From: Cyanidioschyzon merolae | Lineage: Eukaryota | Direction: 5' to 3' (one strand) | DNA length: 64,000 bases | NCBI GenBank assembly: GCA_000091205.1 | Contig: AP006498.2 | In this document: piece after piece, positions 1 through 64,000 of the stretch | Position numbering within the stretch: the stretch's first letter is position 1 | Layout of the letters: each line of letters begins with the position of its first letter | The notes under the pieces: generated by a model | What the model saw: only the letters and a program-made list of their open reading frames with translations | What the model was told of the DNA's origin: nothing | Database searches by the model: none | Made by a program: the position numbers and the translations under genes

Positions 1-1160
1 ACGGAACACCATGCCCTTGTTCGTTGAACAGACTGGAGCCTCTCCGAGCGTATCGTCGAGAAGAAACCCGTAATGATAGGATAGGGTACGATACTAGGCG
101 CGCAACCGGATGGTGCAGGCATCGACTGGTGCCTTCTGTACCCGTCAACGGTATGTTCCGAGCGACGAAGCGAGCATTCCCGTTTCACAGGCCGGCACGC
201 GCAGAGCAATGAAGTGTGGTGGACATACGGGAATCCCTGCTCAGAGACAAGCGCCACCGCTGGGAATTGCATATCGAGTCCATAGACAAGGAACACGCGA
301 ATGGCAAACGAAGCCAAGTATGTACCGACTGCCTGTGCATGAACGACGTCTACAACAGCAGAAAGCGTCGAAATCGGGACGTTCACGCTGCCGTCCGAAT
401 CCTTCGTGTGCTGTTAACGGCACATGAATGCAACGAGAGATCACCGTATGCATCGCCGAAGAGAAGCGCGAGCAAAATGAATCAGGTACAAAGAAGCCCT
501 TAAAGGCGGGTGCTGTCGACAGTGGAACGCTCCCCAAACCTAAGCGCGTACGTCCGAGCTAGCCAAGCAGACCTACCACATTGTAAGCTGACACGACTCG
601 AATAGAAAAGGCATCGGAAGTGTAAATTGACCAGGTGTGGCATCGCAGGAGCGCTGATCCCCAAGGCGAGAAGCGCGCGACGGCACCCCAGCATCTGTTC
701 TGAAGCGATACGCCTTGAACGCGCTACCAGGATATCAAACGTTATCTGCACGAAACTCGCAGCACCCAGCATACATTGTACTTTGTAACGTGCTGTGCTG
801 TGCTGTGCAACGCCCTGATCAGTATCCGGCGTGATCGCCTCTGGACTCCTCGAACAGCGCTGGAGGTGCAGTTTCCTCGAATCTTGGACCGCTGGAGCCG
901 CTCTTCTGGGCCGCTTGACTACGCTCACTGAGGCATTTGGGTGCACCTGGGTTCTGCGAGCGAAGACTACATGAAATCGGGCAGAAACGAACAGGGGGCA
1001 TGTTTCATCGCCTACGCTACAGCTTTCGCCTCTAACCCGCTGTGTGACTACTTGCCAGTCTACTCGACAAAGCTGGTTCCTCTTACCATAGAGACCTTCG
1101 GTAAAGAGCGCACTTGGCTCAGCCTACGTGGTTGAAGCAGTGCTGTAGCCGCGAGATAAG

Positions 1161-1400
1161 GCAGCTACAACCAAACTCGCATCGCTGAACTGCATTGCAT
1201 CCAAGAGGAAACCGTTGTTGTTTGCTTGCGAATAGGAGCGGCTTCATTCCAGTATAGACTTCTTACACTGTGACGAACAGGCAGCTACAACCAAACTCGC
1301 ATCTCTGAACTGCATTGAATCCAAGAGGAAACCGTTGTTGTTTGCTTGCGAATAGGAGCGGCTTCATTCCAGTTTAGACCTCTTACACTGTGACGAACAG
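1161..1400. repeat. Tandem direct repeat, 2 copies of a 120-bp unit (1161-1280, 1281-1400) with a few mismatches, upstream of the GT64 gene
   Basis: Directly visible: 'gcagctacaaccaaactcgcatc(g/t)ctgaactgcattg(c/a)atccaagaggaaaccgttgttgtttgcttgcgaataggagcggcttcattccagt(a/t)tagac(t/c)tcttacactgtgacgaacag' occurs twice back to back. Confidence 0.85.
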
Positions 1401-1917
1401 TGTGCCGACATTGCTGTATTGCGGGCACCAATCGATACAAAGCCTTGGATAGGATTCTGGTTCGCTTCTGAACTCGCAGCACCGATCGAAGACGAGTTAG
1501 CGGGCGATTCGTGACGTACAGCTCACGTATACCCATCACATACGACGTCTTGTTCGCTATTTCATTCCAAATCGAAAAGCGTGGCACGCAAACAGCTTCC
1601 AAGAGCGTCTGTGTCTCGTGATAGTGCTGCCGCGCTACCGACTACGATCGGATGTTGCGTCGGTTCGGCAAGGTGCTATTCTTTTCACCCAAGTCACTGT
1701 TTTTGGGCGTTGACATCGCGCATCAACACTGTCGTATCACCGTTGATCCCACGACCTAGGCAGGATGCGTCGTGGACGGCGACGTCGGCGGTGCACATCG
1801 AGAAGCTGGGCACCTGCTTCGAGCATGCGCCCCAGACGCATGGTAAGGCAGCAGGCTTTATGGCGATTTTGGCCTCCACAGCCAGTCTCTTGCGGAAATG
1901 CGTTGCGGTTCACATCC

Positions 1918-3981
1918 ATGTTGTATTGGATAGTTGTTGCCACACTGGCTATCGTGAATGGTTGCTTCGCTTGGTACTGGACCCGAGCTGCAGATGGGTA
2001 CACGAAATCATCGACACTGCAGACACCGTCGACGCTGCGCCTTGTTCGCCAGCACTGGCGGAGCCAGCCAGCGCCATCGAACGCCTTGAGTTCTTTATGG
2101 CATGAGTATGGTGCCCTGCTCTCCGCCAGGTGTTGCTGTGCTTTCTGGACGTATATTCCGGACGCCGAGACGTATCTTCGTGCTGCACTCGGTCTGCTGG
2201 GATCGTTGCTGCGCCATCGACAAGGCGTACCTGTTGTGGTACTCGTGGGCTTTAATCGCTCAGATCAGGCGTTCACGCGAATCGCATGGGACTGGAACCC
2301 TGACCACCACACGCCCGAACGTGGCGTTTATTTGAAGCTGATTTCACGTGCTGCAGCGCCAGCGGAACAGGAGCTTGTGGTGCGCAAGCTTTTGCACACC
2401 CCGAAATGTGCAGGTATACCACGGCGTCTGCTGCGGCTCGATGCACGCGCAATGCTGCTCGAGCCGATAACGGAGGTCTTTCTGCGTCCAGACTGGTTGC
2501 AGGTTCTCTCCTGGGAGCAGCGCTTAAACTGTACACACCAGAGCGTGCAAGCACCTTTGCGGTATCGGGTGCGGCTCGCTGAACAGCGGCTGGCCCGACG
2601 AGCCGCACTGGATCAGAGCCAACTTCTCAGCTGGTACCGAGCGGATTGGCGCATGGTCCACTTCGAACCCGGCCTGGAACCGGGAAACCTTTGGCGGGCA
2701 CTCTTGAACCCGCAGGTCGAAACCGGTACCGGTGTTCTCTATCCACCAGCCTCAGCGGATGTACAGCTGTTGGAGGACTTTGATCTCCCTCTGGTATATG
2801 ATTGGTTGCGAAACGCAGAACGATGGATGCGTCGGGTCCACAAGCGACCGCTCTGGTCTCCTTCACCAGAGATGCATTTTCGGAATCGCTTCTGTCACCA
2901 CGCTCTGGGTCATTATCGTCAACGGAACCGTGATGCGCGATCCAGAACGATTGAGACTTTTACCGTGCTGGTGAATGCATTCTCTCGACAACGAATCCAG
3001 GCTGGCCTCCTGGAAGCGATTCTCGAACGGTATTGCAGGATTTCCTCGGTGGCGAGCATCGTCGTCCTCGTGTACGAGCTGGATACCCTGCAAATCGCTG
3101 AGGATCTGGGCAAGCGCCTCGGCGGATGCGTACCCATTCGGGTGCTCCGGCTCGACGGCCCCGGAGCGGACTCGCTGAACCACCGTTTCTTACCGTTACC
3201 ATCCTGGATCGAAACTGCGGCTGTGCTGCACACCGATGATGACATGCTGCCGGTTCATGATGCGCTCATCGAGTTCGGTTTCCGACAGTGGCGAAAGCGA
3301 CACGCGCAGCAGCGCGGGCAACCTAACCTCGTCGGGTTCGTTCCGCGTTATGCTGATCCACAAGCTCACCTGTATGCGCTACGGAAGCCGCCCGTGTCGC
3401 GCTCGAAAGCGCAGCATATCTGGGATCGTCGCGATGCTGTGCAATCGTATAACATTGTTCTCACCAAGCTTGCTTTTGTTCCGCACATCTATCATTTCCT
3501 CTATACCTGCATTCTACCGTACATACCTTTAGTGGAGCCCGATGCCATGGACCTACTCAACATGGTCGATCGCGTGCGCAACTGCGAAGATATCGTGATG
3601 CAGGGTCTTGCAAGCGTGGTTGCTGGAAAGCAGTCGCCGCTGGTCGTTCGTGGACTGAGCTCCGCCGACCTCGCCGATTACGGAAGCACTGACGATCAAC
3701 ATGCTATCTCGATGGGTGAACATGCCTCCCTGTGGGTCACCTCGGCAGGCAATCCAATGACCATGACCCGGCTGAGCGGTTTCGATGCGCACCTCTGGCA
3801 ACGCGGTCAATGCGTTGTTGCGGTCCAGCAGACACTTGGTCGTGGAGAGTACGCATCATCGATTTTCTCGGAGCAGACATCTGTAGCTGCGCCTTTCGAA
3901 GCTGCACCAGTACCTGTTCAGCGGGATCGAATGCCGGTCTGCAGTGTGGTTAACACGATGAATGCCGTATGGGTAATTTGA
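1918..3981 (+). CDS. Glycosyltransferase family 64 (exostosin-like, EXT C-terminal domain type) type-II membrane protein
   Basis: Uninterrupted ORF (track ORF 1765..3981). The Met at 1918 is followed by a hydrophobic signal anchor 'MLYWIVVATLAIVNGCFAWYW'. The C-terminal domain has DXD-type 'HTDDDMLP' and '...RNCEDIVMQGLASVVAG', which matches the conserved GT64 block (animal EXTL 'ANCEDILMNFLVS') from memory. The true start could instead be 1765. Confidence 0.7.
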   Translation: MLYWIVVATLAIVNGCFAWYWTRAADGYTKSSTLQTPSTLRLVRQHWRSQPAPSNALSSLWHEYGALLSARCCCAFWTYIPDAETYLRAALGLLGSLLRHRQGVPVVVLVGFNRSDQAFTRIAWDWNPDHHTPERGVYLKLISRAAAPAEQELVVRKLLHTPKCAGIPRRLLRLDARAMLLEPITEVFLRPDWLQVLSWEQRLNCTHQSVQAPLRYRVRLAEQRLARRAALDQSQLLSWYRADWRMVHFEPGLEPGNLWRALLNPQVETGTGVLYPPASADVQLLEDFDLPLVYDWLRNAERWMRRVHKRPLWSPSPEMHFRNRFCHHALGHYRQRNRDARSRTIETFTVLVNAFSRQRIQAGLLEAILERYCRISSVASIVVLVYELDTLQIAEDLGKRLGGCVPIRVLRLDGPGADSLNHRFLPLPSWIETAAVLHTDDDMLPVHDALIEFGFRQWRKRHAQQRGQPNLVGFVPRYADPQAHLYALRKPPVSRSKAQHIWDRRDAVQSYNIVLTKLAFVPHIYHFLYTCILPYIPLVEPDAMDLLNMVDRVRNCEDIVMQGLASVVAGKQSPLVVRGLSSADLADYGSTDDQHAISMGEHASLWVTSAGNPMTMTRLSGFDAHLWQRGQCVVAVQQTLGRGEYASSIFSEQTSVAAPFEAAPVPVQRDRMPVCSVVNTMNAVWVI

Positions 3982-6727
3982 ATTGGTGGACATCGGCGCA
4001 TCCCTGCTGCTTTCCGGTGTCATGATGATGAGGTCGCTCGGGCGAATCACCATAGACCGTCGTGAAAATGGAGCACGTGCTGTGCTTTGCTCCACCGACG
4101 CCGTTTCAGCTTGAGGGAAGCGCTGAATGATGGTGCACAGGCCTCGTTTCCCTGTGGTGTGATGGGGCTTCGTTTCGTACCTGCCGGTTTACGAACAGAA
4201 TGCGCTGCATCGCTCGTGACTTGTGATCTTGCCGAAGCGCTGGGCTCCTCGATGGTAACCGGACACACATGGGCTGCAGCAGCAAGGTCCGAACCGACCC
4301 CAATGCGTAAATCCATGCTCGAAAGCGTACATTCATATCTGGGTACATAAGTATGCGCCAGCGTCGATGCTTGTGCGTCCATGCGAACGATCCATTCATG
4401 TAGAGACGAACACACTCGTATATGCAGGCCCGCTTTCAGATCCTACATCGACTTGAAATGGGAACATTTTGCAGCGCTACGCCTGGAGCATTGAATGACG
4501 CCCATCATTGCAGGCGGTATCGCTAGCTGGCGAACAGGTAACGCCGCTCGAGCGAGTCTTCGGATACACTGACAATGGGATGCGTTGATCTAGAGCACTG
4601 GCTGACGTTTGAAAAGTCGCTGGCCATCCTGATACTCCCTGGTGAGACGACACGCGTTTGGTCTTGCACGTTACCTATTCAATGGCAGTGGAGGCGCGAC
4701 GAAACCCGCCCTCAAACGTAACCTGAGACGTGAGTCAACGCGCGCCAGCTTCTGTTGAGCATCTCATGCATGTTCAGATAGCATGCTCCACAGATACCGT
4801 GTGAAGGTTCCTGAAAAATCGTCCATTTTCCAGGTCAGTTCGTTTTGTGCTTCACGAAACTGAGTGAAAATGACGTGCCGGCTGGTCGATGTTCAGCATC
4901 GGGAAGAGTTCTTTGCTGGGCGTCGACCTGTATTTAGTTAGTAGGCCAGGATGGATGCGTCGAACAAAATGCGGCAGCGGAGCGCAGTGCGCAAATTCGA
5001 CTTGAACGCTCACAGCGTCCTACACCTGCTTCAGATAGAAATTGAAAAGTACATTGAGCGCTGTGTTCCTGGCTTGATATTCTGTTACGAGCGTTTGTCG
5101 ATGATGAACAGTTTCGACAATTTGTATGAAGCAATGAGTACGTTTCCAGTCGTACATCGATTTAGGATTGTGCATCGGTGTTGTGGAGTGCTTTTTTAGA
5201 ATATTTTGCGGGCGGCATTCGTTCGTCATGAGAATGAAGATGATTCGTGACGCCCACCGCCTACGATTCCTGGAGTAACCGATAGGGCCGTCCAACGCAC
5301 AGGTACAAGCCTCCACTCTTCTGCTTTCCCAAAGAGCAGTATACCCAGGTCACGCATGCTTCACGTTTTCGATACGTCTCTGTGGAGCGATACTTCATGG
5401 GTGAAGCAAGTTGCGCCGCTGCATGAGCAGCTCGAAGAAAGTCTTGTTCATCGTCATCCGTTGACGACTTGGTCACCCGCTCATGCCGAACGTTCACTGA
5501 ACATCGCACCTCAAGCAATCGACTCGGATCGAAACGCAAATCCTTTTCTCTTTGCGAGCATCGGTGAGCCTGCATGCCACTGCAGCATGATGCCAGCTCG
5601 AGTGCTATACTCGCAGCGGCTCCCGTGTATCGTGTTTGCGTGGAACATCGTTTTAGAGTTTATTCACCGCAGCGATCACTTGACATGGGGATTGCGTCAG
5701 CGCTCTATACGAAGCGAGCGTAGGCAGATTGAACGTTCTCGATTTCATCTGCAGCCTGGAATTTTCTTCCGATTCTTGCTTGACCACATAATACATCGCG
5801 TTCCGTAAATCCTCCATGGAATCGAACAGCATGCGCGCATGTATTCAGCGGACCGAGCTCTTGCCTCGGGGAATGCTCTGAAAAAGCCCGGGATAGCAAG
5901 GTAGTGCACCGGGCACGGAAAGGAAGCAAGGCATCCTGGTTAGCACTCTGTATCCGTCAAGCGCTTGTACAGAGCAATGACTCAATCAATGAAGCGCTAC
6001 AGGGCGACAATCGGGGGCGTATATGCGATCCACACAGGGGAAGCCTCGAACGCGGGCACGTTTCATCGTTGCGGAAGGTAAACCGAGGCTGTATACATAG
6101 CAGATGGGCCCGGCAAGCGAAGCGAATACCGCAAGGCCCATCTGTGCATGACATAAGTCGACAACAGCCGGAATCTACAAAATCGCAAGTCTAATCCTGT
6201 CATCAATATCCTTCGACTGTTGGTAACCGAGCTTGAGGGAAAGGAAATACCTGCGTTTTGAGAGCCTGAGACGAGATGGAAGAAAATGAAGCAGTCGCAG
6301 AAATTGCCCCCAACGCCTGGTGTTCATCACTGTGGAATGTCATGCAAACTTTGATCTGTACGTCGGTGATCGTGGATCCATTCCATTCTATGCAGGCGCG
6401 GTTATCAACAGACCCTGAGAGCAAGCTCAGGTGTTAGGATGACCTCCGCCTGACTCGTGTACCCCAAACGCACATGCACGCCTTCTGGGACGTTGCGTGC
6501 ACGCATGCCATGCAGGATCGATATATCTACTTATATTCATAAAAATGTAGATATATTTAGATAAGTTCAGATTGTCGAGTTAACCCCCCAATGGAGCACG
6601 CACCCGCGCAGGGGCAGAGGCCTTCGTCAGGCCTGTTGTTGTATGGTGCAACAGTACCTCAACGCTAACGCCATGCACTTGTAACAAACGTACTGCACTC
6701 GGATACCTCAGTATCACGTTATTCTTC

Positions 6728-7216
6728 ATGCGTCTTTATTGGAGCAAGCTCGTTCAGCACCTTAGATCGCCTGGGGAACTTTGCTCGTTTCTTTCTAAAA
6801 ACGGCGGTCTACCGGCGCTCGTTCGTGAACCACCGTCGCTTGCCGACTCCGAGCCGTGCACCTGGCGTGGTGCCAAGAAGAAAGCTGGTGGCAGTTCACG
6901 TAACGGGCGTGACTCCATAGCCAAACGTCTGGGTGTCAAGACAGGAGAAGGCGTTCATGTTCGCATCGGTCAGGTGCTGGTGCGCCAACGAGGTACCCGC
7001 TGGCTCCCCGGCGAGCGCGTCGGGGTTGGTCGTGACGACACCATCTACGCCCTAGCGACGGGTCAAGTGAGGTTCAGTCGTCGTAGCCGTGACGGCCGCA
7101 CAGTTGTGAATGTGGTACCTGTGGCCGATGAACGCGATCTGGCTGCTAATTCGCGGTTCGCTACGAGTCAAACAACTGTCCTGGGGAGTCCGTCGACAGG
7201 TACCGCAACACAGTGA
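6728..7216 (+). CDS. Bacterial-type ribosomal protein L27 (bL27), nuclear-encoded organellar (mitochondrial/plastid) form
   Basis: Core '[63 protein letters not shown]' matches the bL27 signature (GGxxRNGRDSxxKRLGVK...RQRGT...GRDHTL). An N-terminal extension of about 55 aa is consistent with a targeting presequence. Confidence 0.7.
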
Positions 7217-8091
7217 GGTCCGCCGACCTGAGCGCTCCCGCGCTACCGAGAATACTTGCCCCTCTCAGCGGGAACAGAGCACGGCCGGGAGTCCGGACGT
7301 TCTGTTTAAAGATAGGAAAGTAGGCATTGCGTGTTCTCAGGGGGCCTGCCTTGCAGTAATGGCTGAGGCCGTCGCGTTTCTCGCGTACCCCAGGCGGAAA
7401 CGCCTCGACAACGGCGCATCAGCCCATACATACGCATACGCCCCAGCTGAATGTAAATTTTAGCCCATGCGTAACCTGCTCCCGCGTAATGGAGTGTGCT
7501 TTACCGACCAAGAGGCGGGCTTTAGCGTTGCATGAGCTGAACGCGATTCCCCGCAAACAACGCCCACACCCTGAAACTGAAAAGTCGTGCCTCCGTTTTG
7601 CGGAGACTGGCGCGGATGGACAACAATAGCCGTGTGCTCATTCCAGCGACAACATGCACCACCGGATAGTCTAGAAAGTAGCGCTCGGGTGTGATCTGGA
7701 CGCAGTCGCGGTGCGCCTAGCATCCGAAGCTACGAATGGACGACCAGTGATCATTGTATCGGGTTCAGTCAAATCCGGCAGATGCCCGACCGACCACAGG
7801 ACCAAAACACACTCCGAATCCGTCAATACGAGTTGTCACACCGGTCAGCAAACGTGCGCGATAATGGCAAGTAGGTGAGACCTGTTCTCGATGCATGCAC
7901 AGTGCAGCCGTATGGAACTGGAAACCGACACCTTCATCTTCACACACCCATCGCTTTCCTCGACATCATCCTTGACCGCAAAAGTCCATCAAAGGAGGCT
8001 TGAAAGGTGCGACGTGACTTGGTACAGGCAAGTACGTAAAGAGCGATTCAGTGTCTTGAGGATACTCAGTCGTATCGAATCGTGGAACACC

Positions 8092-8364
8092 ATGAATGTT
8101 CACCAATTGCTTGGGAAAGTCGCGTTCCCTCTGCTTGTGCTGGGCGCTGCAGCCTTTCTGGATTGCAGACCGCTGCCATACCAGTGTCGTGCTCAAGGTG
8201 CGAATCCAATCCAAACTCTCTCCTGGTCTCTGAGTTTTCTTGCATCGACATGCTGCAGCGTTTCAGTACAAGGCCCGTACTGTGCACTGAACGATGCCCT
8301 CGAACGCTCGCTCGACACAAAGCCGCTGCACGCTCCTGAAGAACAAGTCTCTCGCGCGTGTTGA
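8092..8364 (+). CDS. Hypothetical small secreted cysteine-containing protein (90 aa) with a predicted signal peptide
   Basis: Internal Met at 8092 of track ORF 7891..8364 starts a signal-peptide-like 'MNVHQLLGKVAFPLLVLGAAAFLDC', followed by a Cys-containing segment. I recognise no homology. It could be a chance ORF. Confidence 0.15.
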   Translation: MNVHQLLGKVAFPLLVLGAAAFLDCRPLPYQCRAQGANPIQTLSWSLSFLASTCCSVSVQGPYCALNDALERSLDTKPLHAPEEQVSRAC

Positions 8365-8761
8365 TCATGACGTTCTAGTTGCGATGCGTACAATGCATAT
8401 GCGCACTGTTACAGGTGGAGACACAATACCAGAGCAAGCTGCAGAGCTTGGATTGCCTCTCCATCCGAGGTTCAGTCAGCTTAGCGTGCACCGTCTGGTG
8501 CAGCGTTCTCCGTTCGACTGCCTTTTTCCCTATTTGTTTCGGAACGCATTCGTTCTCGTGATGTGTGGACGTCTGCCTGAGCGCACGGACGGCAAGCTTA
8601 CGGCATCGATTCATGTGCTCGGTGGACGCTCTCCTCGACAGGGCGGAAACGCAGGCTCTGCGCAGGATGGCACGTCGGATGCCACAGGCGACCTCCAAAG
8701 CGCACGACCTGACGGTCATTTCCATCGCAAATTATTCAAGAAAGTGACGAATATACGCTTC

Positions 8762-9397
8762 TTACCTCCGCACAATCGAGCCCGTTGTCGATCCGATCGC
8801 ACGCTCATAAAGTCCTGCCACGAGTCGTCCGCATGAGACATTCGAACGCTCATGCGCTCTCTCGACGAGCCATACAAAAGAGTTCCATCTGCTCGCTAGG
8901 GTGCAGAGAGCGTCGAGAAGAGCCCTGACGCGGTCATTCCTTTCGCTGGCATGCCTCGTTGCGCCCATGGTGTCCGACTCTGGATAGTACCGAGCTGCGG
9001 AAATTTTGAGCAGCTTCATCTGCGTTCCGCTAAGACCCGCATCTCCTTCCTCTTCATTTTGAGGTACCAATACAGCAGCGATCTTGCGCAACCCGGGATT
9101 CACGCTCACAAAAAAGTTTTTCTCTTCATCCACCCGAATGGATTGCACATGAACCATTTTACCCTGCTGGATCGTTTCCGGCACCGGCACTGCTCTTGTC
9201 CCGATCGCCAACGTTGCCACGCAGCAGCTCAAGGTATCCCGGGAAGCGGCTGAGCAAATCATCGATCCTGAGACTAGAACGTAACGCGTTGTGTGTCCCG
9301 AGCGTCCGACTCGTTGTCGCATGCAGATTTCGCTGAGAAAAAACTCTCGAGGAGCGTCGACAGCTGGCAGCTCTGCGTCCGAAACGCCCACGAACAC
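8762..9397 (-). CDS. Hypothetical protein (211 aa) of unknown function
   Basis: ORF in an otherwise gene-free interval. The segment 'FFVSVNPGLRKIAAVLV' is faintly reminiscent of an S1/OB-fold (eIF1A-domain-like) core. Not confidently assignable. Confidence 0.25.
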   Translation of the reverse strand: MFVGVSDAELPAVDAPREFFLSEICMRQRVGRSGHTTRYVLVSGSMICSAASRDTLSCCVATLAIGTRAVPVPETIQQGKMVHVQSIRVDEEKNFFVSVNPGLRKIAAVLVPQNEEEGDAGLSGTQMKLLKISAARYYPESDTMGATRHASERNDRVRALLDALCTLASRWNSFVWLVERAHERSNVSCGRLVAGLYERAIGSTTGSIVRR

Positions 9398-10584
9398 CGG
9401 CTCGAGCGCAGGTGCCCATGCGAAACAAGTTAGGTGACTCTAGCTCATGTGAAAAGCCATGCAATCCTCAGTGGCTTCATATATCTTGTAGCGTCACGGA
9501 TGCGAGTGACTCGTCTATTTTTCCACGGGTATGCAAGTCGCGTTTGATACCAGACATGACGTCGTGGACTTTGTGAAACATGGTGCAATCGACCGATACG
9601 AAAAGCGAGGAAACGGCAATCCAGGCTGTGTTCTCCTCGACCGCGTATCATTCATGGACACCGACTCTGGTGAAGAGATGGACAGAGGAGTCGGGGAAGC
9701 AGCACCCTCCGCATGTTACAACAAAGGATTACATACTGAACGATGCCATTCCTTTTGGCGGTTTTTTTTCGGCGACGACCCGATTGCGTCGCAGCTAGTG
9801 CTGATGTTTCCGGAAAGCCAGTTTGCCTTTTCGTTACCAACGGCGATCTGCCGCTCTTGGCGTACCCATGTACAGGTCTGCGACAACTGCCGATTCAAGT
9901 CTCACTGAATGGAGTGAACACCTGTCCTTCCCAGTTTACACGTTCGATTTTCAGTGAGAAATGAATAGCGTAGCGTTTAACGCGCGACCAGTCCCCATGG
10001 AGCCACATGTTTCCTTTGTCCATCCGCGTTGCCTCATTAGAGCTGGTATTTCCAGAGCGGAACCTATATCCATCCTCCGGCTTTTTGATCGGATATCTTA
10101 GGAGAACCTATGGAATGGAACGGAATGGAATGACGATGAGACAATCGTGTAGGTAGCATATGGCGAGTCATGTTTTGAGTGCGCGATCCTCAAGATAAGG
10201 ACAACGCGAGGCATGGTTCAACCACCAGGCTACCGTAGAATAGTCGACCTGTACGAACGAGGTCGTTTCTCGCAACCTACCAGGAACAGTATCAAGTCTT
10301 CCCGCGACTTGCATCCACCCCAAAGAATATAATCTTTTCGTTGAATACGTGCGAGAACCCCAACCAAAATCAAAAAGACTACGATGATGCCGGTGTTCCA
10401 GATTGCACTCCCATACGTATCAAGGCACATGCAGGGCTCGTGTCGCGGTTTCCCGACGAACTACGTCCGCTGAGTGCCTCTCTTTCGCAGAGAGAGCCAC
10501 TGCCGTCAAGCCACATCTCTGGACTCGATTGCGACGTTCGATACGCACCCGTCAACGCGTACAACTCGCGCTCCATCGTTCCGT

Positions 10585-13500
10585 TCAAGAGTCGTTCGTA
10601 TCCCGAGGCTGCCCGCTGCATGGTGCTGATTTCTCAACGCAAACATCGGGAGAGTTTTTCTCGGGCATTGTCTCCGAGTCCAGACGATGCCGTAGATGCT
10701 GTAAAATTCGAAACTGGGGAATAAACGCGTTGTCCGAGCTTTGTTGCACTTGTTGTCCGTAGAGTCGAATACTCGGTTCGATACTCCCCCAAATCGTACG
10801 CTCGTCTGCGATGTGGCATTTCAGCCAGGTCCGGTACCTCTCCATGGACCACTGTAAGCGAATATGCGGTTGCAAGATCCGCTCGTCCGATCGAGAGATG
10901 GCAAATAGAGCAAGTACATGGACGGGGAGTCCGATTTGCATATCTGAAATGCCAGCGTCCGCTTCTTCACATTCGAGCTCGATCAAGTGCTCGAAACGAG
11001 TCAGCGTTTGCAATTGTTCGGGGCATGTCCGCTGTTGGTCGGGCAGCCCGCCCGACGCCAGTCCGAGGAGCGTCAAGCGCCACAGCGGAAGCAAGTTTCG
11101 TCGCAGTTCGTTCAAGTCCTTAACGGTATTGATAGGTCGCAGCACCACACAGTAGACGAGTGCCTCCTCAAGTGGCTCCAGGAGCGCCTCTCGTAGGCAG
11201 TCCATCCAGATTGAAGACGTCGGTAGGCAGCTGTGCAGCAGTACCCCAAATCGACGAAGCAGCATCGACGCTTCCGTGACTCCCGCCCAGAGCTGGGAGC
11301 CCGATTTCCTGACGTCCTCGGGCTGATGCTGCTTTCTAGCGAGCGCCAGATGGAGTTGAGCTTCCACCTGATTCGCGACGAGCTCGAGCAGGGTCCGAGT
11401 TGCATCCCGCCCACACTGGTCGATCTGGTCGCGATATCGCAACCAGGCGTGGACCGGCTCGTCAGCAGCGACATCAGCAGAGGTCTCGCTCTCCGAGGAC
11501 ACAAGGTCCAGGGCAAGATCGTATCCGTGGAGGTTTTCGCACACGCTCTCCCGCAACGACCACAAGCACACGAGTACGCTCAAGAGCATCGAGACAACTT
11601 CCAGTTTCTGGGTCTGCTTGTAATGATGAAGCCGCTCGCAGAGCAACTTGCTTCGTACCAGCAACGTCGATGCGACCCTGCGCATCAGACGCTCGAGCGC
11701 GGGCAGCGCATTCCGATAAGCCCAAGCGAGGCGCAGGCACTGCCGCAACTGCTTCGCCACCCCGTACTTTGTGTGGATGATTCCGAGTCGCACTGGAGAC
11801 GATTCTCGGGATTCATCTTCGATTCCTTGGAGGTTACTGACGCGTGCAAACCTGCGCGCCCATGCCTTCTCGACAAGATCACTGAACGCGTTCCCGAGAC
11901 GCTCTAGAAAATCGTCAAGCTGATGGAACGATTCATGAGCTGTGACCTCGCCCTCGACCACTGGAGTGTCCGGTGCATAGTGATTCTTCAAGAGACAATG
12001 CCGCGCGGCGGTGCGAAGCGCCTCACCGAGCAGCGGGTAGCAGATAGCGACGAGGGAGCGTGCGCTTGTCCCTGGGACGCGCTCATGCTGATCCTGTACG
12101 CAGTTCAGTCGCTCGTATAGCGTTACGAGTCTAGTGGTGAGGTCTCGGAAGAAGACCTCTCGCGGCATTGCTCGCCTTGTCGCTGGAACGCTCTGCTTTT
12201 CGAAACCGGACGCATTCGAGGCCTGCTGCACACAATCGAACCTAGTTGAGTGGGTGCTCGTGCTCAGGACCTCTTCCAGGAAACTGAGGCGATCCAGATA
12301 CTCGGTTAATTCTATGTAGAATGTTTTGGCGTTTTGTCGATACTGGTCGATTAGGTGCTCACCCACATGAGCTGTCATCGGGGTGACGGCGTCGGGCACA
12401 GCGGGGATATCATCGGCCGGTGCCGCCATCCACAGCATGTTCAAGAGTGCGGCGTTCTCCAGCAGCTCCTGATCCACCAGCAAGTTCGTTTCTCTCGAGT
12501 CGACCGCTTTTTGCATCGATTCCAAGCCGTGCGCTGCATCGGAATTCCGCGTGTTCCGCGATGCACCAGATGTCATTGCTAGTGCATGCCCTGGATCGAG
12601 AAGCGATACCAAGTCGGCGGCTCGCGTTTGTGCTTCCGCCTCCAGCGCATCGAGGAAGCTCACGAAACCCTCCGCTAGTGCTAGCGCTGATCCGAGCCGT
12701 TGGGCCGCAGCAAAGTCGCGCACTGAAGCAGCACGCTCGAGAAGCTCAAACCCGAGCATGTAAACGCGTCTGCTGTAGCTTTTGCCTCGCTCGATGACCG
12801 CAGACATCCATGGCACTGTTTCGAATAGCTCCGGCCGCATGAGCTCGAACAAATCACTGAGCAGCGCTGCCGCCTGGCTTAACGAAGCGGCATGATCTGC
12901 AAGTACAGGGTGCGAGGTACTCGCAGTCGCTGACTGCTGCGAGTCCGCGAGGCGGTCCAGCACTGCAAGGTACGTCTGCTCGAAATGTTCGAGTTTGCCC
13001 AGGATGAAAATCGTACACCTCAAGACTCGTTCCGCCTCAGTCAGATCCCTGATCTCTCCTTGAAGTGCCTCCAGCTGATGCCATTCGGCGGTTTCCTGCC
13101 GATACAAACAATCGGCCTCTGCAAAGTCATTGAGCAAGTCGTCAAGTCGTGCTTCGATCTCACCGATCTTTTGCTGCATGCCGGCCAGCGGTTTTAAAAG
13201 CTCTGGACGATGTTGGCAGAGTGTTCGATGAATGCATTCATCGATGGAAGCGAGCATTTCCTGAACATGTTGCCAGTCGATGAGGGTACTTCCTTCCCGC
13301 ATGGATCGAGCGACTGTGTCGGCTACGAGCGCTGTATTATCGATGGCTGAGCTCTGGTCCACTGCAAACCGAGTTACATGATCATCCGAGGTGGTTGTCA
13401 GTTCGCGTAGAAAAGGAAAGGAGGAAGCTTCACTGGCGATGTTTGCAAGCCGCTGCTTCAACTCTAGTACAGGACTATCGGAGTTGCCGGTGGATGCTTC

Positions 13501-13818
13501 AACAGCATCAGCTGTTCCGAACACGCTGATCATTTCTTTCAAGCTTCGTTCAAAAAGAGTTTCAGCGTCTCGCAACAGATCCGAACCCTCCAAGGTCGCA
13601 GGTGCGGGCGGTCTCGGTTCCGTAGTAGCTGCACGGGGTTGCGTGCCGAGCGCTCGCTGCACGGGTGCGGGCCTTACACCAGCCAGTTGCGAGGCCGTCG
13701 ACCCAGCCAGCGGTACGTTGTCGTCGGTATCCATCGTAGTAAACAAGAAGAGGGCGCTCGAGGCGCAAACCGCACAGGAACTTGTTGTCTGCCAGCTAGG
13801 ACAGTAACCGCTTGGCAC
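10585..13818 (-). CDS. Large conserved-looking hypothetical protein (1077 aa), predominantly alpha-helical with coiled-coil N-terminal region
   Basis: A 3.2-kb uninterrupted ORF, far too long to occur by chance. Leu/Ala/Glu-rich heptad-like stretches in the N-terminal third. No family recognised from memory; possibly a tethering or scaffold complex subunit. Confidence 0.6.
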   Translation of the reverse strand: MPSGYCPSWQTTSSCAVCASSALFLFTTMDTDDNVPLAGSTASQLAGVRPAPVQRALGTQPRAATTEPRPPAPATLEGSDLLRDAETLFERSLKEMISVFGTADAVEASTGNSDSPVLELKQRLANIASEASSFPFLRELTTTSDDHVTRFAVDQSSAIDNTALVADTVARSMREGSTLIDWQHVQEMLASIDECIHRTLCQHRPELLKPLAGMQQKIGEIEARLDDLLNDFAEADCLYRQETAEWHQLEALQGEIRDLTEAERVLRCTIFILGKLEHFEQTYLAVLDRLADSQQSATASTSHPVLADHAASLSQAAALLSDLFELMRPELFETVPWMSAVIERGKSYSRRVYMLGFELLERAASVRDFAAAQRLGSALALAEGFVSFLDALEAEAQTRAADLVSLLDPGHALAMTSGASRNTRNSDAAHGLESMQKAVDSRETNLLVDQELLENAALLNMLWMAAPADDIPAVPDAVTPMTAHVGEHLIDQYRQNAKTFYIELTEYLDRLSFLEEVLSTSTHSTRFDCVQQASNASGFEKQSVPATRRAMPREVFFRDLTTRLVTLYERLNCVQDQHERVPGTSARSLVAICYPLLGEALRTAARHCLLKNHYAPDTPVVEGEVTAHESFHQLDDFLERLGNAFSDLVEKAWARRFARVSNLQGIEDESRESSPVRLGIIHTKYGVAKQLRQCLRLAWAYRNALPALERLMRRVASTLLVRSKLLCERLHHYKQTQKLEVVSMLLSVLVCLWSLRESVCENLHGYDLALDLVSSESETSADVAADEPVHAWLRYRDQIDQCGRDATRTLLELVANQVEAQLHLALARKQHQPEDVRKSGSQLWAGVTEASMLLRRFGVLLHSCLPTSSIWMDCLREALLEPLEEALVYCVVLRPINTVKDLNELRRNLLPLWRLTLLGLASGGLPDQQRTCPEQLQTLTRFEHLIELECEEADAGISDMQIGLPVHVLALFAISRSDERILQPHIRLQWSMERYRTWLKCHIADERTIWGSIEPSIRLYGQQVQQSSDNAFIPQFRILQHLRHRLDSETMPEKNSPDVCVEKSAPCSGQPRDTNDS

Positions 13819-14646
13819 CAGTAGAGGTGCGCGATCCAGACACAGCGGTCACTCGAGCGCTGTGGATCACGCGGTGCAGAGCGTCCCAAAGAGCATTACA
13901 GTAGGTACCTGGACACGCCCTTCAGGGGCAGGGGTCTTGCGTCGCAAGTGCTGGCGGCAGTCAAGGCAACCGTATATCTCCCATGGAAAACGCGTCGCAG
14001 GGGCGGTTGCGGCCTTGCAGGTGGCTGCCGCCCCTGTCGCCTCGCCCTTTCGAAAAGGGCGAGTACGAGAATGAACCTCTTGGCGAATGGTTCCCAGTTT
14101 CAACGCTGTTTCCATCTTAGAGCGCTATCGAATGCGTCAAACAGTAGCAGGCAGGCATAGAGCTCTTTCTCCGGATCCATAAATGTCTTTGTCGCTGCAG
14201 TGGAGAGTCGACGCATTCCAAACAGAGTCGCACGGGTGCGTCAATATTGCCACACAACTGGGCGACGCAAACATGAGCTTCTCTGAATGTCCTGTATTCC
14301 ATGGTGTAGGGCGTAAGCCTGCAGCCAGACTTGCAGAGCGTCGTGTATGCGGCACTGCGGCATCTCGAAATGCTGCATCCACAGCTCTACCTCTGTATTC
14401 CATCGTGCGATACATTCGCTTGGACGCCAACTTCGCCTCTCTGAAAGCGCTCATCTATGTCTATGCATTCGCGGTGCACTGTGGCATGTATTCCGTCTGT
14501 GACAGAGCGCTGTCGAAGCGAAAGCAGCACGCTGGGAGGCTTCCTCGCCCAGGGCATATTGCATGATAGCACGCTTGGATTCACGCTGTGCTTCAACACC
14601 CCCGTTCAACCATACGGTACTGCTGGACGAGTCGCACGAACGCGGG

Positions 14647-15486
14647 CTATGGCATGCGGCTTTTGTCATGCTCGCGATGCTGGATGGGCCCCTTCGATTG
14701 CGTCTGTGTCTGACACCAGCTTTCGGTGGAATAGTCTTCGAACGAGTCGTCGATGCGGTGATCCCGGAGCATCACACTCCATCGCTTTGACAGTAGCGAT
14801 AATGCCGTGGACACAGCTTGCGCCGGGGCTTTTGCTCCAGCCAGCTTCGATGGTAAAGTCACGGTTTCTGGGATCAGCAGCCAGTGCCGTGCAGCGGAAC
14901 TGAGTGATTCCGTTCCGCAGAGAGGTCGTGAGCATCCCGACTTTAATCCAAGCTCGCTCACCGATGCTCTATGCATATCTTGGAAGTATCCAAATGCTTG
15001 AGCTTTCCAAGTCGGTGCACGCCGCCCGGCGAATGGAATGCGCGATGCTCGTTGCCCTTTGGCGAACCTGCACGCGTACACCTGTATCGATTGGTGGCGT
15101 GGCGCCAAGAAGGTGCTCGCTCTACCTCGGATGCTCACGGAACGCTCGACACTCGGTTGAGCGCAAGAAATAGCCAATATCTCCGAGGAGAAGTATGCAC
15201 TGTAAAGCTTGGCGGTTATCCATGGAACGATGGATGCTTCTCTGATCGGTGCTATCCAGCGTATCATCGGGAATCCCTGGCTCGTGTAAACATTCTGCTG
15301 GAAAAGAAGAGCGATGGGGTATTGTGGCGAACGATTTTCCCTTCCATATCCCATAGCGTTGCTCCCTGATATCCGGCGAAACGCCACATCGATATCACGC
15401 CGAAACTCCGGGTCGTTACTGCGGATCCGTACCACGTTCGCGTTGAGAAGTCTGGAGGTTCCGTTCGATGGATGCAAGCGCTCCAT
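14647..15486 (-). CDS. Questionable ORF (279 aa), low-complexity, no recognisable domain
   Basis: ORF length only. It lies in the 2.5-kb divergent spacer between the 10585-13818 gene and HIRA. It could be a chance ORF in GC-rich DNA. Confidence 0.12.
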   Translation of the reverse strand: MERLHPSNGTSRLLNANVVRIRSNDPEFRRDIDVAFRRISGSNAMGYGRENRSPQYPIALLFQQNVYTSQGFPMIRWIAPIREASIVPWITAKLYSAYFSSEILAISCAQPSVERSVSIRGRASTFLAPRHQSIQVYACRFAKGQRASRIPFAGRRAPTWKAQAFGYFQDMHRASVSELGLKSGCSRPLCGTESLSSAARHWLLIPETVTLPSKLAGAKAPAQAVSTALSLLSKRWSVMLRDHRIDDSFEDYSTESWCQTQTQSKGPIQHREHDKSRMP

Positions 15487-16367
15487 CCATAGAACCGGGG
15501 CTTCATCGAGAGACTCTCTGGATGCCGAGGGTTTGTCTCGAGCACTATGCTTTTGCGGGCGCCGGCTTGAGCGCGAGCGCCCCAGTTTCTCTGCTTCATA
15601 CGAGAGGCCTTGAATGGAGCTCAGGTTCGACTGCAGAGTCCATAATGTGTCATGAAAGCACGCCCTGGCGAAAGTGCAACCCGTCTACCTCCGTTATGGA
15701 GGTGTGTTCGGTGCAGACCTCGATCGTGGGTAGCGTCCGCACACCCGCAAGCTGCTCACCTGATGCACCGATGCGACACTTGCGAGTACAGGGCTCTGCT
15801 ATGGATCCTGCGAGATATTCGCAATGCCCATGCAACCCAATTCCTCGAAAATACTCTATGTTGTGAGCACCAACCGCACTCTGGATCAGGGCTCATCCTT
15901 TATGGATTGGAAAGCGTGCTCCGCTACTGGTCGATGTCTAGCCTCGGGCGAGAACCGGCTACGACATGAATCCCCAGCACACTGTCGCTGCTGCTACTGC
16001 TACTACTACTGTCAGATGCGCGAAAAATGCCTATTAGAAACGGAGAGCGCTTCTCTTGGTGTTGCCGTATGCAGGCTTCACTATATCAATGTTCGAACCG
16101 CTGCATTATGGACCTCCATCATAACACCCGAGCATGCTATATACCGCAGGTGCGCTGGTATCCCGCGTATCGACTGAGCGACACACCATCGATCATCGAA
16201 AAAAAAGACCAGTACCATGCCTCGGAAGCAGATCGATCGCCGCTCCAGCCAGATGCAGGGTTGCGTCATTCCCGCGCTTGTGCAGCGTCTGGGTAACGCG
16301 ACTCCTTGACGCTAGGTAAACGGACGCTTTTTGCGGACGCTAGGAGCGATCCTACCGGTCGTGTTGG

Positions 16368-19300
16368 ATGGTGATTTTCACGAAACCCGTTTGGCTTCGT
16401 CACGCGGCCGGGACTGGGAACGGACCTCTGGGCGTCCAACGTGGCTTTGGAACCGGGGAGCAAACAAACAGTTTGTCAACAAGCAGTGACAGACGGCGAG
16501 CAGGAGCTGATAACGCCTGTGTGCCCATTTTCTCTCTAGACATTCAGCCGTGCGCTCGTGATGCTCCTCTGGATGAGGTGCGACTAGCGACATGTGGACA
16601 GGATGGAAAGATCCATTTATGGCGGCTAGGTGCGCTCTGGGAGGACGCCAAACAACAGTGCGCTCGCCTTCTTGGTAAGCCCGGTGCACCGCACGAAAGC
16701 ACGACACCACAACAGAACGGTGCATGTGAGAACACTCTGGAGTCGGCACTGATCGGCGTTGTAACACCGGCACACCAGGGTGCTGCGAACGTCGTTCGCT
16801 GGCATCCGGGCGGCAACGTTCTAGCCTCTGGTGGCGACGACGGCACTGTCTTGCTATCTAGTCGAGTGCCTGCTGCTGCTGGAGCGGTGACGGCGGTTGA
16901 GCCATTTGCCCGCGGGACGTTGCTTCAAGCGCCGCTCGGTGCGGCCTGCAAGGAACACTGGTCTGTTTGTACGATCTTACGCGCACATGACTCGGACGTT
17001 CTCGACGTGAGTTTTGCCCCGCACGGGGAGGCGCTTGCCTCCTGCTCAGTGGACAATACCGTATGCGTCTGGCGTATAGAGCTGAGCACAAAGCATGGGG
17101 ATGATGATCAATGGATCACTGCAAACGGGAGCCTCCTTGCTCGCCTGCGAGGCCATCATGGGATGGTGAAAGGCGTCTCCTGGGATCCGGCTAACCAGTT
17201 CATTGCCACCCAGTCTGACGATCGCTCGGTGCTCTTGTGGCGTACCGACCACTGGGGCGAAATAGAAAGACGCCTTTCTGAAGAGTTTGAGGCGGCGACG
17301 ACTGAGGCAAACTTGCGATCCTGGTTTATGCGATTGGCATGGTCGCCATCGGGTGCCGAGCTTGTCGCCACCAACGGCTATCGGAACAAGTGCCATGTTG
17401 CGCCTCTGTACCGTCGTATACAGGACTTTGCAGATCCGATCGAGTTTGTTGGGCATCGGGCGCCAGTGGTGTCAATTCGATGGTCACCGTGCGTATACGC
17501 ACGCTCACCGCATCCTCCATTCGAGGAGAAGAACAGACTCTATTTTTGCGTCGCCCTAGGTAGCAAAGATCACGGCTTGACGATCTGGCGAGCAGACCAC
17601 GGCAAACCGTTCGTTTCTCTCGTAGATTTATTTGACGGGGATGTTCTGGACTTGAGTTGGAACACTGCCGGCGATATTCTGGTAGCTTGTTCAACGGACG
17701 GGAGTGTTTTCTTTGCGCAGTTTGATCCGGAAGAGCTTGGCTACGTTGTACCAGAGGCGGTAGCCAAGGAGGCGATCACCAAAGAGATGACTCTGTTCAC
17801 TGGTGGCGTGAACCCCCTGCGGGCACATCCATCGAACCAGCTGGGAGATGCGAGCTGTGGTATGCTGGATCCCGTCGCACTTGCACTGCAGCGGAGCAAG
17901 CTCGCGCAGCAAGCACCCGCATTCGCGAAGAGCGGAGCAGAGACCAGTACACCTGTCGTCGAGCATTCGATGCCGGGGGATTCGCGCCCGCCATCCTCAG
18001 GCAAAGCGGGCGCGAAGGAGCCCAGCCCTGCTGCTGGCGTCCAGCTGCGTTTGGAAAATCAGCGGGAGGAACGTCTTAAGGACGGGAAGCGAAGGATCAT
18101 TCCAGTACCGATAGGCGGGCAACACGCCACTGCCACACCGTCGCTCGGCGTTGCAGCTAAGCAGCATGCTGCTCACTTGGCGTCAGCGGGCGTTGAGCGC
18201 GAACCACTTGACTCTGCTGATGCCGTGCAGGCGAAGAAACGCCAACGGTCACTTGCGATGAATGGCGCCTCCACACCAGAAGTGCTGCCAAAACCTCCTA
18301 GAAATGCACTCCGTAGCGACAGCGGCGTCCGAAGAGAGCAGTCGTTGGCGAACAACCATACAGAGATGCATGGTCTCGCCACCGCTGCCGCGACACCGAA
18401 AGCGACCTCTACAGTAGCACCGGTGGCTTCATCGGGAACCCCCAGGTCAACGATTCCTCTGTCGACCGGCACGGATACAAGAAGACGTCTCTGGATTCTC
18501 GAGGACGCTTCGCCGAATTTTTGCATCGAATCTGTTGGTCAACCACTGAATACTTCGCTCGTTTTTGGGGTGCGCTCTGGTTCGCCTCTATGGAAACAAG
18601 TCGTTCGGGGAGCCGTCACTGCGCTCACCAGCACACCTGGATCCAATGCAATCATCCTGGGTACTAGTGATGCTGCACTGCACGTACTCTCTGGCCGCAG
18701 TGGACTCCGCCTGGCGCCACCGTTCATGTTGGATGCACCAGCGATCTGGATGGCACGCCATGAACGAGTGATCCTCATCTTAACCGAAAAGGCTTCGTTC
18801 CAAGTCCATCACGTCACCGATTTGACGGACTGGAGGCCCGAGCAAACCTCGCGCCCACTCGCTTGGGGCAGTGCCAGTTTTCTGCTGGCGAGCGAAAATC
18901 TCGAGCCAGTGCGGTTGTTGCCCGAACGCTTCGAATGGGATGCTTCGCGTCAAGTGCTACTCCTGTTTCTCCGCAACGGCGATGTCTATATGCATCAGGG
19001 TGCGCACGCCACATGGATCCGGCTGATGGAAGACACTTTCCTTGCGAGTCCCTTTTCTGAGGCGACGGTATCCGCAACCGGCTACGACGCCCGAAAGCAG
19101 CAGGCTTTGCCGACCCTGGACTGCACGGATCCGTGTACCGAAGACAGGAATTTTTCGTTTATTGATCCAGAGCGCGTAGGTCTGCGCGAGGTTGCGGACC
19201 CAGAACGGGAAGCGAGTGACACGACAGCACATCTCGAGCTTTTGTTTGTGACGGCCTTCAGGTTGCAGAAGGAAGCTGAGGCTCGTTTCTGGTTACAGAG

Positions 19301-19643
19301 GCTGGTCGAGTGGCTCGTCCAGATCGGTGACGAGGCCCGTCTTGTTGCGCTTTGTGATCAACTCGGGGGTTTCAGCACTACTGTGAGTTCAGGGGAATGC
19401 ATCGACAGCCAGCAGCGCGATGGCTGGAAAGCTTCCAATATGGCGCTCATTCGACAGATTGTGTTACCACTGCTGGCATCGAATCCCGCTCTGGAAACCA
19501 TTCTGAATACATATCGTGAGTTGTTGATTGGGGTTTCCCAGAGCCAAGAGCGGCTACCCGCACCTGCGCTACTCGAACAAGTCGTTTCTACTACCGCAGA
19601 TGCCGCTGAGGACAAGGCGGGTGAAAGCTCCCCACTCGCCTAG
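16368..19643 (+). CDS. HIRA: Histone cell cycle regulator HIRA (WD40 beta-propeller plus C-terminal HIRA domain)
   Basis: N-terminus 'MVIFTKPVWLRH...PIFSLDIQP' matches HIRA 'MKLLKPSWVSH..KPIFSVDIHP'. Successive WD repeats: 'GKIHLWRL', 'ANVVRWHPGGNVLASGGDDGTVLL', 'HDSDVLDVSFAPHGEALASCSVDNTVCVWRI', 'GHHGMVKGVSWDPANQFIATQSDDRSVLLWRT', 'GHRAPVVSIRWSP', 'DLSWNTAGDILVACSTDGSVFF'. C-terminal HIRA-domain-like region 'NAIILGTSDAALHVLSGRSGLRLAPPFMLDAPAIWMA'. Confidence 0.85.
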   Translation: MVIFTKPVWLRHAAGTGNGPLGVQRGFGTGEQTNSLSTSSDRRRAGADNACVPIFSLDIQPCARDAPLDEVRLATCGQDGKIHLWRLGALWEDAKQQCARLLGKPGAPHESTTPQQNGACENTLESALIGVVTPAHQGAANVVRWHPGGNVLASGGDDGTVLLSSRVPAAAGAVTAVEPFARGTLLQAPLGAACKEHWSVCTILRAHDSDVLDVSFAPHGEALASCSVDNTVCVWRIELSTKHGDDDQWITANGSLLARLRGHHGMVKGVSWDPANQFIATQSDDRSVLLWRTDHWGEIERRLSEEFEAATTEANLRSWFMRLAWSPSGAELVATNGYRNKCHVAPLYRRIQDFADPIEFVGHRAPVVSIRWSPCVYARSPHPPFEEKNRLYFCVALGSKDHGLTIWRADHGKPFVSLVDLFDGDVLDLSWNTAGDILVACSTDGSVFFAQFDPEELGYVVPEAVAKEAITKEMTLFTGGVNPLRAHPSNQLGDASCGMLDPVALALQRSKLAQQAPAFAKSGAETSTPVVEHSMPGDSRPPSSGKAGAKEPSPAAGVQLRLENQREERLKDGKRRIIPVPIGGQHATATPSLGVAAKQHAAHLASAGVEREPLDSADAVQAKKRQRSLAMNGASTPEVLPKPPRNALRSDSGVRREQSLANNHTEMHGLATAAATPKATSTVAPVASSGTPRSTIPLSTGTDTRRRLWILEDASPNFCIESVGQPLNTSLVFGVRSGSPLWKQVVRGAVTALTSTPGSNAIILGTSDAALHVLSGRSGLRLAPPFMLDAPAIWMARHERVILILTEKASFQVHHVTDLTDWRPEQTSRPLAWGSASFLLASENLEPVRLLPERFEWDASRQVLLLFLRNGDVYMHQGAHATWIRLMEDTFLASPFSEATVSATGYDARKQQALPTLDCTDPCTEDRNFSFIDPERVGLREVADPEREASDTTAHLELLFVTAFRLQKEAEARFWLQRLVEWLVQIGDEARLVALCDQLGGFSTTVSSGECIDSQQRDGWKASNMALIRQIVLPLLASNPALETILNTYRELLIGVSQSQERLPAPALLEQVVSTTADAAEDKAGESSPLA

Positions 19644-20168
19644 CAGGTGCATCGAAAGCTCGCTGGCGACGCTGCGAGCCATGTCAACGTGTCGAGAGGC
19701 TTATTGCTTGTTCCGAAAGAAGCTGGATCTCGTTTCCGCCCCGCGGGAAGTGCATCGTGCACCAGAAGCGGCATCGCAGGTATTCTGTGCGATGGACGGA
19801 TGCGGGGCTTTGGCGTTTCCACAAACTCAGCGCTACTAAAGGTAGACGGGCTGACATTGCTGCCTCGCGCGCGCTCTGCGTCAAGTCCGTTCGTTGTGAT
19901 TGTGGCTGGTTCCGAGAAGCGCGTGCTACCACACGTGGACCCTTCAGTGTCACCGCCGATTTTGCGGAGAGCATTCCAATGAACTTGGCGGAGCAGAGCT
20001 TTCGGCGACCTCGACGTTCGCGAGCGTGCGGCATCGCTGTCTCTGCTCCGCTGAGCTCGGCGTTAACCGTAGGTGTGGCGCACGAGAGGTCGCTGGACCT
20101 AGTAAGTCTCTATTCGTAAATTGGAGGCGATTCATGGATGAATGGAATGCTCAGGCGTTGATACAGAA

Positions 20169-20440
20169 CCTTGGGCAGTGTCCCTAGATATTCAGATTGC
20201 CCGTGCATTCACAGAACATTTGGAGCAATGCTTCCATCCAGTATCACAGGTAACTTGAATAAACCTTGGGCAGTATCCCTAGATATCCAGGTTGCCCGTG
20301 CATTCACAGAACATTTGGAGCAATGCTTCCATCCAGTATCACAAGCAAATTGAAAGCACCTTGGGCAGTATCCCTAGATATCCAGATTGCCCGTGCATTC
20401 ACAGAACATTTGGAGCAATGCTTCGATCCCATATTCCAAG
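20169..20440. repeat. Tandem minisatellite, about 2.9 copies of a 95-bp unit (20169-20263, 20264-20358, 20359-~20440) between HIRA and HOP2
   Basis: Visible repetition of 'ccttgggcagt(g/a)tccctagata(t/c)(t/c)cag(a/g)ttgcccgtgcattcacagaacatttggagcaatgcttccatccagtatcaca...'. The repeat generates spurious repetitive small ORFs in the track (20171..20353, 20266..20466, 20292..20600). Confidence 0.85.
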
Positions 20441-20892
20441 AGAAACATGTCGATGCGTGCTCGTGATGAGTGGCATAGAGTCACGCATCCTGGGACACGC
20501 ATCGACAAATAACCAACAATGCAAATGCATGCACGCGCACCTCATGCGCTATTTACTCACTGAGCGACAGCGCGCGTCACCATCCGTGACTCGTCGTTGA
20601 ACTTGGAGCCGACGTGTGGAGCGATGAACACACTACCAATCGCTGATATCAAGTGCGCAATCGAGGATTCCTTGTCCGAATCAACGTTCTGTCGATGGGA
20701 AGGAATGTTGCGAAGCTCGCCATGATAGGCGCGCTGCTGCTGGATGCGTGCGCGGGCAGCGGCGTGCGCGCACTGTCGATGCTGGTGGCGGGAACGCTGG
20801 CGCCAACACCGTGCCGTCTACTGCTGGACGGTGTCGCACTGGGATTACCCGCTACAGCGCGTGTGCTGACGTTGCGCGAACTGGGCGAGTCC

Positions 20893-21657
20893 ATGCCGGC
20901 AAAGTCGCCTTCAACGAGAAAGAAAAGAGCTCGGACGAAAGATGAAGATGAGGAGAACGTGGACACCGGTAATCAGACGACAGCACCAACATTTCGAGAT
21001 AAGAACTTGCAGCTCGTCCACGATTTTCTCGCGAGTCAGAACCGGCCGTTCTCGTTGCAAAATATTCTAGACAGTTTAGCAAATAAGGGAGACATGAAGA
21101 AAGCTGCTTTGGATAAAGCACTTACTGAACTGGTAACTTCAGAGTACGTAACCTGCAAAGAGTATGGAAAGGCTAAACTGTACCTGATTCGGCAGAAGAA
21201 TATCGCCCTGCCGTCTGCCGAAGAGACAGCTGCACTGGACTCGCGTCTGGAGACACTTGCGAACGAGCTCGAGGAACTATCAGCGGAGTGCCAGGTGCTG
21301 GAGGCTAAGATCAGTGAGCTCTCTGCGCAGCCTCGAACAGAGGAAGCAAAAGAGCGGGTTGCTCTTCTAGAAACCGAAACTGCGACGATCGACGAGCGCA
21401 TTGAAAAGCTCCAAGTACACTGTGCCGGCTACGATAGCAGCCGACGGCAGTACATTCAGCAACAGCACGAACGAGCGCTTAAAGCGCTGCGTCTCAGGCG
21501 TTCCCGGGCACGGCAGATCATTCTTCAAATGGCCGAGGGTATGGAGCGCAAGCCGCGGGAGCTCGCCGACGAGATTGGCATCGAATCCGACTCCGACGAC
21601 TGGTTGACGGCGAGCCGGAGCGTCGTTTCGAATGCTCGATCAAAGGCAGCTGTTTAG
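20893..21657 (+). CDS. HOP2: Homologous-pairing protein 2 (HOP2/TBPIP/PSMC3IP), meiotic recombination factor; winged-helix plus coiled coil
   Basis: 'LVHDFLASQNRPFSLQNILDSLANKGDMKKAALDKALTELVTSEYVTCKEYGKAKLYLIRQ' matches the Hop2 N-terminal winged helix ('ILRYLQEQNRPYSAQDVFGNLQKEHGLGKAAVVKALDQL...KTYGKQKIYFADQ'). A leucine-zipper/coiled-coil follows, and a C-terminal 'EIGIESDSDDW' resembles 'EVGIETDED'. The track ORF starts at 20653; the Met at 20893 ('MPAKSPSTRKK') is the more plausible start. Confidence 0.75.
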   Translation: MPAKSPSTRKKRARTKDEDEENVDTGNQTTAPTFRDKNLQLVHDFLASQNRPFSLQNILDSLANKGDMKKAALDKALTELVTSEYVTCKEYGKAKLYLIRQKNIALPSAEETAALDSRLETLANELEELSAECQVLEAKISELSAQPRTEEAKERVALLETETATIDERIEKLQVHCAGYDSSRRQYIQQQHERALKALRLRRSRARQIILQMAEGMERKPRELADEIGIESDSDDWLTASRSVVSNARSKAAV

Positions 21658-23226
21658 ACGGCGTGCGTGCGCTGTCGCCCGTGCCTATCGACATTCGAGC
21701 GAGACTGCTCAGGGCTGGGGACGCGATCGCCTTGATGGCGTGCACCTGGTGGCAGAGGCGGCAGCGACTTTTTCCTGTTGTGTGCGAGCATCTGCGCTGG
21801 GGCATCGCTTGGGCGCAGGCACACTGGCACATTGTCTTTTCGAGCGTTGCGTCCACGGCCGAAGAGAATGGACCGAAGGAACATGCGCATTGTCTGCGCG
21901 CAAAAGTGCATCCGATGCGGGCCCAGTTCACCGATCGTAAAACGTCCAGCTGCACTTTGAAGGGTATCTTGCTGGGGTGTCGAGGAAAGGCGCGCTTCCA
22001 CAGACGCGTTGATGTTGTGGGTCGCTTCGATCTCCCGCTGCAGAGAAGGTTCCACCTGTTCCGCCAAAGTCAACGGACCATTCAGTTCTTTGTAGAGCGA
22101 TGATTCCGATCCTGTTAGAATGTCGATAGCATGTTGCCAGTTTGCATAGATTTGGATGCATGAATAGGATGCACACAAGGTGACACCGCACCACATCATC
22201 GACTTTACATCTCGCCTCTGGACCACTACATCCATTCTATTTCCAAACAATACGATGCGCCCAGATATTCGCCCTACCCCACTAGCCACGAACGACGATC
22301 AACGCACAAGTGAAGTGGAGCGTACTGCCCGAAAACAGCGTCCCTTTCACAGCAACGTATGCGTGTGCGCACACGCTAGCTAGCGCCCTGCCCCAACTAG
22401 CGGTAAACCGATGAGCTCGGCAAGCGCTGCCCATCAGAGATCATCCACGTCAACGTTGCATACTCACCTGACTATTCTTCCATTCATGAAAAGATGCTAA
22501 TTCGAGCAATCATGAGGTTCTCGAGGCATGCGTGCTGCCTGGACACGCACCAGCTAAAGTACAATTTATCCAAGTTCTAATGTCGACGTTCTCCGGTGTG
22601 CACCGATCCAGTGCCGAATTTCCCGCCGCCACCGCCCGGGCGCCTATGATCGCAGCGTTGCTGCAGCTGCGGCCTCGACACGCCCGGCGCTTGATGCGTG
22701 TCCGGCGTGAGCGCGAGCAGACACGCCCACACCACTGCCGTCGACTGCGGCAGCGACCGGCTGAGGCACACGGCACCACGAGTGACTGAACGACTGAGTG
22801 ACCGACTGACTGCTATTGACAAGAACGAGCACCGAAGCAGTGAACACAGGCACTTGGGACCAGATCACTACTGGACTGTTCTTGTTGTCGTCGTCGTTTT
22901 CCTGAAAGCAACCTGCTGGAACGAGACAAGCACAGTGCAGACGCGTCGCAGCACGTTTTGGTGCGATCGACGGTCGCTGGTACAAGTATCGCTGAGCGAG
23001 CGCTTGTCAGTGCGCAGCACTACTGGGATACGAGTGTAACAGATCCGCTGCGGTACTGTGTGTGATTCTGGGTACTTCTCGAAGACGTGTCCACGCAGCT
23101 GTTCGTGGCGTCCCGAGCAGCCGATCCATACCAGTGATTCCATTTTTTGCCTCTGAAGCTATACGGCGCGTCGCGGTGAGTACGTAAAGACGCAACGACG
23201 ACACACGGCGTGCGAGCGACTTTCTT

Positions 23227-25263
23227 GTGCGTCTCTGGTGCATCTTTGCGTCTGCTGGGGAACGACTTCAGCAGGGGCCGTTCATGATGCTCCAGCCTGC
23301 GGGTGCAGGCGCATCACCTCATTTGGTGCGCATGTCTAGGGACCAGCCCGGCGAGCTGCACGCGGATTCGGATTCGGCGAAGAGCTCTTCAAGCTGTCCG
23401 ACAACTCCTTTTCAATCAGTGACGACGGTAGGCTCTCTGGAGATATCGAAGTCTCCGGCTCGAGTTCCACCCGCTGGCGCACCAGCTGCATCCGTTGAGC
23501 AGACAGCAGTTGCGAGCTCTTCAGTTGCCTCCTCGCGGCAGGTCAATGAGAGCCAACGGCGAGTCCTGTACGCAAAACGATTGATAGAGCAGTATTACCG
23601 CAACTTTGCCCACGCATTCAACGAGTCCGAAGCACGACGTCAACTTCTTGAGGAACGGCTCGAGCGCCTTCGTCTCTCGGATGCGGACAAACAGATGCTA
23701 CGCCGCGAGCACTTCCGACGGGAAAAGGAGTTCGCGCGCGAAATGCGCAGTCGAATAACCCTCGATGACTTTGAACACATCGCAATTATCGGCCGGGGAG
23801 CGTTTGGCGAAGTTTCCCTAGTCCGCAGTTGCGAGTCCGGCGAGCTCTACGCCATGAAACGTCTCCGCAAGAGCGAAATGCTTCGCAAGGACCAGGTGGC
23901 GCACGTACGAGCCGAGCGCGACCTCCTGGTGCTTGCAGAGTCCGCTTCATACGTCTGTAAGCTATACTGCACGTTCCAGGACGCTGAACACCTGTACCTT
24001 GTCATGGAGTACCTACCGGGCGGTGATCTTATGCAGTTGCTCATTCAGAGGGATACCCTTGACGAGGACAGCACACGTTTCTACGCTGCCGAAATCGGAA
24101 CCGCAATCGAGCAGGTGCATCGTCTAGGATTTACTCACCGCGACATCAAACCTGACAATATTCTTATCGCGAAGGATGGTCACATTCGATTATCCGACTT
24201 TGGACTCGCTGCGGCCTATGAGCTGCAAGTCTACGGCATGGCGCCGTTGTTGGAACCGGGCGCAGATCTGACGTATACCGGCGGGGATCGTATCGCAGCT
24301 ATGAGCGAGGCAGAACGCAAAGGCTCCTGGCGACGCGGTCTACGACGCCGCATGTTTTCCACGGTCGGCACTCCGGACTACATCGCACCCGAAGTGCTCA
24401 TGAAGAGGGGTTACGGCAAGGAGTGTGACTGGTGGAGTCTGGGTGTCATCATCTTCGAAATGCTCTACGGATATCCGGCCTTTTATTCGGAAAACTCCGT
24501 GGAGACTTGTCGCAAAATACTCAATTGGCGCACGACGTTGCAGTTCCCCGCGAGACCGAACGTGTCTCCAGCAGCCAAAGACCTCATCCGTTCTCTCTTG
24601 ACAGATCCCGAAAACAGGTTGGGCGCCCGCGAAGGTCTCGAGGACTTCAAACGTCATCCCTTTTTCCACGGCTTTGACTGGAATCGCATGCGAGAGATGC
24701 GGGCACCGTTCGTGCCCGAACTCAGTCATGATGCCGATACTCGCTACTTTGACCACTTCGAGGACGATACGCACCCAAAAAGCCAGGAAGCCAAGGCCAC
24801 TGTACCGCCTGCGGGACGCACCGGCACTGAACCGCGGAGCACTGCACCCGCGAACACTCTGGCGAGCCCAGCACGCCCGCGACCAGCTGTCACGCTGCCG
24901 CCTGCTGATCAGCGAAAGCCCCAACAGGTGCCCCGTGTAGTTGACATTGAGGGCGCCCAAGCGGACGCCTCGTTGACTTCGACGAACGCCAGGTCATCGA
25001 CAGCCTCGAGGACACCCACGACAAGAGCGTTCCCGCTGAACGCGGACCCAGCAAGTCGCAAACAAGGCGAGCTCCGGGGTTCGCGTAAAATCTTTCGGGA
25101 GCAGCTTCGAATGCAGCCTTTTCTTCGGTACTCGTATCGAGACCTGCACGCTCTAGGAGAGGGCGACGCGTCGTTCCTTGGTTTCACGTACCGTCGTTTT
25201 GGTGTTCGGAGCCAACAGCGAGGTTCGCTGCGAGGGGCTTTCGACCCCAAACACCCGTCCTAG
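23227..25263 (+). CDS. NDR/LATS-family AGC Ser/Thr protein kinase (Cbk1/Orb6/Dbf2-like)
   Basis: N-terminal regulatory (MOB-binding) basic helix 'RRVLYAKRLIEQYYRNFAHAFNESEARRQLLEERLERLRLSDADKQMLRREHFRREKEF'. Glycine loop 'IGRGAFGEV'. 'HRDIKPDNILIAKDGHIRLSDFGLA'. The NDR-type insert between subdomains VII/VIII before 'GTPDYIAPEV'. C-terminal hydrophobic motif 'FLGFTYRRF'. The true start may be the downstream 'MMLQP'. Confidence 0.85.
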   Translation: MRLWCIFASAGERLQQGPFMMLQPAGAGASPHLVRMSRDQPGELHADSDSAKSSSSCPTTPFQSVTTVGSLEISKSPARVPPAGAPAASVEQTAVASSSVASSRQVNESQRRVLYAKRLIEQYYRNFAHAFNESEARRQLLEERLERLRLSDADKQMLRREHFRREKEFAREMRSRITLDDFEHIAIIGRGAFGEVSLVRSCESGELYAMKRLRKSEMLRKDQVAHVRAERDLLVLAESASYVCKLYCTFQDAEHLYLVMEYLPGGDLMQLLIQRDTLDEDSTRFYAAEIGTAIEQVHRLGFTHRDIKPDNILIAKDGHIRLSDFGLAAAYELQVYGMAPLLEPGADLTYTGGDRIAAMSEAERKGSWRRGLRRRMFSTVGTPDYIAPEVLMKRGYGKECDWWSLGVIIFEMLYGYPAFYSENSVETCRKILNWRTTLQFPARPNVSPAAKDLIRSLLTDPENRLGAREGLEDFKRHPFFHGFDWNRMREMRAPFVPELSHDADTRYFDHFEDDTHPKSQEAKATVPPAGRTGTEPRSTAPANTLASPARPRPAVTLPPADQRKPQQVPRVVDIEGAQADASLTSTNARSSTASRTPTTRAFPLNADPASRKQGELRGSRKIFREQLRMQPFLRYSYRDLHALGEGDASFLGFTYRRFGVRSQQRGSLRGAFDPKHPS

Positions 25264-26940
25264 GCTCGATGTTCGCGGTTTGCTTTCAGTGGCGCTGAGC
25301 TTGCGTGTGTGAACTTGCATCTGCGAAGGTTGAGGCACCCAAAGCTGCGGAGCTGCCTCCCACTCGCTGCTTCAGCGTAACCGCTTCGCGACATGAGCTG
25401 TCGCCCAGCAACAACGCGAATGGTTCAACGATGCCACTTGCGTAGCGTGGATGATATTCGTGCATGCGTCAACCTATTCTTTTTCAAGATGCACAGTGGA
25501 GCATTACCGACTCTCGATGAAGATTCATCAGGGAATCTCGGGACTGGCGCTCGCGTCTGCTCAGGAATGCGTCGCTTCTGTCTCTCTCTCTCGCTTGTTC
25601 ACATGATGCATCCAACCTGATGCACTAGAGCGGTATCACGTTATTCCGCCTTGTACGCAATGTTCTATCGAAAGCGATGCCACACACTGATCAGGCCCCA
25701 GTCTGGGGCGTGCGAACGCTTCCATTTCGTGACCGCTTGATCGACATCGTTCTTGGCTTCGCCGCACGAGACGCCTATTACCCATCCCTATCGTACCCGA
25801 CTTGCTCCCTGTGCGCTTATGGCTGGTGTTGAGCGCATCGCCTCTGTCATCCCTGTCCCGATCGACGCACAACGCGTATGCGTCGTGCTCCACGGTATGC
25901 AGGGACATTCTCGGTTTCCTTTGGGCGTGTGCAGCGTCCCTAAAAGCTGCAGATGCTACTGCAGTCGCATGTAGATAGAGGCAGGATCGAGTTGAGCATG
26001 CACTCAAAGCATGCACACCACGAAGCGTCCGGATAGTATGTGCCCCTCTAAGCGCTTTCGCAAGCGTCCATGTCGAGCCACAGCGTCGTCTACCGCCACC
26101 CACGAATACCTCTGGCCTGCGTAGACTTCACCCGGGGTCAGCGACGCCGCGTGCTGTCGCAAGTCGGAGTCGTCGTCGCTGACGCAGTCTACACGTCACG
26201 TGCGGCTAACTTCCAGCCTAGATGATCACGTAGAAGCGGTTGACCTTGATGCATGCATGATGGTAGCGCTTGCAGTGCCGAGTGCCTCGTGTTCCCGCTA
26301 TACATTTCAAAGGGTGGGGCGCAGCTCGTGGCCCTGGCAGCCGGACCATTGCAACCTGTACCTATGAAACTGGACGGGGCCTGTAGATTCAAGTACTGCA
26401 CATTTCCTGAGCCCGGTTCAAAAAACGCAGAGGCTCGTCAGAGACCTGCTCCCTGTCGTTCTCCCCGGCGTCGTTTAGAGCGGCGGCTTCCCAGGTTTGT
26501 CACTGGATAGAAGTGATCACGCGGTTGCGACCCGAAAGCGTGCGCTTTGAAACGTACGACATGGTCTTCGGCTTATCTACATCGAATTATATCGTTCTTC
26601 TAAAAACGATTCGCACGCAAACAGCGAACACCTCCGCAAAACAGAGGCTACCCGTCTCCACTGCTCTAAAGCGCAGCGCTTTCGCGACGAGTCGGTCGTG
26701 CACCGGCGCTTGAACGCTATGCTGCTCGGCTCGCAGTTGTCCCTGTTGTGAAGCGCAGCCTCCAGGTTCACGCACAAGTGAGGGAGAACGCCAGCATCCG
26801 GCGACTGAAACCGTCGTAGAGTCGCAGGGGAACCTATACGTCAGCGGGCTTGAGCGTACGAACTCTGCAGTCACACGAGCGCCGTTTGAAACGCGAGCAC
26901 TTCTAGTGGCATGGGCGCTCAACGACGCTGTCACTGTTGA

Positions 26941-27744
26941 TTGGACGGAGCTGCACCTGTGTTTGCAGGCACTGCTTCCTTCACAACAACAACAACAACA
27001 ACAACAACTATGAGCCGCTCGAGTGCGACCAAGGCAGAGACGCTGGCGACGCTCTCACCGCCAGAGTCGTTCGGGATCGTCGAGCAAGGCGTTTACCGCG
27101 CGAACTTGCCACATCCTCTCAGTTTCCCTTTTCTAAAACATCTAAACCTGAAGACTGTGCTGATGCTTTCTCAAGAGTCGCCGACGCGCGTTGTCACCCA
27201 GTTTTTCGAGGATAACCAGGTGGAGCTCGTGCAGCTCGGCATGCGGGTCTTCAAGCCGACTGAGGCTTCCTGGAAACCCTGTTCTGAGGAGCTCGTGAAA
27301 GAGGCTCTCGAAACTGTACTCTGTCGTGCAGCGCACCCGTTGTTGATCTGCGGTGCAAGCGGCGTGCACGCCGTAGGCGTCGTTGTTGGATGTCTGCGGA
27401 AACTACAGGGCTGGAGTCTGAGCTCGATCGTCAATGAGTACCGCAGCTACGCCGGCACCAAAACCCGTTACGTCGACGAGCAGTTTATCGAGCTCTTCGA
27501 TATTGATCTGGTTCAGGTGCCGGCTGACCCCGAGCGGGTGTACCTACCGTCCTGGTACCACGTATACCAGCAGTTTGCTGAGGAGGATCGACAGCGCTTT
27601 CGCAGCGCTAGTGCGCGGGGCGAGATCACCAGAGATGGCATTTTGAGTCACGCCACGTTGAGTTATTGGAAATATTACTTTGCCACGTGTACGGCTCCAT
27701 TGTGCTCGAGTGAACTTGCATGCGACCGCTCAGATAGCGCTTAG
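26941..27744 (+). CDS. Tyr_phos_2 / PFA-DSP (Siw14/Oca1-like) atypical dual-specificity phosphatase homologue with degenerate P-loop (putative pseudophosphatase)
   Basis: 'PPESFGIVEQGVYRANLPHPLSFPFLKHLNLKTVLML' and 'VGVVVGCLRKLQGWSLSSIVNEYRSYAGTKTRYVDEQFIELFD' match the Siw14/plant PFA-DSP family ('GCLRKLQxWxLTSIFDEYxRFA...DQxFIExFD'). The active-site loop reads 'ICGASGVHA' where the family has 'HCKRGKHR', so the CX5R Cys and Arg are not conserved. An alternative start is the Met at 27010, after the poly-Thr encoded by (CAA)n. Confidence 0.65.
   Translation: MDGAAPVFAGTASFTTTTTTTTTMSRSSATKAETLATLSPPESFGIVEQGVYRANLPHPLSFPFLKHLNLKTVLMLSQESPTRVVTQFFEDNQVELVQLGMRVFKPTEASWKPCSEELVKEALETVLCRAAHPLLICGASGVHAVGVVVGCLRKLQGWSLSSIVNEYRSYAGTKTRYVDEQFIELFDIDLVQVPADPERVYLPSWYHVYQQFAEEDRQRFRSASARGEITRDGILSHATLSYWKYYFATCTAPLCSSELACDRSDSA
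26985..27008. repeat. (CAA)n trinucleotide microsatellite, about 8-9 units, at the 5' end of the 26941 ORF (encodes poly-Thr in frame)
   Basis: 'caacaacaacaacaacaacaacaacaa' is directly visible. Confidence 0.9.
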
Positions 27745-28349
27745 CCAAGGCGTGCCAGACCCGCACGTTGACAAACCCATGGCATGTCGCGCAACGGCCA
27801 ACGTGTGAAGCGAGATGGTGTCCGGTGGTGCCTTGTCTTTGCCAGGCGTTGGCATTGAAAACTATGTATCGACACTGGTGTCGGATGGAGACGGAATGCT
27901 GGAATGGTCGCTCTGCTCCTGAATTTCGATGTTTTCTACGTTTACGACGTGAAGAACGTCGGCATTCCAAGTGCAGCAAAAAGGGCTCACGTACGCATAA
28001 GTAGTTTTAGGAATCTCGGTCGTCGTTTTGGAGTGCCCCATACGACTCCATGTCGATCGACTTCGCCACGTCACCGCCATGAGCATGGTTCGTGATATCC
28101 TCGAAGGAGGATTCGTAACGTAACCGACATGTCTATCCAATGCATTCGTACGAGGCTTCACGCTTCTCCTTTCGTTACGTCGGACATGCCCAAATCGCGC
28201 ATGCTTCAGGTTCTCGATCTTCTGTTTCAAGGCATTTTATGGGCGAAGCGAATTGCACCGACAGCTTGATAAGGACAAACACTCGACGTCGTTGCCTGAG
28301 GACCTGTTGACGAGCTCATGTCGGAACTTTACTGAACTTGTCACGTCAG

Positions 28350-29040
28350 ACGATCTCTTCCATTCGAAAAACAAATGACATTCTCTTTTCACCCACTGAC
28401 AAAAGCGCATTCGATACCTGCAGCACGGTACCTCTGCGGGGATATGCGCCCAGAGGCTCCCGCCGGTTTTCCCGGTCGGAAAAGAGTCATGCACTCGGAA
28501 TCGAGTCATCGCCGCGCTCTCTTGCAGTGGCGAGTGCGTCACTGCCTTGCACGAAGAGAGCGTTGACGGAAAGGATTGTTACGACTTGCTCTCCAGCCTG
28601 GATCCTCCTACTGGTGTTGCTTTAGTCATGGACAACATCGTGTTCCATGAATCCTCTGTCGAATGGAACAGTGTGCGCATGCACGTGCAGCGCAGCGAGT
28701 ACTTGCCGATGAGATTGCCCAGAAGAAGCCCGTGATCGGACGGTATGGCACCGGGTGCGGATACGGACCAAGGCACCCAGCGGAGACCTTGATTCTCGTC
28801 AACGGGGGCGTATACCAAGCGTTGACGCAATCTATAACGCGCAACAGGTCCGCCCTTGGGAGAGGAATTGTGGTGGTGGACGTGTGCGAACACCTGGTCT
28901 CAGACAAGTGTTTCTGTTGTGAAGAGCGCACCGACGATGCACACAAGGAGGGTACGTATTGCGAGTGGAGCGTAGATCGCAACTTGCGCCTACGCATGAA
29001 ATACGTGAAGAGCTGCTGGGAGCTGTGTAATCGGGTCTTG
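28350..29040. repeat. Copy A of a diverged, dispersed paralogous segment (about 0.6 kb); partner at 41997-42580
   Basis: Collinear homology at about 70% identity with a near-constant offset of about 13,535 bp. Examples: A 28651 'atcctctgtcgaatggaacag' vs B 42186 'aatcctccatggaatgggacag'; A 28721 'agaagaagcccgtgatcggacggtatggcaccgg' vs B 42258 'gaacaagcccgcgaccaaagggtacggcaccga'; A 28991 'tacgcatgaaatacgtgaag' vs B 42531 'gtgcatgaaatgcttgaac'. A carries an extra ~115 bp at about 28370-28470. ORFs on both strands are conserved only as fragments. Confidence 0.55.
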
Positions 29041-29970
29041 GGCGCTGCCATCAACATCCGTCGACTGCGCACAGCAGAGTTGTCGCTACGAGAGACACCG
29101 GTATATCGAAAGCAGGAGATCACAGGGAGAAAACGAAGTAGTTGCAAAAATGCCCACAAAGGCTACTGCTGACAAAATTTGGAAGACACGCAATGTTGAA
29201 CATGTACACCCGAGTTTGACAACCCGTCTCACCGTAAGCTGATACGGGCATCGTGCATCGTATTGTACCATGCGGTGCAGAGACGCAGCGATCGGCCATG
29301 CTCTACATAGAACACATGCTTGGTCATACCTTTTGAGACGGTGGCGTATGGTTCGGGTTCGCGGAGCCGCGCCCGAGGCCGTCCGTACTTTACAAAAGAA
29401 TCCATGGGAAGCTTCCGCAAGTTGGATTCATGACTGCTTCCGAGCCGCCTTTGGGTGTACGGCAAGCATACCGTAGCCGGCAGCGATGGGAGCAGCGCGC
29501 AGGGCCCCGTCTGTGTTTCAAGCAAGAATCCTTGGGAAGCTCCCGTTCGCACGCAACATGACTGCTTCACAGCCGACTTGGGGCGTACGAGAATCCCAGC
29601 GCACAACCGATAGCGATTGCGGCATGGTCGGAAGCCGGGCACCACGACCACTGCGAAATGGCCGCCATGCCCAGCGTGCGGCTGTCGCCGCCTAACCGGT
29701 TACACACGTTACCGCTGCAGTTGCAGCAGCAGGACGTGGAAGCGTATTCCGCAGGGGTAGTGTCGCCGGCCCTGACTGCAACAAAACGTCTGAGGGCGTC
29801 TGTTTCATGCAGACGACAGGCCTCTCTGCCGCCGTTCGGTCCAAGTCGGGCCCCAGGCTGGAGGCATCGTTGCGCTCCGTGGCAACGGTGCCAACAATCT
29901 GACCTGATTCGCTCGACGAGCTGGGAAGCAGATCCGAATAGAGGTCGGCACGGAAAGCTACTGTATAACG

Positions 29971-31542
29971 CTAGCGAGAAGCGCTACTGTCGCCCTTGGG
30001 GCAGTGAACGTTCTCCATGCTGCGCGCGAAAAACCACTCGGGTGGCGAGCGAAACGCATTGGCGATCCGACTGAAAGTAGATGCCTCCCGCTCGGGCTCT
30101 ACCAGGTCCGGCGACCCGCATTCCTCTTTGAAGGAGTCCAGTGGCGTTGCTGGAGCCGGCTCTAGACTTCCAGTGCCAGCTGGCGGGGTCAGATCACTGG
30201 GCGCTCTCGGTGAAGCGCCAGCCGGGGGCGACTCTTCCCAGGCGTTTCCCTCGAGCGAGAGCAGCCGCTGCATAGGTCGCTCATTCCAGCGGAGACATCG
30301 TGATACCGAACGAAACCAATCCTGTGTCTGGTCGTTATAATTCAACGTAGCTAGAGGCCAAGGTGATATCTGAACTCGTAAGTAGTCCCCGCGCTGGAGT
30401 TCCGTGCGCGCTCGTCCGTCGAAACTGACCCAGGCTGAGCCCCGCGCATGACGCGATACGCGAATTTTCAGCGTTACATAGTCTGGAAAGATCACCGGTC
30501 GAAATGACAGCGAGTGCGGACAAATCGGCGTCAGTAGAATAGCTGGTACCGAAGGATGCACCATCGAGCCGTTGCTCGACAACGAGTACGCTGTGGAACC
30601 CGTCGGCGTCGCCAGGATGACTCCGTCAGCTTGAATGCGCGTCACTGGAAAGTCATCGCAGTAACATTCCAGATTACTGAGAAACGGTGCTGGACCACGG
30701 TCGACGACGACTTCGTTCAATACAGTCTTTTGGATCAGGGGTCGCTGACCATCGCCATCCTTGTAGATAGCACAGTCCAGCCTCATTCGCAGCGTAACGG
30801 TGACGTCGCTGCCGCGCATTACCTCCCGAACGCATGACGGGAAATTGTTGAACGGAAAGGGTGTGAGAAAGCCCAAAGATCCTAGATGAAAAGGCATCAG
30901 TGGTGGTGCCGCTTTCGGAAAGAGCGATGCACAGGCGTGCAAAACGAGTCCATCACCACCCAAGCAGATGACCAGGTCGATGGGTGTCTGCGTCTGTTCT
31001 CGTGGAAAGTGCAACGTGCCCGGTAGCGTGTGCTCTGTTTCCGAGTAGAGGATGAGTTCTGGATACTCAGCTTCAAGCCATTGACATATTTTAACCGCGG
31101 AACTTCGAGCAGAATCAGAGTAGACGGTGAAGAGAATCAGAATGTGTCGCACCGGGCGAGACCAGCGCAAGTAAATGTTGCGATAGCTTGCCGGTAGCAA
31201 AGGACGGTGCAGAACGCGCCACTCAAGAGAGCATGCCGTTGGTTTCTGTGCGAGCTGCTCAAGAACCTCACTGGCTGTGTGTACGTGCGGCAAACGCGGT
31301 ACCTCTGGCGGCGATACCGCTCTCCCCTGTGCACAGGGGTTCACGGTGCGTCGCTCCTCGGGGGTCAGCGGGTCCGAGAACCGCTGCGTTTCCTCCTCTG
31401 CGGCTTCGAGTTGAATTCCGCTGAGTACGCTACGTAGCTGGGAGCACTGTTCGTCCTGTCGAACAGACAGACACCCACTCCCAAGAATAAGTTGTGCTGC
31501 GGACATGGAGCGCCGCCTCCGGCAGCACCGCAACCTGACCAA
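29971..31542 (-). CDS. NAD+ kinase (NADK, PpnK family)
   Basis: 'DLVICLGGDGLVLHA' (GGDG motif), 'NEVVVDRG', and 'DGVILATPTGSTAYSLSSNGSMVHPSVPAILLTPICPHSLSFRPVIFPD', the NAD-kinase signature block. Single ORF of 523 aa. Confidence 0.8.
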   Translation of the reverse strand: MVRLRCCRRRRSMSAAQLILGSGCLSVRQDEQCSQLRSVLSGIQLEAAEEETQRFSDPLTPEERRTVNPCAQGRAVSPPEVPRLPHVHTASEVLEQLAQKPTACSLEWRVLHRPLLPASYRNIYLRWSRPVRHILILFTVYSDSARSSAVKICQWLEAEYPELILYSETEHTLPGTLHFPREQTQTPIDLVICLGGDGLVLHACASLFPKAAPPLMPFHLGSLGFLTPFPFNNFPSCVREVMRGSDVTVTLRMRLDCAIYKDGDGQRPLIQKTVLNEVVVDRGPAPFLSNLECYCDDFPVTRIQADGVILATPTGSTAYSLSSNGSMVHPSVPAILLTPICPHSLSFRPVIFPDYVTLKIRVSRHARGSAWVSFDGRARTELQRGDYLRVQISPWPLATLNYNDQTQDWFRSVSRCLRWNERPMQRLLSLEGNAWEESPPAGASPRAPSDLTPPAGTGSLEPAPATPLDSFKEECGSPDLVEPEREASTFSRIANAFRSPPEWFFARSMENVHCPKGDSSASR

Positions 31543-31663
31543 GCGTCAAACGTCGCATAGGCAGTGTACAGGGGGGGCGAGCGGCGCCCCCCCGCCTCCC
31601 CCGCCCCAGACATCAATGCATACCCGCCCGCAGACGCCTTGCCGTTGTTATCGAGTGGCCACC

Positions 31664-31686
31664 TACTACGACTACGACTACGACTG
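31664..31686. repeat. (CTACGA)n hexanucleotide microsatellite, about 3.5 units, adjacent to a G/C homopolymer-rich stretch (31570-31600)
   Basis: 'tactacgactacgactacgactg' is visible. It lies just upstream (minus orientation) of the NADK start. Confidence 0.8.
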
Positions 31687-31765
31687 GGTTTACCTTCTCG
31701 TTACATAATGCAACCCTCAGAGGCTGCCTGATAAAATTGGTTAGCGTCAGCAGTGCGGGCCTCTT

Positions 31766-31848
31766 TTCGAGGACCGCACATCCCCTGATACTGATTGTGG
31801 CGTGAAAGTCTCGGTTCACGAACTCGATGCGTTTCTTGCTATCACTGG
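31766..31848 (-). repeat. Copy D of a short dispersed conserved element (48-nt near-identical core); partner at 56054-56138 on the opposite strand
   Basis: The reverse complement reads 'agcaagaaacgcatCgagttcgtgaaccgagactt..atcagtatcag', against 'agcaagaaacgcatGgagttcgtgaaccgagactt..atcagtatcag' at 56054. This is 47/48 identity in the core and about 80% over about 85 bp. It sits about 230-300 bp upstream of the NADK start codon. Confidence 0.6.
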
Positions 31849-32349
31849 TTGTACTTACTAATGCAAGTGGCCCTCGAGGTTTCGCCCCCCGTTCCATTTG
31901 CTCTTGTGTCACCGCTCTGTGCTTTTCTATATCCTCAGGGGTCCGCTGGCGCTTTCCCATCTCGACCCTCTGAAGTCTACACCCGAGCTCACGGTGCATC
32001 CAGGACGTTCGGAACTCATCTATCGGCATTGTGGAAAAACGGTGCGTGCGTTCCGTGTATGCTCGTGTCGACGGCGCTGGTGCGCTCGCTTTTGTGGACG
32101 CCCTGCTCCGTACGCTACTACAAGCTTCTGACTCTTGTCTTCCTTGAGAGCGCTGAACTCATTGAAGTTGTTGAATGCACACGGCTTCCCCTGGTGCATT
32201 TTCGTACGCTGACGAACACAACGGGGCGGCTTGGTGTGCTCGTTCCACAGCTCCTCGTCATGAGCAGCGCGAATTCTCGTGAATGAAAGGAAAGCTTGAA
32301 AGTGCGCTCCTCGGCTCGTCACGCTGCTGATCGCTTCCTGGGGGCACGT

Positions 32350-33869
32350 TCACTCATGAGCCCCACTTCTGACTTTTTTCCTCGCATTCATTATTCCCGA
32401 TTCTCGGTAGTATCTCGCTCCTGAGAACTTTGAAAGACACATGTCTTTCTGACATAAGTTGCCGTCGATACCATCCTTCGCACACTTCGGAGCAACGATG
32501 GTCATGATATTCGTGTTGCCGGGCTCAAGGCCGGAGACATTTTCATTCTCCTGCAATTCCTGCGTCTCAGGGTGCGCCCTATTGGTTTCTTTGTGCATCG
32601 CCGAGGGCGCAGCCGACGACACAATGGGACGATCCACCTGCAACCGCCGATACTGGACACATATGGATACCCCATCGGTTTCGATCAATCCAGTGAATAG
32701 CTGTTGTTTGCTCGCTTTGAGACGTTTGAAATCGAAGATACTCTTCCAGTACGTCTCCCGGTTTTCACCGGAGAATTCCTCCCTGCTAACATCGAACTCC
32801 GGACAGATCTCCTTCATGATACCGTGAAGGATTCTGGAGCCGATACTCACAAAATGTGACTTGATGTTGCATATAGGAACCACGTTGAAGCGCTTGCCCA
32901 TTAGGAAAGCCTTCCGTCTCTCCCACTCTTCATTGTTTTCCTCACTCAGTTTCATCTCCGCCTTGCGTTCGAGTTCTCGGTCCAAAAACACGAAAGATCG
33001 CAGGATGAGGCGATGGTATCCTTCCTCATCTTTTTCAACTCTGATATACTTTCTGCTGGACTCGCCAGCCCCAGGACTGCACAGTGCTCTTGTATAGCCG
33101 CACGGGTTACAGAAGCTTCTTTCGTTCTCCTGCGTGACGCTTTCTTGTCGACAAATTCGATCTCCTGCTCATCCCGGGAATCGTTCGTAATGGCATCGAT
33201 GATGGCCCACATCCCTGTGCGAGACAGGCCCGGGCGCATTGCAAAGACGGAGCGTATCATGAAGCGCTTGAGGTTTATGTTCATACGATTCTTCAGGTTT
33301 GTGAGATACTTTATTGCCCTGTCTTCGTACATGCGCCAGTGTCCCCTGTATCGAGTAACGTTGAAGCGGTAGTTGGCGAAGCTTTCGTGGAGGGCGTGCT
33401 CCCGCTCATTCCTCGTCGGCGTTTCCCCTGTGCAAACCGCCAGGTGGCGGATGAAGGTCTTGTTGAAAAATTCTTCCCGACACTCGAATGGTTCAATTTG
33501 CGTCACGTCGTGAAACATCTACGTCACCAATTTCATTACTCCTGAAAAAGCCTTCATAATACTCATGGCGTACGACTCGACACGGTTTCTGATGGCCTTT
33601 TGCAACTTTTGCTCGTACGGATCCTTGATAAATCGAAGAGGACAGGCTTTCACCACCGTCTCGCCGTAGTGTAGCCTTTCGTGTAGCTTTTGGCTCCCGG
33701 CCTCCTGCCTCTGATTCTTCGTCCTGTTCCCCTGGACTCGGCACCGTTTTTCGTTTACTTCCGGCAGCCGGCGCCACTGCGCCTCCAGGATCTTCCACTT
33801 CCTTTTCCATAACTTTCCTTTTTCATTTTTCATTCGAAAAAGAACACACTTTGAACGCTTCTCCGACAA
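32350..33869 (-). pseudogene. Degenerate about 510-aa coding sequence split over three minus-strand ORFs (33869-33519, then an in-frame stop, 33518-32952, then a +1/-1 frameshift, 32991-32350) inside a low-GC island. Probable mobile-element / transposase-like relic
   Basis: ORF C ends with a stop at 33519-33521 and ORF B begins at 33518 in the same frame. ORF A overlaps B by 40 nt in another frame. The island at 32300-34200 is visibly AT-richer (about 45% GC) than its surroundings. The product is Lys/Arg/Glu-rich with a segment 'LFTGLIETDGVSICVQYRR' reminiscent of the 'xTDGxxxF' catalytic region of KDZ / Tnp2 (CACTA)-type transposases. That family assignment is speculative. Confidence 0.35.
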
Positions 33870-35090
33870 ACAGCGAAAAGCACTTGAATATACTTACTTG
33901 AGGGCTGAAACACAATTGAACTGAAAAACTATTCTTTGCGATGCCTTCAACGCAAATACAACTTGTACTCTACAGCTAGATCATATAGATCAGGCTCGCG
34001 TTTCCCTTCAACGGCGAGGTGCGCGTCGTATCTCGTGCCTGCCACATCTCCCAGGTGCGAGTATCGAGTACACTACGTAGAACAAAGAACAGAGACTAAT
34101 CACTTACTAGCAACGAAATTACGATTTCTTTTCCCCTCTACGGTATACGTAAAAATGGAGGACAGGTTTCCGTATTTTCGAAGCTTTACCTTATGGGTGA
34201 AATTTCCCGCGAGCCGGAAGAGTCTCCCAGACTTGTGCTTCATGCCGCCAAGTGGCAGGTGCTTGATTGAGATCCGAGCAACTTGTGCTCAACGCAGTTT
34301 CTTCTGGGACTTGGAGCGGGCATGCTGCGTCTGGGCGTCGCCTGGCCCTAGTGGACCCCTAGTACATCGCTTCGCGCTGCCGCTTTTCGTGGGTCTGTCT
34401 GCGCAGCTTGCAGGCGCTCAGAATAATTAAGAGCCTCAACTACGTCTCACCTGAAGCATTCCTCGAGCCGACGCCCTCAGTGGTATGGCAAAGCTGTTCT
34501 GTCTCTGTGCAGCATCTGGTTCAGCGGTGTGAGCGCTACGGCGGGTGCTCACGGCAGGTAATCAGCGATCAATAGCACGTGCGAAACGACCAGTATTTCC
34601 TTGAGGAAGTACGGGTAATGGAACTTGGAGGTATGGTGCATCATGGTACACAATTACGTGAATCTTCATACCCACCCCGAAATCTGGGATCCAATGTCAA
34701 TGTAAACGTTTTGTCATCGAAGAAAACATCGACGCACCACACCATCAGGAAACCTGCACGCACGCATTCCAGTGCAGATCGCCGAAAGCGACGCGATCAC
34801 GAAACGACAGTGGCCGAAGCCTGGATCGCGCTGCCACCGCAGAGGCGCACGGAGAGCCTGCCACGTGTCCATCGTGTTTGATCATGCAAACGCGCCGCGA
34901 TGCTTCGTTGCGCGGCGGGTGCGCTTCCAGGGCGGACACCGCCCACTGTGATCGCCGCCTAGTGAGGGCGGCGCTGACGTTGACGCGCAACGCGTTTGAG
35001 AAATGAGGTTCTTTTGTCGGTGCACGGCACGCGAGCGCTGGTGAACGGTCAACCGAACGCTGTGCACGCCCTGTTGCCGTTATTTTCCCT

Positions 35091-36284
35091 ATGAACTCGT
35101 CTCGAGTATTCGAGGAGAACGTGACTCTCGAGAAACAGGTTGGCATCTGGTCGCGTCTAGGGCTGTCCACGGAGAACGCTGAGCTTGCGGCCTCAAAGCA
35201 AATTCGGCGGAAACACCCGCACGGCAGTCGACGGGCCCGGCTCCTTCGTGAGCACCCCGAGGTCTCCAAGCTCTATGGTACCAACAAAAAGTCTGCGTTA
35301 TACGTCGTTCTGCTTGTTGCGCTGCAGCTTGGCGTGGCTGTGTTGCTTGGCACAAGTGGCCGCACCTCCTGGGTCAGCGCAGCGGTGCTCGCGTATGTTT
35401 TTGGCGCTGTGGTGGACCACGCTCAGTGGGTGCTCATTCACGACGCGACACATAACCTCATTTTAGAGTCAGTTGTGCTCAATCGTCTAGTACTTTGTAT
35501 AGCGAATACGATTCACGTGCTTCCCTCGGGGATGATGTTCCGATACTATCATATTCTGCACCATATCGAGCTCAACCGTGTGCAGCGGGACCCCGATGTG
35601 CCCGCCGCGTGGGAGGCGCGCCTCGTAGGCAACTCGAGCTGGCGCAAGGCTCTGTGGCTGGCGCTGTTTTTCGTTTTCCAGAGTTTGCGTCTGGTTTCTT
35701 ACAGCCACCGCATACCGAACATGCGCGAGTACGTCTGGTTTGGCATCAACACAGTGGTGAACTTGGTAGCCATGGTTGGCGTTTGGCTTCTAGGCGGTTG
35801 GATCAGTATTTTTTACTTGACCCTGTCCAGCATCTTCAGTGTTGGGTTACATCCGTTAGGCGCTCGTTGGATTCAAGAGCACTATCCGACGCTACCGTTC
35901 CAGAGCACCTACTCGTACTACGGTTGGGCGAACAGGGTCGCGTTCAACATTGGTTTCCACAACGAGCATCACGATCTGCCGAGTGTGCCCTGGAACAAGC
36001 TGCCAAAGTTGAAGAAAATGGCTCCTGAGTTTTACGATACCTTGTTCGCCTATCGCTCGTACCGCCAGCTCTTGAAAGAGTTTATTCTGGATCCTCGATG
36101 GTCATTGCTGCGACGATGGGAGGCGGACCTGGCCGCTGCACAGAAAGAGCGTCTCGAGCAGGACGCGGGCGACGCTGGCAAGGAACCCGCGACGGTACCC
36201 CCGTCAACTGAAGAGTGCGAGTGCGCCGCCGACGCGCCAGCCAAGCCGCCCGTTGACGACTGGACAGACATGGCTTTACGGTGA
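35091..36284 (+). CDS. DEGS: Sphingolipid delta-4 desaturase (dihydroceramide desaturase DES1/DEGS family)
   Basis: N-terminal Lipid_DES region 'FEENVTLEKQ...HPHGSRRARLLREHPEVSKLYGTNKKS'. His boxes 'HDATHN', 'HILHH', and C-terminal 'HNEHHDLPSVPWNKLPKL' match DES1 ('HNEHHDFPNIPGKSLP'). Multiple TM segments. Confidence 0.85.
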   Translation: MNSSRVFEENVTLEKQVGIWSRLGLSTENAELAASKQIRRKHPHGSRRARLLREHPEVSKLYGTNKKSALYVVLLVALQLGVAVLLGTSGRTSWVSAAVLAYVFGAVVDHAQWVLIHDATHNLILESVVLNRLVLCIANTIHVLPSGMMFRYYHILHHIELNRVQRDPDVPAAWEARLVGNSSWRKALWLALFFVFQSLRLVSYSHRIPNMREYVWFGINTVVNLVAMVGVWLLGGWISIFYLTLSSIFSVGLHPLGARWIQEHYPTLPFQSTYSYYGWANRVAFNIGFHNEHHDLPSVPWNKLPKLKKMAPEFYDTLFAYRSYRQLLKEFILDPRWSLLRRWEADLAAAQKERLEQDAGDAGKEPATVPPSTEECECAADAPAKPPVDDWTDMALR

Positions 36285-37206
36285 GATGATTACATTAGGG
36301 ATGCTTGACGACAAGTGGCCGCAGAAACACTGTACGATAAAAGACGACACCTTTCGAGGTGAGGCAAGCGCTCCTGCTGCGCATTTCGCGTACGGCTGAC
36401 CGACGCAGCGATACTGCAGAAGCGCTATCCCGGCGGTCGCGCATGGCACATCGCCTCGTTGCGCAGCACGACACGCCGACAACGTGCCGAAGTGGTCAGG
36501 CCCGAGTGCGGTTCACCCCAGAGGATCGTGCGCGTTGAGGAGCTCTGGGATGCGTCATTAGAAGCAAAACGCCGTGCGTTCGCATGAACTCAGTGGTCCA
36601 CGGGTCGAGAGCCCGCTCCAGTGCAGTTCATTGTCTACTGTAAACGGCGTTGTGGCAGATTTGATTCCGTGACAGAGCAACCCAGTATGCAGAGCGAACG
36701 AGCTCGGTACCAAGAAACCCCTACATGGCAAATGTAGAAACTGCAACCATCATCATCGTCATTTAAAAAAACGTCCGTTATATTATGGGCCCGAATACCT
36801 GAACAAGACACATCCCGCGTCATCCAGTTCCCTATCGGCGACGTGCGCGCATCTGCAGAGATTATCCCGGAGTTTGGAAATCAGCCGCCAGCCAGCGCAA
36901 AAAACCACCCCGAGTCGATGCCTCGATAGACACCGCCAATCGGTTCTGTTTCTGAACACCGACAACGATCGTGTCGGTGACCGCTTCTACAGCCTCACCT
37001 CAAGCGCTGGCCAGCACGCGTGGCACCCGACCGCTCGCTCTATCGATCTTGCTCGTATTTCTCGATGAAAACGTGCGCTGGTATCTGAGACACGTAAAAG
37101 CGTCAGCGAAGCGCCAGATATTTCTTCACCAGTGTCTGCAAACACTTGCGCAGCTCCGCCAGACCCGGATAGACGCAGTTTTTCGGTTCAGCAAGATTCC
37201 AGCGTA

Positions 37207-37209
37207 ACC

Positions 37210-37240
<31 letters not shown>
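37207..37240. repeat. (GCAA)n tetranucleotide microsatellite, about 8 units
   Basis: 'cgcaagcaagcaagcaagcaagcaagcaagcaacc' is visible, about 200 bp upstream of the 37411 ORF. Confidence 0.9.
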
Positions 37241-37241
<1 letters not shown>

Positions 37242-37410
37242 CCAGACACCAGAGGCGCATCAATGAGTCCATTGTTCAAGTGATCGAATCAGTGTTTCGC
37301 TTTGGATGAGCGATCTGGGGTCTCTTTGCAACGTGCGAGCAACCGAGGAGCGTGTCTGTTATGTCTCATCTGCGCGTTAGGATAGCCATCGCGCATGCTG
37401 ACAATACGCT

Positions 37411-39111
37411 GTGATGCCATTCGATGGACCGGGGGGGGGGGGGGGGTGCACAACCCGCGCACCATCGCGATCACATCGTCTTCGAACGATTTGGGATATA
37501 TATGTACATTGCTATTCAATACGAATCGACCGTTGCAACCTCCCGCGCGCAGACTCGAATCGCCACTGCCGATCCCGGGGGGCTAGAACCGAACACCGCC
37601 TCCTCCGGCTGGTCGTCGACGTCGGCGTGCACGACAAGGCGTTTAAAGCGTCACCTGAAGCTATGTTTTCGTCAGGGGAGCGCTTCTTCGGTTCCGTGCA
37701 ACGGAAACTTCGATATAGTGATGCGAGTTCTTCGGAAACATCGGAGGCGCAACAGGGCGGCGAATCGCCGACACTATCGTGCATTCTTCGAGAGCACACA
37801 GCTGAGCTGCGAAAGGCGCAGACGAAACGCCTCGGAGTGCGCCAGCGAGCAGCTGCCCGGCCGGCACTGCGTGATACAACAAACACAGTGAAGACGGTTT
37901 CTGGTGAAGCGGGGGTTGCGGCGACGTCGGCAGCGCCCGAAACGGGACCGGGGGTCGAGGAAACCAAAAACCCGGTTGCGCCAGCGCCTTGGGTCCAAAA
38001 GCACTCGCCAGCTGCAAGAGCGCCGAGCCCCACGCGCGATACCCTTACAGCAGAACGGCAACGTGTAGGTTCTCAGGGAAACAGTGCTCGTGGAGTGCCA
38101 GCGCGCACTTCGGCTGACACAGCTGTTGCACGGAAGCCAGCGCGCTGCCGAAACGAGTTGCGTGTTCAACCAGAGAACGAGTCCTCTGCTCCTGTCGCTG
38201 GTGCTGCACAAAACCAGAACGCCCAGCTGGTACTCGAGCTTGCCAAGCGAGATGCTTTGATCGCGTCGTTGCAACGAAGGTGTGCGCAACTTGAAATGGA
38301 CCTCGCCGACGATCGGCAAATGGAGCAACTGCTCGATGGTTATCGCGAAAAGCTGGATACAGCTGCTGAAGAGAATCGCACTCTAGAGGAGGCCCTCAGA
38401 ATAGAACGTCAAAATCAGCAAGCACTCCAGGAAAAACTTGCATCCTATAAAGAGCGGCTCGCAGCATGGCCAGAAAAGCTCCGAGCCGAAACGCGGGCCC
38501 TCGAGGCAACCCACGAATATCAGTCAAAGGAAGCGCGATTGCGCATACAGCGACTCGAAGCGGAGAAGCACCAACTGCAGGATGAGTTGCAACAAAGCTG
38601 GGACACCGTCGCGAGTTTGCGAGCCGAGCTTGCGAGCGTGCGGGAAGAGAACGCGGAGGCCGTGCGCGAGGAGACCCAGCGCATGCGCCGCGACTACGAG
38701 CAGAAGCTTCTACAAGCGCTCAAGGAGCTCGAAGAGCAGTTCGATGCATATCGACAGGAAGCAACCGAGGCGCTCGGTCGGTGGCAGCGTCGATGTATCG
38801 AGATGGAACGGGAGCATTGCGAAATGTCGGAGCTTCTTCGCCACTATCGACAGAAAAGTGAAGCGTTGACTCGCTCCCGGGACGCGCTCGAGCGGCAATT
38901 GCAGGACCAGATAACATTCGCCGCAACCACTATAGAGAGCAAAGAGGCTGTCATCGGACAACTCGATTCTGAAATAGAGGCTCTGCAGAACCGGATTGGC
39001 GAACTACAGGCTCAGATCGATGACCTGGAACTTGGAGATACTCCAGCTGGGAGCGACGAGCTCGCTATCTGTGCCGCATCGGCGCCACGTCGTACGACCT
39101 TGACCCGGTAG
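37411..39111 (+). CDS. Coiled-coil protein (566 aa as ORF); the C-terminal 300 aa is continuous heptad coiled coil; function unknown
   Basis: Long ORF. 'RDALIASLQRRCAQLEMDLADDRQMEQLLDGYREKLDTAAEENRTLEEALRIERQNQQALQEKLASYKERL...' is a typical Glu/Leu/Arg/Gln-rich coiled coil. The 5' end is uncertain: it may start downstream at 'MFSSGERFF' (about 37665), which would exclude the G19 tract. Confidence 0.5.
   Translation: MMPFDGPGGGGGCTTRAPSRSHRLRTIWDIYVHCYSIRIDRCNLPRADSNRHCRSRGARTEHRLLRLVVDVGVHDKAFKASPEAMFSSGERFFGSVQRKLRYSDASSSETSEAQQGGESPTLSCILREHTAELRKAQTKRLGVRQRAAARPALRDTTNTVKTVSGEAGVAATSAAPETGPGVEETKNPVAPAPWVQKHSPAARAPSPTRDTLTAERQRVGSQGNSARGVPARTSADTAVARKPARCRNELRVQPENESSAPVAGAAQNQNAQLVLELAKRDALIASLQRRCAQLEMDLADDRQMEQLLDGYREKLDTAAEENRTLEEALRIERQNQQALQEKLASYKERLAAWPEKLRAETRALEATHEYQSKEARLRIQRLEAEKHQLQDELQQSWDTVASLRAELASVREENAEAVREETQRMRRDYEQKLLQALKELEEQFDAYRQEATEALGRWQRRCIEMEREHCEMSELLRHYRQKSEALTRSRDALERQLQDQITFAATTIESKEAVIGQLDSEIEALQNRIGELQAQIDDLELGDTPAGSDELAICAASAPRRTTLTR
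37424..37442. repeat. G19 homopolymer (C19 on the minus strand)
   Basis: 'ccgggggggggggggggggggtgc'. It lies in the first codons of track ORF 37411..39111, where it would encode poly-Gly. Confidence 0.9.
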
Positions 39112-39343
39112 GTGCCTGCACGTTACCGTTGCAGAACGCGACGCGCTCTCTCTGGACGCTTCTTCTCAGCGCCGTCATTGCATGCTCAGCGCAGCCGCCC
39201 CGGGGTCGATGAATCTCAGGCACATGTGCATCTCGTTCCGACTTTCGGCTATGGATGGCACCCGGAGAGCCGGCGTACACCATGGTAAACGCGCTGCTAG
39301 CCGGTTTCTTCTCGCGCACGAGCGCCAGCCAAGAATTGCCATG

Positions 39344-40948
39344 CTATCGGAGAACTGCGTAACATCCGAAAACTTTCGATGTAAAGAACAGACCTTGCTC
39401 CGAACTCGGACGCAAGTCGCTGCCTTGCTCGCGTGGTCCGACAATCATAATCTGTCGAATATGCGAGTCTCGCCCGTTCTGATGGTTTCCATATATGACG
39501 ATCTGAAGATGAAAAACCTCCAACGCGGACTCTAGTGGAGGCTTTCGCATCATCGTGCGACTCAGTTCACTGGTGTTCATCGAGTTCTCTGTTCGCGAAT
39601 GAGGAAGGGTGCTGTCCCTGCGGTCTAGGTCAACAGATGTATGCATGGGCTCGTCAGGTGGAGGCATTTCGAAACTGTCCTCCGTACGGAGTCTAGGTTC
39701 GACGCGCGCGTCCACCGCGGTCACCAGCTGCATCGCTGGGCTCGCTGCTGGCGATGTCGACACAACCAGTCCGGATTCATCGAATTCCAGGACAGCGGCC
39801 GGCGGTGGCAGTGGAATCGTGATCCATCCGCGTGGCTCATGAAGCTGGCAAAAAACGGTTTCGCGAAGGTCGTGGAAATCGGTGCCTGTCCAGACGCCGA
39901 TTCGATTCGGTGTATAGCTCTCGTCCAATTGATAGTTCAGAAACATCCGTATTTGCGAGACTTTGGTTTTCTGACGAAATTGAATTGAGATCTTATGCGG
40001 CTGCGCACCATCGGTCTGGAAAAAGGTCTGCACATTGCCGTCACGCATCAGCTCGATGCCGTTCCCTTGTTTCGCAGATGAAACAGACCAAACCGCCTCG
40101 TCGCCAAGCTCTCGCAGCGCCTCAAGCTGCGTCTCGCTCTTATCGCTTTCGTTTGTAAGGCGCCGCAGTAGTTGGGGGATGCGGCGATCCCACAGCAGGT
40201 CCGGGTATCGCTGCTGGAGTACGCGCGGAAGGCCGAGTCGACCGGGGCGGGTCGGTGGCGAGGCTATCGATGTTTCGCGCCGTCGTTCTGTGTGCGGCGG
40301 CATGGAGCATCCGCTGGGACTCGAATCAGGTGTAGACACCAGCGATGCAGGCAGCGTTCCGTGAACAGGCCTCGAGCGGCTGCCAGCAAGCCGATCGATG
40401 CCTCCGCTCGCTGGCGTCGTCTCTGGTGCCGGGAATAGCAGTCTTCGCCGGCCACGTGGCGGAGGTTCCTCAGCACGGGTTCCCTCAAAGAACTCGCGAG
40501 AGGGCCTCAGGCGTTCCATAAACGTTTCTAAGTAGCTATGGAGGGAAGTTTCGCTACCGAAGTGTGCCCTGGTCGTGCTGGTATTGGCTCCGATGAGCGT
40601 CTCTGCCGCGGGGTGTGTGTGAGCGGGATCGACTCGCACACAGCGTCGTTGCCGCCAGATCGTCGGGGCGCGATCGCGCACCGACGTCCGCAACGCACGG
40701 CGCGATGGGGTTGCTTCGTCGGGCGCCACGATGCTCGCGGCAACCTCTGGCGTCGTGCTTTCGCGGGTGCTTGTGCTCCATGCTGAGCTGCTCTGTGTTG
40801 ATGGATGAGCCAGGAGGTCGAGCGGCGATACCCAGCAATGCGAGCGCGCGCGCTGGTAGCAGCTTGGGGTCGGCGTTGAGCTCTGATGCGCAGGGCGCTG
40901 CAGGGCTTCACTGCGGCAGCGTGCGTGCTTCTGCGATTGCTTGGACAC
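39344..40948 (-). CDS. APC10/DOC1-domain protein (anaphase-promoting complex subunit 10-like) with a long Ser/Pro/Arg-rich N-terminal extension
   Basis: 'LRELGDEAVWSVSSAKQGNGIELMRDGNVQTFFQTDGAQPHKISIQFRQKTKVSQIRMFLNYQLDESYTPNRIGVWTGTDFHDLRE' matches the APC10 DOC domain ('[50 protein letters not shown]...DESYTPSKISV'). The true N-terminus may be internal. Confidence 0.65.
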   Translation of the reverse strand: MSKQSQKHARCRSEALQRPAHQSSTPTPSCYQRARSHCWVSPLDLLAHPSTQSSSAWSTSTRESTTPEVAASIVAPDEATPSRRALRTSVRDRAPTIWRQRRCVRVDPAHTHPAAETLIGANTSTTRAHFGSETSLHSYLETFMERLRPSREFFEGTRAEEPPPRGRRRLLFPAPETTPASGGIDRLAGSRSRPVHGTLPASLVSTPDSSPSGCSMPPHTERRRETSIASPPTRPGRLGLPRVLQQRYPDLLWDRRIPQLLRRLTNESDKSETQLEALRELGDEAVWSVSSAKQGNGIELMRDGNVQTFFQTDGAQPHKISIQFRQKTKVSQIRMFLNYQLDESYTPNRIGVWTGTDFHDLRETVFCQLHEPRGWITIPLPPPAAVLEFDESGLVVSTSPAASPAMQLVTAVDARVEPRLRTEDSFEMPPPDEPMHTSVDLDRRDSTLPHSRTENSMNTSELSRTMMRKPPLESALEVFHLQIVIYGNHQNGRDSHIRQIMIVGPREQGSDLRPSSEQGLFFTSKVFGCYAVLR

Positions 40949-41168
40949 ACTGGGGTGATCAGTGCGTGTTTTGGGCTTGTGTGCTAGAACCAGATATTAC
41001 CACGACGTTGGATTCTGAGATTCGGACTATATGGCATAGGAGCGCTCGTGTGGGTTTTGTATCGGATGGGATTTGACGTCACGGGAATTTTACGGATGTC
41101 TCGTGGTCAACGGGTGCGCGAATAGACAAGTCTATGGTGCTGGAAGCGGGCATGGCGTGAAGATATTC

Positions 41169-41192
41169 AAAAAATGGACGGAACTGGAAAAA
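41169..41192 (-). terminator. Pol III-type T-run terminators (T5 at 41188-41192 and T6 at 41169-41174 on the minus strand) immediately downstream of the tRNA 5'-half segment
   Basis: The plus strand shows 'ggaaaaag' and 'tcaaaaaatgg'. On the minus strand these are runs of 5 or more T, within 10-35 nt of the end of the tRNA-like segment. Confidence 0.4.
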
Positions 41193-41202
41193 GATTTGAT
41201 TT

Positions 41203-41316
41203 GGAATCGAACCCACGGCCATTGGATTAAAAGTCCAATGCTCTACCGCTGAGCTACGTTGGCTGCGCACGGCGCGTCGAATGCTCAATTCGCGGTGCGA
41301 TCGCCAACGGTGGGGA
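41203..41316 (-). tRNA. trnK-UUU: Circularly permuted tRNA-Lys (anticodon UUU) gene. The 3' half (T-stem 3' strand + acceptor 3' strand, 41303-41315) lies upstream of the 5' part (acceptor 5' strand through T-loop, 41203-41263), separated by 39 nt
   Basis: Minus-strand read of 41263..41203: 'GCCAACG TA GCTC AGCGGTA GAGC A TTGGA CTTTTAA TCCAA TGGCC GTGGG TTCGATT CC'. This is a perfect cloverleaf through the T-loop with anticodon TTT, but no complementary 3' strands follow. Upstream on the same strand, 41315..41303 reads 'CCCCAC CGTTGGC', which pairs with T-stem 'GTGGG' and acceptor 'GCCAACG', followed by discriminator G. Confidence 0.6.
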
Positions 41317-41345
41317 ATTCGCAGCAATGTACATTGTTCAAAATT

Positions 41346-41356
41346 GATATATATAG
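41346..41356 (-). promoter_or_regulatory. TATA-like element ('gatatatatag') about 30-40 bp upstream of the permuted tRNA 3' half; candidate Pol III upstream promoter
   Basis: Position and sequence only. Upstream TATA elements are typical of permuted/split tRNA genes lacking an intact internal A/B box arrangement. Confidence 0.3.
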
Positions 41357-41996
41357 ACATGGTTTGAAGCGTGCAGAGAATCGCGGCAACGTGTTGACGC
41401 TGGTGCGTGCACGGCACTCGCATCAGATTCCAGTGGAACGTTGAACTGCTCGTTCTGTTCCTGAATCTCTTTTTTTTGTATATTTAGTCTTTATTTTCAA
41501 TGCGCAGCAATAAAGGCTTACGGATTCACGGGTAATTTTTGGGTGCTCGGTTTTCGTTTTTGCGTAGCTCATTCGAATCTCACGTCGATGGCCTGCGTTG
41601 CGTCACTGGAATCCAGCGCATTCGCGACGCCCTCAAGCGGCGGTTCCGCGCCTAACACATATCATCACCATCATCATCCAGTTCCTATGGGTAAGCTTGG
41701 ACGCTTCTGATTTGCTTATGTGTAGCATGCGCACATCATGTATGCTGCATGTTTTCCATCATTCTGTTTCATGGCGACTCGTAGGTGCAGTAACTCGCAT
41801 CGCTAATTTGATGGGATATAAACGCGACGTCGTTTCTTGATGACTTGTTCACAAGCTCAAGTCGGAGGTCCACTAAAGTCGTCACATAAAATAAACGTTT
41901 TTCAAAGAAACAAAGTCTCCGCTCTCTACCGCCATCGGCCAAACGTTATTCGTGAGCACCTTGATGCCCTTTGAGTTATGCTCTGAGAGACTCGTA

Positions 41997-42580
41997 TCCC
42001 TTCCATTCGGACGAAAGAGGCTCTTGCATTGGGAACTGAGTCATCGCAGCGATCGCTTCTCGTGGGGAATGCGTCATCGCTTTGCAGGACGGGGCACGAG
42101 ACGGATCGAAATTGCTCGGACGCTGCTCCATTTTAGATTTCGCTTCAAGTACTTGCTCCATCATAGGCAATATCGCTTTTCAGAAATCCTCCATGGAATG
42201 GGACAGCGTTCGTTTGGACGCGCAACGCAAAGCGTACTCGTCAATGGGATCGCCGAGAACAAGCCCGCGACCAAAGGGTACGGCACCGATCGTGGAAACG
42301 GAGGAACAGCACCGCGGCCAGCCTTGTGTACCCGTCAACAGCACGCATCGGTCGAGGAAGCAAGTCTTCACGTGCATCAGAGCGGTGCTCGGATGACGAG
42401 AAGAAAGGATTGTAGCCGACGTCTGAGAACATCTGATCGCAGCCAAGTGGCACCGATGCGAGCGGCGCATGACGGCTGTATTCAAAGAATATGAAACTGG
42501 CGAGCGGAGTGCAGATTGCAACCACAGTCTGTGCATGAAATGCTTGAACAGTTGTCGAAAGCAGCAATACCTGGAGTGGA
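41997..42580. repeat. Copy B of the diverged dispersed paralogous segment (partner 28350-29040)
   Basis: See copy A. In B a single minus-strand ORF (42180..42830, 216 aa) runs through the region, ending '...GAVPFGRGLVLGDPIDEYALRCASKRTLSHSMEDF'. The homologous A frame reads '...APGAIPSDHGLLLGNLIGKYSLRCTCMRTLFHSTEDS'. Confidence 0.55.
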
Positions 42581-43402
42581 ACGCTGATATCAGCATCATT
42601 CGGCTGTAGGCAACGAAGTTGAAGGGCATGGGGAGCCCCGCGTATTTAAAGTCTGAAACCTGGACGACGAAAAGGTACAAGTGGCACGAAAATCTCGCAA
42701 AAGAAATCCATGGAGGAACAGTGGGGCATTTCGCGTTTGTTCGCTTTTTGATCGTACGTAAGTGTGGAAACCCAACCGCCTTGCCGACAACTACGTAGTC
42801 GCGATACGCCGTCAACTGTAAACGGGCCAACGGTATTGAAACGGAGTCTGCTGATAACGAGTACCGCAGCCGTCCTCAACACGCTCAGACGCTCCCAGGA
42901 CTGACCCGAGAGGCGCCCCAGCGATGCCGCGCTCAGGGTTTGTAGTGCCGAACATCGCACGGGCGCCGAACAAGCCTTTACCAGTTTAGACGATTTTCGC
43001 CACTGTATGTCCATTCGATGAATTTTCACAACATCTCTGACCTGATATAAGCCTCCAAATAAAACAACTCGACACTAGTGGCGACAACGGATGGCACCAA
43101 CTAACCATATCCTCTATATGGACTGGAGCTCAGCAAAGTTATCGCTCCGAAATACACCTCTCCAATAGCTAAGATAAAGCATTTCTACCTAGCCTATAGC
43201 ATTCCCCAACGAGTACGTGTCCTACTGGTGTCCGAAGAGCTCCCAAATACCTGGCTTCGTACTAGATGCTCTGGCTTCTGCTTCGGATTCGCAGACTCGC
43301 CGATCGTTGCCGAGCCTGTGGGGCCTCCGGTCGATGCCATCGAAAAGAAATTTCGATTCGCTTCCTCGGTAGCGTATTGCCACTTTTCGAGAAACGCTTT
43401 GC

Positions 43403-44437
43403 ATGGCGCTCGCTGGACAGGGAGACCCTCGCTGGATTGTGCAAGATCTTGGGAAGCAGGGTAAAAATGTCGGCAACTGGCACTGGACTGAGCGAGATAT
43501 CAGTGTTTGGGCGATGGAGCGACTGCGTTCTCTGCTTCAGGAGGATCCGATCGGTGAACTGCGACTCGCAGACGACACTGTTCAGGTGCAAGTCACGGGC
43601 TCTCCAAGCGTGCACGGGGACTGTGCCCTTTACAACCGCAAGGGCAAACTGCGAAGCGTGTATGACTTGAAAGTTCAGGCGGACTGGGAGGCACGATCTC
43701 TGGCGACGAACGCAGTTTGCGGGAAAGGCACGATCGAGGCGGAGCTCTTCGACACCGACCCTGACGTCACGATAACCCCAACAGGTACGTGGGAACACAG
43801 CGCTCAACTGGTTTCATTTTTAACGCTCGACGGGAAGTCTTGGTTGCACCGGGTTCTCGAGCGCTTCCAGGCTGAGGCGCTGCAACTAGGGACCGGAGAC
43901 ACCGGGTCGACAGTTGCTGGCCAGTCGCAGGCAGCTGAGGCGGTGAAAAATGCAAACAAAGACCACGCAGGGAATACCGCTGCGACGTCGGGTGTGCAGC
44001 AGCCGGAGCAAAGCACGCAATCCACGTGGACAAGCCTTCACATGGAGGAACGCTTTAGGGCACCGCCCAGCGTGGTCTTTCGAGCACTCACCGCTGTGGA
44101 GGAGCTGCAGCGAATCACGCAAGCGCCTGCAACCAGCGATACGACAAGCTCAAACGGAACATTCTCTCTTTACGCCGGTCAGGTTCATGGTAGCTATACG
44201 AAATTGCAGGAGCCAGAGCTTATCGAGCAACGATGGCGTATGGCCGACTGGGTGCCTCGCGATCACTACTCTCGGGTGCAAATGCGTCTCAAAGCCGTCT
44301 CCGACGATGAGACGCTCCTTGTCTTGCAACAAGATCAGATACCCGAGGAATATCTCGAACGGACCCAAGTTGGCTGGAGAGAACGTATCTTTGCGCAGCT
44401 GCGCCTGATGTACAATCTCGGTAGTGCCTATGTGTAG
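43403..44437 (+). CDS. AHA1: Activator of Hsp90 ATPase (AHA1/AHSA1)
   Basis: N-terminus 'MALAGQGDPRWIVQDLGKQGKNVGNWHWTERDISVWAMERL' matches Aha1 'MAKWGEGDPRWIVEERADATNVNNWHWTERDAS.W'. The C-terminal AHSA1/START-like domain is present. 344 aa. Confidence 0.85.
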   Translation: MALAGQGDPRWIVQDLGKQGKNVGNWHWTERDISVWAMERLRSLLQEDPIGELRLADDTVQVQVTGSPSVHGDCALYNRKGKLRSVYDLKVQADWEARSLATNAVCGKGTIEAELFDTDPDVTITPTGTWEHSAQLVSFLTLDGKSWLHRVLERFQAEALQLGTGDTGSTVAGQSQAAEAVKNANKDHAGNTAATSGVQQPEQSTQSTWTSLHMEERFRAPPSVVFRALTAVEELQRITQAPATSDTTSSNGTFSLYAGQVHGSYTKLQEPELIEQRWRMADWVPRDHYSRVQMRLKAVSDDETLLVLQQDQIPEEYLERTQVGWRERIFAQLRLMYNLGSAYV

Positions 44438-46319
44438 CGCTGGGCGTCGGTTACGGCCTCGTATGAGCGTCCGCATCGTTGATTCCACCGAGTGACTGCA
44501 ACAGAAGGTTTCGCTGAGGCACTGTGCTACTTGGTGCTCCACGAAATCAGTTTGCTGGGCGCATAGACTGGGAATGCCGCGCTTATTCGGGAAACATATC
44601 CTGACTTGTCTTCACGGTGCGGCGGAGAGCCTTTTGCACAGAGTCCTCGTAACCGGTCTTGAGTTTTTGGAGCGAGCGCCTCTAGAGACGATGTCTAACG
44701 CCGAGGGCGCGCATCCCCGGGCACCGTTTCATGGCAAAGTGCTTCATCTCATATGAAGTGCAGCGCTTTGAGCATTGATGTCCAAGAGGATACGCGTTCA
44801 GCGATTGGAGCGCGACACAGATCGAAGCCGCTTCCCCGCTGAGCCGCGTCGAGGAGCCAGCACAAGCGCAAACCAGTACGCACCTATAGAAACGCGGACA
44901 TTTAGGACAAAGCAGTGTTCTTGATGGGTCTTTTCTCACTCCAGGGAGAAGGCGTCGCTTGCAAACTACCGATCATCGCTTGCGTTCCTCTGCTAGAGCA
45001 GTTATACCGTTGCAGCCTCATGGAAAAGGGCCTTGCTTTATACTAGTCACGTTATGAAAAAACGAAACAAGATCCACGCAGTAATCGCAGGATTCAATCC
45101 GATGGTACGGAACATATTGGCCTTTGCGTTTCTCGAGCCATAAAGACGCTTGGTGCTCAGCGGAGATTCCATTTTCATGACCGCAAACGCTCATGAAATA
45201 TGCACACCTGTGCGACTTCCGCACGTTCCACACGCGTCGAGACCTGGCCACCAGGTCTCTCCAGCGCAGCATCAACTGTCTCCGGTCTGACAGGGCACGA
45301 CTGCTCCACGGCGATATGTTCGCGAGCAGGACTGCCTGCTCACCGGTTGTTCGCTGCCTCCGACTCGTTTCATCGAAAAGAATACTGTACCGAAAACGAC
45401 AGAGCCAAACGCTCAGTTGCTTGGAAACGCTGGCCTCATAGCGTTGTTGACCGATATGCCTCGGGGTATCCGCTCTGTGCAAATATTCTGACCGCGATCC
45501 TGGAAACAAACTTCATGGAGGTTCACGAAGTGCGTCTTACGCTTTCAGAACACACACAGGCGTCCGATGCGTGCTCCTTGTCTGAGACGTTCGCCGAAGT
45601 CGCGGCTTAATTGGCGTGCACTGCGCGTCAGCACCAGGTTCGGGTGTGGACCTTATCCTAACCGCAGAATGCCCCAGACCTGAGACCGTTTCGAGGCTTG
45701 CGTACTAAAAATCGACTCGACAAGCGATGTAGGCTTCCTAAATGCCTTCGAATTTGCGTGAGATTGCTTCTTTATTTTGCTGGATCTCGAAAGTTAGCCG
45801 ATTCATGGCACCAGGAGGCCAGACAAGAACCAGCACCCTTCTCACGTCAGGTGGCCTCGTCGTTCCGCGAGTCGGCCTCACTGCAACCCTCAAAGCCTAC
45901 TAGAACTCCTGGACACGAACAAGGACCCCTTCCTACACACGCTTGCCGAGTCGTTCTCGTTACGTCCCCGCTGCAACACCCTAGTCACCAGGAGCATCGC
46001 TTGACGCGAACGAAACAACACCGAGGAAGCGGTGCGCAGCACATCGGTAGAGCGCCATTCGGAAACGTAGGTTTAGGGGCCAGAGTTGCTTCGCGCTTCA
46101 GACCTGCAAGTCGAGGGCCGGTGGACCTATACACCCCGCGCACAAAGAATTTCGTATTGGGGTTACACAAAGGCACCGCGACTCACGTCGAGCTAGGCGT
46201 GTGTGTCCATGCTGCTCGTCAGCGTTTAACGGAGAGGTACGGCGAAGTTCCTGCTCACTGCCCGGTGCGCTAGCGTCCGTTGCTCGACGAGAGGCGGCAG
46301 CATAGCTCAGGAGCTCAGT

Positions 46320-49022
46320 ATGAAGCTGAGAGACGCCCCAGAACGAGGCGAGACTATGAAGACAGAAGATGCGCGTTGGCAAACGACTTTTCTCGAGCTC
46401 GAAAACGCAGTACGTTACGTAAGTGGCTCGGAGCCTACTCCAGCTCCGTGCAACAGTACCGGCGTTTACGCTGACGTAGAGCTGTGGCTCGATCGAGAGC
46501 TTTTCGAGTCTCTCGCTGAGGGGAGAAACGCACCGCAGACACAACCGAGTGCAGCTGCACTGTCGGGGAACAGTACGCCTTCCCGGCAAACGCAACTGCG
46601 CTCCGTGCGACCGTATCCACTCTTGGATGCGTTCGTATCCGCAGGTATTAACCATGAACCCGATGGTACATTGATGCATGGATCCACGTCGCGTCGTGCT
46701 GGTGACCAGCACGTGCAGTCACGGAACGTCGCCGAGGGGCAGTTGCGACCTGCGATGCCCGAGCCGTCGCACCCTGTTCACAAGCGTCGTCGCACCGCAG
46801 TGGTCTTCCAGAGTCGCCACGAGATCTCTCAATACCTAGAAGCTGCCCTAGATGAACTAGAACGGGAAGCGGAGGATGGCGTCACAGCGGATGCCGATGC
46901 CACGGGAGGCAACGCCTCCAGCGATGTCGTAGCAGATGCATCCCATCTGGAGTCACCTAGAAAAGTTGGACGGGGAGCAGTTGCCGGAACGCGCGAGCAC
47001 AAAACCTTGTCAAGTACACGAACTCGACCCGAATCCATTGAGCAAGCGCTGCTTCGCATTTACGCAGAATTGAGACAACGAGTTCTCGCTCAAAAATACG
47101 AAACAATCGAGGCGTTTATCGCCGATTTTTCGCTGCTGCTCAGTGATATTGCACGCAGCAGCAAACCAGAGCATACCACATCACGAGTAGCGACACGTCG
47201 CAGAACAGACCTCATCCGTCAAAGGGTGGACAGCTTGCTTCAACCAGCAGAAATGAGCCGCATCATGGCGACCAGCTCCAGCGATCGACCTGCTTCTTCG
47301 GAGGAGCCGGCCATCCTGCCAGCACAACCCGATAAGATCAGCCAAGGACCTCTGCTTCCGTACTGGTACTGGTTACGTGAGCAACTCTCGCTTGACTTTG
47401 CATCCCGAGATGCACTCGGGCCGTGGAGTCTGGCGCTTGATGCAGTGGCGGCGGATCCAGAACATGTCATCCATCCCGAGTGCACCGCGAGCGCACAGGT
47501 GCCGGACCTGCGCGGCGCTGTGCGTCCACCGCTGGCTTCTGTGGAAGGCTATACCGGCTCACTGGCAGTGCAGACTGCAACGAAGGATGTGATCACTATA
47601 CCCAAAGTGTACGAACAGTGGTTGCATCGAATCTACCGCCTGCGGGAACAGAAAGAAGACCTGCAGCAACGCATGAATCGTTTCTACCAACTTGAAGCTA
47701 TGCTCCACGTAGCCGAACGCGACAAAGCTATTGGTGAACAACCAAATGCTCGATGCGCAGAGTTTGTGCGTTCTACACTGGAATCATCACACGTAAGCGA
47801 AAAGAATGCCGTGCGCTCGCAGCAGCTTGAGGCGTCCCAGGGAGCAGCGAACCCCGGAAACGCATCCCAGGAGAAACCCGCTCTGCAATTACATGCGCTG
47901 CGAGCTGCTGACTCAGAGGCGCGCCCCCAAACCAAGGCCATGAGCACTTCACCGAACGCCTCTGTAAGGCTGCCACGACTCGCTGCTGCATGGTCCATGC
48001 CGCTTTTCATTGAGACAGATCGTGAGCCCGACGAGCCGATGCGCTCCACTGCTGGTCTCCTCGGCGTTCCCGCTGCATCAGTGACCGAGTCAGTGCCGAC
48101 TGAAGCGGCTCCGCGACTAGATCAGCGTCCCCGCGGTTTGGTACAAGTCAGTCTGCCGCTTCCGCTGCAGGGCTTGCAGCGCGCAGTTGCGGCGGTCCTG
48201 GTGCTGAGCGGATTCACAGGTGCACATCGCTCCGCGCTCGAGTCGCTTACAGATGTTGTTGCGGAATTGATTGAAGGTCTTGGTCGACAGTTTAGCTGGA
48301 TTCGCTACCAGATGAAGCGTCCGCCAGCTGATCAGCAGTCGTCGTCAGCGGCATCGGCGGAAAGTGGCGCAAAAGCGGCCAGAGTACGCGAGCGAGTCGA
48401 CAAGGTGTCACGCGCGTGGTGGCAAGCACCGCGGGACTACCTCCACCAAAGTCGTTGTGCGTTGCCGGGAGCAGCGGTTGCTGACCCACTCCACTATTTC
48501 GTGTCGATCATTAGCCAGAGTGGTATCCAAGACGGCTTCCACGGCCTCATGCGATACAGTCAGCTGGAATTGCCCGCGCTGGAGCGAGGACTCGCCCAGG
48601 CCGAAGCGCTACTCAGCACAAAGATTGCGGAAACTGAGCACGCGCTGGAGCATCTTGCCCAGCGTATACCAGCGTTCGATGCCCCTGCGGGGCATCTCGA
48701 AGTAGAGAAAAAGACATTCCTGCCGCCTGCACTGCAGGACGGGAACGCGACGATACGCTCTGATGAGGAGCTCGATCCCGAATCGAATCCCCTGTTTCGG
48801 TATTTTGGAATTATCAACGAGTCTGTGACGCTTGATGTGTTGCAACTTGAATACCAGCGCACTGACGCGGTTGCAGTGCCGTATCCCCTTGCGCAGCGCG
48901 TTGTGACGGAGCTCGAAAAGACCCCTGTGCAGCCGGTTTCCGCTGGACACCCAGCTCGGCGCATCACCGTCGTAAGGGCAGCCAGTCGGCGACAGCTTCG
49001 TCCACATGAAGCCGTCTCGTGA
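46320..49022 (+). CDS. Large nuclear protein (900 aa) with a bromodomain-like segment and a BTP (bromodomain-associated, histone-fold) domain. SPT7/TAF-like transcription co-activator subunit (tentative)
   Basis: 'LQRAVAAVLVLSGFTGAHRSALESLTDVVAELIEGLGRQ' resembles the BTP histone-fold of TAF8/TAF3/SPT7 ('...LLTEAGFESAEKAAVETLTEMLQSYISEIGR'). Upstream 'KYETIEAFIADFSLLLSDIARSSKPEH' resembles the bromodomain C-terminal helix ('[26 protein letters not shown]'). The bromodomain-then-histone-fold order is as in Spt7. The rest is not recognised. Confidence 0.45.
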   Translation: MKLRDAPERGETMKTEDARWQTTFLELENAVRYVSGSEPTPAPCNSTGVYADVELWLDRELFESLAEGRNAPQTQPSAAALSGNSTPSRQTQLRSVRPYPLLDAFVSAGINHEPDGTLMHGSTSRRAGDQHVQSRNVAEGQLRPAMPEPSHPVHKRRRTAVVFQSRHEISQYLEAALDELEREAEDGVTADADATGGNASSDVVADASHLESPRKVGRGAVAGTREHKTLSSTRTRPESIEQALLRIYAELRQRVLAQKYETIEAFIADFSLLLSDIARSSKPEHTTSRVATRRRTDLIRQRVDSLLQPAEMSRIMATSSSDRPASSEEPAILPAQPDKISQGPLLPYWYWLREQLSLDFASRDALGPWSLALDAVAADPEHVIHPECTASAQVPDLRGAVRPPLASVEGYTGSLAVQTATKDVITIPKVYEQWLHRIYRLREQKEDLQQRMNRFYQLEAMLHVAERDKAIGEQPNARCAEFVRSTLESSHVSEKNAVRSQQLEASQGAANPGNASQEKPALQLHALRAADSEARPQTKAMSTSPNASVRLPRLAAAWSMPLFIETDREPDEPMRSTAGLLGVPAASVTESVPTEAAPRLDQRPRGLVQVSLPLPLQGLQRAVAAVLVLSGFTGAHRSALESLTDVVAELIEGLGRQFSWIRYQMKRPPADQQSSSAASAESGAKAARVRERVDKVSRAWWQAPRDYLHQSRCALPGAAVADPLHYFVSIISQSGIQDGFHGLMRYSQLELPALERGLAQAEALLSTKIAETEHALEHLAQRIPAFDAPAGHLEVEKKTFLPPALQDGNATIRSDEELDPESNPLFRYFGIINESVTLDVLQLEYQRTDAVAVPYPLAQRVVTELEKTPVQPVSAGHPARRITVVRAASRRQLRPHEAVS

Positions 49023-49428
49023 CGCGCACCGGGCAGCGCTACGCCACAGTGCAGCTGCGAAGATACCTTGCTTCGCTGGGGCGGCAGCACCAGCAAAGCG
49101 TCAGAGCTCGATCACGACGATCTGCGCGTCAACAAGCTTAGCGTCGCACGTTCGTCTAGACTTTGGAAACGAATCCGGATCATACGCATATGCTGGACGC
49201 TGTTCACGCTAGAACTAGGCTCAGAATACCGCTCTTGGGCATTGAACTGATCAAGTTAGCGGTTTAGTGTGCACCTCTAGTACCGCTACGCGCTCTACAT
49301 AGCAAACAGCGATCACGGTAGACACCGCTCGCTACACGTCGGATCCCGTGCAACGCATGAGTTGTGCTGCCACTCAACGACGGCCTTTGGGCACCAGCGC
49401 AACACCCGTACTGGTAATCGACGATCCA

Positions 49429-51231
49429 TTAGTGCCCAGGCATCTCGTCAAATGGAATAAAGTGGCGAACCGTGTCGCTCGGCTCCACAGCGTTGCACAG
49501 CAGGCGGTTCCGCTGACCCACCCCGTGGACGCAGTCCAGCTGCCAACCTCGCGAAGCTGCTTCACGAAAGAAGTCCTCGGTCAGCTCCAGTCTGCTGAAG
49601 AGAAGCGCATCTCGCTCGGTGGCCTGCGGCTGCCTCACCAGGAAGATCGCGGCAATGAGCGCGCGTAGGGCTTCACGCGCACCGGCTCCGGTTTTCATCA
49701 CAAAACCGACTTGTTCCTTGGACTGCGCGGGATGCTGGCGTCGACAACGCCCAACGACAAATGCTTCCGTCTCAAAAACACGCAGGAGCGTTCCTACATC
49801 TGATGCAGACTCGCTGAACCAGTGCATGCGCACATCTGGAACGACCTGAGGTACCGTCGACCAGTGACTTTGCCAGTGCAGGAAGCGCTCTCGCTGGGCA
49901 ACCTCCTCCGGACTAAGGACAAGTAACGTCTTCATGGTGCCGTTTTCACGGACATTCGACACGTATTCTTGCTTGCGTATGGGCCTGATGGCTTCGCTCG
50001 CTGTCGCTGCGGCGGCTAGACGACTTGCGACGTACGCGTCGACGAGCAGCACTGCACGCTGCAAGTTCAGCAGGGGTAAGACGAGTACCCGCATCGACTG
50101 GATCCGACTGTACATCTGTCCGGCAACGACAATTCCGAAGATTGCCCATGTCCAGAAGAGATTATTCTCTGCGAAACCGCGATAAAGAGAGAGTCCGATG
50201 GACATACCCAGGAGTTCCGCGGCAATCGACTGGGCATCGCCCTTCGCGGTGACATCACCGATATTCGACCGCGTCGCAACGGTCCGGTAGATGGTGCTCC
50301 GTGTGGAATTGAAAACGACATGTGCCATACCCTTGAGCGCATAGGCACCCGAAGCCAGACCGATAAACGAATCCGGGAAGCTCCGTGATACCAGTTCGAG
50401 GCCGGTTCCGAGATGCCAGAGCACATCCGCCAGGACGCGCAACCGTTTGAGGTCTCCATCAAAGCGATGGGCATATCGAGAGCCAAATGCAAGTCGAACA
50501 AGATGCCCAACACCGTCTTTGAGGATCCACGAGGTTACCGCGGAGGCACTCGCAGCAGTCGGTAGGTGTTCCAGTGCTGGGTCTCGGGTCAGCGCTGTGC
50601 TCGCTGCACGAGACGGGTCAGCGACCACCCCTGCCGATACCAGCAACGCGGTGGTGCCCAGCACGCTATTACAGGCCGTGAGCGTATTATGCAGAAAGTG
50701 CCAAAACGCATACGGTGCATAGCTAGCGGTAACGGAGTGCGGATAGTTCGTAGGCAAAAACACCGATGCAAGCAGTCGTTGAAGCGGCTCCGTGCTGAAC
50801 TGGAGGCCGTGCCTCACTTGCGGGCCAGAAATCTGGCGTTGAACGCTCAGCTTTCCTTCGTAATCACAATAAGTTTCAATGCGTCGACGACTAGTACCGC
50901 TCCACTGTTGCACAAGCACCCGTTTTTCCGGCAGTGCGTCAGTGTTTTCGGTTCGTTCTGACAGACCCGACGCTGCTGTTGACTCGGGCTCTGAACCTCG
51001 CGCTTGCAGCACAAGTGTTCGAGTGCGACTGTATGCTGGTTGCGAGCGACTCGCAGTGGGGCGTCGGCACCTCCGCGCCGTGCCCAAGTGGCTACCTCTC
51101 TGCGTGAACGCCTGCCACGGGGTAAGCCAAGGCAAACGCGTCCCGAAAGCGAACGTGCACCAGCGTGTTCCTCTATGAGGAACTCGTGAAGCATTCCAAG
51201 CCACCTGGTTTCCGGTTTTGCTTCTTTTCAT
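49429..51231 (-). CDS. DUF647 / RUS (ROOT UV-B SENSITIVE, RUSF1/C16orf58-like) family membrane protein
   Basis: 'VFLPTNYPHSVTASYAPYAFWHFLHNTL...' and '...IGDVTAKGDAQSIAAELLGMSIGLSL' match the DUF647 family ('FLPQGFPDSVSPDYLPYQLWD...DVSAKDSSQETLVNLAGLL') from memory. The N-terminal end of the ORF may be over-extended. Confidence 0.65.
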   Translation of the reverse strand: MKRSKTGNQVAWNASRVPHRGTRWCTFAFGTRLPWLTPWQAFTQRGSHLGTARRCRRPTASRSQPAYSRTRTLVLQARGSEPESTAASGLSERTENTDALPEKRVLVQQWSGTSRRRIETYCDYEGKLSVQRQISGPQVRHGLQFSTEPLQRLLASVFLPTNYPHSVTASYAPYAFWHFLHNTLTACNSVLGTTALLVSAGVVADPSRAASTALTRDPALEHLPTAASASAVTSWILKDGVGHLVRLAFGSRYAHRFDGDLKRLRVLADVLWHLGTGLELVSRSFPDSFIGLASGAYALKGMAHVVFNSTRSTIYRTVATRSNIGDVTAKGDAQSIAAELLGMSIGLSLYRGFAENNLFWTWAIFGIVVAGQMYSRIQSMRVLVLPLLNLQRAVLLVDAYVASRLAAAATASEAIRPIRKQEYVSNVRENGTMKTLLVLSPEEVAQRERFLHWQSHWSTVPQVVPDVRMHWFSESASDVGTLLRVFETEAFVVGRCRRQHPAQSKEQVGFVMKTGAGAREALRALIAAIFLVRQPQATERDALLFSRLELTEDFFREAASRGWQLDCVHGVGQRNRLLCNAVEPSDTVRHFIPFDEMPGH

Positions 51232-52966
51232 TTCGTTACCTCGAACAAGTCATCTGGAACAGTCACGTGTGCAGGCACTGCATGCTGGGGCACAAACGTT
51301 TTCACCCGCGAACCCAGCGCGAAAACGTACGAAATAGCTTCGCGTCGATTTGTTTCTCATTGACAAAACGTTTACGTTTGCCAGCGTTCTTCGATATTGC
51401 GCTTTTTTCTGTTCTTTTTTTCCTTATTTTTGTGTTTTTGTAGTGCGCGGTGACGCGTCGAATGCAGCACTTCGTTTGCTGCTGCGCACAAGACGACAAA
51501 AGGTACAACACTGGTCGATCAGGTCGTTTGCTAGGAGCATTTGAGGTTTTTGTCTTCGTGTTGCTCGTAGAACGATAGGCGGTGCCACCGGGCTCACGCA
51601 AGTCACAGGAAAGGATGCCAGGGGGATTCGTACGTTGCTGTGGATTGAAGTAGAACAAAACAGACCACCAAGGTTGCTCGGGTAACCTCTCAATACTCTG
51701 GGAGGTTTGCGGCCTGACTCAGTTGCTTGTGCTGCTCGCTACACGTATACGGTTGGTGCTCGAGTCGAGCAGGTAACCTCGAGGACTGTAGCAGCGTTCA
51801 TGTGTGGACCACAGCTGCGATATTCCACAGATACGGACGCAAGCATGCACGTATTGCAAGGATTTGGCTGGGAGATCTACTTCGAGGATTCTCCAAAGAG
51901 AAAGCCTTGTGAACTGTTTGGAGTGCGCGTTTCGGTCACGAACGACATCCTGCCAGCGAACTTGCCCAGCATAACGGAACGCTCGCTCCGAGGCACTCCC
52001 AGCTGACGACGAAGCGGGGTGCTGTGAGAATCGAGTGCATCGTGCAAGTGCATATTGCTCGCTGGTCCACAGTCAACGCTCAGGGCAATATGACACATGT
52101 TAACGAAGCCGGCTTCTACATCCACGTCTGTGGACCGCTTTGGAGTCCTGGGTCCGCATCCAGACCCTTGAACGGCTGTAGTATTCGGTGGGAGATTCTC
52201 GCTTCTTGCTGTTCGTCCTTTTCATCATTTCCTGGTCAAGACAACCGCTCTTGTTGGTGCTGTTGAAGAGACGGTACTACGCTTCGTGAGGATGGTTGCA
52301 GCAAGCACTCCATCGTTTGCCTGTAACTGCGTTTTCGGCATAGCGACGATGGCCCCTAAAACAATGCTGTCTTAACAGCGCTTGTTGTTGAATGGTGTAT
52401 GCACGCTTGCAAAGCGTCAAAGCAGGACCACGCGCTTCCTTCTCAAGCAGCATCCTCGCGAAAGACATCCAGTGCTCAGCGCGCAGTGTTGCCACCTGCG
52501 TCGGCCGTGAGACACATGAGCCGCCAGCTCGCGGAAACGCATAGCATAACTCGGACGCGTTCCTTGTTCGGCCTCGCAACCAGTACTCTGGTACGACATC
52601 GTTTTTCGTGCACTGTAATGATGCCCCCGGATCCACCAGCGAAACCTCAAGGAATATCTACCTGTTTACACGAACAATGTACAGAGCCGGAGAGAGGCGA
52701 GCCCAGCACCTCGCTACGCCCCCAGTACCGCGACAGCCTCGCCCGCAGTCAGATGCTGCACGCTCCATCGGACACAATGACGAATCACTGTATATGTTTC
52801 AGCACCAGAAACCGAAGCGATAGCTGAGCTCGCCAAATCGATGCACAAATGTGCCCTGCACGTAAGAGGCTCGGCAACCTCGATGAAAAACACGGCCTTG
52901 GAGCACCAGATGATACCGCGTTCGCCGAGCGAAGCGCTCTGCCAGGCGCTGTGTTCGATGTCGCCT

Positions 52967-54646
52967 CTAAAAATTTGCCTCATCTTCCAGGATCGACACG
53001 AGCTCTTCCACATTCGCAACGGCTTGAATATGACAACGATCCCCGTAATATTGCTCAATCTCCTGTAATAACTGACGGCTCCAGTGATCGTAGATAAAGT
53101 TGATGGCGATCCCTTTGCGTCCAAAACGCCCGGTCCGCCCTACGCGATGCAGGTAGGTTTCGGGATCAGCGTGCCCTGTTCGATCCCGCGGCAGGTCGTA
53201 ATTCATCACCACCGTCGTTGCGAGCACGTCGACGCCACGCGACAACACGGAAGTGCTGATCAGGATACGGTCGGTGCCGGCACGGAAGGAGTCGATGACG
53301 CGGTCGCGCTCCTCGGGGGTCATGTCGCCGCCGTGCAGCAGCGCTACCGAGTGGCCGTCGGCGCGCATGCGGCGTGCCAACTCGGATGCATCACGCCTTC
53401 GCTCCACGAAAATAATGGATTGACCAATTCTTAGGGATCCGTAAATATCGCTGAGTACCTGGAAACGGCCTTCGGATGAACCACAATCGATATAGAACTG
53501 TTTCACGTTATCCAGACTGAGTTGCTCTCTCTTGACAGTGATTTGATTCGCATTTGGCACCACTTTGAGGGCAAAGTCGCGCACATGATCCGGATAGGTT
53601 GCGGAAAACAAAAGCGTTTGCACGTCCGGTGAAAGCAGTTTCTTGATGCGCAGCGTTTGGTCACCCATACCCTGCGTGTCAATCATTTCATCTGCTTCGT
53701 CCAGCACGAGAATACGAATCGTCTTGCCGGAGAACACGCGGTGCCGCAAGAGATCCATGACCCGGCCCGGAGTGCCGACGATGATGTGATCACGAATGCT
53801 CGTGACGCGGGGCTGGCTGCGCTCTTCCTCTCCCTGCTTGACAGCCAGGTAGACACGGCAGCCTGTGTACTTGCCCAGGTTCATGATAACGTCTCGAATC
53901 TGCCGGGCGAGTTCACGCGTCGGCACCAAACAAAGCGCCTGGGGGACGTCTTTCGTCGTGTCTACTCGAGAAAGCATTCCGAGGACAAAGCAAGCCGTCT
54001 TACCCGAGCCATTGTGTGCTTGTGCGATGAGGTTGCGTGGAGGCGCTGCTAGGATCATCGGCAATGAAACTGCTTGAACTTTGCTCGGTTTGCTAAACTT
54101 CATGGAATAGACCCCCTGAAGGAGTTCAACAGGGAGACCAAGCTCTTCGAACGTGGCCGCCGACGTGTACAACGCACGGTCGTCGGAGAGCGTGACCTCG
54201 ACCTGATCGGCGCCCTCGACCTCGTTGAGTCCGCGTAGAGGCAGAGGCTCATCTACGTCGTCGTCCTCGTTGCCTTTGTCATCTTCATTATTGTTGCCTG
54301 CACCGTGAGCGCTGCTGGTCTTGCATGCGTCTTCGGAAGCCGCAGTTGTCGGCGCACTGGTTTTGCGTGCCGCGGAAGCGCCCGTGCTCTCGTGACCTCG
54401 ACCAAGCCTCGGGAGCCGCTCCAGCTGCGAAATAACTTGGTCTTCCTGCTTAGATGCTTCCTCGTTGGACTCTGCTTGAGAGGAAGGAGACGACGTTTCC
54501 GCAGCTGCTGCTGGTACTGCTGCCTCCGCGCTGCTCCCTGGTGGAGACTCCGTGCGCTTCACAGCTGTGGCCGAGGCCGCGGCCGGTGCCGCTCCGTTCC
54601 GAGTTGTCACATCTGAAGAGCTCATCTGTACAACTCTATCTGCCAT
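52967..54646 (-). CDS. DEAD-box ATP-dependent RNA helicase, DDX19/Dbp5-like (mRNA export helicase)
   Basis: 'FEELGLPVELLQGVYSMKFSKPSKVQAVSLPMILAAPPRNLIAQAHNGSGKTACFVLGMLSRV' gives the Q-motif and motif I in the Dbp5 'PPQNLIAQSQSGTGKTAAF' context. It also carries 'PTRELARQI', 'VLDEADEMI' (DEAD variant), 'SAT', and 'HRVGRTGRFGRKGIAINFI'. The track ORF extends to 55030; the Met at 54646 ('MADRVVQMSSSDV') is the more plausible start. Confidence 0.85.
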   Translation of the reverse strand: MADRVVQMSSSDVTTRNGAAPAAASATAVKRTESPPGSSAEAAVPAAAAETSSPSSQAESNEEASKQEDQVISQLERLPRLGRGHESTGASAARKTSAPTTAASEDACKTSSAHGAGNNNEDDKGNEDDDVDEPLPLRGLNEVEGADQVEVTLSDDRALYTSAATFEELGLPVELLQGVYSMKFSKPSKVQAVSLPMILAAPPRNLIAQAHNGSGKTACFVLGMLSRVDTTKDVPQALCLVPTRELARQIRDVIMNLGKYTGCRVYLAVKQGEEERSQPRVTSIRDHIIVGTPGRVMDLLRHRVFSGKTIRILVLDEADEMIDTQGMGDQTLRIKKLLSPDVQTLLFSATYPDHVRDFALKVVPNANQITVKREQLSLDNVKQFYIDCGSSEGRFQVLSDIYGSLRIGQSIIFVERRRDASELARRMRADGHSVALLHGGDMTPEERDRVIDSFRAGTDRILISTSVLSRGVDVLATTVVMNYDLPRDRTGHADPETYLHRVGRTGRFGRKGIAINFIYDHWSRQLLQEIEQYYGDRCHIQAVANVEELVSILEDEANF

Positions 54647-56053
54647 GACAACGAGACTATCCAGACAGCTACGCTTTCTTTCCACCGCCTGGAGAGTGCT
54701 CGAAAACAGGGCGACGAGGTAGTGGGGGCAGCGAATGCGAGCGCCGCCACAGACGCCACCAACATTGGATACTATTGGCAAGCTTTGTCCATAATCATGG
54801 CATGCGATTCGATTCTGGTCCACCGCCCCTGCATGCCATCGAACGCTTTTTCGCAGAACAGAGCAGGAGATGGAATTTTCTGTGTAATGTACTGAATTGA
54901 TCCCAGACGCATAGCGTATAGTATATATTCTGCAATGAACAGCGCATGACGGAATGCATGCCTCATTCAGGCCAGTCGTACAACTGGACTCGAATGGTTG
55001 AGGAACACTGAAAGAGTTACGTAGATGCACTTTGCGCTAGAAACCGATATTCTCAACGGCTGCTTGCAGTCCATGGCAAAAACGACGTGTTAGTCACTTT
55101 ACGGAAACCGGAATCGACGATAGTAGCCACCGCGGGCATCTCTGCCTCTCAATAGCTTGTTCGTCTGGCCCAGAATACGTTGGGAAACAGTCGCAAAGAT
55201 GCCCTAGTTCTTTCAGGGCCGTCTTCCACCGAAACCGCAACCACAGCTTTCTTGGAACTCGACGATCGGTATGAAGCGCAAGGACGTCGATTTTTGTTCT
55301 CAATCGATGAGACTTGCTTCGGACGAAACGGTCGGAGTGTATATGGGTATTGGCGGGGCATAGTGCCTGTTGCATGTATGATCCAACTCGGAGAGAACGA
55401 ATATATCATCATCCGTTCCAGCTCCAGTGGATACCTATGGCTGCCTCAGTCTCGCTCGCAGAGAAGGCTCATCCAGCAGCATCCACTCTGTCGAATCATT
55501 GAAGACCTTTCCCCATCTGACGCCTAGCGAAGCCCGCCTGCTGGACGACGGGATATTCCACTATTCCCGTTGCTTTCGAGCGTAGGCGGATTCTATCCGG
55601 GTAGAGCTGCTTTTCATTCCTTCGTAATCTCCATGATTCGCCCAGATTCAGGCAGCGTTTTCTATTGTGAAACGTAATGCTCGCTCTGCTGGGCACATCG
55701 CTAAAGCGTTCGGCACACGTTTACAAAACGGCACTTTTCGTCGTTCTTCCGCAAGTCAATCTCCCTACGGGAAGGTTCTCACCCAGAGGCATCAGGGAGT
55801 GCACGCATTTTCAAAACTAAGAAATCTAAAGGAAAGTTTCGGGCATGGAAGTCAGGGATCCCGGAAGGCCGTTATCGCCGGCTGCCGAAAAAACTCCACA
55901 ATCCTCCTCTCGCCCACGGTGGGGCGAAGAAGAGCAAGTCACGAAGAGAAAGAACAGGGAAAATAGAGGAGAAAAAGTGTTTTCCTGATGAGACGATGAC
56001 GGTACTGTAGTGACACCGAGGGCACGAGTTCTGACAATCCTTGCAAAGGTGAA

Positions 56054-56138
56054 TTCCATCAGAAGCAAGAAACGCATGGAGTTCGTGAACCGAGACTTCA
56101 GCGCGGCCATCAGTATCAGACGGCATGTGGTACTGAAG
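56054..56138 (+). repeat. Copy C of the short dispersed conserved element (partner 31766-31848, inverted)
   Basis: See copy D. It lies in the 2.9-kb ORF-poor spacer between the DDX19-like and spermidine synthase genes. Confidence 0.6.
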
Positions 56139-57919
56139 CCGACACCCGAGGAGCTGAAGCCATCCAACGTCACGGGGGAGGCTCTCAGGCTCGAAGTGTG
56201 CCCGGATAACCTGGAACCGATAGCAGTGGGCCGGTCGAAAAGGCAGGGAGGCGTCTGCAAGTGCATATATATGTACCCTCCATAGTCGCGAAACAATGCT
56301 GATTTTATTGATCACATGTGGCGTAAAAAATCGTTTCCTGTTCACGAGGAGATTTCCATAGCCTCTCTCCTGATCATTTATTGGTTAATCATCGGGAGTC
56401 TTCAGCGGTTGAGGATAATCCCCACAATATGTAGTATACGATGTCATCAAAATTTGCTCGACATGAACCTGCGAGACATTCCGGAACCTCGACAGCCTTC
56501 CCAGACTTGAATCATAGCGCTCAAGTCTCGGTGTAGAAAGTGCTCGCGAGTGTATAACTATTGGTGTTATCACACCACAGCAAGCTTGTCAGCTTGGATT
56601 GCCTGGAAATCTGGCGTTCGCTCACCTTTTACTACATCACCTCGTGCATCCGCCTCTGTCTCACTTTCTTTTCTGCAAGTTTCAGCATGCACCTGAGCTC
56701 TTCATGCGAGCAAGTCTTACCGATCTCATTGATGGGAATCGAACACAGTCGACTCCTCGACTCGCTACATGCTGCCGTCCAGGGAGCAGGAGTGCAGTTC
56801 GTGCACGCTACAGCACATCCGCTGTTGTAGGTTGACATCAAACGACGCGAGTGACGAGTCATTTTCTTTTGTTTCTCACAGAGCAAGCTCGCGAGAGCAC
56901 GCTGCTTGCCTCCGTACGATTGCAGTGGTTGGTGACCTCGGCGCAATGCTCAGCCTGCACCCGAAGCACATTTTTACCATCCATAGGACGGTACTAGGTA
57001 CCGCCACAGCGTAAGAAAAATCAGCCAGTTCGCCTTTGGTGCTCGGACTTGTGCGTGACGAGCATCGAATGATGGTAGGAGCACTCGCTCAATCTGTCAA
57101 TAGTCCTGATCCTCAACGGAAACATGTGCACTCTCAAGGACAGGATCCCAAAGGCGCAATTACGTGGAGCTTTGCAACAGCAATTCGAGATTCCACGTTC
57201 GGTATGGTTTTTCGAGAGAGGCTTGCAAAATCTCTTATCCTCACAGCTCCGCGACCTGAATTCGTACAAGTTGTGCAGGCTATCTTGCTAGTTACAAAGG
57301 CGACAAAAGCGCCTCTCACTGAAGAGAAGCCGGTTGCGATATAGGATACATACTCGCGTCTCTCGTGGTGCTATGCGGTTGTTAATTTGGACCAGAGGAG
57401 CACGGGCCCAATGGCTCAGGTGCTCGGCGCTTATCGTGACGCTAGACTCGCTCGGACAATTACGCGCTTTTCCATTTCGTCATGGCGTTTGATCCTTAGC
57501 GCGTACGGAGCCGGCGAGCGACCGTTTCCGCATTCGCCATGTTCTCGGTTGTGGTTATCGCTGACTTGAATCCCGTTCAGAAACAGATCCAAGTCCATGG
57601 GTGTACGGCTCACAAAAGCACCGGTTCCAGCGATCGATCGACCGGCTGACGCAGCATCTATTCCGAATACGGCTCTGTCGACATACGGCATAAGCGGCTC
57701 TGTGCGGCAGCTACACGAGCACCCTGTAGTTCACTTGCAGGCGAATGCGATGGATCCCTCGAACACGCTCAAGACTGCCATACGTTCTGGAAGGATGACC
57801 GGTGTGCATACGGCAGCGTGGAACCTTGCGCTTGTGGCCTGCCATGGAGCGCGACACCGATGCAGCTGCCGCGGACGCCTACAACACCATCCCAGGTGAG
57901 AAGCCTCTGAACATAACGC

Positions 57920-58909
57920 TCAGCTCGCCTCCAGCGGATGCTGGAGCGCTCCAGCAATTGCTTTTTCAACGAAAGGTGGCAGAACGAAGGCAGACTCGTG
58001 CATCTCGGGACTGTAGTAGCGCAGGTGACGTTGCAGTTTTTCACTGGGTCGCCGAGCCGCGTGTCGTGGTCGACCGCCGTTGCGCCATACCGTTCCCTTT
58101 CCACAGAGCAGGAATCCTATCTGGCCACTCGGATAGGTCGGAACGCTCGCTGAAGCGTACTCAACCACATCGAAGATATTGCGAAGGATGCGCACAACAC
58201 TGACGATGAGATCAAGGTGCAACCAAAAACTCTCCCCCTGAACACATGCAATGCCACCCTCCCGAAGAGCGGCATACATCGATCTGAAGAAGGGTTCCTG
58301 ATAAAGACTTTCCGCTGGACCCAGCGGATCTGAAGAGTCCGTGATGATCACATCAAACTGCGACTGATGCTGTTGCATGAAAGCCGCTCCATCCATGATC
58401 GCGATCGACACTTTGGCGTTGGTTCCATCGAGTGCGCCCCCGGAAACCCCTGGTAGATAGTCCCGACTCACTCGTATCACATCTTCGTCCAACTCGCAAA
58501 GCACAACTTTTTCAAGCATCTTATCCACAGCGTCGTGTCGCAGAACCTCCCGCAGCACGCCGCCGTCGCCGCCGCCAACCACCAGCACCCGCTCGGGTCG
58601 CGGGTGTGCAAACATCGGCAAGTGTGTGATCATCTCCTGGTACGCAAACTCGTCTCGTTCTGTGACCTGAATAGCTCCATCGAGAACCAATACACGGCCG
58701 TGTGCTCTGGAGTCAAAAACCAAAATGTCTTGGAAGCGAGAGCGCCCCTGGTACAGAACGCGCTGAACCTCCAGTGCCAGCGCCTGCCCCGGCCACAGGG
58801 GGCTTCGTTCCATGAACCAACCTCCTTGGATACATTCGACCAACTCACGGCCATTTGTAGCGGCTGAGTCCCGATCAGCATTAAGCGGACTAGGATTTTG
58901 TGTATTCAT
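57920..58909 (-). CDS. Spermidine synthase (aminopropyltransferase, SpeE/SPDS family)
   Basis: 'LVFDSRAHGRVLVLDGAIQVTERDEFAYQEMITHLPMFAHPRPERVLVVGGGDGGVLREVLRH...VVLCELDEDVI...DSSDPLGPAESLYQEPFF' is the canonical SPDS 'VLDGVIQ.TERDEFSYQEMI', 'GGGDGGVLREV', 'IDxxV' and 'DSSDPIGPAE' set. The track ORF runs to 59260; the Met at 58909 ('MNTQNPSPL') is used as the start. Confidence 0.85.
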   Translation of the reverse strand: MNTQNPSPLNADRDSAATNGRELVECIQGGWFMERSPLWPGQALALEVQRVLYQGRSRFQDILVFDSRAHGRVLVLDGAIQVTERDEFAYQEMITHLPMFAHPRPERVLVVGGGDGGVLREVLRHDAVDKMLEKVVLCELDEDVIRVSRDYLPGVSGGALDGTNAKVSIAIMDGAAFMQQHQSQFDVIITDSSDPLGPAESLYQEPFFRSMYAALREGGIACVQGESFWLHLDLIVSVVRILRNIFDVVEYASASVPTYPSGQIGFLLCGKGTVWRNGGRPRHAARRPSEKLQRHLRYYSPEMHESAFVLPPFVEKAIAGALQHPLEAS

Positions 58910-59256
58910 CTGGTGTAGGTGCTCCCAAAGCGGAAACGCTGGATGCGTTCCAAGCACGTGCTCCTTAGCGCAGCAGCCGCTGCGTACGTCGTACCGAGGC
59001 GCCGCACGCCGTTGCTGCTTCGGGATTCCCGGCAGCGATTTGCGTTCGCGGCATATGATCGTCGAAGCAGGCGTCAGCGGTCGCTTGTTCATGACAAGGA
59101 GGCACCATATGTCGAGCTGGCGTCCGTCAGGGCCTCGTACGGGCGCTGCCTGTACCCGAGAGCAATCACGGATCCAGCGGATCGAGGTAAGATGTATCGA
59201 TTTTTCAGTATGAAAAAGAGCAGTGGCCTTCTTCTCGTATTGTCGGGTATGAGTAT

Positions 59257-59567
59257 GCATCCACGCAATTCAGCTACGATTCATCCACGTCTCCGTATTG
59301 CAAGGAGCAGCAATCCTCTTCTCACATTTTCGGGTATCATTAGGCATCCACGCAATCCAGGCACGATTCATCCACGTCTCCGTATTGCAAGGAGCAGCAA
59401 TCCTCTTCTCACATTTTCGGGTATCATTAGGCATCCACGGAATCCAGGCACGATTCATCCACGTCTCCGTATTGCAAGGAGCAGCAATCCTCTTCTCACA
59501 TTTTCGGGTATCATTAGGCATCCACGCAATCCAGCTACGATGCATCCACGTCTCCGTATTGCAAAAC
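59257..59567. repeat. Tandem minisatellite, about 3.6 copies of an 87-bp unit, about 350 bp upstream of the spermidine synthase start
   Basis: The unit 'gcatccacgcaat(t/c)cag(c/g)(t/c)acgattcatccacgtctccgtattgcaaggagcagcaatcctcttctcacattttcgggtatcattag' repeats at 59257, 59344, 59431 and partially at 59518. It produces the repetitive peptide ORFs 58919..59674(+) and 59270..59545(-) in the track. Confidence 0.85.
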
Positions 59568-59746
59568 GGTTTCAGCCTCTGCGGTTGCGCTGCCGCATGT
59601 TCTCCGTCGATGCTTCAGCGGCGCATCACTCTGAAGCAATTCGACATTCGGTTTCTCGCAGAGGGTGTGTGTAGAGGCGTGCCTCTACCCGTTTTTCATC
59701 GAGAACCACACACTTTACTGCCGGTCGATCGGAAGCTCTCCATGAT

Positions 59747-60106
59747 ATGGATCCAGGGCGCCGCCGACGAGACGGTTTCTACCGTCTAGTGGAAGATGAG
59801 GAGGCTGGCACCGGCCAGTCGACCGCGGTGCGCTCCCAGAGGGGAAACGCAGGTGCGTCTCTTCGCCCCGGAGCTTTGGGTTCCGTATGGGTCGCTGTTC
59901 AGGTGGTGACCGTGGGTGCAGTGCTGGTGCTTTTCACCACAGGCATCCTGTACGGTGCGCAGCGGCTCTGGTTAGAGCCACAGATGAACGCTGCGCACGG
60001 CAAGCTGGACACGGCAGCAGAGGCGCAGCTGCGCTCTGCCCTAGACGTAAACGCGACCGTTGTTGAGAACGCTCGCCAGGCGGTGCTCTTCACACCTAGC
60101 GCATGA
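59747..60106 (+). CDS. Questionable small ORF (119 aa) with one predicted TM helix ('VWVAVQVVTVGAVLVLFTTGILYG')
   Basis: ORF and hydrophobic segment only. No homology recognised. Confidence 0.12.
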   Translation: MDPGRRRRDGFYRLVEDEEAGTGQSTAVRSQRGNAGASLRPGALGSVWVAVQVVTVGAVLVLFTTGILYGAQRLWLEPQMNAAHGKLDTAAEAQLRSALDVNATVVENARQAVLFTPSA

Positions 60107-61768
60107 GTAAGTACGCCAAGCGAATGATGCGGAACTATATACCTTATCTACATTGACGGAGGTTGATTTCTTACCGAAATCTTCGATGAGGAGCATACCA
60201 AGACTCCTTGGCTGACGCTGAGTACCAGAGACTAACCGGACCCGAGTGACGTGGAACTCGCTCACAACGGCGAGTGAGCGTCTCGCTAACTTAAACAGGC
60301 CTTGGGGAGGTATCCGGGAGTTCGCGATTTCACCACACGGGTTTTTGTGTCGAACGCATGGAGGTTCCAACGCCCAGTTCGTCGAGATTTTACGCCCGGC
60401 AAACCGAAGCTGGAGTTTTACGCAGAAGGCGGTGTGCTGCTTCGACAGGTGGACATCGACCTCCTGAACGCTGAGCAGATTGCGCTCGTTCTGGAGAAAC
60501 ATGGATTCCCACGAATGCCTCCGTGATCGTTGAATAGCCGCGAGCACTGCAACGTGACCATGAAGCGGCTTCTATAAAGGCGCGCTCGCCGGGGAAGCGG
60601 CTGACCCGTTCCAGTGCTTGGGGCAGCAAAGGAACGAAGGGAACTTTTTCGGTTCAGGGAAGGATTATCATTTAAAGGACTAGAGACGAGTGCCGGTGTA
60701 CGCAGGCGATGAGCGACATTCCTGAAATAACGCGGCGGTCGCACCCGCATATGCTATAGAGTGTCCGGGGGGCGGCGCCCGCCGATATCTCCACCAGATG
60801 TCCCTCGGTCCATTGTCCAAGAACAAGCGCATGCACGCAGATTCAGCGCTCAGAACGTCGCCAGGTATGAACTTGTATCCCAGGAGACGTCAGTCTCCAC
60901 CACAACGCCGTGGTTCGCAGGTGATAACGCCGCTGCGGGCACCGTGCACACATGCCATGCACCGTGTGTGTCATGGGTGCACGTCAATAGTGCTGGCAGG
61001 TGATGCGCTCCTGGTGTACAGCACGCGACACAGGCCGCGGCTGATTGAAGCCAATCGATGTGGCGCTCGTGCTTTTGCATGCTGGAGTTCACTGGGGTCT
61101 ACGCTCGCGCCTCTGGGACGTGCGTTCCGAAAAACAAGGATATGGCGGGGCCAGTTGGAGCTTGGTGCAGCTGCAATACCACGCGAAACATCCGAGGAAC
61201 ATGGTGTCCTGAGCTCTGCTCTCCAAGTATGAGAACAACATCTTGATCGCCACGATTACGATGTTCTGGGAAGATATCACATGAAATTCGCTCACGCTGT
61301 AACTGCTTTGACGGATCCTGCCTAGCAGTTACGATGCGACAACACTGGCGCGATTGCGATTCCATTCCTGAGTGCAAGAGATGGATGCATGTACTGACCA
61401 GGAATCCGCCGAATGCGAATTTCGTACCGTGTTCAGGGAAGCAACCATTAATATACCCTAGGCGCTTGCAGTGCCCCGAGCAACATACTACATTCGCAGA
61501 GGTCCGTTCAAACGGCCTTTTGGATTCCGAACTTATCGGGGTCGCGTCCTGCGGCATTGAAAGCGTTATTGCGGGCGCTATGCACGGAAACAGAACGCTT
61601 TCGCCATAGACAGGCGAGCGTCAACGCGAGCGGTCTTCAGGGACACTGCGCATGATGCTGTTTGTTTGCACGTGCGCCATAAAACGGCATCCAAGCGGAG
61701 AAATGCTACGGCCTCGATCACGTCATTGTAATGCCCGGAAATCCACTGGTCATTATGCAGCATTTTGA

Positions 61769-63823
61769 TTAGCCATGCTCGATTCGCCGTCCCGCGGCCA
61801 TATGGGGCGCTTGTTGAGCACGATGTGAAAGCATGGTACACGGAATGCCGCCGCCACAAACGTAATATTGTCCGTCCACATAGAGAATTCGACAAAGGCT
61901 GTCCGAAAGCTGGGCGCCAACTTCAGATCCCTGCCAAGACGCTTCCACTGGGGACGGATTCAAGGCAGATGGCGGTTCCCGTTCAACCGCGGGTGTCGAT
62001 GGATATCCCTCTGTCCTGGGTGACGTGGCAGTCGTCTCTGTATCTGTGGGCAGGTGCGTGAAGAGGCGTCTGTTCTGAGGCAATGGAATTCCTCTCGCAG
62101 ACGTCTTTGACTGCGAATCATCGGAGGTAAACGGTGTGGACGACGACGTCCTTCGCACGCTTTCATCCATAAGGTACTCGAAATCATCACGTTCACCGCT
62201 CCTATGCCGCGCAAAGGCGGTACTATTCGTTGATTCGAGGTCCAAAGCCGATGACGCGTTTCGAGAACCTTCAAGCCGTTCTCGGTGTGCTTCCAGGTAT
62301 ACCTGGGGGTCACTTAGAAGAAGATCCACAGGGTCTGCTGGGAGATTTTCAACAGGTCCACGCCAGTCCTGTGAAGCGTATTGTTGCTCCTCCACGATTT
62401 CCCGTGCGATATCCGCGAGCTCTCTCTCAATCAATGCATCCATGGCACAATGCGTTACGTAGCTGAGATCCACCATGGATCGCCACCATGGCGCTACCAG
62501 TCGCCCGGAAGCGCTGCTCGTATTTCCGGATGCGTCGACCTTACAGAGCCAGTTCAACAGGACCAGCGGCAGATTCCGCAAAAAAACTTGGTTGCATTCT
62601 AAGCGGGCGATGGCGTGCTGGCCCAGTTGTTTGATGGCTTCGTGAGATGCCGCCCCGTCCAACTCCGCATCCCAGGCAAAGGAGTGATACCTCTCTTGCA
62701 GTAGCAAACGTGTATCGAAAGCGCTCCGAACAAGAGCCCTTGCTCGATCCAATAGATGTTCCAGTGTGGGCGGATTTGCGTCCCGTATGGCAAGTTCTTC
62801 GGCGGGATCCTCCAATGCACGAAGCTCGCGCAAAAGCGATCGACATTGAAGATAGAAGCGAAGCACCAGCTGTAGGCCTCCGTTTTGGCACCATCCGCCG
62901 TTGAATAACCGCCACAGGAAGTATGCTTCTGTCTGAAGTACACCTTGCTCATAGACGGCCGCGTTGCTGAGCGCTCTCCAGGACTCGGCTACCGCCTCCC
63001 GCGCACGGTCCCGACTAGGGTGCCGGTTGCAAAAGCTACAAGCCTTGAGGGTCGCTAGGGCCCAGGCCCTGGGTAATGCCTCTTCGAGTTCCTTTTCTGC
63101 TCCAGTTTGTCGAGTGAATATAAGCTCAAGGAGAACGGGCTCCGCGAAGAAGCAGTCGATAAGTTGCGACAGCTCGGGTGTCGCGTTCGGAGTCACCTGG
63201 TCCATAGTTTGTCCTTCAGCACTGACGCCAGTATCGCTTTCTGTTCGTTTCCAACATTCCTCTTCGGCTACCAGGAAGCACTGCTGCAAGAAACGCCTCG
63301 CGCGTGGCGACTCGCCGCGCAAAAAAGGCGACCCCGATGGTACCGGGCGATGCCAACGACATGCCCACCGCTTTTGCCGCAGTCTACGCTGTTGTGAACA
63401 TTCCTGGAGAGCCCTGGAGAGCTTGAGAATCTCAGAGGAATCGTTACCCAAACCTGAACCCTTACCGAGCGGTGTCAAGGAGCGGCTCTCGGGGAACGTG
63501 CTCATACCAGAAACGATATCCAGTGAGATTGTGCTTTTTCTTCGCGTGCTCGACGCAGAGCGAACGCGCGTGTTGCTCATCCTTATCGTTTCGGGGGATA
63601 CCTCTGGTTCGATTCTGACAAGTTCTCGCGCAGCGCAAAACTCTGGCTTACTGACAGTATTTACGAGGCATGTCCAGGAATTATTATTCGAGGTTGAAAA
63701 GCGTGCGAGATGTATGCAGCACATACTGCATGATTTGAAAGACCAGGTCCCGTGCTCTGGATCTGGGGCTAGACTGCGTGAACGAACGAGCCCAGAGACG
63801 ATGGGTGTTGAAAAAGCGAGCAT
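61769..63823 (-). CDS. Large hypothetical protein (684 aa), helical repeat-like C-terminal two-thirds and Ser/Pro-rich low-complexity N-terminus
   Basis: A 2-kb uninterrupted ORF, so the length argues for a real gene. No family recognised from memory. Confidence 0.5.
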   Translation of the reverse strand: MLAFSTPIVSGLVRSRSLAPDPEHGTWSFKSCSMCCIHLARFSTSNNNSWTCLVNTVSKPEFCAARELVRIEPEVSPETIRMSNTRVRSASSTRRKSTISLDIVSGMSTFPESRSLTPLGKGSGLGNDSSEILKLSRALQECSQQRRLRQKRWACRWHRPVPSGSPFLRGESPRARRFLQQCFLVAEEECWKRTESDTGVSAEGQTMDQVTPNATPELSQLIDCFFAEPVLLELIFTRQTGAEKELEEALPRAWALATLKACSFCNRHPSRDRAREAVAESWRALSNAAVYEQGVLQTEAYFLWRLFNGGWCQNGGLQLVLRFYLQCRSLLRELRALEDPAEELAIRDANPPTLEHLLDRARALVRSAFDTRLLLQERYHSFAWDAELDGAASHEAIKQLGQHAIARLECNQVFLRNLPLVLLNWLCKVDASGNTSSASGRLVAPWWRSMVDLSYVTHCAMDALIERELADIAREIVEEQQYASQDWRGPVENLPADPVDLLLSDPQVYLEAHRERLEGSRNASSALDLESTNSTAFARHRSGERDDFEYLMDESVRRTSSSTPFTSDDSQSKTSARGIPLPQNRRLFTHLPTDTETTATSPRTEGYPSTPAVEREPPSALNPSPVEASWQGSEVGAQLSDSLCRILYVDGQYYVCGGGIPCTMLSHRAQQAPHMAAGRRIEHG

Positions 63824-64000
63824 GGGAAACCTCTTTGGCCTTATGCGCTTTTGTCAGCTCCATCGTGGTTGTGCTTCCACGTTACGTGCACCAGAGGAGC
63901 AGAAAGGCTCCCAGTGATCGGTTCCGGGGCTGGACCATCCGAAAACGATATAGAGGTCCGCAACATCCGCCAATACGCATGCAAGAAAATTTTCCGGACC

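Follow-up and report, generated by a model that had tools for sequence, protein, structure and literature searches.

The window, a stretch of 64,000 nucleotides of Cyanidioschyzon merolae DNA, carries on its plus strand an intronless gene for a 244-residue protein that exact-sequence look-up identifies as BAM81908.1 (XP_005537944.1) of C. merolae 10D. NCBI labels this protein 'similar to tyrosine phosphatase Oca1p'. A further six proteins of the window match C. merolae 10D proteins exactly. The open reading frame extends from its first ATG at 27010 to a stop codon at 27742-27744, and the N-terminus of the NCBI model reads MSRSS. The features of the gene are as follows.

26983..27008, plus strand: (ACA)8.7 microsatellite in the 5' leader, directly upstream of the start codon (TRF; strain comparison)
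27010..27744, plus strand: coding sequence without intron, 244 amino acids plus stop (ORF list; exact-sequence look-up; Pfam)
27058..27531, plus strand: PTP-fold domain Y_phosphatase2, residues 17-174 (Pfam, E=2.1e-43; AlphaFold2, mean pLDDT 89, pTM 0.84; Foldseek)
27250..27279, plus strand: insertion with Trp in the WPD-equivalent loop, residues 81-90, FKPTEASWKP (column frequencies; local pLDDT down to 67)
27346..27378, plus strand: degenerate P-loop, I113-C-G-A-S-G-V-H-A-V-G123 (HMMER; MAFFT; AlphaFold2 secondary structure)
27460..27477, plus strand: K151-T-R153-Y-V-D156 in the alpha5-alpha6 loop, second shell of the pocket (residue mapping to AtPFA-DSP1, PMC9038691; clade frequencies)
27550..27693, plus strand: C-terminal extension specific to the Arg-less clade described below (AlphaFold2, pLDDT 87-95; column occupancy; motif alignment)

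The original prediction placed a poly-Thr run, encoded by the repeat, at the N-terminus of the protein. The repeat is real but lies upstream of the first ATG, and no poly-Thr was found in orthologues of BAM81908.1. The sole in-frame upstream 'start' in the window is a TTG at 26941, and the 267-residue form that begins there was rejected as an artefact of ORF calling with the bacterial code. Gene calls on metagenome contigs yield versions of 258-269 residues, which start at ATG, GTG or TTG depending on the strain and range from T6 to T11. On four environmental contigs the codon corresponding to the window's TTG is an in-frame ATG. The (ACA)n tract is most likely a microsatellite of the 5' leader that is polymorphic in length among environmental strains, and in those strains that bear the ATG it may be translated.

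The immediate downstream neighbour, convergent and on the minus strand (29971..31542), is a NAD kinase gene with both NAD_kinase and NAD_kinase_C Pfam domains. Cyanidiococcus and related metagenome contigs have the same gene pair, as does Cyanidium, where NAD kinase lies only 35 bp from the orthologue and the upstream genes differ. In two further lineages, P0040 and P0019, whose proteins carry a 'CD' motif in the loop, the orthologue adjoins a glutamine-dependent NAD synthase gene, with differing orientations. Neither NAD kinase nor NAD synthase neighbours the gene in Galdieria, in two other protist contigs, or in Cladochytrium and Radiomyces.

Family membership, P-loop register and predicted fold

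BAM81908.1 is a member of the Y_phosphatase2 family that lies outside the active Siw14/PFA-DSP clade. The family profile PF03162 is matched with 148 bits against a gathering score of 27 (E=2.1e-43), residues 17-174 corresponding to positions 3-157 of the 165 in the profile. Among proteins of solved structure, HMMER matches AtPFA-DSP1 at E=1.8e-27 and Siw14 at E=2.2e-26, which bears out the proposed homology to the PFA-DSP/Siw14 family. The alignment to AtPFA-DSP1 is free of gaps and carries maximal posterior marks throughout residues 93-166. Across the P-loop it sets 'LLICGASGVHAVG' of BAM81908.1 opposite 'VLIHCKRGKHRTG', such that H109-P-L-L-I-C-G-A-S-G-V-H-A-V-G123 faces H-P-V-L-I-H-C-K-R-G-K-H-R-T-G.

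In this register the nucleophile Cys150 of AtPFA-DSP1 corresponds to Gly115 and the P-loop arginine, Arg156, to Ala121. The remaining basic residues of the loop are also replaced (Lys151 by Ala116, Arg152 by Ser117 and Lys154 by Val119), and Gly118 and His120 are kept, equivalent to Gly153 and His155 respectively. Cys114 stands at the position of His149. The stretch 27346..27375, which codes for residues 113-122 (I-C-G-A-S-G-V-H-A-V), had been read as a loop with Gly in place of the catalytic Cys, a Cys one residue before it, Ala in place of Arg and both Lys lost, and the HMMER and MAFFT alignments agree with that reading on every point. MAFFT returns the same register, whether 64 or 352 family members are aligned. 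An alternative register was considered and rejected: HMMER, the two MAFFT alignments and the predicted secondary structure concur, and there is no indel near the loop.

Three features of the active clade are missing from the protein. The HCxxGxHR signature of active Siw14/PFA-DSP enzymes is represented by CGASGVHA, the basic P-loop side chains that hold PP-InsP are gone (Ala116, Ser117, Val119), and the short WPD-equivalent loop is interrupted by the insertion that contains W88. Membership of the wider family is supported by both profile and fold. BAM81908.1 fits the published definition of the OCA clade, namely the family fold combined with substituted or deleted critical active-site residues (PMC13573052).

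An AlphaFold2 model built from 63 homologues has a strand at residues 111-115 and a helix at 120-132, and so shows the canonical order of strand, P-loop and helix. The top Foldseek matches of the model in the PDB are AtPFA-DSP1 and Siw14 (E ~1e-15, rmsd 1.9-2.2 Å). TM scores normalised to the target are 0.84-0.93 overall and 0.91 for AtPFA-DSP1 (rmsd 2.2 Å). As modelled, both the PTP/DSP fold and the architecture of the P-loop are intact. Two C-terminal helices are predicted at 181-203 and 218-228. The second holds the 'YWKYYF' of a longer 'YWKYYF...APLC' motif, the 'APLC' of which is encoded just downstream of 27550..27693.

Siw14 and AtPFA-DSP1 are active inositol-pyrophosphate phosphatases (PDB 6E3B and 7MOD) with ~35-37% identity to BAM81908.1. 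Shared with them are a 'GCLRKLQ.W' motif, E143-Y144, the equivalents of His155, Lys186, Arg188 and Asp191, and the strand-loop-helix P-loop. Unlike them, BAM81908.1 lacks equivalents of Cys150, Arg156, Lys151, Arg152 and Lys154, carries three extra residues in the WPD-like loop and is extended at its C-terminus by a helical stretch of ~60 residues.

The Arg-less branch and the canonical paralogues

Protein searches identify orthologues in Cyanidiococcus (78% identity), Cyanidium (61%) and Galdieria (51%), and also in Rhodosorus. The next matches, at 45-54% identity, come from Mucoromycota, chytrids, Furculomyces and the ichthyosporeans Sphaeroforma and Creolimax, and canonical plant and fungal proteins of the Siw14 and Oca1 types rank below these. 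A neighbour-joining tree resolves three groups: Siw14-type proteins with 'HCxKGKHRTG', Oca1-type proteins with 'MCxxGRHRTG', and a large group without the arginine, 'xC(T/S)SG(I/V)H(Q/E)TG', to which BAM81908.1 belongs together with proteins of red algae, early-diverging fungi and ichthyosporeans. Midpoint rooting of this tree, which has no bootstrap and does not include yeast Oca2, Oca4 or Oca6, pairs the Oca1 type with the Siw14 type and leaves the Arg-less group separate. The red-algal members of the Arg-less group make up a subgroup with 'C-D-(T/A)-S-G-I-H-x-V-G', in which Cyanidioschyzon and Cyanidiococcus alone show a further change from Asp to Gly.

In an exhaustive search with HMMER, 1.84 billion representatives clustered at 50% identity yielded 2,396 relatives at E<=1e-3. 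CX5R is broken in 126 of the best 150 of these. In those 126 the nucleophile position is occupied by C (90), D (26), S (8) or G (2) and the Arg position mostly by E, Q or L; both Cys and Arg are lost in 34 of the best 150. Over the Arg-less clade, Cys is kept in 69% and His120 in 74% of sequences, so that some chemistry given up by the Gly115 protein might persist in the clade at large. The loss of the arginine predates the divergence of red algae and fungi and occurred in the ancestor of a very large and ancient clade. The change from Cys to Asp predates the divergence of the red-algal classes, and that from Asp to Gly belongs to the Cyanidioschyzon/Cyanidiococcus lineage. Loss of catalytic residues is a trait of the whole clade and not specific to BAM81908.1, and within the branch the nucleophile position has been replaced repeatedly, from Cys to Asp, Ser or Gly.

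Other columns of the alignment separate the groups in different ways. W88 (87-89%) and P90 (83-91%) are frequent in both the Arg-less and Oca1-type groups, whereas Siw14-type sequences have gaps at 83-89 and Pro at 90, with the Trp insertion in 0 of 28. A hydrophobic residue other than His before the nucleophile position is likewise common to the Arg-less and Oca1-type groups and not to the Siw14 type, so that BAM81908.1 shares both the Trp insertion and this substitution with Oca1-type proteins. The two features favour a grouping with the Oca1 type, in contrast to the midpoint-rooted tree. In the C-terminal extension, ~65-80% of Arg-less sequences have residues at positions 183-196, where at least 89% of Oca1- and Siw14-type sequences show gaps. 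A 'Y..YY(F/Y)...PL.S' tail is common to the longer forms of the Arg-less group. Pfam family PF22741 (PTP-NADK), considered as a specific link to NAD kinase, gives sub-threshold cross-matches in all clades of the family and was rejected in that role.

A search for canonical paralogues found two in C. merolae 10D, both with CX5R intact. BAM81328.1 (P0320), detected with a Galdieria Oca1-type protein as query, is an Oca1-type protein of 164 residues with 'VMCNLGRHRTG'. BAM82990.1 (P0464) is a Siw14-type protein of 167 residues with 'MHCNSGKHRSG', named diphosphoinositol-polyphosphate diphosphatase in UniRef. It was reached through a metagenome scan by way of a Cyanidioschyzon-like contig of 161 kb and exact-sequence cluster look-up. 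These two proteins belong to the same genome and family as BAM81908.1, with 44% and 40% identity to it respectively, but unlike it they keep the catalytic motif (MCNLGRHR, HCNSGKHR) and lack the C-terminal extension. Each has an orthologue in Cyanidiococcus and another in Cyanidium.

Between C. merolae and Cyanidium, identity is 93% for the Oca1-type protein, 85% for the Siw14-type protein and 61% for BAM81908.1. The paralogues thus change ~3-5 times more slowly, although BAM81908.1 is still constrained. The gene is under strong purifying selection: pN is 0.135 against a saturated pS of 0.77 in comparison with Cyanidiococcus yangmingshanensis, and 0.275 against Cyanidium caldarium, with pS saturated at 0.75 or more across comparisons. 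Between two Cyanidiococcus-like sequences dN/dS is 0.08. Orthologues occur across Cyanidiophyceae and beyond, and the gene is maintained by selection.

Candidate function and competing readings

The proposal that BAM81908.1 is a candidate pseudophosphatase is well supported by the P-loop register, the missing nucleophile and Arg, purifying selection and the presence of intact paralogues. It is very likely not a Cys-based phosphatase, a 'dead' state that we deduce from the residues absent. Taken in combination, the most probable reading is of a non-catalytic pseudophosphatase of the OCA clade that acts by binding, its paralogues being the most plausible partners. Under such a model, the protein would work by binding rather than hydrolysis, through conserved surfaces and its clade-specific C-terminal helices, and could serve as a partner or regulatory subunit of BAM81328.1 and BAM82990.1 in the manner of the yeast Oca proteins that co-purify. 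The specific mechanism, partnership with the Oca1-type and/or the Siw14-type paralogue, is drawn by analogy and is put forward more tentatively, as a reasonable guess.

Yeast Oca proteins and Siw14 interact mutually in IP-MS and two-hybrid experiments, with an undefined role; proteins of the OCA clade have active-site substitutions and are predicted pseudophosphatases, and recombinant ScOca1 shows no activity towards pNPP, OMFP or a phosphoinositide (PMC13573052, PMC13216928). ScOca1, Oca2, Oca4 and Oca6 resemble BAM81908.1 in Pfam family, fold and the possession of a substituted active-site motif, and like it they coexist with a Siw14-type protein, which in yeast is the active Siw14. Their published motifs are CCGMGRHR for Oca1, with Cys and Arg intact, HSNKGKHR for Oca2, a deletion for Oca4 and HCTNGELI for Oca6 (PMC13573052). 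None of the four matches either 'xC(T/S)SG(I/V)H(Q/E)TG' or the red-algal 'CD/CG' loop, and BAM81908.1 differs further in its placement in a separate Arg-less clade with a C-terminal helix of its own, in a tree that does not contain yeast Oca2, Oca4 and Oca6.

Animal pseudophosphatases such as STYX offer a parallel: on a PTP/DSP fold they have another residue, Gly in STYX, in place of the nucleophilic Cys, and they act by binding. In STYX the P-loop Arg is still present, and the protein binds phospho-ligands. The change from Cys to Gly in BAM81908.1 is reminiscent of STYX, but here the Arg and all basic residues of the loop are gone as well, and the animal proteins belong to subfamilies of the PTP superfamily unrelated to that of BAM81908.1.

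The original prediction also proposed a substrate-binding or regulatory role. Of the two, a regulatory or protein-partner role is the likelier, binding of inositol pyrophosphates as substrate being less likely given the absence of the four basic P-loop side chains. Since these are all of the loop side chains that grip 5-InsP7, canonical binding of a highly charged PP-InsP by BAM81908.1 would be improbable. The pocket is nevertheless not fully degenerate. In AtPFA-DSP1, pocket and catalytic roles are assigned to Cys150, Lys151, Arg152, Lys154, His155, Arg156, Lys186, Arg188 and Asp191 (PMC9038691). Of these, His155, Lys186, Arg188 and Asp191, which line the pocket and contribute to catalysis (PMC9038691), are preserved as His120, Lys151, Arg153 and Asp156. 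Across the Arg-less clade the corresponding conservation is 74%, 51%, 89% and 16%, the last position being mostly Asn. Together with backbone amides, these four residues could allow the pocket to hold a small anion, and their retention counts against a fully dead reading.

An alternative to partnership with the Oca/Siw14 proteins is that BAM81908.1 is a ligand sensor or adaptor of NAD(P) metabolism, not tied to Oca/Siw14, that binds for example NAD kinase or a phosphorylated dinucleotide. We consider this unlikely. It would account for the convergent NAD kinase neighbour in Cyanidioschyzon, Cyanidiococcus and Cyanidium and for the NAD synthase gene beside the orthologue in P0040 and P0019, and it finds an echo in PF22741, a separate Pfam family in which DSP-PTPase domains are fused to NAD kinase. 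Eukaryotic gene order, however, seldom reflects function. The Cyanidiaceae represent one shared syntenic block, P0019 and P0040 also share synteny, and the adjacency is absent from Galdieria, the two protist contigs, Cladochytrium and Radiomyces. Adjacency to NAD genes therefore reflects at most two independent events, and as weak evidence it serves as a lead only. No support came from the literature when it was searched for PTP-like domains in NADK. A bolder version would make the Arg-less OCA branch a distinct non-catalytic family of near-LECA age whose function in red algae is coupled to NAD(P) biosynthesis, for example as a regulatory partner of NAD kinase or NAD synthase. The idea arises because two independent neighbour associations and PTP-NADK fusions elsewhere hint at such coupling, and we regard it as a long shot. 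If true, the Arg-less branch, distinguished by a C-terminal helix and a 'Y..YYF...PL.S' tail of its own, would not be a mere accessory to Siw14 and Oca1.

It is similarly doubtful that BAM81908.1 is still an enzyme, acting on a small phosphate ester or anhydride by non-canonical chemistry with Cys114 or His120 as nucleophile or base. The sequence C114-G-A-S-G-V-H120 has CX5H spacing, and His120 corresponds to His155 of AtPFA-DSP1, the proposed general base. The equivalents of Lys186, Arg188 and Asp191 are kept too, and the 'CD' or 'CG' dipeptide is conserved throughout the red-algal group. Position 114, however, has the column pattern of a buried residue. In the Arg-less group it is Met in 41% and Cys in 22% of sequences and otherwise Val, Leu, Ile or Thr, and in Oca1-type proteins it is Met in 92%. 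In protein tyrosine phosphatases the His of HCX5R directs its side chain away from the pocket, beneath the P-loop, and the column pattern at Cys114 would match that of this buried His. Catalysis by Cys114 is unlikely because the position shows a buried-type pattern, there is no indel that would shift the loop into a new register (the predicted strand ends at 115), and a transition state would have no Arg or Lys to stabilise it. Tolerance of C, D, S and G at the nucleophile position and of almost anything at the Arg position points in addition to the absence of catalytic constraint.

That the degenerate loop is an artefact of sequencing or assembly, or the mark of a decaying pseudogene, deserves practically no credence: although one-base changes would restore Cys (GGT to TGT) and Arg (GCC to CGC), error is excluded because an identical ICGASGVHAVG is carried by 15 of 15 members of the 90% cluster, from independent NCBI, JGI, ENA and Logan assemblies, and it recurs in two Cyanidiococcus-type orthologues, with an intact ORF under purifying selection, a confidently predicted fold and a degenerate state common to the whole clade.

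Place among the OCA-clade proteins

A probably non-catalytic, OCA-clade BAM81908.1 is a fairly ordinary finding, as the protein is already annotated as Oca1-like and OCA-clade pseudophosphatases are already recognised, and a candidate pseudophosphatase in C. merolae overturns no current view. A literature search combining Cyanidioschyzon with PFA-DSP/Siw14 returned nothing on this gene, its top-ranked papers being without Cyanidioschyzon, and OCA-clade genes of Marchantia are not mentioned under those names in PMC11611267. What the analysis adds is descriptive and useful rather than surprising: an Arg-less branch that is broad and old, the C-terminal module of that branch and the repeated replacement of its nucleophile. 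That a branch so ancient and so widespread has repeatedly replaced its nucleophile argues for a conserved non-catalytic function.

In eukaryotes, phosphate homeostasis is under the control of inositol-pyrophosphate signalling, and what the 'dead' OCA relatives of Siw14 do is a recognised question (PMC13573052). With exactly one protein each of the Siw14 type, the Oca1 type and the Arg-less type in a minimal and genetically tractable genome, C. merolae offers a clean system in which to address the role of the dead subunit.

Family copies and the C-terminal motif

Exactly one copy each of the Siw14-type, Oca1-type and Arg-less forms was detected in C. merolae. The two canonical copies share 85–93% identity between C. 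merolae and Cyanidium, compared with 61% for the dead copy (BAM81908.1). A C-terminal motif is conserved in the latter and is common to the long Arg-less-clade forms of many eukaryotes; the short fungal Arg-less forms, of about 190 aa, are without it.

Window about 27661..27714 (residues 218-235): C-terminal motif 'Y.(K/R)YY(F/Y) ... (A/S)PL.S'
Other C. merolae chromosomes; contig L023, 2992-3495: canonical copies BAM81328.1 (P0320, Oca1-type) and BAM82990.1 (P0464, Siw14-type)

Sequences flanking the phosphatase-like gene and repeats of the window

Just 5' of the start codon lies an (ACA)n microsatellite, of which environmental C. merolae-like strains carry between 6 and 11 units. At 26941 the window has a TTG codon where four metagenome contigs have ATG; translation in those strains could therefore add 23 residues, the poly-Thr included, to the N-terminus.

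On the 3' side, 2.2 kb separate the gene from the NAD kinase gene in C. merolae; the corresponding spacer is 583 bp long in Cyanidiococcus and 35 bp in Cyanidium. Within the C. merolae spacer, the genes called by JGI (99 aa, 169 aa and 58 aa) gave no Pfam match. The NCBI accessions of the phosphatase-like gene (BAM81908) and the DES-1 gene (BAM81910) are two apart, so at most one annotated gene, presumably that of the NAD kinase, can lie between the two; this numbering suggests that the spacer holds no annotated gene.

Elsewhere, three tandem repeats have 2-4 copies with 93-96% matches, and no tRNA genes were found within the 64,000-nt window.

26983..27008: (ACA)n microsatellite
27745..29970: spacer, phosphatase-like gene to NAD kinase gene
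Intergenic or unassigned:
1159..1400: tandem repeat, period 120 bp
20167..20429: tandem repeat, period 95 bp
37210..37241: (GCAA)8 microsatellite
59230..59564: tandem repeat, period 87 bp

Adjacency to NAD kinase and NAD synthase genes

In Cyanidioschyzon, Cyanidiococcus and Cyanidium, the NAD kinase gene directly adjoins the dead phosphatase gene in convergent orientation. A glutamine-dependent NAD synthase is the immediate neighbour of the orthologue in two other lineages carrying the 'CD' motif (those of P0040 and P0019). Neither adjacency was seen at the loci compared in Galdieria, two other protist contigs, Cladochytrium and Radiomyces.

29971..31542, minus strand: NAD kinase gene, convergent neighbour
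Adjacency loci on other contigs: L005 11348-12877; L006 10764-12287; L007 7700-9082; L010 11045-13330; L012 2601-4685

This arrangement may reflect chance or shared synteny, or may be a hint that the dead phosphatase is linked to NAD(P) metabolism.

Follow-up and report, generated by a model that had tools for sequence, protein, structure and literature searches.

We found that two similar intergenic stretches in a 64,000-nucleotide segment of the Cyanidioschyzon merolae genome (the whole of which is called the window below) are very probably two of at least 11 decayed copies of one nuclear DNA-transposon family, derived from a composite of an IS630/Tc1-mariner element and Fanzor1. The ancestral composite would have carried terminal inverted repeats (TIRs) of ~21 bp, a DDE transposase at its left and, downstream on the same strand, Fanzor1, a eukaryotic TnpB-like RuvC nuclease. 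The two stretches are ordinary transposon debris and reveal no new mechanism.

The two stretches, hereafter copies A and B, were homologous and collinear on the + strand, as a preliminary description of this DNA had proposed. Using blastn, 28160-28767 aligned to 41701-42302 with 65% identity over 617 columns (E 3.8e-24), and a second match joined 28879-29015 to 42418-42554 (67% identity). The near-constant offset reported between them also held, ranging from 13,533 to 13,542 across the core of a MAFFT alignment (about 13,540 bp). Other particulars needed correction. The two copies were 62-65% identical within the core and 57-59% identical end to end rather than ~70%, the homologous unit was ~1.39 kb (A 27873-29253, B 41415-42801) rather than 0.6 kb, and the 115-bp block insertion described in A was absent from a global alignment, where A and B differed by indels of 1-6 bp only. 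The poorest-conserved stretch of A, 28780-28860, was 45-48% identical to B and contained no insertion, while identity along the alignment was uneven (43-73% per 60 nt). Both copies were indeed intergenic between unrelated flanking genes and had no long ORF in common, with stops in all six frames and tblastx scores that were alike. ORFs of 169-216 aa occurred on both strands of A and B; the 216-aa minus-strand ORF of B, singled out earlier, is meaningless, as the ancestral reading frame lies on the + strand. A 292-codon minus-strand open frame in a 4-copy consensus contained 11-15 stops once 11 copies were used, and was rejected as an artefact of a poor consensus. The left end of B (41415) was located ~50 bp, not ~700 bp, from the conserved permuted-tRNA region at 41205-41365.

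The pair proved to belong to a larger set. An nhmmer profile made from A and B detected copy C at 5308-6231 (E 1e-106) and a partial copy D at 3-419 (E 1e-38), giving four copies in the window, all on the + strand and each within a 2.2-2.7-kb gap between unrelated genes, where only two had been described. As a separate observation on the neighbouring genes, the 738-aa ORF at 1765-3981 has its true start at 1919. The copies in the window and their parts are as follows.

27873..29253, + strand: copy A, whole element, ~1.38 kb (11-copy nhmmer profile, positions 8-1422, at 27864-29286)
27877..27897, + strand: left TIR of copy A, decayed, GGTGTCGGATGGAGACGGAA (fuzzy match with 4 mismatches, 27877-27896)
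27949..28657, + strand: transposase remnant of copy A, N-terminal ~236 codons (DDE_3 and IS630 profile matches)
28664..29085, + strand: Fanzor1/TnpB-like remnant of copy A, C-terminal ~140 codons (tblastn with P0018 and P0017)
29226..29246, + strand: right TIR of copy A, strongly decayed (mapped from consensus nt 1373-1393)
41415..42801, + strand: copy B, whole element (nhmmer 41405-42824, profile positions 7-1423)
41419-41439, + strand: left TIR of copy B
41480-42192, + strand: transposase remnant of copy B
42199-42624, + strand: Fanzor remnant of copy B
42774-42794, + strand: right TIR of copy B
5023..6407, + strand: copy C, whole element (11-copy nhmmer profile, 5012-6415)
5027-5047, + strand: left TIR of copy C
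5104-5815, + strand: transposase remnant of copy C
5822-6237, + strand: Fanzor remnant of copy C
6380-6400, + strand: right TIR of copy C
1..596, + strand: copy D, 3' end only, the window beginning inside the copy (nhmmer profile positions 808-1410 at window 2-595)

At least six more copies were found by nhmmer on other contigs of the same alga; these near-full-length copies (E, F1, F2, G, H, I and J) lay on at least six contigs, with F1 and F2 1.35 kb apart in equal orientation. Copies on these contigs were located by scanning metagenome contigs with one peptide pattern, a one-frame translation used as a search device only, which returned 31 loci. The copy number of at least 11, four of them in the window, is a lower bound. 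A family consensus of 1,425 nt was built from 11 copies, to which individual copies were 70-77% identical (A 74.5%, B 71.4%; K2P 0.28-0.39). This level of divergence accounts for the ~57-60% identity between any two copies, which is the similarity that had first been noticed. Between-copy identity was 0.51-0.61 and star-like, with I and J (0.72) as the exception, as is typical when copies insert in a burst and then decay independently. The ends of the unit were sharp: mean identity across 10 copies jumped from 0.31-0.40 to 0.52-0.68 and dropped back ~1.3 kb further on.

Near both ends the consensus carried a TIR of ~21 bp, CGTGTCAG(C)AT..AAATGGAA. Its Smith-Waterman score of 23 was reached by 0/500 shuffles (mean 12.8, maximum 20). 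The TIRs were decayed in single copies, with matches visible in A and in C (5029-5046 on the + strand and 6381-6400 on the minus strand). Duplication of a TA target site is the expectation for the IS630/Tc1-mariner superfamily. TA preceded the left end in 5/10 copies, and the right flank had a conserved TC(GC) in its place; the element may therefore extend a few bases beyond the mapped termini.

The left part of the unit is derived from a transposase. The 11-copy consensus contained a 261-codon open stretch in + frame 0, and nt 94-801 corresponded to the N-terminal 236 aa of an IS630/Tc1-mariner transposase. It matched Pfam DDE_3 (PF13358) with 35.5 bits (E 1.1e-8, cut-off 28.6) and the NCBIfam IS630 transposase model NF033545 with 52.5 bits (E 5e-14, profile positions 20-237 of 299), the latter under the equivalog cut-off of 100 bits; domain scores were just modestly over threshold and came mostly from the reconstructed consensus. 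Copy A alone matched DDE_3 as well, with 33.6 bits when frame-corrected and with 31.9 bits (E 1.4e-7, cut-off 28.6) in its natural two-frame translation of 28338-28735. Its remnant comprised the putative HTH region and the first two Asp of the DDE domain, interrupted by stops and one frameshift near 28478-28487. The N-terminal HTH model HTH_Tnp_Tc3_2 gave E 0.03-0.05, under its cut-off, and the IS630 match spanned the N-terminal region. The last ~60 residues, including the third catalytic residue, were missing, as the profile match ended at 237/299. A profile search of 5.8 billion proteins found no intact relative of the transposase. Six-frame translation of the earlier 4-copy consensus, which was poor and frameshifted, had likewise given no match among 5.8 billion proteins.

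The right part is derived from Fanzor1. Consensus nt 801-1230 corresponded to the C-terminal 140 aa of a Fanzor1/TnpB protein. The TnpB/Cas12f zinc-ribbon model PF07282 matched the uncorrected consensus (E 3.7e-5) and scored 26.9 bits after one frameshift correction, against a cut-off of 26.3, and TnpB NF040570 gave E 0.007 at profile positions 330-388 of 389. The signature ...HLITAKCHRC...CMKC...RNRDLNAAINIL of the consensus fits the C-terminal Fanzor motif of Bao & Jurka, [TS][TS]-x-x-C4 zinc finger-x(5,50)-RD (PMC3627910), and the remnant in copy A contained GYGTGxG, a C4 zinc ribbon and the RuvC-III motif RD-NAAINI. A profile of the frame-corrected copies retrieved the intact Fanzor1-type proteins P0017 (551 aa), P0018, P0019 and P0021 with E 1e-27 to 2e-15. 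Conversely, tblastn of such intact proteins matched all four copies in the window: A (P0018 to 28651-29139, E 1.5e-15; P0017 to 28660-28923, E 4e-10), B (P0017 to 42147-42471, E 9e-12), D (E 2e-9) and C (P0018 to 5827-6258, E 2e-7). The P0017-type proteins come from metagenome contigs, where their gene neighbours include RNA ligase, 2H-SAK and Peptidase_S74. IMG/VR scans recovered none of the intact Fanzor relatives, no family TIR was found near the intact Fanzor genes on contigs L048/L049, and neither the consensus protein nor its Fanzor portion had a significant match by sequence in the PDB. The short copies lacked the N-terminal ~320 Fanzor1 residues, including RuvC-I, so that a complete RuvC domain with its upstream catalytic Asp (motif GxDPG) was absent, and no copy contained an intact Fanzor1 ORF.

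The junction between the two parts was placed consistently. The BLASTX match to the PUl-1 mariner transposase stopped at consensus nt 801, where the Fanzor match started in another frame, and nhmmer DNA homology to intact Fanzor genes started at profile nt 801-808, equivalent to 28657-28664 in copy A. The short unit thus consists of the first ~236 transposase codons joined to the last ~140 Fanzor1 codons.

The whole length of copy D could be followed on a metagenome contig (L006) that extends 3.3 kb past the window start. There, copy D measured ~2.5 kb (1352-3850), with a 5' half at 1352-2072 and a 3' part at 3241-3847 separated by ~1.2 kb, and this apparent insert was the very Fanzor segment absent from the short form. 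In tblastn, residues 1-353 of P0017 matched 2177-3394 (E 8e-19), starting from Met1, and residues 342-530 matched 3355-3774. By homology, copy D is a transposase remnant followed by a full-length but dead Fanzor1 gene, whole in extent and carrying many stops. The presence of this full-length gene means that the short copies are best read as internal-deletion, non-autonomous derivatives of a mariner and Fanzor1 composite. The transposase remnant of D ended ~50 nt earlier than that of the short form; D is hence not its direct parent, and at least two independent deletions are implied. Copy D and the short form would then be separate deletion derivatives of a larger parent. No intact autonomous copy, with full transposase and Fanzor1 between family TIRs, was found.

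These data suggest the following history. A mariner and Fanzor1 composite transposon was probably once active in the lineage, and internal deletions, whose order relative to the other events we can only infer, would have given rise to non-autonomous forms. The 1.39-kb form, to which A, B, C and most other copies belong, would have lost everything between a point shortly past the second catalytic Asp of the transposase and approximately residue 320 of Fanzor1, a deletion that would have fused the first ~236 transposase codons to the last ~140 Fanzor1 codons. Because this unit is unable to encode either protein, it was presumably copied in trans by a transposase recognising its TIRs. This mobilisation would have been by cut-and-paste transposition into TA sites. 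The family would then have died, and the copies inserted in intergenic DNA decayed neutrally.

Present-day constraint on the copies was not apparent. Mismatches between A and B showed no 3-periodicity ([32, 43, 33] and [39, 34, 37]), and a codon-usage log-odds scan revealed no convincing gene-like frame. When the copies were projected on one coordinate system, amino-acid identity between them was 27-34% in each of the six frames, and every frame of every copy contained stops (6-21). Relative to hot-spring metagenome contigs from strains 99.3% identical to the window, the elements carried SNPs at a density of 0.7-1.1%, compared with 0.7-1.0% for the rest of the intergenic DNA and 0.27-0.46% for genes. 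At the gathering threshold, Rfam matched only a tRNA elsewhere in the window, and an E-value search with copies A and D gave chance-level matches only. The consensus + strand formed no stable fold (z -1.3 to +1.4; 3' region z -1.3 to +0.2). SNP density, absent codon periodicity, stops and the Rfam result together indicate that the copies evolve like neutral DNA. The ANAPC10-tRNA-Aha1 gap has a syntenic counterpart of similar size in Cyanidiococcus, in which the permuted tRNA alone was conserved and no family element was detectable. As further observations on this region, Aha1, encoded at 43403-44437, matches its C. merolae 10D counterpart with 100% protein identity, and the window does not contain the template motif of the telomerase RNA CMP131T.

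We weighed three other explanations against a decayed mariner-Fanzor family. The chimera could have been made otherwise, either by insertion of a Fanzor1 element into a mariner element (or the reverse) followed by truncation, or as a genuine fusion protein of an autonomous 1.4-kb element, uniting the N-terminus of a DDE transposase with a TnpB-type C-terminus of zinc ribbon and RuvC-III. In favour of this, chimerism is frequent among Fanzor elements (PMC3627910), no autonomous parent came out of the profile search of 5.8 billion proteins, and frame 0 of the consensus is almost open through the junction, with 8 stops overall and an 'AYSPRGSP' that resembles YSPxLNP. We nevertheless regard such an origin as improbable. 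Fanzor homology from nt 801 to ~1010 lies out of the transposase frame, so that a single fusion ORF would miss the conserved GYGTGRGNGGGH..PVKxMYRA motif; the transposase part is without its last ~60 residues and third catalytic residue and the Fanzor part without RuvC-I; and the Fanzor gene of copy D, equally placed and oriented, is complete. An assignment to miniature elements (MITEs, under ~800 bp with no coding remnant) was ruled out, as the unit is 1.39 kb and consists of gene remnants almost throughout.

The second explanation, also listed in the preliminary description, is a conserved non-coding element family; selection might then be acting on a gene for a Fanzor guide (omega) RNA, on a long ncRNA or on a cis-regulatory module. 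In TnpB and Fanzor systems the guide RNA normally comes from the 3' gene end or the right end of the element, both of which persist in the short form, and indels are few for ~40% divergence while A/B identity is patchy. Against this, the copies had no Rfam match, folding z-scores were unremarkable (-1.3 to +1.4), SNP density equalled that of other intergenic DNA, the element was absent from the syntenic Cyanidiococcus gap, and neutral decay would predict the observed fraction of invariant columns, leaving a non-coding family under selection very improbable. We give almost no credence to the remaining explanation, that the stretches are a duplicated host gene turning into a pseudogene or members of the CMe-1A / 'WSV486-like' repeat. 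It would draw on the 169-216-aa ORFs on both strands of A and B and on the ~150-253 copies of a Fanzor1 repeat known in C. merolae (PMC1955436, PMC3627910). However, a small duplicated gene does not account for 11 or more dispersed copies that share sharp ends and TIRs and consist of transposase plus Fanzor, the published CMe-1A consensus had no nucleotide similarity to the family consensus in blastn, and the CMe-1 protein has another N-terminus and no C4 zinc finger. Among the readings put forward in the preliminary description, that of a dispersed repeat in decay, for instance a non-autonomous transposon, is thus borne out by the at least 11 copies, the TIRs, the transposase and Fanzor1 remnants and the neutral decay. 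That description had also named a contrary outcome, only two copies with intact ORFs; the opposite was found, with many copies that were all broken.

C. merolae is a model of an extremely simple eukaryotic genome and reputedly has almost no transposons; published figures are 0.7% transposons and 5% repeats, with no LTR elements and no MITEs. Our results indicate that some anonymous intergenic DNA in this alga consists of old transposon debris, recognisable only from a many-copy consensus. Searches for conserved non-coding elements, promoters or ncRNA genes in C. merolae should mask these 1.4-kb repeats, whose mutual identity is 55-60%. At least two further Fanzor-like relics were seen in the window, at 8294-9397 and 55828-56916, and these relics together with the four family copies and one CMe-1A element made up roughly 14% of it. 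There is a small chance that a wider proposition holds, in which several independent lineages of Fanzor-carrying transposons, now too decayed for RepeatMasker-type annotation, built far more of the C. merolae intergenic DNA than published, and the short form may have spread via a guide-RNA module used in trans by the Fanzor1 nuclease. What the abundant short form has kept is precisely the 3' end of Fanzor and the right terminus, usually the guide-RNA module; folding of the consensus + strand gave no support to a guide RNA.

Several repeats of C. merolae itself have been described. Nozaki et al. 2007 (PMC1955436) counted 253 copies of a repeat 3.2 kb long, whose truncated ORF weakly resembles WSV486 of white spot syndrome virus (WSSV). 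They also recorded eight transposase-related 'class II elements', closest in sequence to transposases of bacteria, and the present family may correspond to these. CMe-1A (TE-N2_CMe) is a 3,169-bp Fanzor1 element with ~150 copies in C. merolae (Bao & Jurka 2013, PMC3627910). The white spot syndrome virus genome contains one Fanzor1 (PMC3627910), which would connect CMe-1A to the 3.2-kb 'WSV486-like' repeat. The CMe-1A consensus matched the window at 31758-34719 on the minus strand with 82% identity, 2.5 kb from copy A. CMe-1A resembles the present family in its genome, its Fanzor1 derivation, its decay and its intergenic location, but belongs to another Fanzor lineage and has neither transposase remnant nor TIRs. 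Its copies are also younger, being ~80-82% identical to their own consensus compared with 70-77% in the mariner-Fanzor family. Given this lower identity and the absence of similarity to CMe-1A, the mariner-Fanzor family is separate and older. The 2013 survey listed one Fanzor family only for C. merolae (PMC3627910), and the mariner-linked family is apparently a second, undescribed Fanzor1 lineage in this alga.

The closest relatives of the 3' part are P0017, P0019, P0018 and P0021, which are near-identical in RxxQxALARAAD...KPVIxGYGTGRGNGGGHxGEPSVPVKxMYRAxK and have the motif CxRC...CxxC...RNRDxNAAINIL in common with the C. merolae family. Unlike the C. merolae copies, their genes are intact, lack an adjoining transposase and encode a zinc ribbon that contains a long insert. 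On the transposase side, the family is similar to IS630/Tc1-mariner elements in having a putative N-terminal HTH region followed by an RNase-H-like DDE domain with IDET...GYAPRG...DNxxxHKS, and differs from their transposases in that the match ends at profile position 237/299, the third catalytic residue is absent and no intact member was found.

The system most similar overall is the group of Fanzor1-bearing Tc1/mariner elements PUl-1, PUl-2 and PUl-4 of Pythium ultimum and PGv-1 of Phaeocystis globosa virus (PMC3627910). In PUl-1 and PGv-1 the transposase lies upstream of Fanzor1 on the same strand, TIRs of these composites are 24-33 bp, and non-autonomous or chimeric relatives with common ends have been reported (PMC3627910). 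The C. merolae family has the same architecture, with a mariner/IS630 DDE transposase at the left, Fanzor1 downstream on the same strand and short TIRs (~21 bp), and, as the order of the two genes would predict, its consensus matched first the PUl-1 transposase (25% over 153 aa) and then the C-terminus of the PUl-1 Fanzor. In contrast to the PUl-type elements, the C. merolae copies are all dead and are mostly 1.39-kb forms without the transposase C-terminus and two-thirds of Fanzor1, and their host is a red alga.

All four decayed window copies of the mariner-Fanzor family, an IS630/Tc1-mariner plus Fanzor1 transposon of about 1.39 kb, share one orientation (D at 1-596, C at 5023-6407, A at 27873-29253 and B at 41415-42801). 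The adjacent copies F1 and F2 on contig L026 from the same alga (2357-3715 and 5063-6371) are also co-oriented. Copies of the family are locally clustered, four in the window and two on L026. Co-orientation together with clustering could reflect local hopping or could have arisen by chance, the probability of identical orientation being 1 in 8 for the window's four copies alone.

Aligning copy A (28118-29121) with copy B (41659-42660) revealed very few indels despite about 40% nucleotide divergence; two of the stretches that align without any gap are 301 and 263 bp long. Because indels are so scarce at this divergence, the alignment suggests that the indel-to-substitution ratio may be low in neutral DNA of the C. 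merolae genome. About 50 bp from the left end of copy B lies the following feature:

41198-41365, minus strand, permuted tRNA gene region (Rfam)

The Rfam match covers 41198-41257 at 40 bits, and ARAGORN called no tRNA at 41198-41365. Comparison of the intergenic stretch between ANAPC10 and Aha1, which holds both this region and copy B, with its syntenic counterpart in Cyanidiococcus showed that 41205-41365 is the sole conserved part (79-100% identity).

Other Fanzor-like sequences in the window include CMe-1A, a published Fanzor1 element of C. merolae that lacks nucleotide similarity to the mariner-Fanzor family:

31758-34719, minus strand, near-full-length CMe-1A copy (82% identity to the published consensus over 2,990 bp)
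8294-9397, minus strand, third, diverged Fanzor1-like sequence (tblastn with the CMe-1 protein, and ORF motif)
55828-56249, plus strand, CMe-1A fragments
56557-56916, minus strand, another Fanzor-like piece

The CMe-1 protein matched the near-full-length copy with an E value of 3e-170 (tblastn), and this copy accounts for the drop in GC content, and for the strong AT skew, between 32 and 34 kb. We infer that CMe-1A is the C. merolae "WSV486-like" interspersed repeat. In the diverged sequence, CMe-1 residues 426-704 matched 9127-8294 (tblastn, 27% identity, E 1e-17), and a 211-aa ORF (8762-9397) contains a GxxPG-type RuvC-I-like motif (VSVNPGLRK). The CMe-1A fragments and the Fanzor-like piece within 55828-56916 explain the inverted match between 31785-31840 and 56064-56119 in the window self-comparison, which also detected three short tandem-repeat arrays with 89-97% identity between units:

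1159-1400, unit about 120 bp
20158-20429, unit about 95 bp
59230-59564, unit about 87 bp

At least the last of these overlaps long ORFs.

Searching IMG/VR for relatives of the intact Fanzor1 proteins closest to the 3' part of the mariner-Fanzor family returned none. These proteins are encoded on metagenome contigs L048 (7,757 bp) and L049 (12,552 bp analysed out of 15,579 bp), with a GC content of 0.53-0.56, near genes that include those for an RNA ligase, a 2H-SAK phosphoesterase, Peptidase_S74 proteins, Skp1 and an M16 peptidase. Candidate hosts of these contigs are another alga or a large virus.

Follow-up and report, generated by a model that had tools for sequence, protein, structure and literature searches.

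A decayed copy of the Fanzor1-carrying element CMe-1A in the NADK-DES1 intergenic region of Cyanidioschyzon merolae

Introduction

Between the genes for NAD kinase (NADK) and the sphingolipid delta-4 desaturase DES1, a tight gene array of Cyanidioschyzon merolae contains a block of low GC content, in which several open reading frames abut on the minus strand. What is this block, and does it still encode anything? A preliminary description, made from the DNA letters and ORF translations, had taken it for a decaying transposon or a horizontally acquired fragment. It had pointed to a transposase of the KDZ/Tnp2 type or, alternatively, to a gene kept alive by recoding. We analyzed the block in its context of 64,000 nucleotides of contig AP006498.2, here called the window. 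Our analysis indicates that the block is almost certainly a fixed, non-functional copy of CMe-1A, an element carrying a Fanzor1 gene. The reading as a mobile-element relic was correct; CMe-1A has been known since 2013, and the locus is real but ordinary.

Results

A CMe-1A copy fills most of the intergenic region

The features of the locus are collected in Table 1. Three ORFs of the window exactly match proteins of C. merolae 10D, the DES1 ORF (BAM81910.1), an Aha1-like ORF (BAM81913.1) and a HIRA ORF (BAM81905.1), and thereby place the window in the host of CMe-1A. The CMe-1A consensus (3169 bp) was taken from Additional file 2 of PMC3627910 and aligned to the block. From 34719 to ~31529 the identity was 81.9% end to end, with 25 small indels, and the window copy is 3191 bp long. 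On its 5' side the copy begins sharply at 34719, with the first 24 nt identical to the consensus. The 3' end is not sharply defined and lies somewhere in 31529-31570, and the last ~270 nt of the element show only 61-74% identity to the consensus. Thus, the limits of 32300-34200 proposed before were too narrow. The divergent intergenic region between NADK and DES1 measures 3.58 kb, 3.19 kb of which belongs to the element. The 5' end of the element is separated from DES1 by 371 bp and its 3' end from the NADK ATG at 31506 by 22-60 bp. The CMe-1A alignment supports the earlier view that a mobile element is decaying here, set among closely packed genes from which it differs in base composition.

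Table 1. Features of the NADK-DES1 region, given in positions of the window
Feature	Position	Strand	Basis or remark
NAD kinase (NADK)	29971..31506	-	PF01513/PF20143 in the gene called on contig L001, which is 99% identical
Whole CMe-1A copy (consensus 1-3169)	31529..34719	-	blastn and free-end global alignment
Degraded 3' tail	31585..31685	-	C-rich tract 31585-31607 and (ACTACG)n microsatellite 31665-31685 (TRF)
Fanzor1 (CMe-1) pseudogene	31613..33810	-	734 consensus codons over three frames
RuvC-III 'NRDFHATISI' (consensus 'NRDFNAAINI')	31787..31816	-	Asp codon 31810-31808 kept
'IDEFRTS', relocated RuvC-II glutamate typical of Fanzor	32003..32023	-	kept in the window copy
7-nt deletion	32095..32105 (~32101)	-	frameshift just past 'LVVAYGAG', into the last ORF
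Compensated -1 (~32378) / +1 (~32344) pair	32344..32378	-	encloses two overlapping TGA codons
RuvC-I motif 'GLEPGNTNI' (consensus 'GADPGNTNI')	32506..32532	-	codon projection
'LFTGLIETDGVSICVQYRR', conserved Fanzor1 beta-hairpin motif upstream of RuvC-I	32644..32700	-	alignment and model
1-nt deletion	33030..33040 (~33036)	-	shifts the frame from the 188-aa to the 213-aa ORF
Nonsense GAG->TAG	33519..33521	-	in-frame stop of the preliminary description; same in strains L001-L003
5-nt deletion relative to consensus	33720..33728 (~33724)	-	from the true start frame to the frame of the first ORF of the preliminary description
Rest of the 5' non-coding leader (consensus 636-905)	33811..34084	-	86.2% identity; has the lowest-GC stretch
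5' non-coding module (consensus 1-635)	34085..34719	-	82.6% identity to consensus
DES1 (sphingolipid delta-4 desaturase)	35091..36284	+	identical to C. merolae 10D BAM81910.1

According to Bao and Jurka (2013, PMC3627910), the genome holds ~150 copies of CMe-1A, which are ~3 kb long, are each ~80% identical to the consensus and have no terminal inverted repeats (TIRs). Some of these copies are still intact (PMC3627910), and consensus positions 1-635 are 95% identical to a separate element, TE-N2_CMe (PMC3627910). The window copy is like the published CMe-1A and its CMe-1 protein (Mob DNA 4:12) in species, length, 5' terminus and single-ORF layout. It likewise has neither TIRs nor a detectable target-site duplication (TSD), and its divergence falls within the range published for the ~150 copies. 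It differs from CMe-1A in being non-coding, in the far stronger degradation of the 3' ~270 nt and in its strain-polymorphic simple repeats. Flanking TIRs or TSDs had been named earlier as a check on a transposon. Our search for TIRs, TSDs and internal repeats gave just short matches at chance level, no inverted or direct repeat pairs the element ends, and the sequences directly before and after the element, GTTTTCTT and GTGCTGCC, are unrelated to each other. No Rfam family matched 31300-35100 at E<=1. C. merolae is not mentioned in the Fanzor papers of Saito 2023 and Jiang 2023, and of the papers listed in a literature search for Cyanidioschyzon and Fanzor, only that of 2013 has Fanzor as its subject, the other being a green-alga genomics preprint.

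The low GC content is inherited from the element

By eye, the GC content of the block had been put at ~45% against ~58% around it. The dip is real, but these values overstated it: we computed 49.4% at 32300-34200, while the window as a whole has 55.3% and the genes on either side have 56-57%. Computation did not level the composition out, as 32300-34200 ranks lowest in GC among the 1900-bp windows (0.16th percentile). A GC content of 44-45% is limited to the stretch 33700-34150. The CMe-1A consensus itself has a GC content of 52.3%, and in the relic the GC->AT and AT->GC rates relative to the consensus are equal. Thus, the dip was inherited and is not mutational, and AT-biased mutation after insertion is ruled out as its cause. 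The block is low in GC because the element itself is, and it stands among host genes of 56-57%.

The single ORF of the element is broken

The ORF layout described before was accurate in its details. ORF 33869-33519 closes with TAG (33521-33519) and ATG 33518 follows directly in the same frame, which is a single in-frame stop. ORF 32991-32350 overlaps the preceding ORF by 40 nt in another frame, which is a frameshift. The ~510-aa joined protein was incomplete, however, since the coding relic comprises 734 consensus codons from 33810 to 31613, of which the join covers only the middle. As the true start ATG at 33810 lies in a different frame, the first ~48 residues of the join are out of frame. 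The ~250 C-terminal codons (32322-31613), with the IDEFRTS and NRDFHATISI motifs, are absent from it.

All 734 consensus codons are represented in the window copy. After frame correction, by codon-by-codon projection onto the consensus frame, the amino acid identity to the published CMe-1 protein is 68%. A tblastn search with CMe-1p gave HSPs in three frames, with switches at ~33030-33051 and at 32098 that match the 1-nt and the 7-nt deletion, respectively. Relative to the consensus, the lesions add up to three uncompensated frameshifts (-5, -1, -7), one compensated ±1 pair and two nonsense codons. Of the two TGA codons within the compensated pair, 32356-32354 (GGA->TGA) is in the consensus frame and 32352-32350 in the uncorrected frame. 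No uninterrupted ORF is present. Because of the three uncompensated frameshifts and two nonsense codons, the locus is a relic of a Fanzor1 gene and not a Fanzor1 nuclease.

In a eukaryote, an ORF in pieces could also be a conserved host gene interrupted by introns and not by mutations. The frame changes, however, are gaps of 1, 5 and 7 nt relative to an uninterrupted consensus ORF, and there are no insertions of intron length. Furthermore, the protein family is transposon-borne, with ~150 copies reported in the genome (PMC3627910). We consider a host gene with introns practically inconceivable here.

One observation counts against a simple CMe-1A pseudogene. Compared with the consensus, the copy has a dN/dS of 0.50 and an excess of changes at third positions (125/107/167, P=8e-4). 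Part of the divergence thus accrued under selection, so that the 18% divergence is not purely decay after insertion. Such a signal is expected if the copy stems from a diverged master lineage.

The motifs and the fold are those of Fanzor1

A 'TDG' segment in the joined protein had suggested a relic of a KDZ/Tnp2 DDE transposase (CACTA/Kyakuja-Dileera-Zisupton type). The protein is basic and transposon-borne, as such a relic would be, and the resemblance itself is confined to the short 'ETDGV'. At E<=1, no ORF piece matched Transposase_21, KDZ or any other DDE family of Pfam, and NCBIfam likewise gave no match to a DDE core. The segment LFTGLIETDGVSICVQYRR aligns instead with 'VVTDGVSISFQ' of the Guillardia theta Fanzor1 (GtFz1). 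T362, D363 and G364 are invariant in our family alignment (A1), and in the modeled structure of an intact relative the motif folds into strands 354-362 and 366-374. 'ETDGV', which is seen again in the published Fanzor1 set, is followed shortly afterwards by the RuvC-I 'DPG' motif.

We then projected the catalytic residues onto the window copy. In RuvC-I, the catalytic Asp, which is invariant in the alignment (D398), was lost by a GAC->GAG change (32526-32524) to Glu. The relocated RuvC-II glutamate (codon 32017-32015) corresponds to the invariant E569; the role of this alternative glutamate in Fanzor has been described (PMC10530073). In RuvC-III, NRD is kept and mutations have replaced the conserved N, A and N beside it (R635, D636, N638 and A640 are invariant in the alignment). 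A C4 zinc finger between RuvC-II and RuvC-III is a Fanzor motif of Bao and Jurka (PMC3627910). It was not found: the consensus and the relatives read YTHHELGCTLQRVEMEKCQR..., without a second CxxC pair. Distant family members have no Cys pairs, and the absence of the zinc finger therefore concerns the whole clade and not the window copy alone.

Scans of Pfam-A and NCBIfam with the ORF pieces, the joined protein and the database relatives gave no informative match; the Pfam copy used did not contain PF26935 (DUF8286). This DUF8286 label is precomputed for the 213-aa ORF of the locus (on a 99%-identical contig) and for most database relatives; it stands for a domain of unknown function and spans just part of the protein. 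A distant family member, P0043, gave a weak Pfam match to Cas12f1-like_TNB (E 0.027). In a sequence-profile search of the PDB, GtFz1 was the only match, and a marginal one (E=0.066). Therefore, structure prediction and a fold search were needed, and these were carried out on the intact relative P0031 and not on the relic. The AlphaFold model had a pLDDT of 80.5. Its top seven Foldseek matches in the PDB were PpFz, SpuFz and GtFz structures (E 8e-15 to 7e-14, TM 0.44-0.58); Cas12f, Fanzor2 and ISDra2 TnpB ranked below the Fanzor1 structures.

The intact relative thus shares its overall fold with SpuFz1 (8GKH, 9CEU), GtFz1 (9CER) and PpFz (9CF0/9CF1), as well as the DPG, DE[FY]xTS and RDxNAA motifs and the relocated RuvC-II glutamate. 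In contrast to these nucleases, the CMe-1 clade shows no obvious C4 zinc finger in the stretch from DEFRTS to NRD ('YTHHELGC...KC' only), sequence identity is only 12-16%, and the window copy is a pseudogene. TnpB (IS200/IS605, IS607) and Cas12f are distant homologues with the same RuvC core, from which the family differs by its eukaryotic host, a long N-terminal extension in which basic, NLS-like stretches occur, the lack of a TnpA partner and the rearranged position of the RuvC-II glutamate. We conclude that the CMe-1 family protein is a TnpB-derived, putative RuvC nuclease and not a DDE transposase. With the locus DNA 82% identical to a published Fanzor1 element, the CMe-1A alignment and the fold search rule out the KDZ/Tnp2 assignment, which we rate as extremely improbable.

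The relic diverges between strains like non-coding DNA

The window was compared with three environmental strains (L001-L003) that are ~99% identical; for JGI contig Ga0078972_1000573 the identity to the window is 99.4%. All lesions are common to the three strains. Between strains, substitutions amount to 0.73-1.29% in the relic, 0.00-0.75% in the flanking CDS and 1.35-1.62% in the spacer. In L001, the pooled flanking CDS has a substitution density of 0.15%, and the relic exceeds it with an odds ratio of 6.1 (Fisher test, P=2e-8). The relic therefore changes ~6x faster than the flanking genes, roughly at the rate of non-coding spacer. Divergence is alike in the ORF part (0.77-1.05%) and the non-coding part (0.66-1.54%) of the relic. 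The C-rich tract and the (ACTACG)n repeat of the 3' tail differ in length between strains. Natural Cyanidioschyzon populations still hold near-intact CMe-1 ORFs.

These data bear on the proposal that programmed stop readthrough and ribosomal frameshifting keep the gene alive. The adjoining ORFs can be joined conceptually, and the dN/dS below 1 (0.50) would fit. Recoding would have to include three frameshifts of unequal size (-5, -1, -7) and two readthroughs, however, and would yield a protein in which the RuvC-I Asp is replaced. In addition, the ORF part diverges between strains as the element's non-coding part does, several times more than the neighboring genes. The 10D annotation appears to have no gene here, as BAM81905-81913 are all accounted for by other ORFs. 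At least six independent disabling lesions, a changed catalytic residue and strain divergence like that of non-coding DNA argue for a dead gene, and a recoded live gene has hardly any probability.

A dead CMe-1A copy is also not alone in the window. Three further Fanzor1-type relics bring the total to four, and two of them are far more diverged than the family catalogued in 2013. A self-blastn of the region against the window gave just one match, of 66 nt, at the 56.1-kb fragment. A single-copy locus with intact orthologues does not describe this situation, as the family is multicopy and the lesions are common to three strains. Foreign DNA without additional copies is not supported, given the ~150 reported copies (PMC3627910) and the other relics in the window. 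A recent horizontal acquisition, for example from a virus, would explain a composition that differs from the surroundings, and Fanzor genes also occur in large DNA viruses (PMC3627910). Yet the copy is 18% diverged from the family consensus, occurs fixed and with the very same lesions across several ~99%-identical strains, and is one of many. We therefore consider it very unlikely that the block is a recent arrival and not a member of a resident repeat family.

Discussion

The history of the locus may be outlined as follows. Intact family members would encode a Fanzor1 protein of ~734 aa. By analogy with characterized Fanzor1 homologues, CMe-1 would be a TnpB-derived nuclease with a single RuvC site, and its guide would be an omega-RNA (fRNA) from the 3' end of the element. 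The window copy probably inserted long ago, given its 18% nucleotide divergence from the consensus, and then decayed, with the ORF being broken by frameshifts and stops and the RuvC-I Asp being replaced by Glu. The most degraded part is the 3' end, where the guide-RNA scaffold would lie. Compared with shuffled sequences, the consensus shows better folding over its last 258 nt (z=-2.9, 1/200), and the 3' end of the window copy does not (z=-1.0).

The window copy has no nuclease function now. The sole plausible residual role is a passive one, in which its 3' end supplies the sequence directly in front of the NADK start codon. Since this end lies so close to the ATG and the element fills most of the intergenic region, the NADK promoter may lie within the element. 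It is possible, though we rather doubt it, that the relic is not wholly inert and that NADK has its transcription start and core promoter within the remains of an old Fanzor1 element, as a case of exaptation. If true, the strain-polymorphic C-tract and (ACTACG)n repeat could modulate NADK expression.

The locus itself matters little beyond correct annotation. It should be masked as a CMe-1A copy with a Fanzor1 pseudogene and not be pursued as a new transposase or a case of recoding. In a wider sense, the compact genome of C. merolae has a high density of Fanzor1 fossils, which differ in age, and near-intact CMe-1 ORFs can be tested as candidate Fanzor1 nucleases from a thermo-acidophile.

Identification of the low-GC locus

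The GC trough between the NADK and DES1 genes was found to be genuine in a sliding-window profile. Positions 32300-34200 have a GC content of 49.4%, below the 55.3% of the window and the 56-57% of the coding sequences on either side, and form the minimum among all 1900-bp windows of the 64-kb stretch. The preliminary description had noticed the trough correctly, but its values of 45% against 58% were too extreme; 44-45% GC is confined to 33700-34150. Comparable drops to about 50% GC were observed in 1900-bp windows at 4550-6900 and 40850-43350. The latter stretch sits between ANAPC10-like and Aha1-like genes and holds an unassigned 216-aa ORF (42180-42830, minus strand). A tblastn search with the Fanzor family gave no match in either stretch.

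The ORF layout described earlier was borne out. The TAG at 33521-33519 is immediately followed by an ATG at 33518 in the same frame, and ORF 32991-32350 lies in another frame, overlapping the preceding ORF by 40 nt. Three-frame translation revealed that the chain runs on downstream via 32322-32020 and 32029-31613. The last piece bears 'IDEFRTS' and 'NRDFHATISI', an earlier one 'GLEPGNTNI'. This D...E...D series is the TnpB/Fanzor RuvC nuclease pattern. Pfam-A and NCBIfam scans of the protein gave no match. A large protein collection yielded 43 relatives of the conceptually joined protein (best E=1e-216, 57% identity), all of them metagenomic and many with the precomputed label PF26935/DUF8286.

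The DES1, Aha1-like and HIRA ORFs of the window are identical to C. merolae 10D BAM81910.1, BAM81913.1 and BAM81905.1, and JGI contigs with the same locus are environmental relatives, about 99% identical. One Fanzor1 family, CMe-1A, has been reported from C. merolae, with a consensus of about 3 kb and about 150 copies, each about 80% identical to it, without TIRs and with TSDs undetermined (Bao & Jurka 2013, PMC3627910). The supplementary files of PMC3627910 provided the references, a CMe-1A consensus of 3169 bp and the CMe-1 protein of 734 aa. Consensus position 1 corresponds to window position 34719, the initial 24 nt being identical, and the minus-strand alignment, with 81.9% identity, ends near 31529. 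The element thus reaches well past both sides of the flagged interval, 32300-34200, and occupies 3.19 kb of the 3.58 kb separating the NADK ATG (31506) from the DES1 ATG (35091). No TIR or TSD joins the element ends, and Rfam gave no match at the locus. Because the consensus has only 52.3% GC and GC->AT and AT->GC rates in the relic are equal, the low-GC island is the element's own signature.

The locus is therefore one of the published CMe-1A copies, real and already known. The proposed mobile-element relic was right in kind; the family, its Fanzor1 protein, copy number and decay level in C. merolae were published in 2013.

Decay of the copy

Lesions were scored against the consensus ORF (positions 906-3110).

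Lesions of the CMe-1A copy relative to the consensus
Lesion	Position	Strand
5-nt deletion	~33724	-
Nonsense GAG->TAG	33521-33519	-
1-nt deletion	~33036	-
Compensated -1/+1 pair	32378 and 32344	-
Nonsense GGA->TGA, within the -1/+1 pair	32356-32354	-
7-nt deletion	~32101	-

A host gene split by introns is excluded, because the frame changes are gaps of 1-7 nt against an uninterrupted consensus. Translated in the consensus frame, the relic is 68% identical to CMe-1. It has lost the RuvC-I aspartate (GADPG to GLEPG) and kept the DEFRTS glutamate and NRD aspartate. The dN/dS against the consensus is 0.50, and therefore part of the divergence is older than the death of the copy.

Compared with three environmental strains, substitutions amount to 0.73-1.29% in the relic, 1.35-1.62% in the short spacer and 0.00-0.75% in flanking coding sequences. 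For strain L001 the pooled coding value is 0.15%, and relic and pooled coding sequence differ with an odds ratio of 6.1 (P=2e-8, Fisher test). Within the relic, divergence between strains is similar in the coding and the non-coding part. The three-strain comparison shows that the relic is under no current constraint. A live gene kept by programmed recoding, the readthrough or frameshifting considered initially, is not supported: three different frameshifts and two readthroughs would be required, and the sequence evolves like non-coding DNA. All lesions are common to the three strains. Recently acquired foreign DNA is excluded by this sharing in a fixed copy, by the 18% divergence from the consensus and by the multicopy family.

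Nature of the protein family

In a profile of ten full-length relatives, D398, E569 and D636 are invariant. Its only PDB sequence match is Guillardia theta Fanzor1, in an alignment spanning the 'ETDGV' segment and the DPG motif after it. An AlphaFold2 model of the intact relative P0031 (pLDDT 80.5, pTM 0.74) had as its best seven PDB matches Fanzor1 of Parasitella, Spizellomyces and Guillardia (E 8e-15 to 7e-14, TM 0.44-0.58), followed by Cas12f, other Cas12 types, Fanzor2 and ISDra2 TnpB. An exhaustive profile search gave 5287 cluster representatives at E<=0.001, and the clade is therefore large and widespread.

'ETDGV' had been likened to a region of KDZ/Tnp2 transposases. This assignment is rejected, with no profile match, a Fanzor-type fold and the segment aligning with Guillardia theta Fanzor1 instead.

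Related copies and older fossils

A near-intact CMe-1 ORF (P0001, 752 aa) was found in environmental Cyanidioschyzon at L005:2675-5399 (JGI 3300050362, Ga0504780_000149). It carries three additional tandem copies of consensus 2117-2195, an acidic linker repeat directly before RuvC-I, and a CAA->TAA change stops it 34 codons short of the normal end; the linker repeats are even more numerous in P0014. In the L005 copy, the 5' TE-N2_CMe-like module is largely absent or rearranged. The 3' kilobase of the element (L005:4376-5399 and L006:3621-4647) is 89% identical to the CMe-1A consensus, the remainder 82-85%. As inter-copy similarity seems to run about 15-25 nt beyond the published 3' end (GGTGGTGGTG-like), the Repbase CMe-1A terminus may be slightly short.

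Within the window, a plus-strand CMe-1A-related fragment (55808-55893 and 56010-56262) matches consensus 880-960 and 2890-3088 only, at 68-77% nt and 50% aa identity, including 'NRDFSAAISIRR'. It resembles a CMe-1A derivative with an internal deletion. The fragment lies in another low-GC zone (54600-57500), head-to-head with an old Fanzor1-like fossil with stops (56449-57018, minus strand; 31-37% aa identity to CMe-1 and P0031 from 'YGGKQRA' to 'LLWC'), whose DEFRTS has decayed to INEIGKT. A much older fossil at 8258-9397 (minus strand) comprises a C-terminal half with several stops, 27-30% aa identity to CMe-1 and P0031, and catalytic motifs mutated to VNPG, RALRQTS and HRN*N. Its divergence greatly exceeds that of the one CMe family recorded from C. 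merolae in 2013, suggesting that a further Fanzor1 lineage existed and is now extinct.

The 3' end and the capacity of the element

The gap from the element end to the NADK ATG is 22-60 bp. Passive exaptation of the 3' end as NADK promoter or 5'UTR is conceivable, though we consider it unlikely. The relic 3' tail holds a C-rich tract (31585-31607) and an (ACTACG)n microsatellite (31665-31685), 80-180 bp ahead of the NADK start codon; their lengths differ between 10D and environmental strains L001 and L002.

Those Fanzors that have been characterised are DNA endonucleases guided by an omega-RNA (fRNA), with one RuvC site, the RuvC-II glutamate displaced by about 45 residues into a DE[FY]xTS motif, and a guide RNA made from the element's 3' end (PMC10530073; PMC10432273). 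In the consensus, the terminal 258 nt fold better than their shuffled controls do (z=-2.9). The matching part of the window copy folds no better than its controls (z=-1.0), and the 3' part is the most degraded stretch of the copy, with 61-74% identity to the consensus. Because its ORF is broken and its 3' end is degraded and does not fold above shuffles, the window copy cannot supply nuclease and is probably without a usable guide scaffold. An intact CMe-1, by homology, would act as the characterised Fanzors do, as an RNA-guided RuvC endonuclease.

Follow-up and report, generated by a model that had tools for sequence, protein, structure and literature searches.

Can a tRNA sequence that breaks off within its own T-loop be a working gene whose missing end is encoded ahead of it, and, if so, how long has that order been kept? 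The question is raised by the minus strand between positions 41356 and 41169 of the window, which is the whole 64,000-nucleotide stretch of DNA analysed here. The earlier note had read this region as a tRNA-Lys(UUU) gene circularly permuted in the manner of Cyanidioschyzon and had taken it as a clue to the organism. The present analysis covers the anatomy of the locus, its ability to fold, its organism of origin, its conservation and its covariation. The locus is, with very little room for doubt, the single nuclear tRNA-Lys(UUU) gene of Cyanidioschyzon merolae 10D, circularly permuted and of type IV, with its junction at 59/60. The clue to the organism was a good one: the window proteins encoded at 43403-44434 and 46320-49019 match BAM81913.1/XP_005537949.1 and BAM81914.1 (CYME_CMP325C) of C. 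merolae 10D exactly, which identifies the window as nuclear DNA of that strain. Its GC content is about 55% throughout.

The locus reads as follows, in the direction of the minus strand (BHB, bulge-helix-bulge):

41355..41347, minus: TATA-like element TATATATAT, presumably a TFIIIB-dependent Pol III promoter, starting 40 nt upstream of C60
41326..41316, minus: conserved leader segment UGCUG-CGAA-UU; elsewhere the leader diverges
41321..41318, minus: leader CGAA, one strand of the BHB central helix
41317..41316, minus: leader UU, forming with C60 the 3-nt bulge predicted to hold the 3' cleavage site
41315..41302, minus: 3' half, C60-G73, 14 nt, comprising CCCCACCGTTGGC at 41315..41303 and the discriminator G at 41302; in order C60, T-stem CCCAC (61-65), acceptor CGTTGGC (66-72) and G73
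41301..41264, minus: intervening sequence, 38 nt, joining G73 to G1
41263..41206, minus: 5' half, G1-U59, 58 nt, comprising the acceptor strand, D arm, anticodon arm, variable loop, T-stem and T-loop up to U59
41231..41229, minus: anticodon TTT, within the 5' half
41211..41208, minus: UUCG of the 5' half (U54-G57), second strand of the BHB central helix
41207..41205, minus: A58 and U59 with the trailer U, the bulge predicted to hold the 5' cleavage site
41205..41169, minus: trailer TCCAAATCAAATC, followed by the Pol III terminators, T5 at 41192..41188 and T6 at 41174..41169

The 3' part lies ahead of the 5' part on the same strand, as had been claimed, and the TATA element upstream and the T5 and T6 runs downstream are present at the positions listed, the first base of the T5 run falling 14 nt past the junction. 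Two boundaries required correction. The 5' part begins with G 41263, as proposed, but does not extend to 41203; it ends with U59 at 41206, and the TCC that follows is trailer sequence that is unconserved in relatives. The gap between the two parts, given before as 39 nt, is 38 nt from the discriminator to G1 and reaches 39 nt only when the discriminator is counted. CCA is absent from the encoded 3' half. When the 5' and 3' halves are joined, they form a perfect 72-nt cloverleaf in which all stems are fully paired; with CCA added, ARAGORN calls this molecule tRNA-Lys(ttt), and its minimum free energy (MFE) structure is the cloverleaf itself (-27.4 kcal/mol). The earlier note had allowed that the upstream 13-mer might be a chance match, and the numbers speak against this: the 12-mer CCCACCGTTGGC occurs once in the whole 64-kb window, and chance alone would place an exact 12-mer complement on the same strand, no more than 200 nt upstream, about 1e-5 times.

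The original description of permuted tRNAs in C. merolae, this gene included, is reportedly that of Soma et al. 2007 (Science 318:450). Table 1 of the review PMC3978253 assigns 11 permuted tRNA genes to C. merolae and enters Lys(TTT) as a permuted, intron-free gene of type IV (59/60) whose intervening sequence measures 38 bp. All four details agree with the locus, which is thus an already known gene; the organism, the anticodon, the TATA and the T-stretch agree as well, so that the proposed comparison with published permuted loci and the joined cloverleaf lead to the same identification. As PMC3978253 reports no other Lys(UUU) gene in the genome, the permuted gene is the sole source of tRNA-Lys(UUU). 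[quoted passage not shown] These sources also describe circular intermediates and aminoacylated mature tRNAs demonstrated for C. merolae permuted tRNAs, with evidence from Northern analysis, aminoacylation and RT-PCR (PMC3978253, PMC3728597); these products, together with the expression of this gene, are taken here from the literature.

The expectation that linear scanners would fail at this locus was borne out. ARAGORN called no tRNA in the 64-kb window, and the Rfam tRNA model gave one match, local only, covering model positions 7-64 at 41257..41198 (40.3 bits). The Rfam E-value scan of the window for further disrupted tRNA genes matched this locus only. A match of the Rfam YrlA (Y RNA-like) model at 41314..41209 was considered and rejected, its score being 18.3 bits against a gathering threshold of 69 and its content tRNA-like only. 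A B-box consensus, GGTTCGATTCC, is recreated at 41213..41203 (minus) by the end of the 5' half together with the trailer TCC, and occurs nowhere else in the window; it is not recreated by the trailers of Cyanidiococcus and L136, which are described below. Because C. merolae is described in PMC3978253 as being without recognisable TFIIIC box-binding subunits, this B-box is probably a relic rather than a working internal promoter.

The MFE structure of the 148-nt precursor is a permuted cloverleaf in which the acceptor stem is capped by the spacer hairpin (-48.9 kcal/mol, z = -2.35). Within the BHB, the T-stem serves as helix h, and the central helix is formed by UUCG:CGAA, four base pairs in which the leader is a perfect complement of U54-G57; the two bulges are of 3 nt each, A58-U59|U on one side and U-U|C60 on the other. 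In this register the junction falls at 59/60, in line with the published record. The folding check that had been suggested therefore came out in favour of the motif, but with a qualification. The outer BHB helix (h') of C. merolae is weak, reaching 2-3 pairs at most, and constraining the junction to the BHB costs 1.4 kcal/mol relative to the free MFE, the free fold favouring a leader-trailer pairing, GAAUU:GAUUC; the weak outer helix and the alternative free fold indicate a BHB of the relaxed kind. In the relatives introduced below, the constrained junction lies within 0.5-2.7 kcal/mol of the free MFE, and the free MFE structures of C. yangmingshanensis and L136 are themselves BHB-like, with an outer helix of 4-6 bp. 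The 38-nt spacer of C. merolae folds as one hairpin (-15.4 kcal/mol), and 2% of shuffled sequences fold as well as it does. A conserved functional hairpin in the spacer was considered and rejected: the 38-39-nt spacers each fold as a single hairpin whose energy does not clearly surpass that of shuffles (p = 0.02, 0.16 and 0.17), the Cyanidiococcus spacers not significantly so, and the L136 spacer is 4 nt long.

[quoted passage not shown] Pol III, recruited via the upstream TATA, would make a single RNA, about 140 nt long and terminated at the T5 run, in which the leader is followed by the 3' half (C60-G73), the 38-nt intervening sequence, the 5' half (G1-U59) and the trailer. Transcription would start near 41326, about 29 nt past the first base of the TATA, a position with which the environmental haplotype L132 agrees, because it is rewritten everywhere upstream of 41326. 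The two halves would then fold into a cloverleaf, with the intervening hairpin closing the acceptor stem, and the leader CGAA would pair with U54-G57 to create the relaxed BHB. Cleavage of both bulges by the tRNA-splicing endonuclease and joining of U59 to C60 by a ligase would generate a 110-nt circular RNA, from which RNase P and tRNase Z would remove the 38-nt intervening sequence at the acceptor stem. Addition of CCA would complete a tRNA-Lys(UUU) of 72 nt (75 nt with CCA).

Variation within Cyanidioschyzon follows the boundaries of this RNA. Environmental contigs were retrieved by an exact-protein look-up of the neighbouring Aha1 gene, and five Cyanidioschyzon haplotypes, comprising the window and environmental sequences, were compared. 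When the TATA, CGAAUU and both halves are counted as functional, variable sites number 0 of 87 at functional positions against 17 of 192 elsewhere (Fisher p = 0.002). The contigs concerned (L001-L003 and L129-L134, from JGI, ENA and Logan metagenomes) carry Cyanidioschyzon DNA about 99% identical to 10D over the locus; public metagenomes thus offer natural haplotype diversity of C. merolae, a model alga.

Further loci were reached through Aha1 homologues, and three other lineages were found to carry the gene:

L004, 8643..8534, minus: Cyanidiococcus yangmingshanensis, GCA_013995675.1; Aha1 56% identical to that of C. merolae
L005 (also L006-L008), 8468..8358, minus: second Cyanidiococcus-like lineage, GCA_041825655.1 and metagenomes; Aha1 70% identical to that of C. 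yangmingshanensis
L136, 335..259, minus: deeper lineage, Logan assembly SRR17651693; Aha1 41% identical to those of C. merolae and C. yangmingshanensis; GC 53%

The truncated tRNA-Lys match of L004-L008 is flanked by the ANAPC10 and Aha1 genes and runs on the opposite strand from Aha1, and in L136 the permuted tRNA lies just upstream of Aha1, likewise on the opposite strand, the 2-kb contig ending before the ANAPC10 side. The permuted layout is found in L004-L008 and in L136 alike, so that a type IV gene divergent to Aha1 is the form shared by C. yangmingshanensis, the second Cyanidiococcus-like lineage and L136. A further homologue, L137 (Aha1 34% identical, GC 70%), had no tRNA near Aha1. 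As a control only, metagenome DNA was scanned with the very general pattern GCTCAGNGGTAGAGCNNNGGACTTTTAATCCNNNGG, which returned at least 120 loci, none of them from Cyanidiales among the matches listed; among these listed matches, the loci readable far enough downstream were all contiguous tRNA-Lys(UUU) genes, the ordinary form of the gene, and three were cut by the end of the contig.

The mature halves of L004-L008 are identical to those of C. merolae, and the leader CGAA, the TATA and the T-runs are present. In the alignment, the invariant blocks are the TATA region, the leader CGAA[A/U]U, which is invariant in all lineages, the 14-nt 3' half, which is unchanged in the 8 haplotypes aligned, and the 58-nt 5' half, which stops exactly at U59. 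The remaining leader, spacer and trailer sequences are unrelated from lineage to lineage. Across the four lineages, the spacers measure 38, 38, 39 and 4 nt, the last being that of L136, the distances from the TATA to N60 are 40, 38, 38 and 38 nt, and T4-T5 runs start 11-18 nt past the junction in every case. The mature sequence of L136 carries compensatory changes at 28:42, 29:41 and 4:69 (A:U to G:C), of which 4:69 spans both halves; the complementarity, which the earlier note had wished to see survive in related strains, is thus retained across the permutation. Pair 5:68 of L136 is a U-U mismatch, which is either real or an assembly error. Between G73 and G1, L136 has only CCAC, and since G73 is followed directly by this sequence, CCA may be genome-encoded in that lineage. 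Just past the TATA core, CA[A/G]TT occurs in all four lineages (TATATATCAATTTTGA, TATATACAGTTTTGA, TATATCCAGTTTTAG and TATATAGCAATTCGC; 41338..41355, minus, in the window), and may represent an extension of the promoter in Pol III genes of the Cyanidiophyceae.

These comparisons bear on three other explanations of the locus. The region could be protein-coding and its tRNA-like sequence incidental, as a 114-aa ORF with an ATG start (41079..41423, minus) runs through the tRNA gene, and equivalent ORFs have been annotated by prokaryote-style callers on metagenome contigs. However, the ORF has no Pfam match, the lengths called on near-identical contigs disagree (36, 45, 114 and 120 aa), haplotype L132 has a 1-nt insertion and clustered substitutions inside it, and conservation tracks the RNA boundaries rather than the reading frame. 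The ORF is almost certainly a spurious product of gene callers, and a coding explanation of the region retains hardly any credibility. Just as improbable is a truncated tRNA pseudogene, left over from a tandem duplication and decayed, whose upstream complement would be accidental or without function. Linear scanners do report just a truncated tRNA at the locus, and permuted genes are proposed in the literature to have arisen by tandem duplication and subsequent loss of the outer parts; yet the exact complement would be an extreme coincidence at the chance expectation given above, and the halves are conserved, with a compensatory change across them, between lineages whose flanks have wholly diverged. 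A decayed copy of the T-loop would, moreover, leave CGAU in the leader, whereas CGAA is found, which suggests that it has been kept for pairing, and PMC3978253 reports no second Lys(UUU) gene in the genome.

A transcript's continuity is not readable from sequence alone, and split and permuted models require the same BHB-type junction, so that the halves might instead be transcribed apart and joined in trans, as in Nanoarchaeum equitans, with neither a permuted precursor nor a circle. Split tRNAs have an archaeal precedent, as discussed in reviews, but in Nanoarchaeum-type split tRNAs each half occupies a locus of its own and has a separate promoter and terminator, whereas the C. merolae halves are 38 nt apart behind a single TATA, and the spacer contains neither a T-run terminator nor a second TATA. 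In all four lineages, the sole TATA lies upstream of the 3' half and T-runs occur solely downstream of the 5' half, and in L136 the halves are merely 4 nt apart. The literature describes single permuted precursors for C. merolae, together with circular intermediates; split tRNAs are not reported there. Joining in trans is accordingly very improbable, if slightly less so than the coding and pseudogene explanations, and the circularly permuted gene is the reading retained here.

Among known permuted tRNAs, the closest relatives in form are the other type IV genes of C. merolae, Ala(UGC) and Arg(CCU), which, according to PMC3978253, share with Lys the 59/60 junction in the T-loop and the same processing pathway; they differ in having intervening sequences of 8 and 23 bp, respectively, instead of 38, and Arg(CCU) has an intron at 14/15. 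The permuted tRNA-iMet and tRNA-Tyr of Thermofilum pendens (Chan, Cozen and Lowe 2011, PMC3218864) likewise have their junction at 59/60, and their very short intervening sequences and encoded CCA resemble the G73-CCA-C-G1 arrangement of L136 (PMC3218864). They are archaeal, however, and differ in having an extra intron at 37/38, another transcription system and another endonuclease architecture. In contrast, the permuted tRNAs of green algae and chlorarachniophyte nucleomorphs (Maruyama et al. 2010) nearly always have their junction at 37/38, in the anticodon loop, and tRNA-Lys is absent among them in the portion of Table 1 of PMC3978253 covered.

Permuted tRNA genes demonstrate that the halves of an essential RNA can be encoded in reverse order and put right via a circular intermediate. 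The C. merolae gene was already known, and the analysis adds nothing new on C. merolae itself; what it contributes is a modest set of comparative data from relatives, and an illustration that reading raw sequence can recover a permuted gene where linear tRNA finders come up empty. That the permutation of tRNA-Lys(UUU) is old, orthologous across the Cyanidiophyceae and not peculiar to C. merolae is put forward tentatively, as a proposition that we place slightly short of evenly balanced. Because syntenic orthologues occur in three other lineages and a compensatory change spans the two halves, the sequence comparison indicates that the permuted arrangement has been held under selection since before these lineages split. 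No description of syntenic conservation of the permuted tRNA-Lys in other Cyanidiophyceae-like lineages was found in the literature searched. If it is indeed unreported, these loci would constitute a dated natural series, with spacers ranging from 4 to 39 nt and outer BHB helices from strong to weak, that could be used to define the requirements of the splicing endonuclease, RNase P and tRNase Z.
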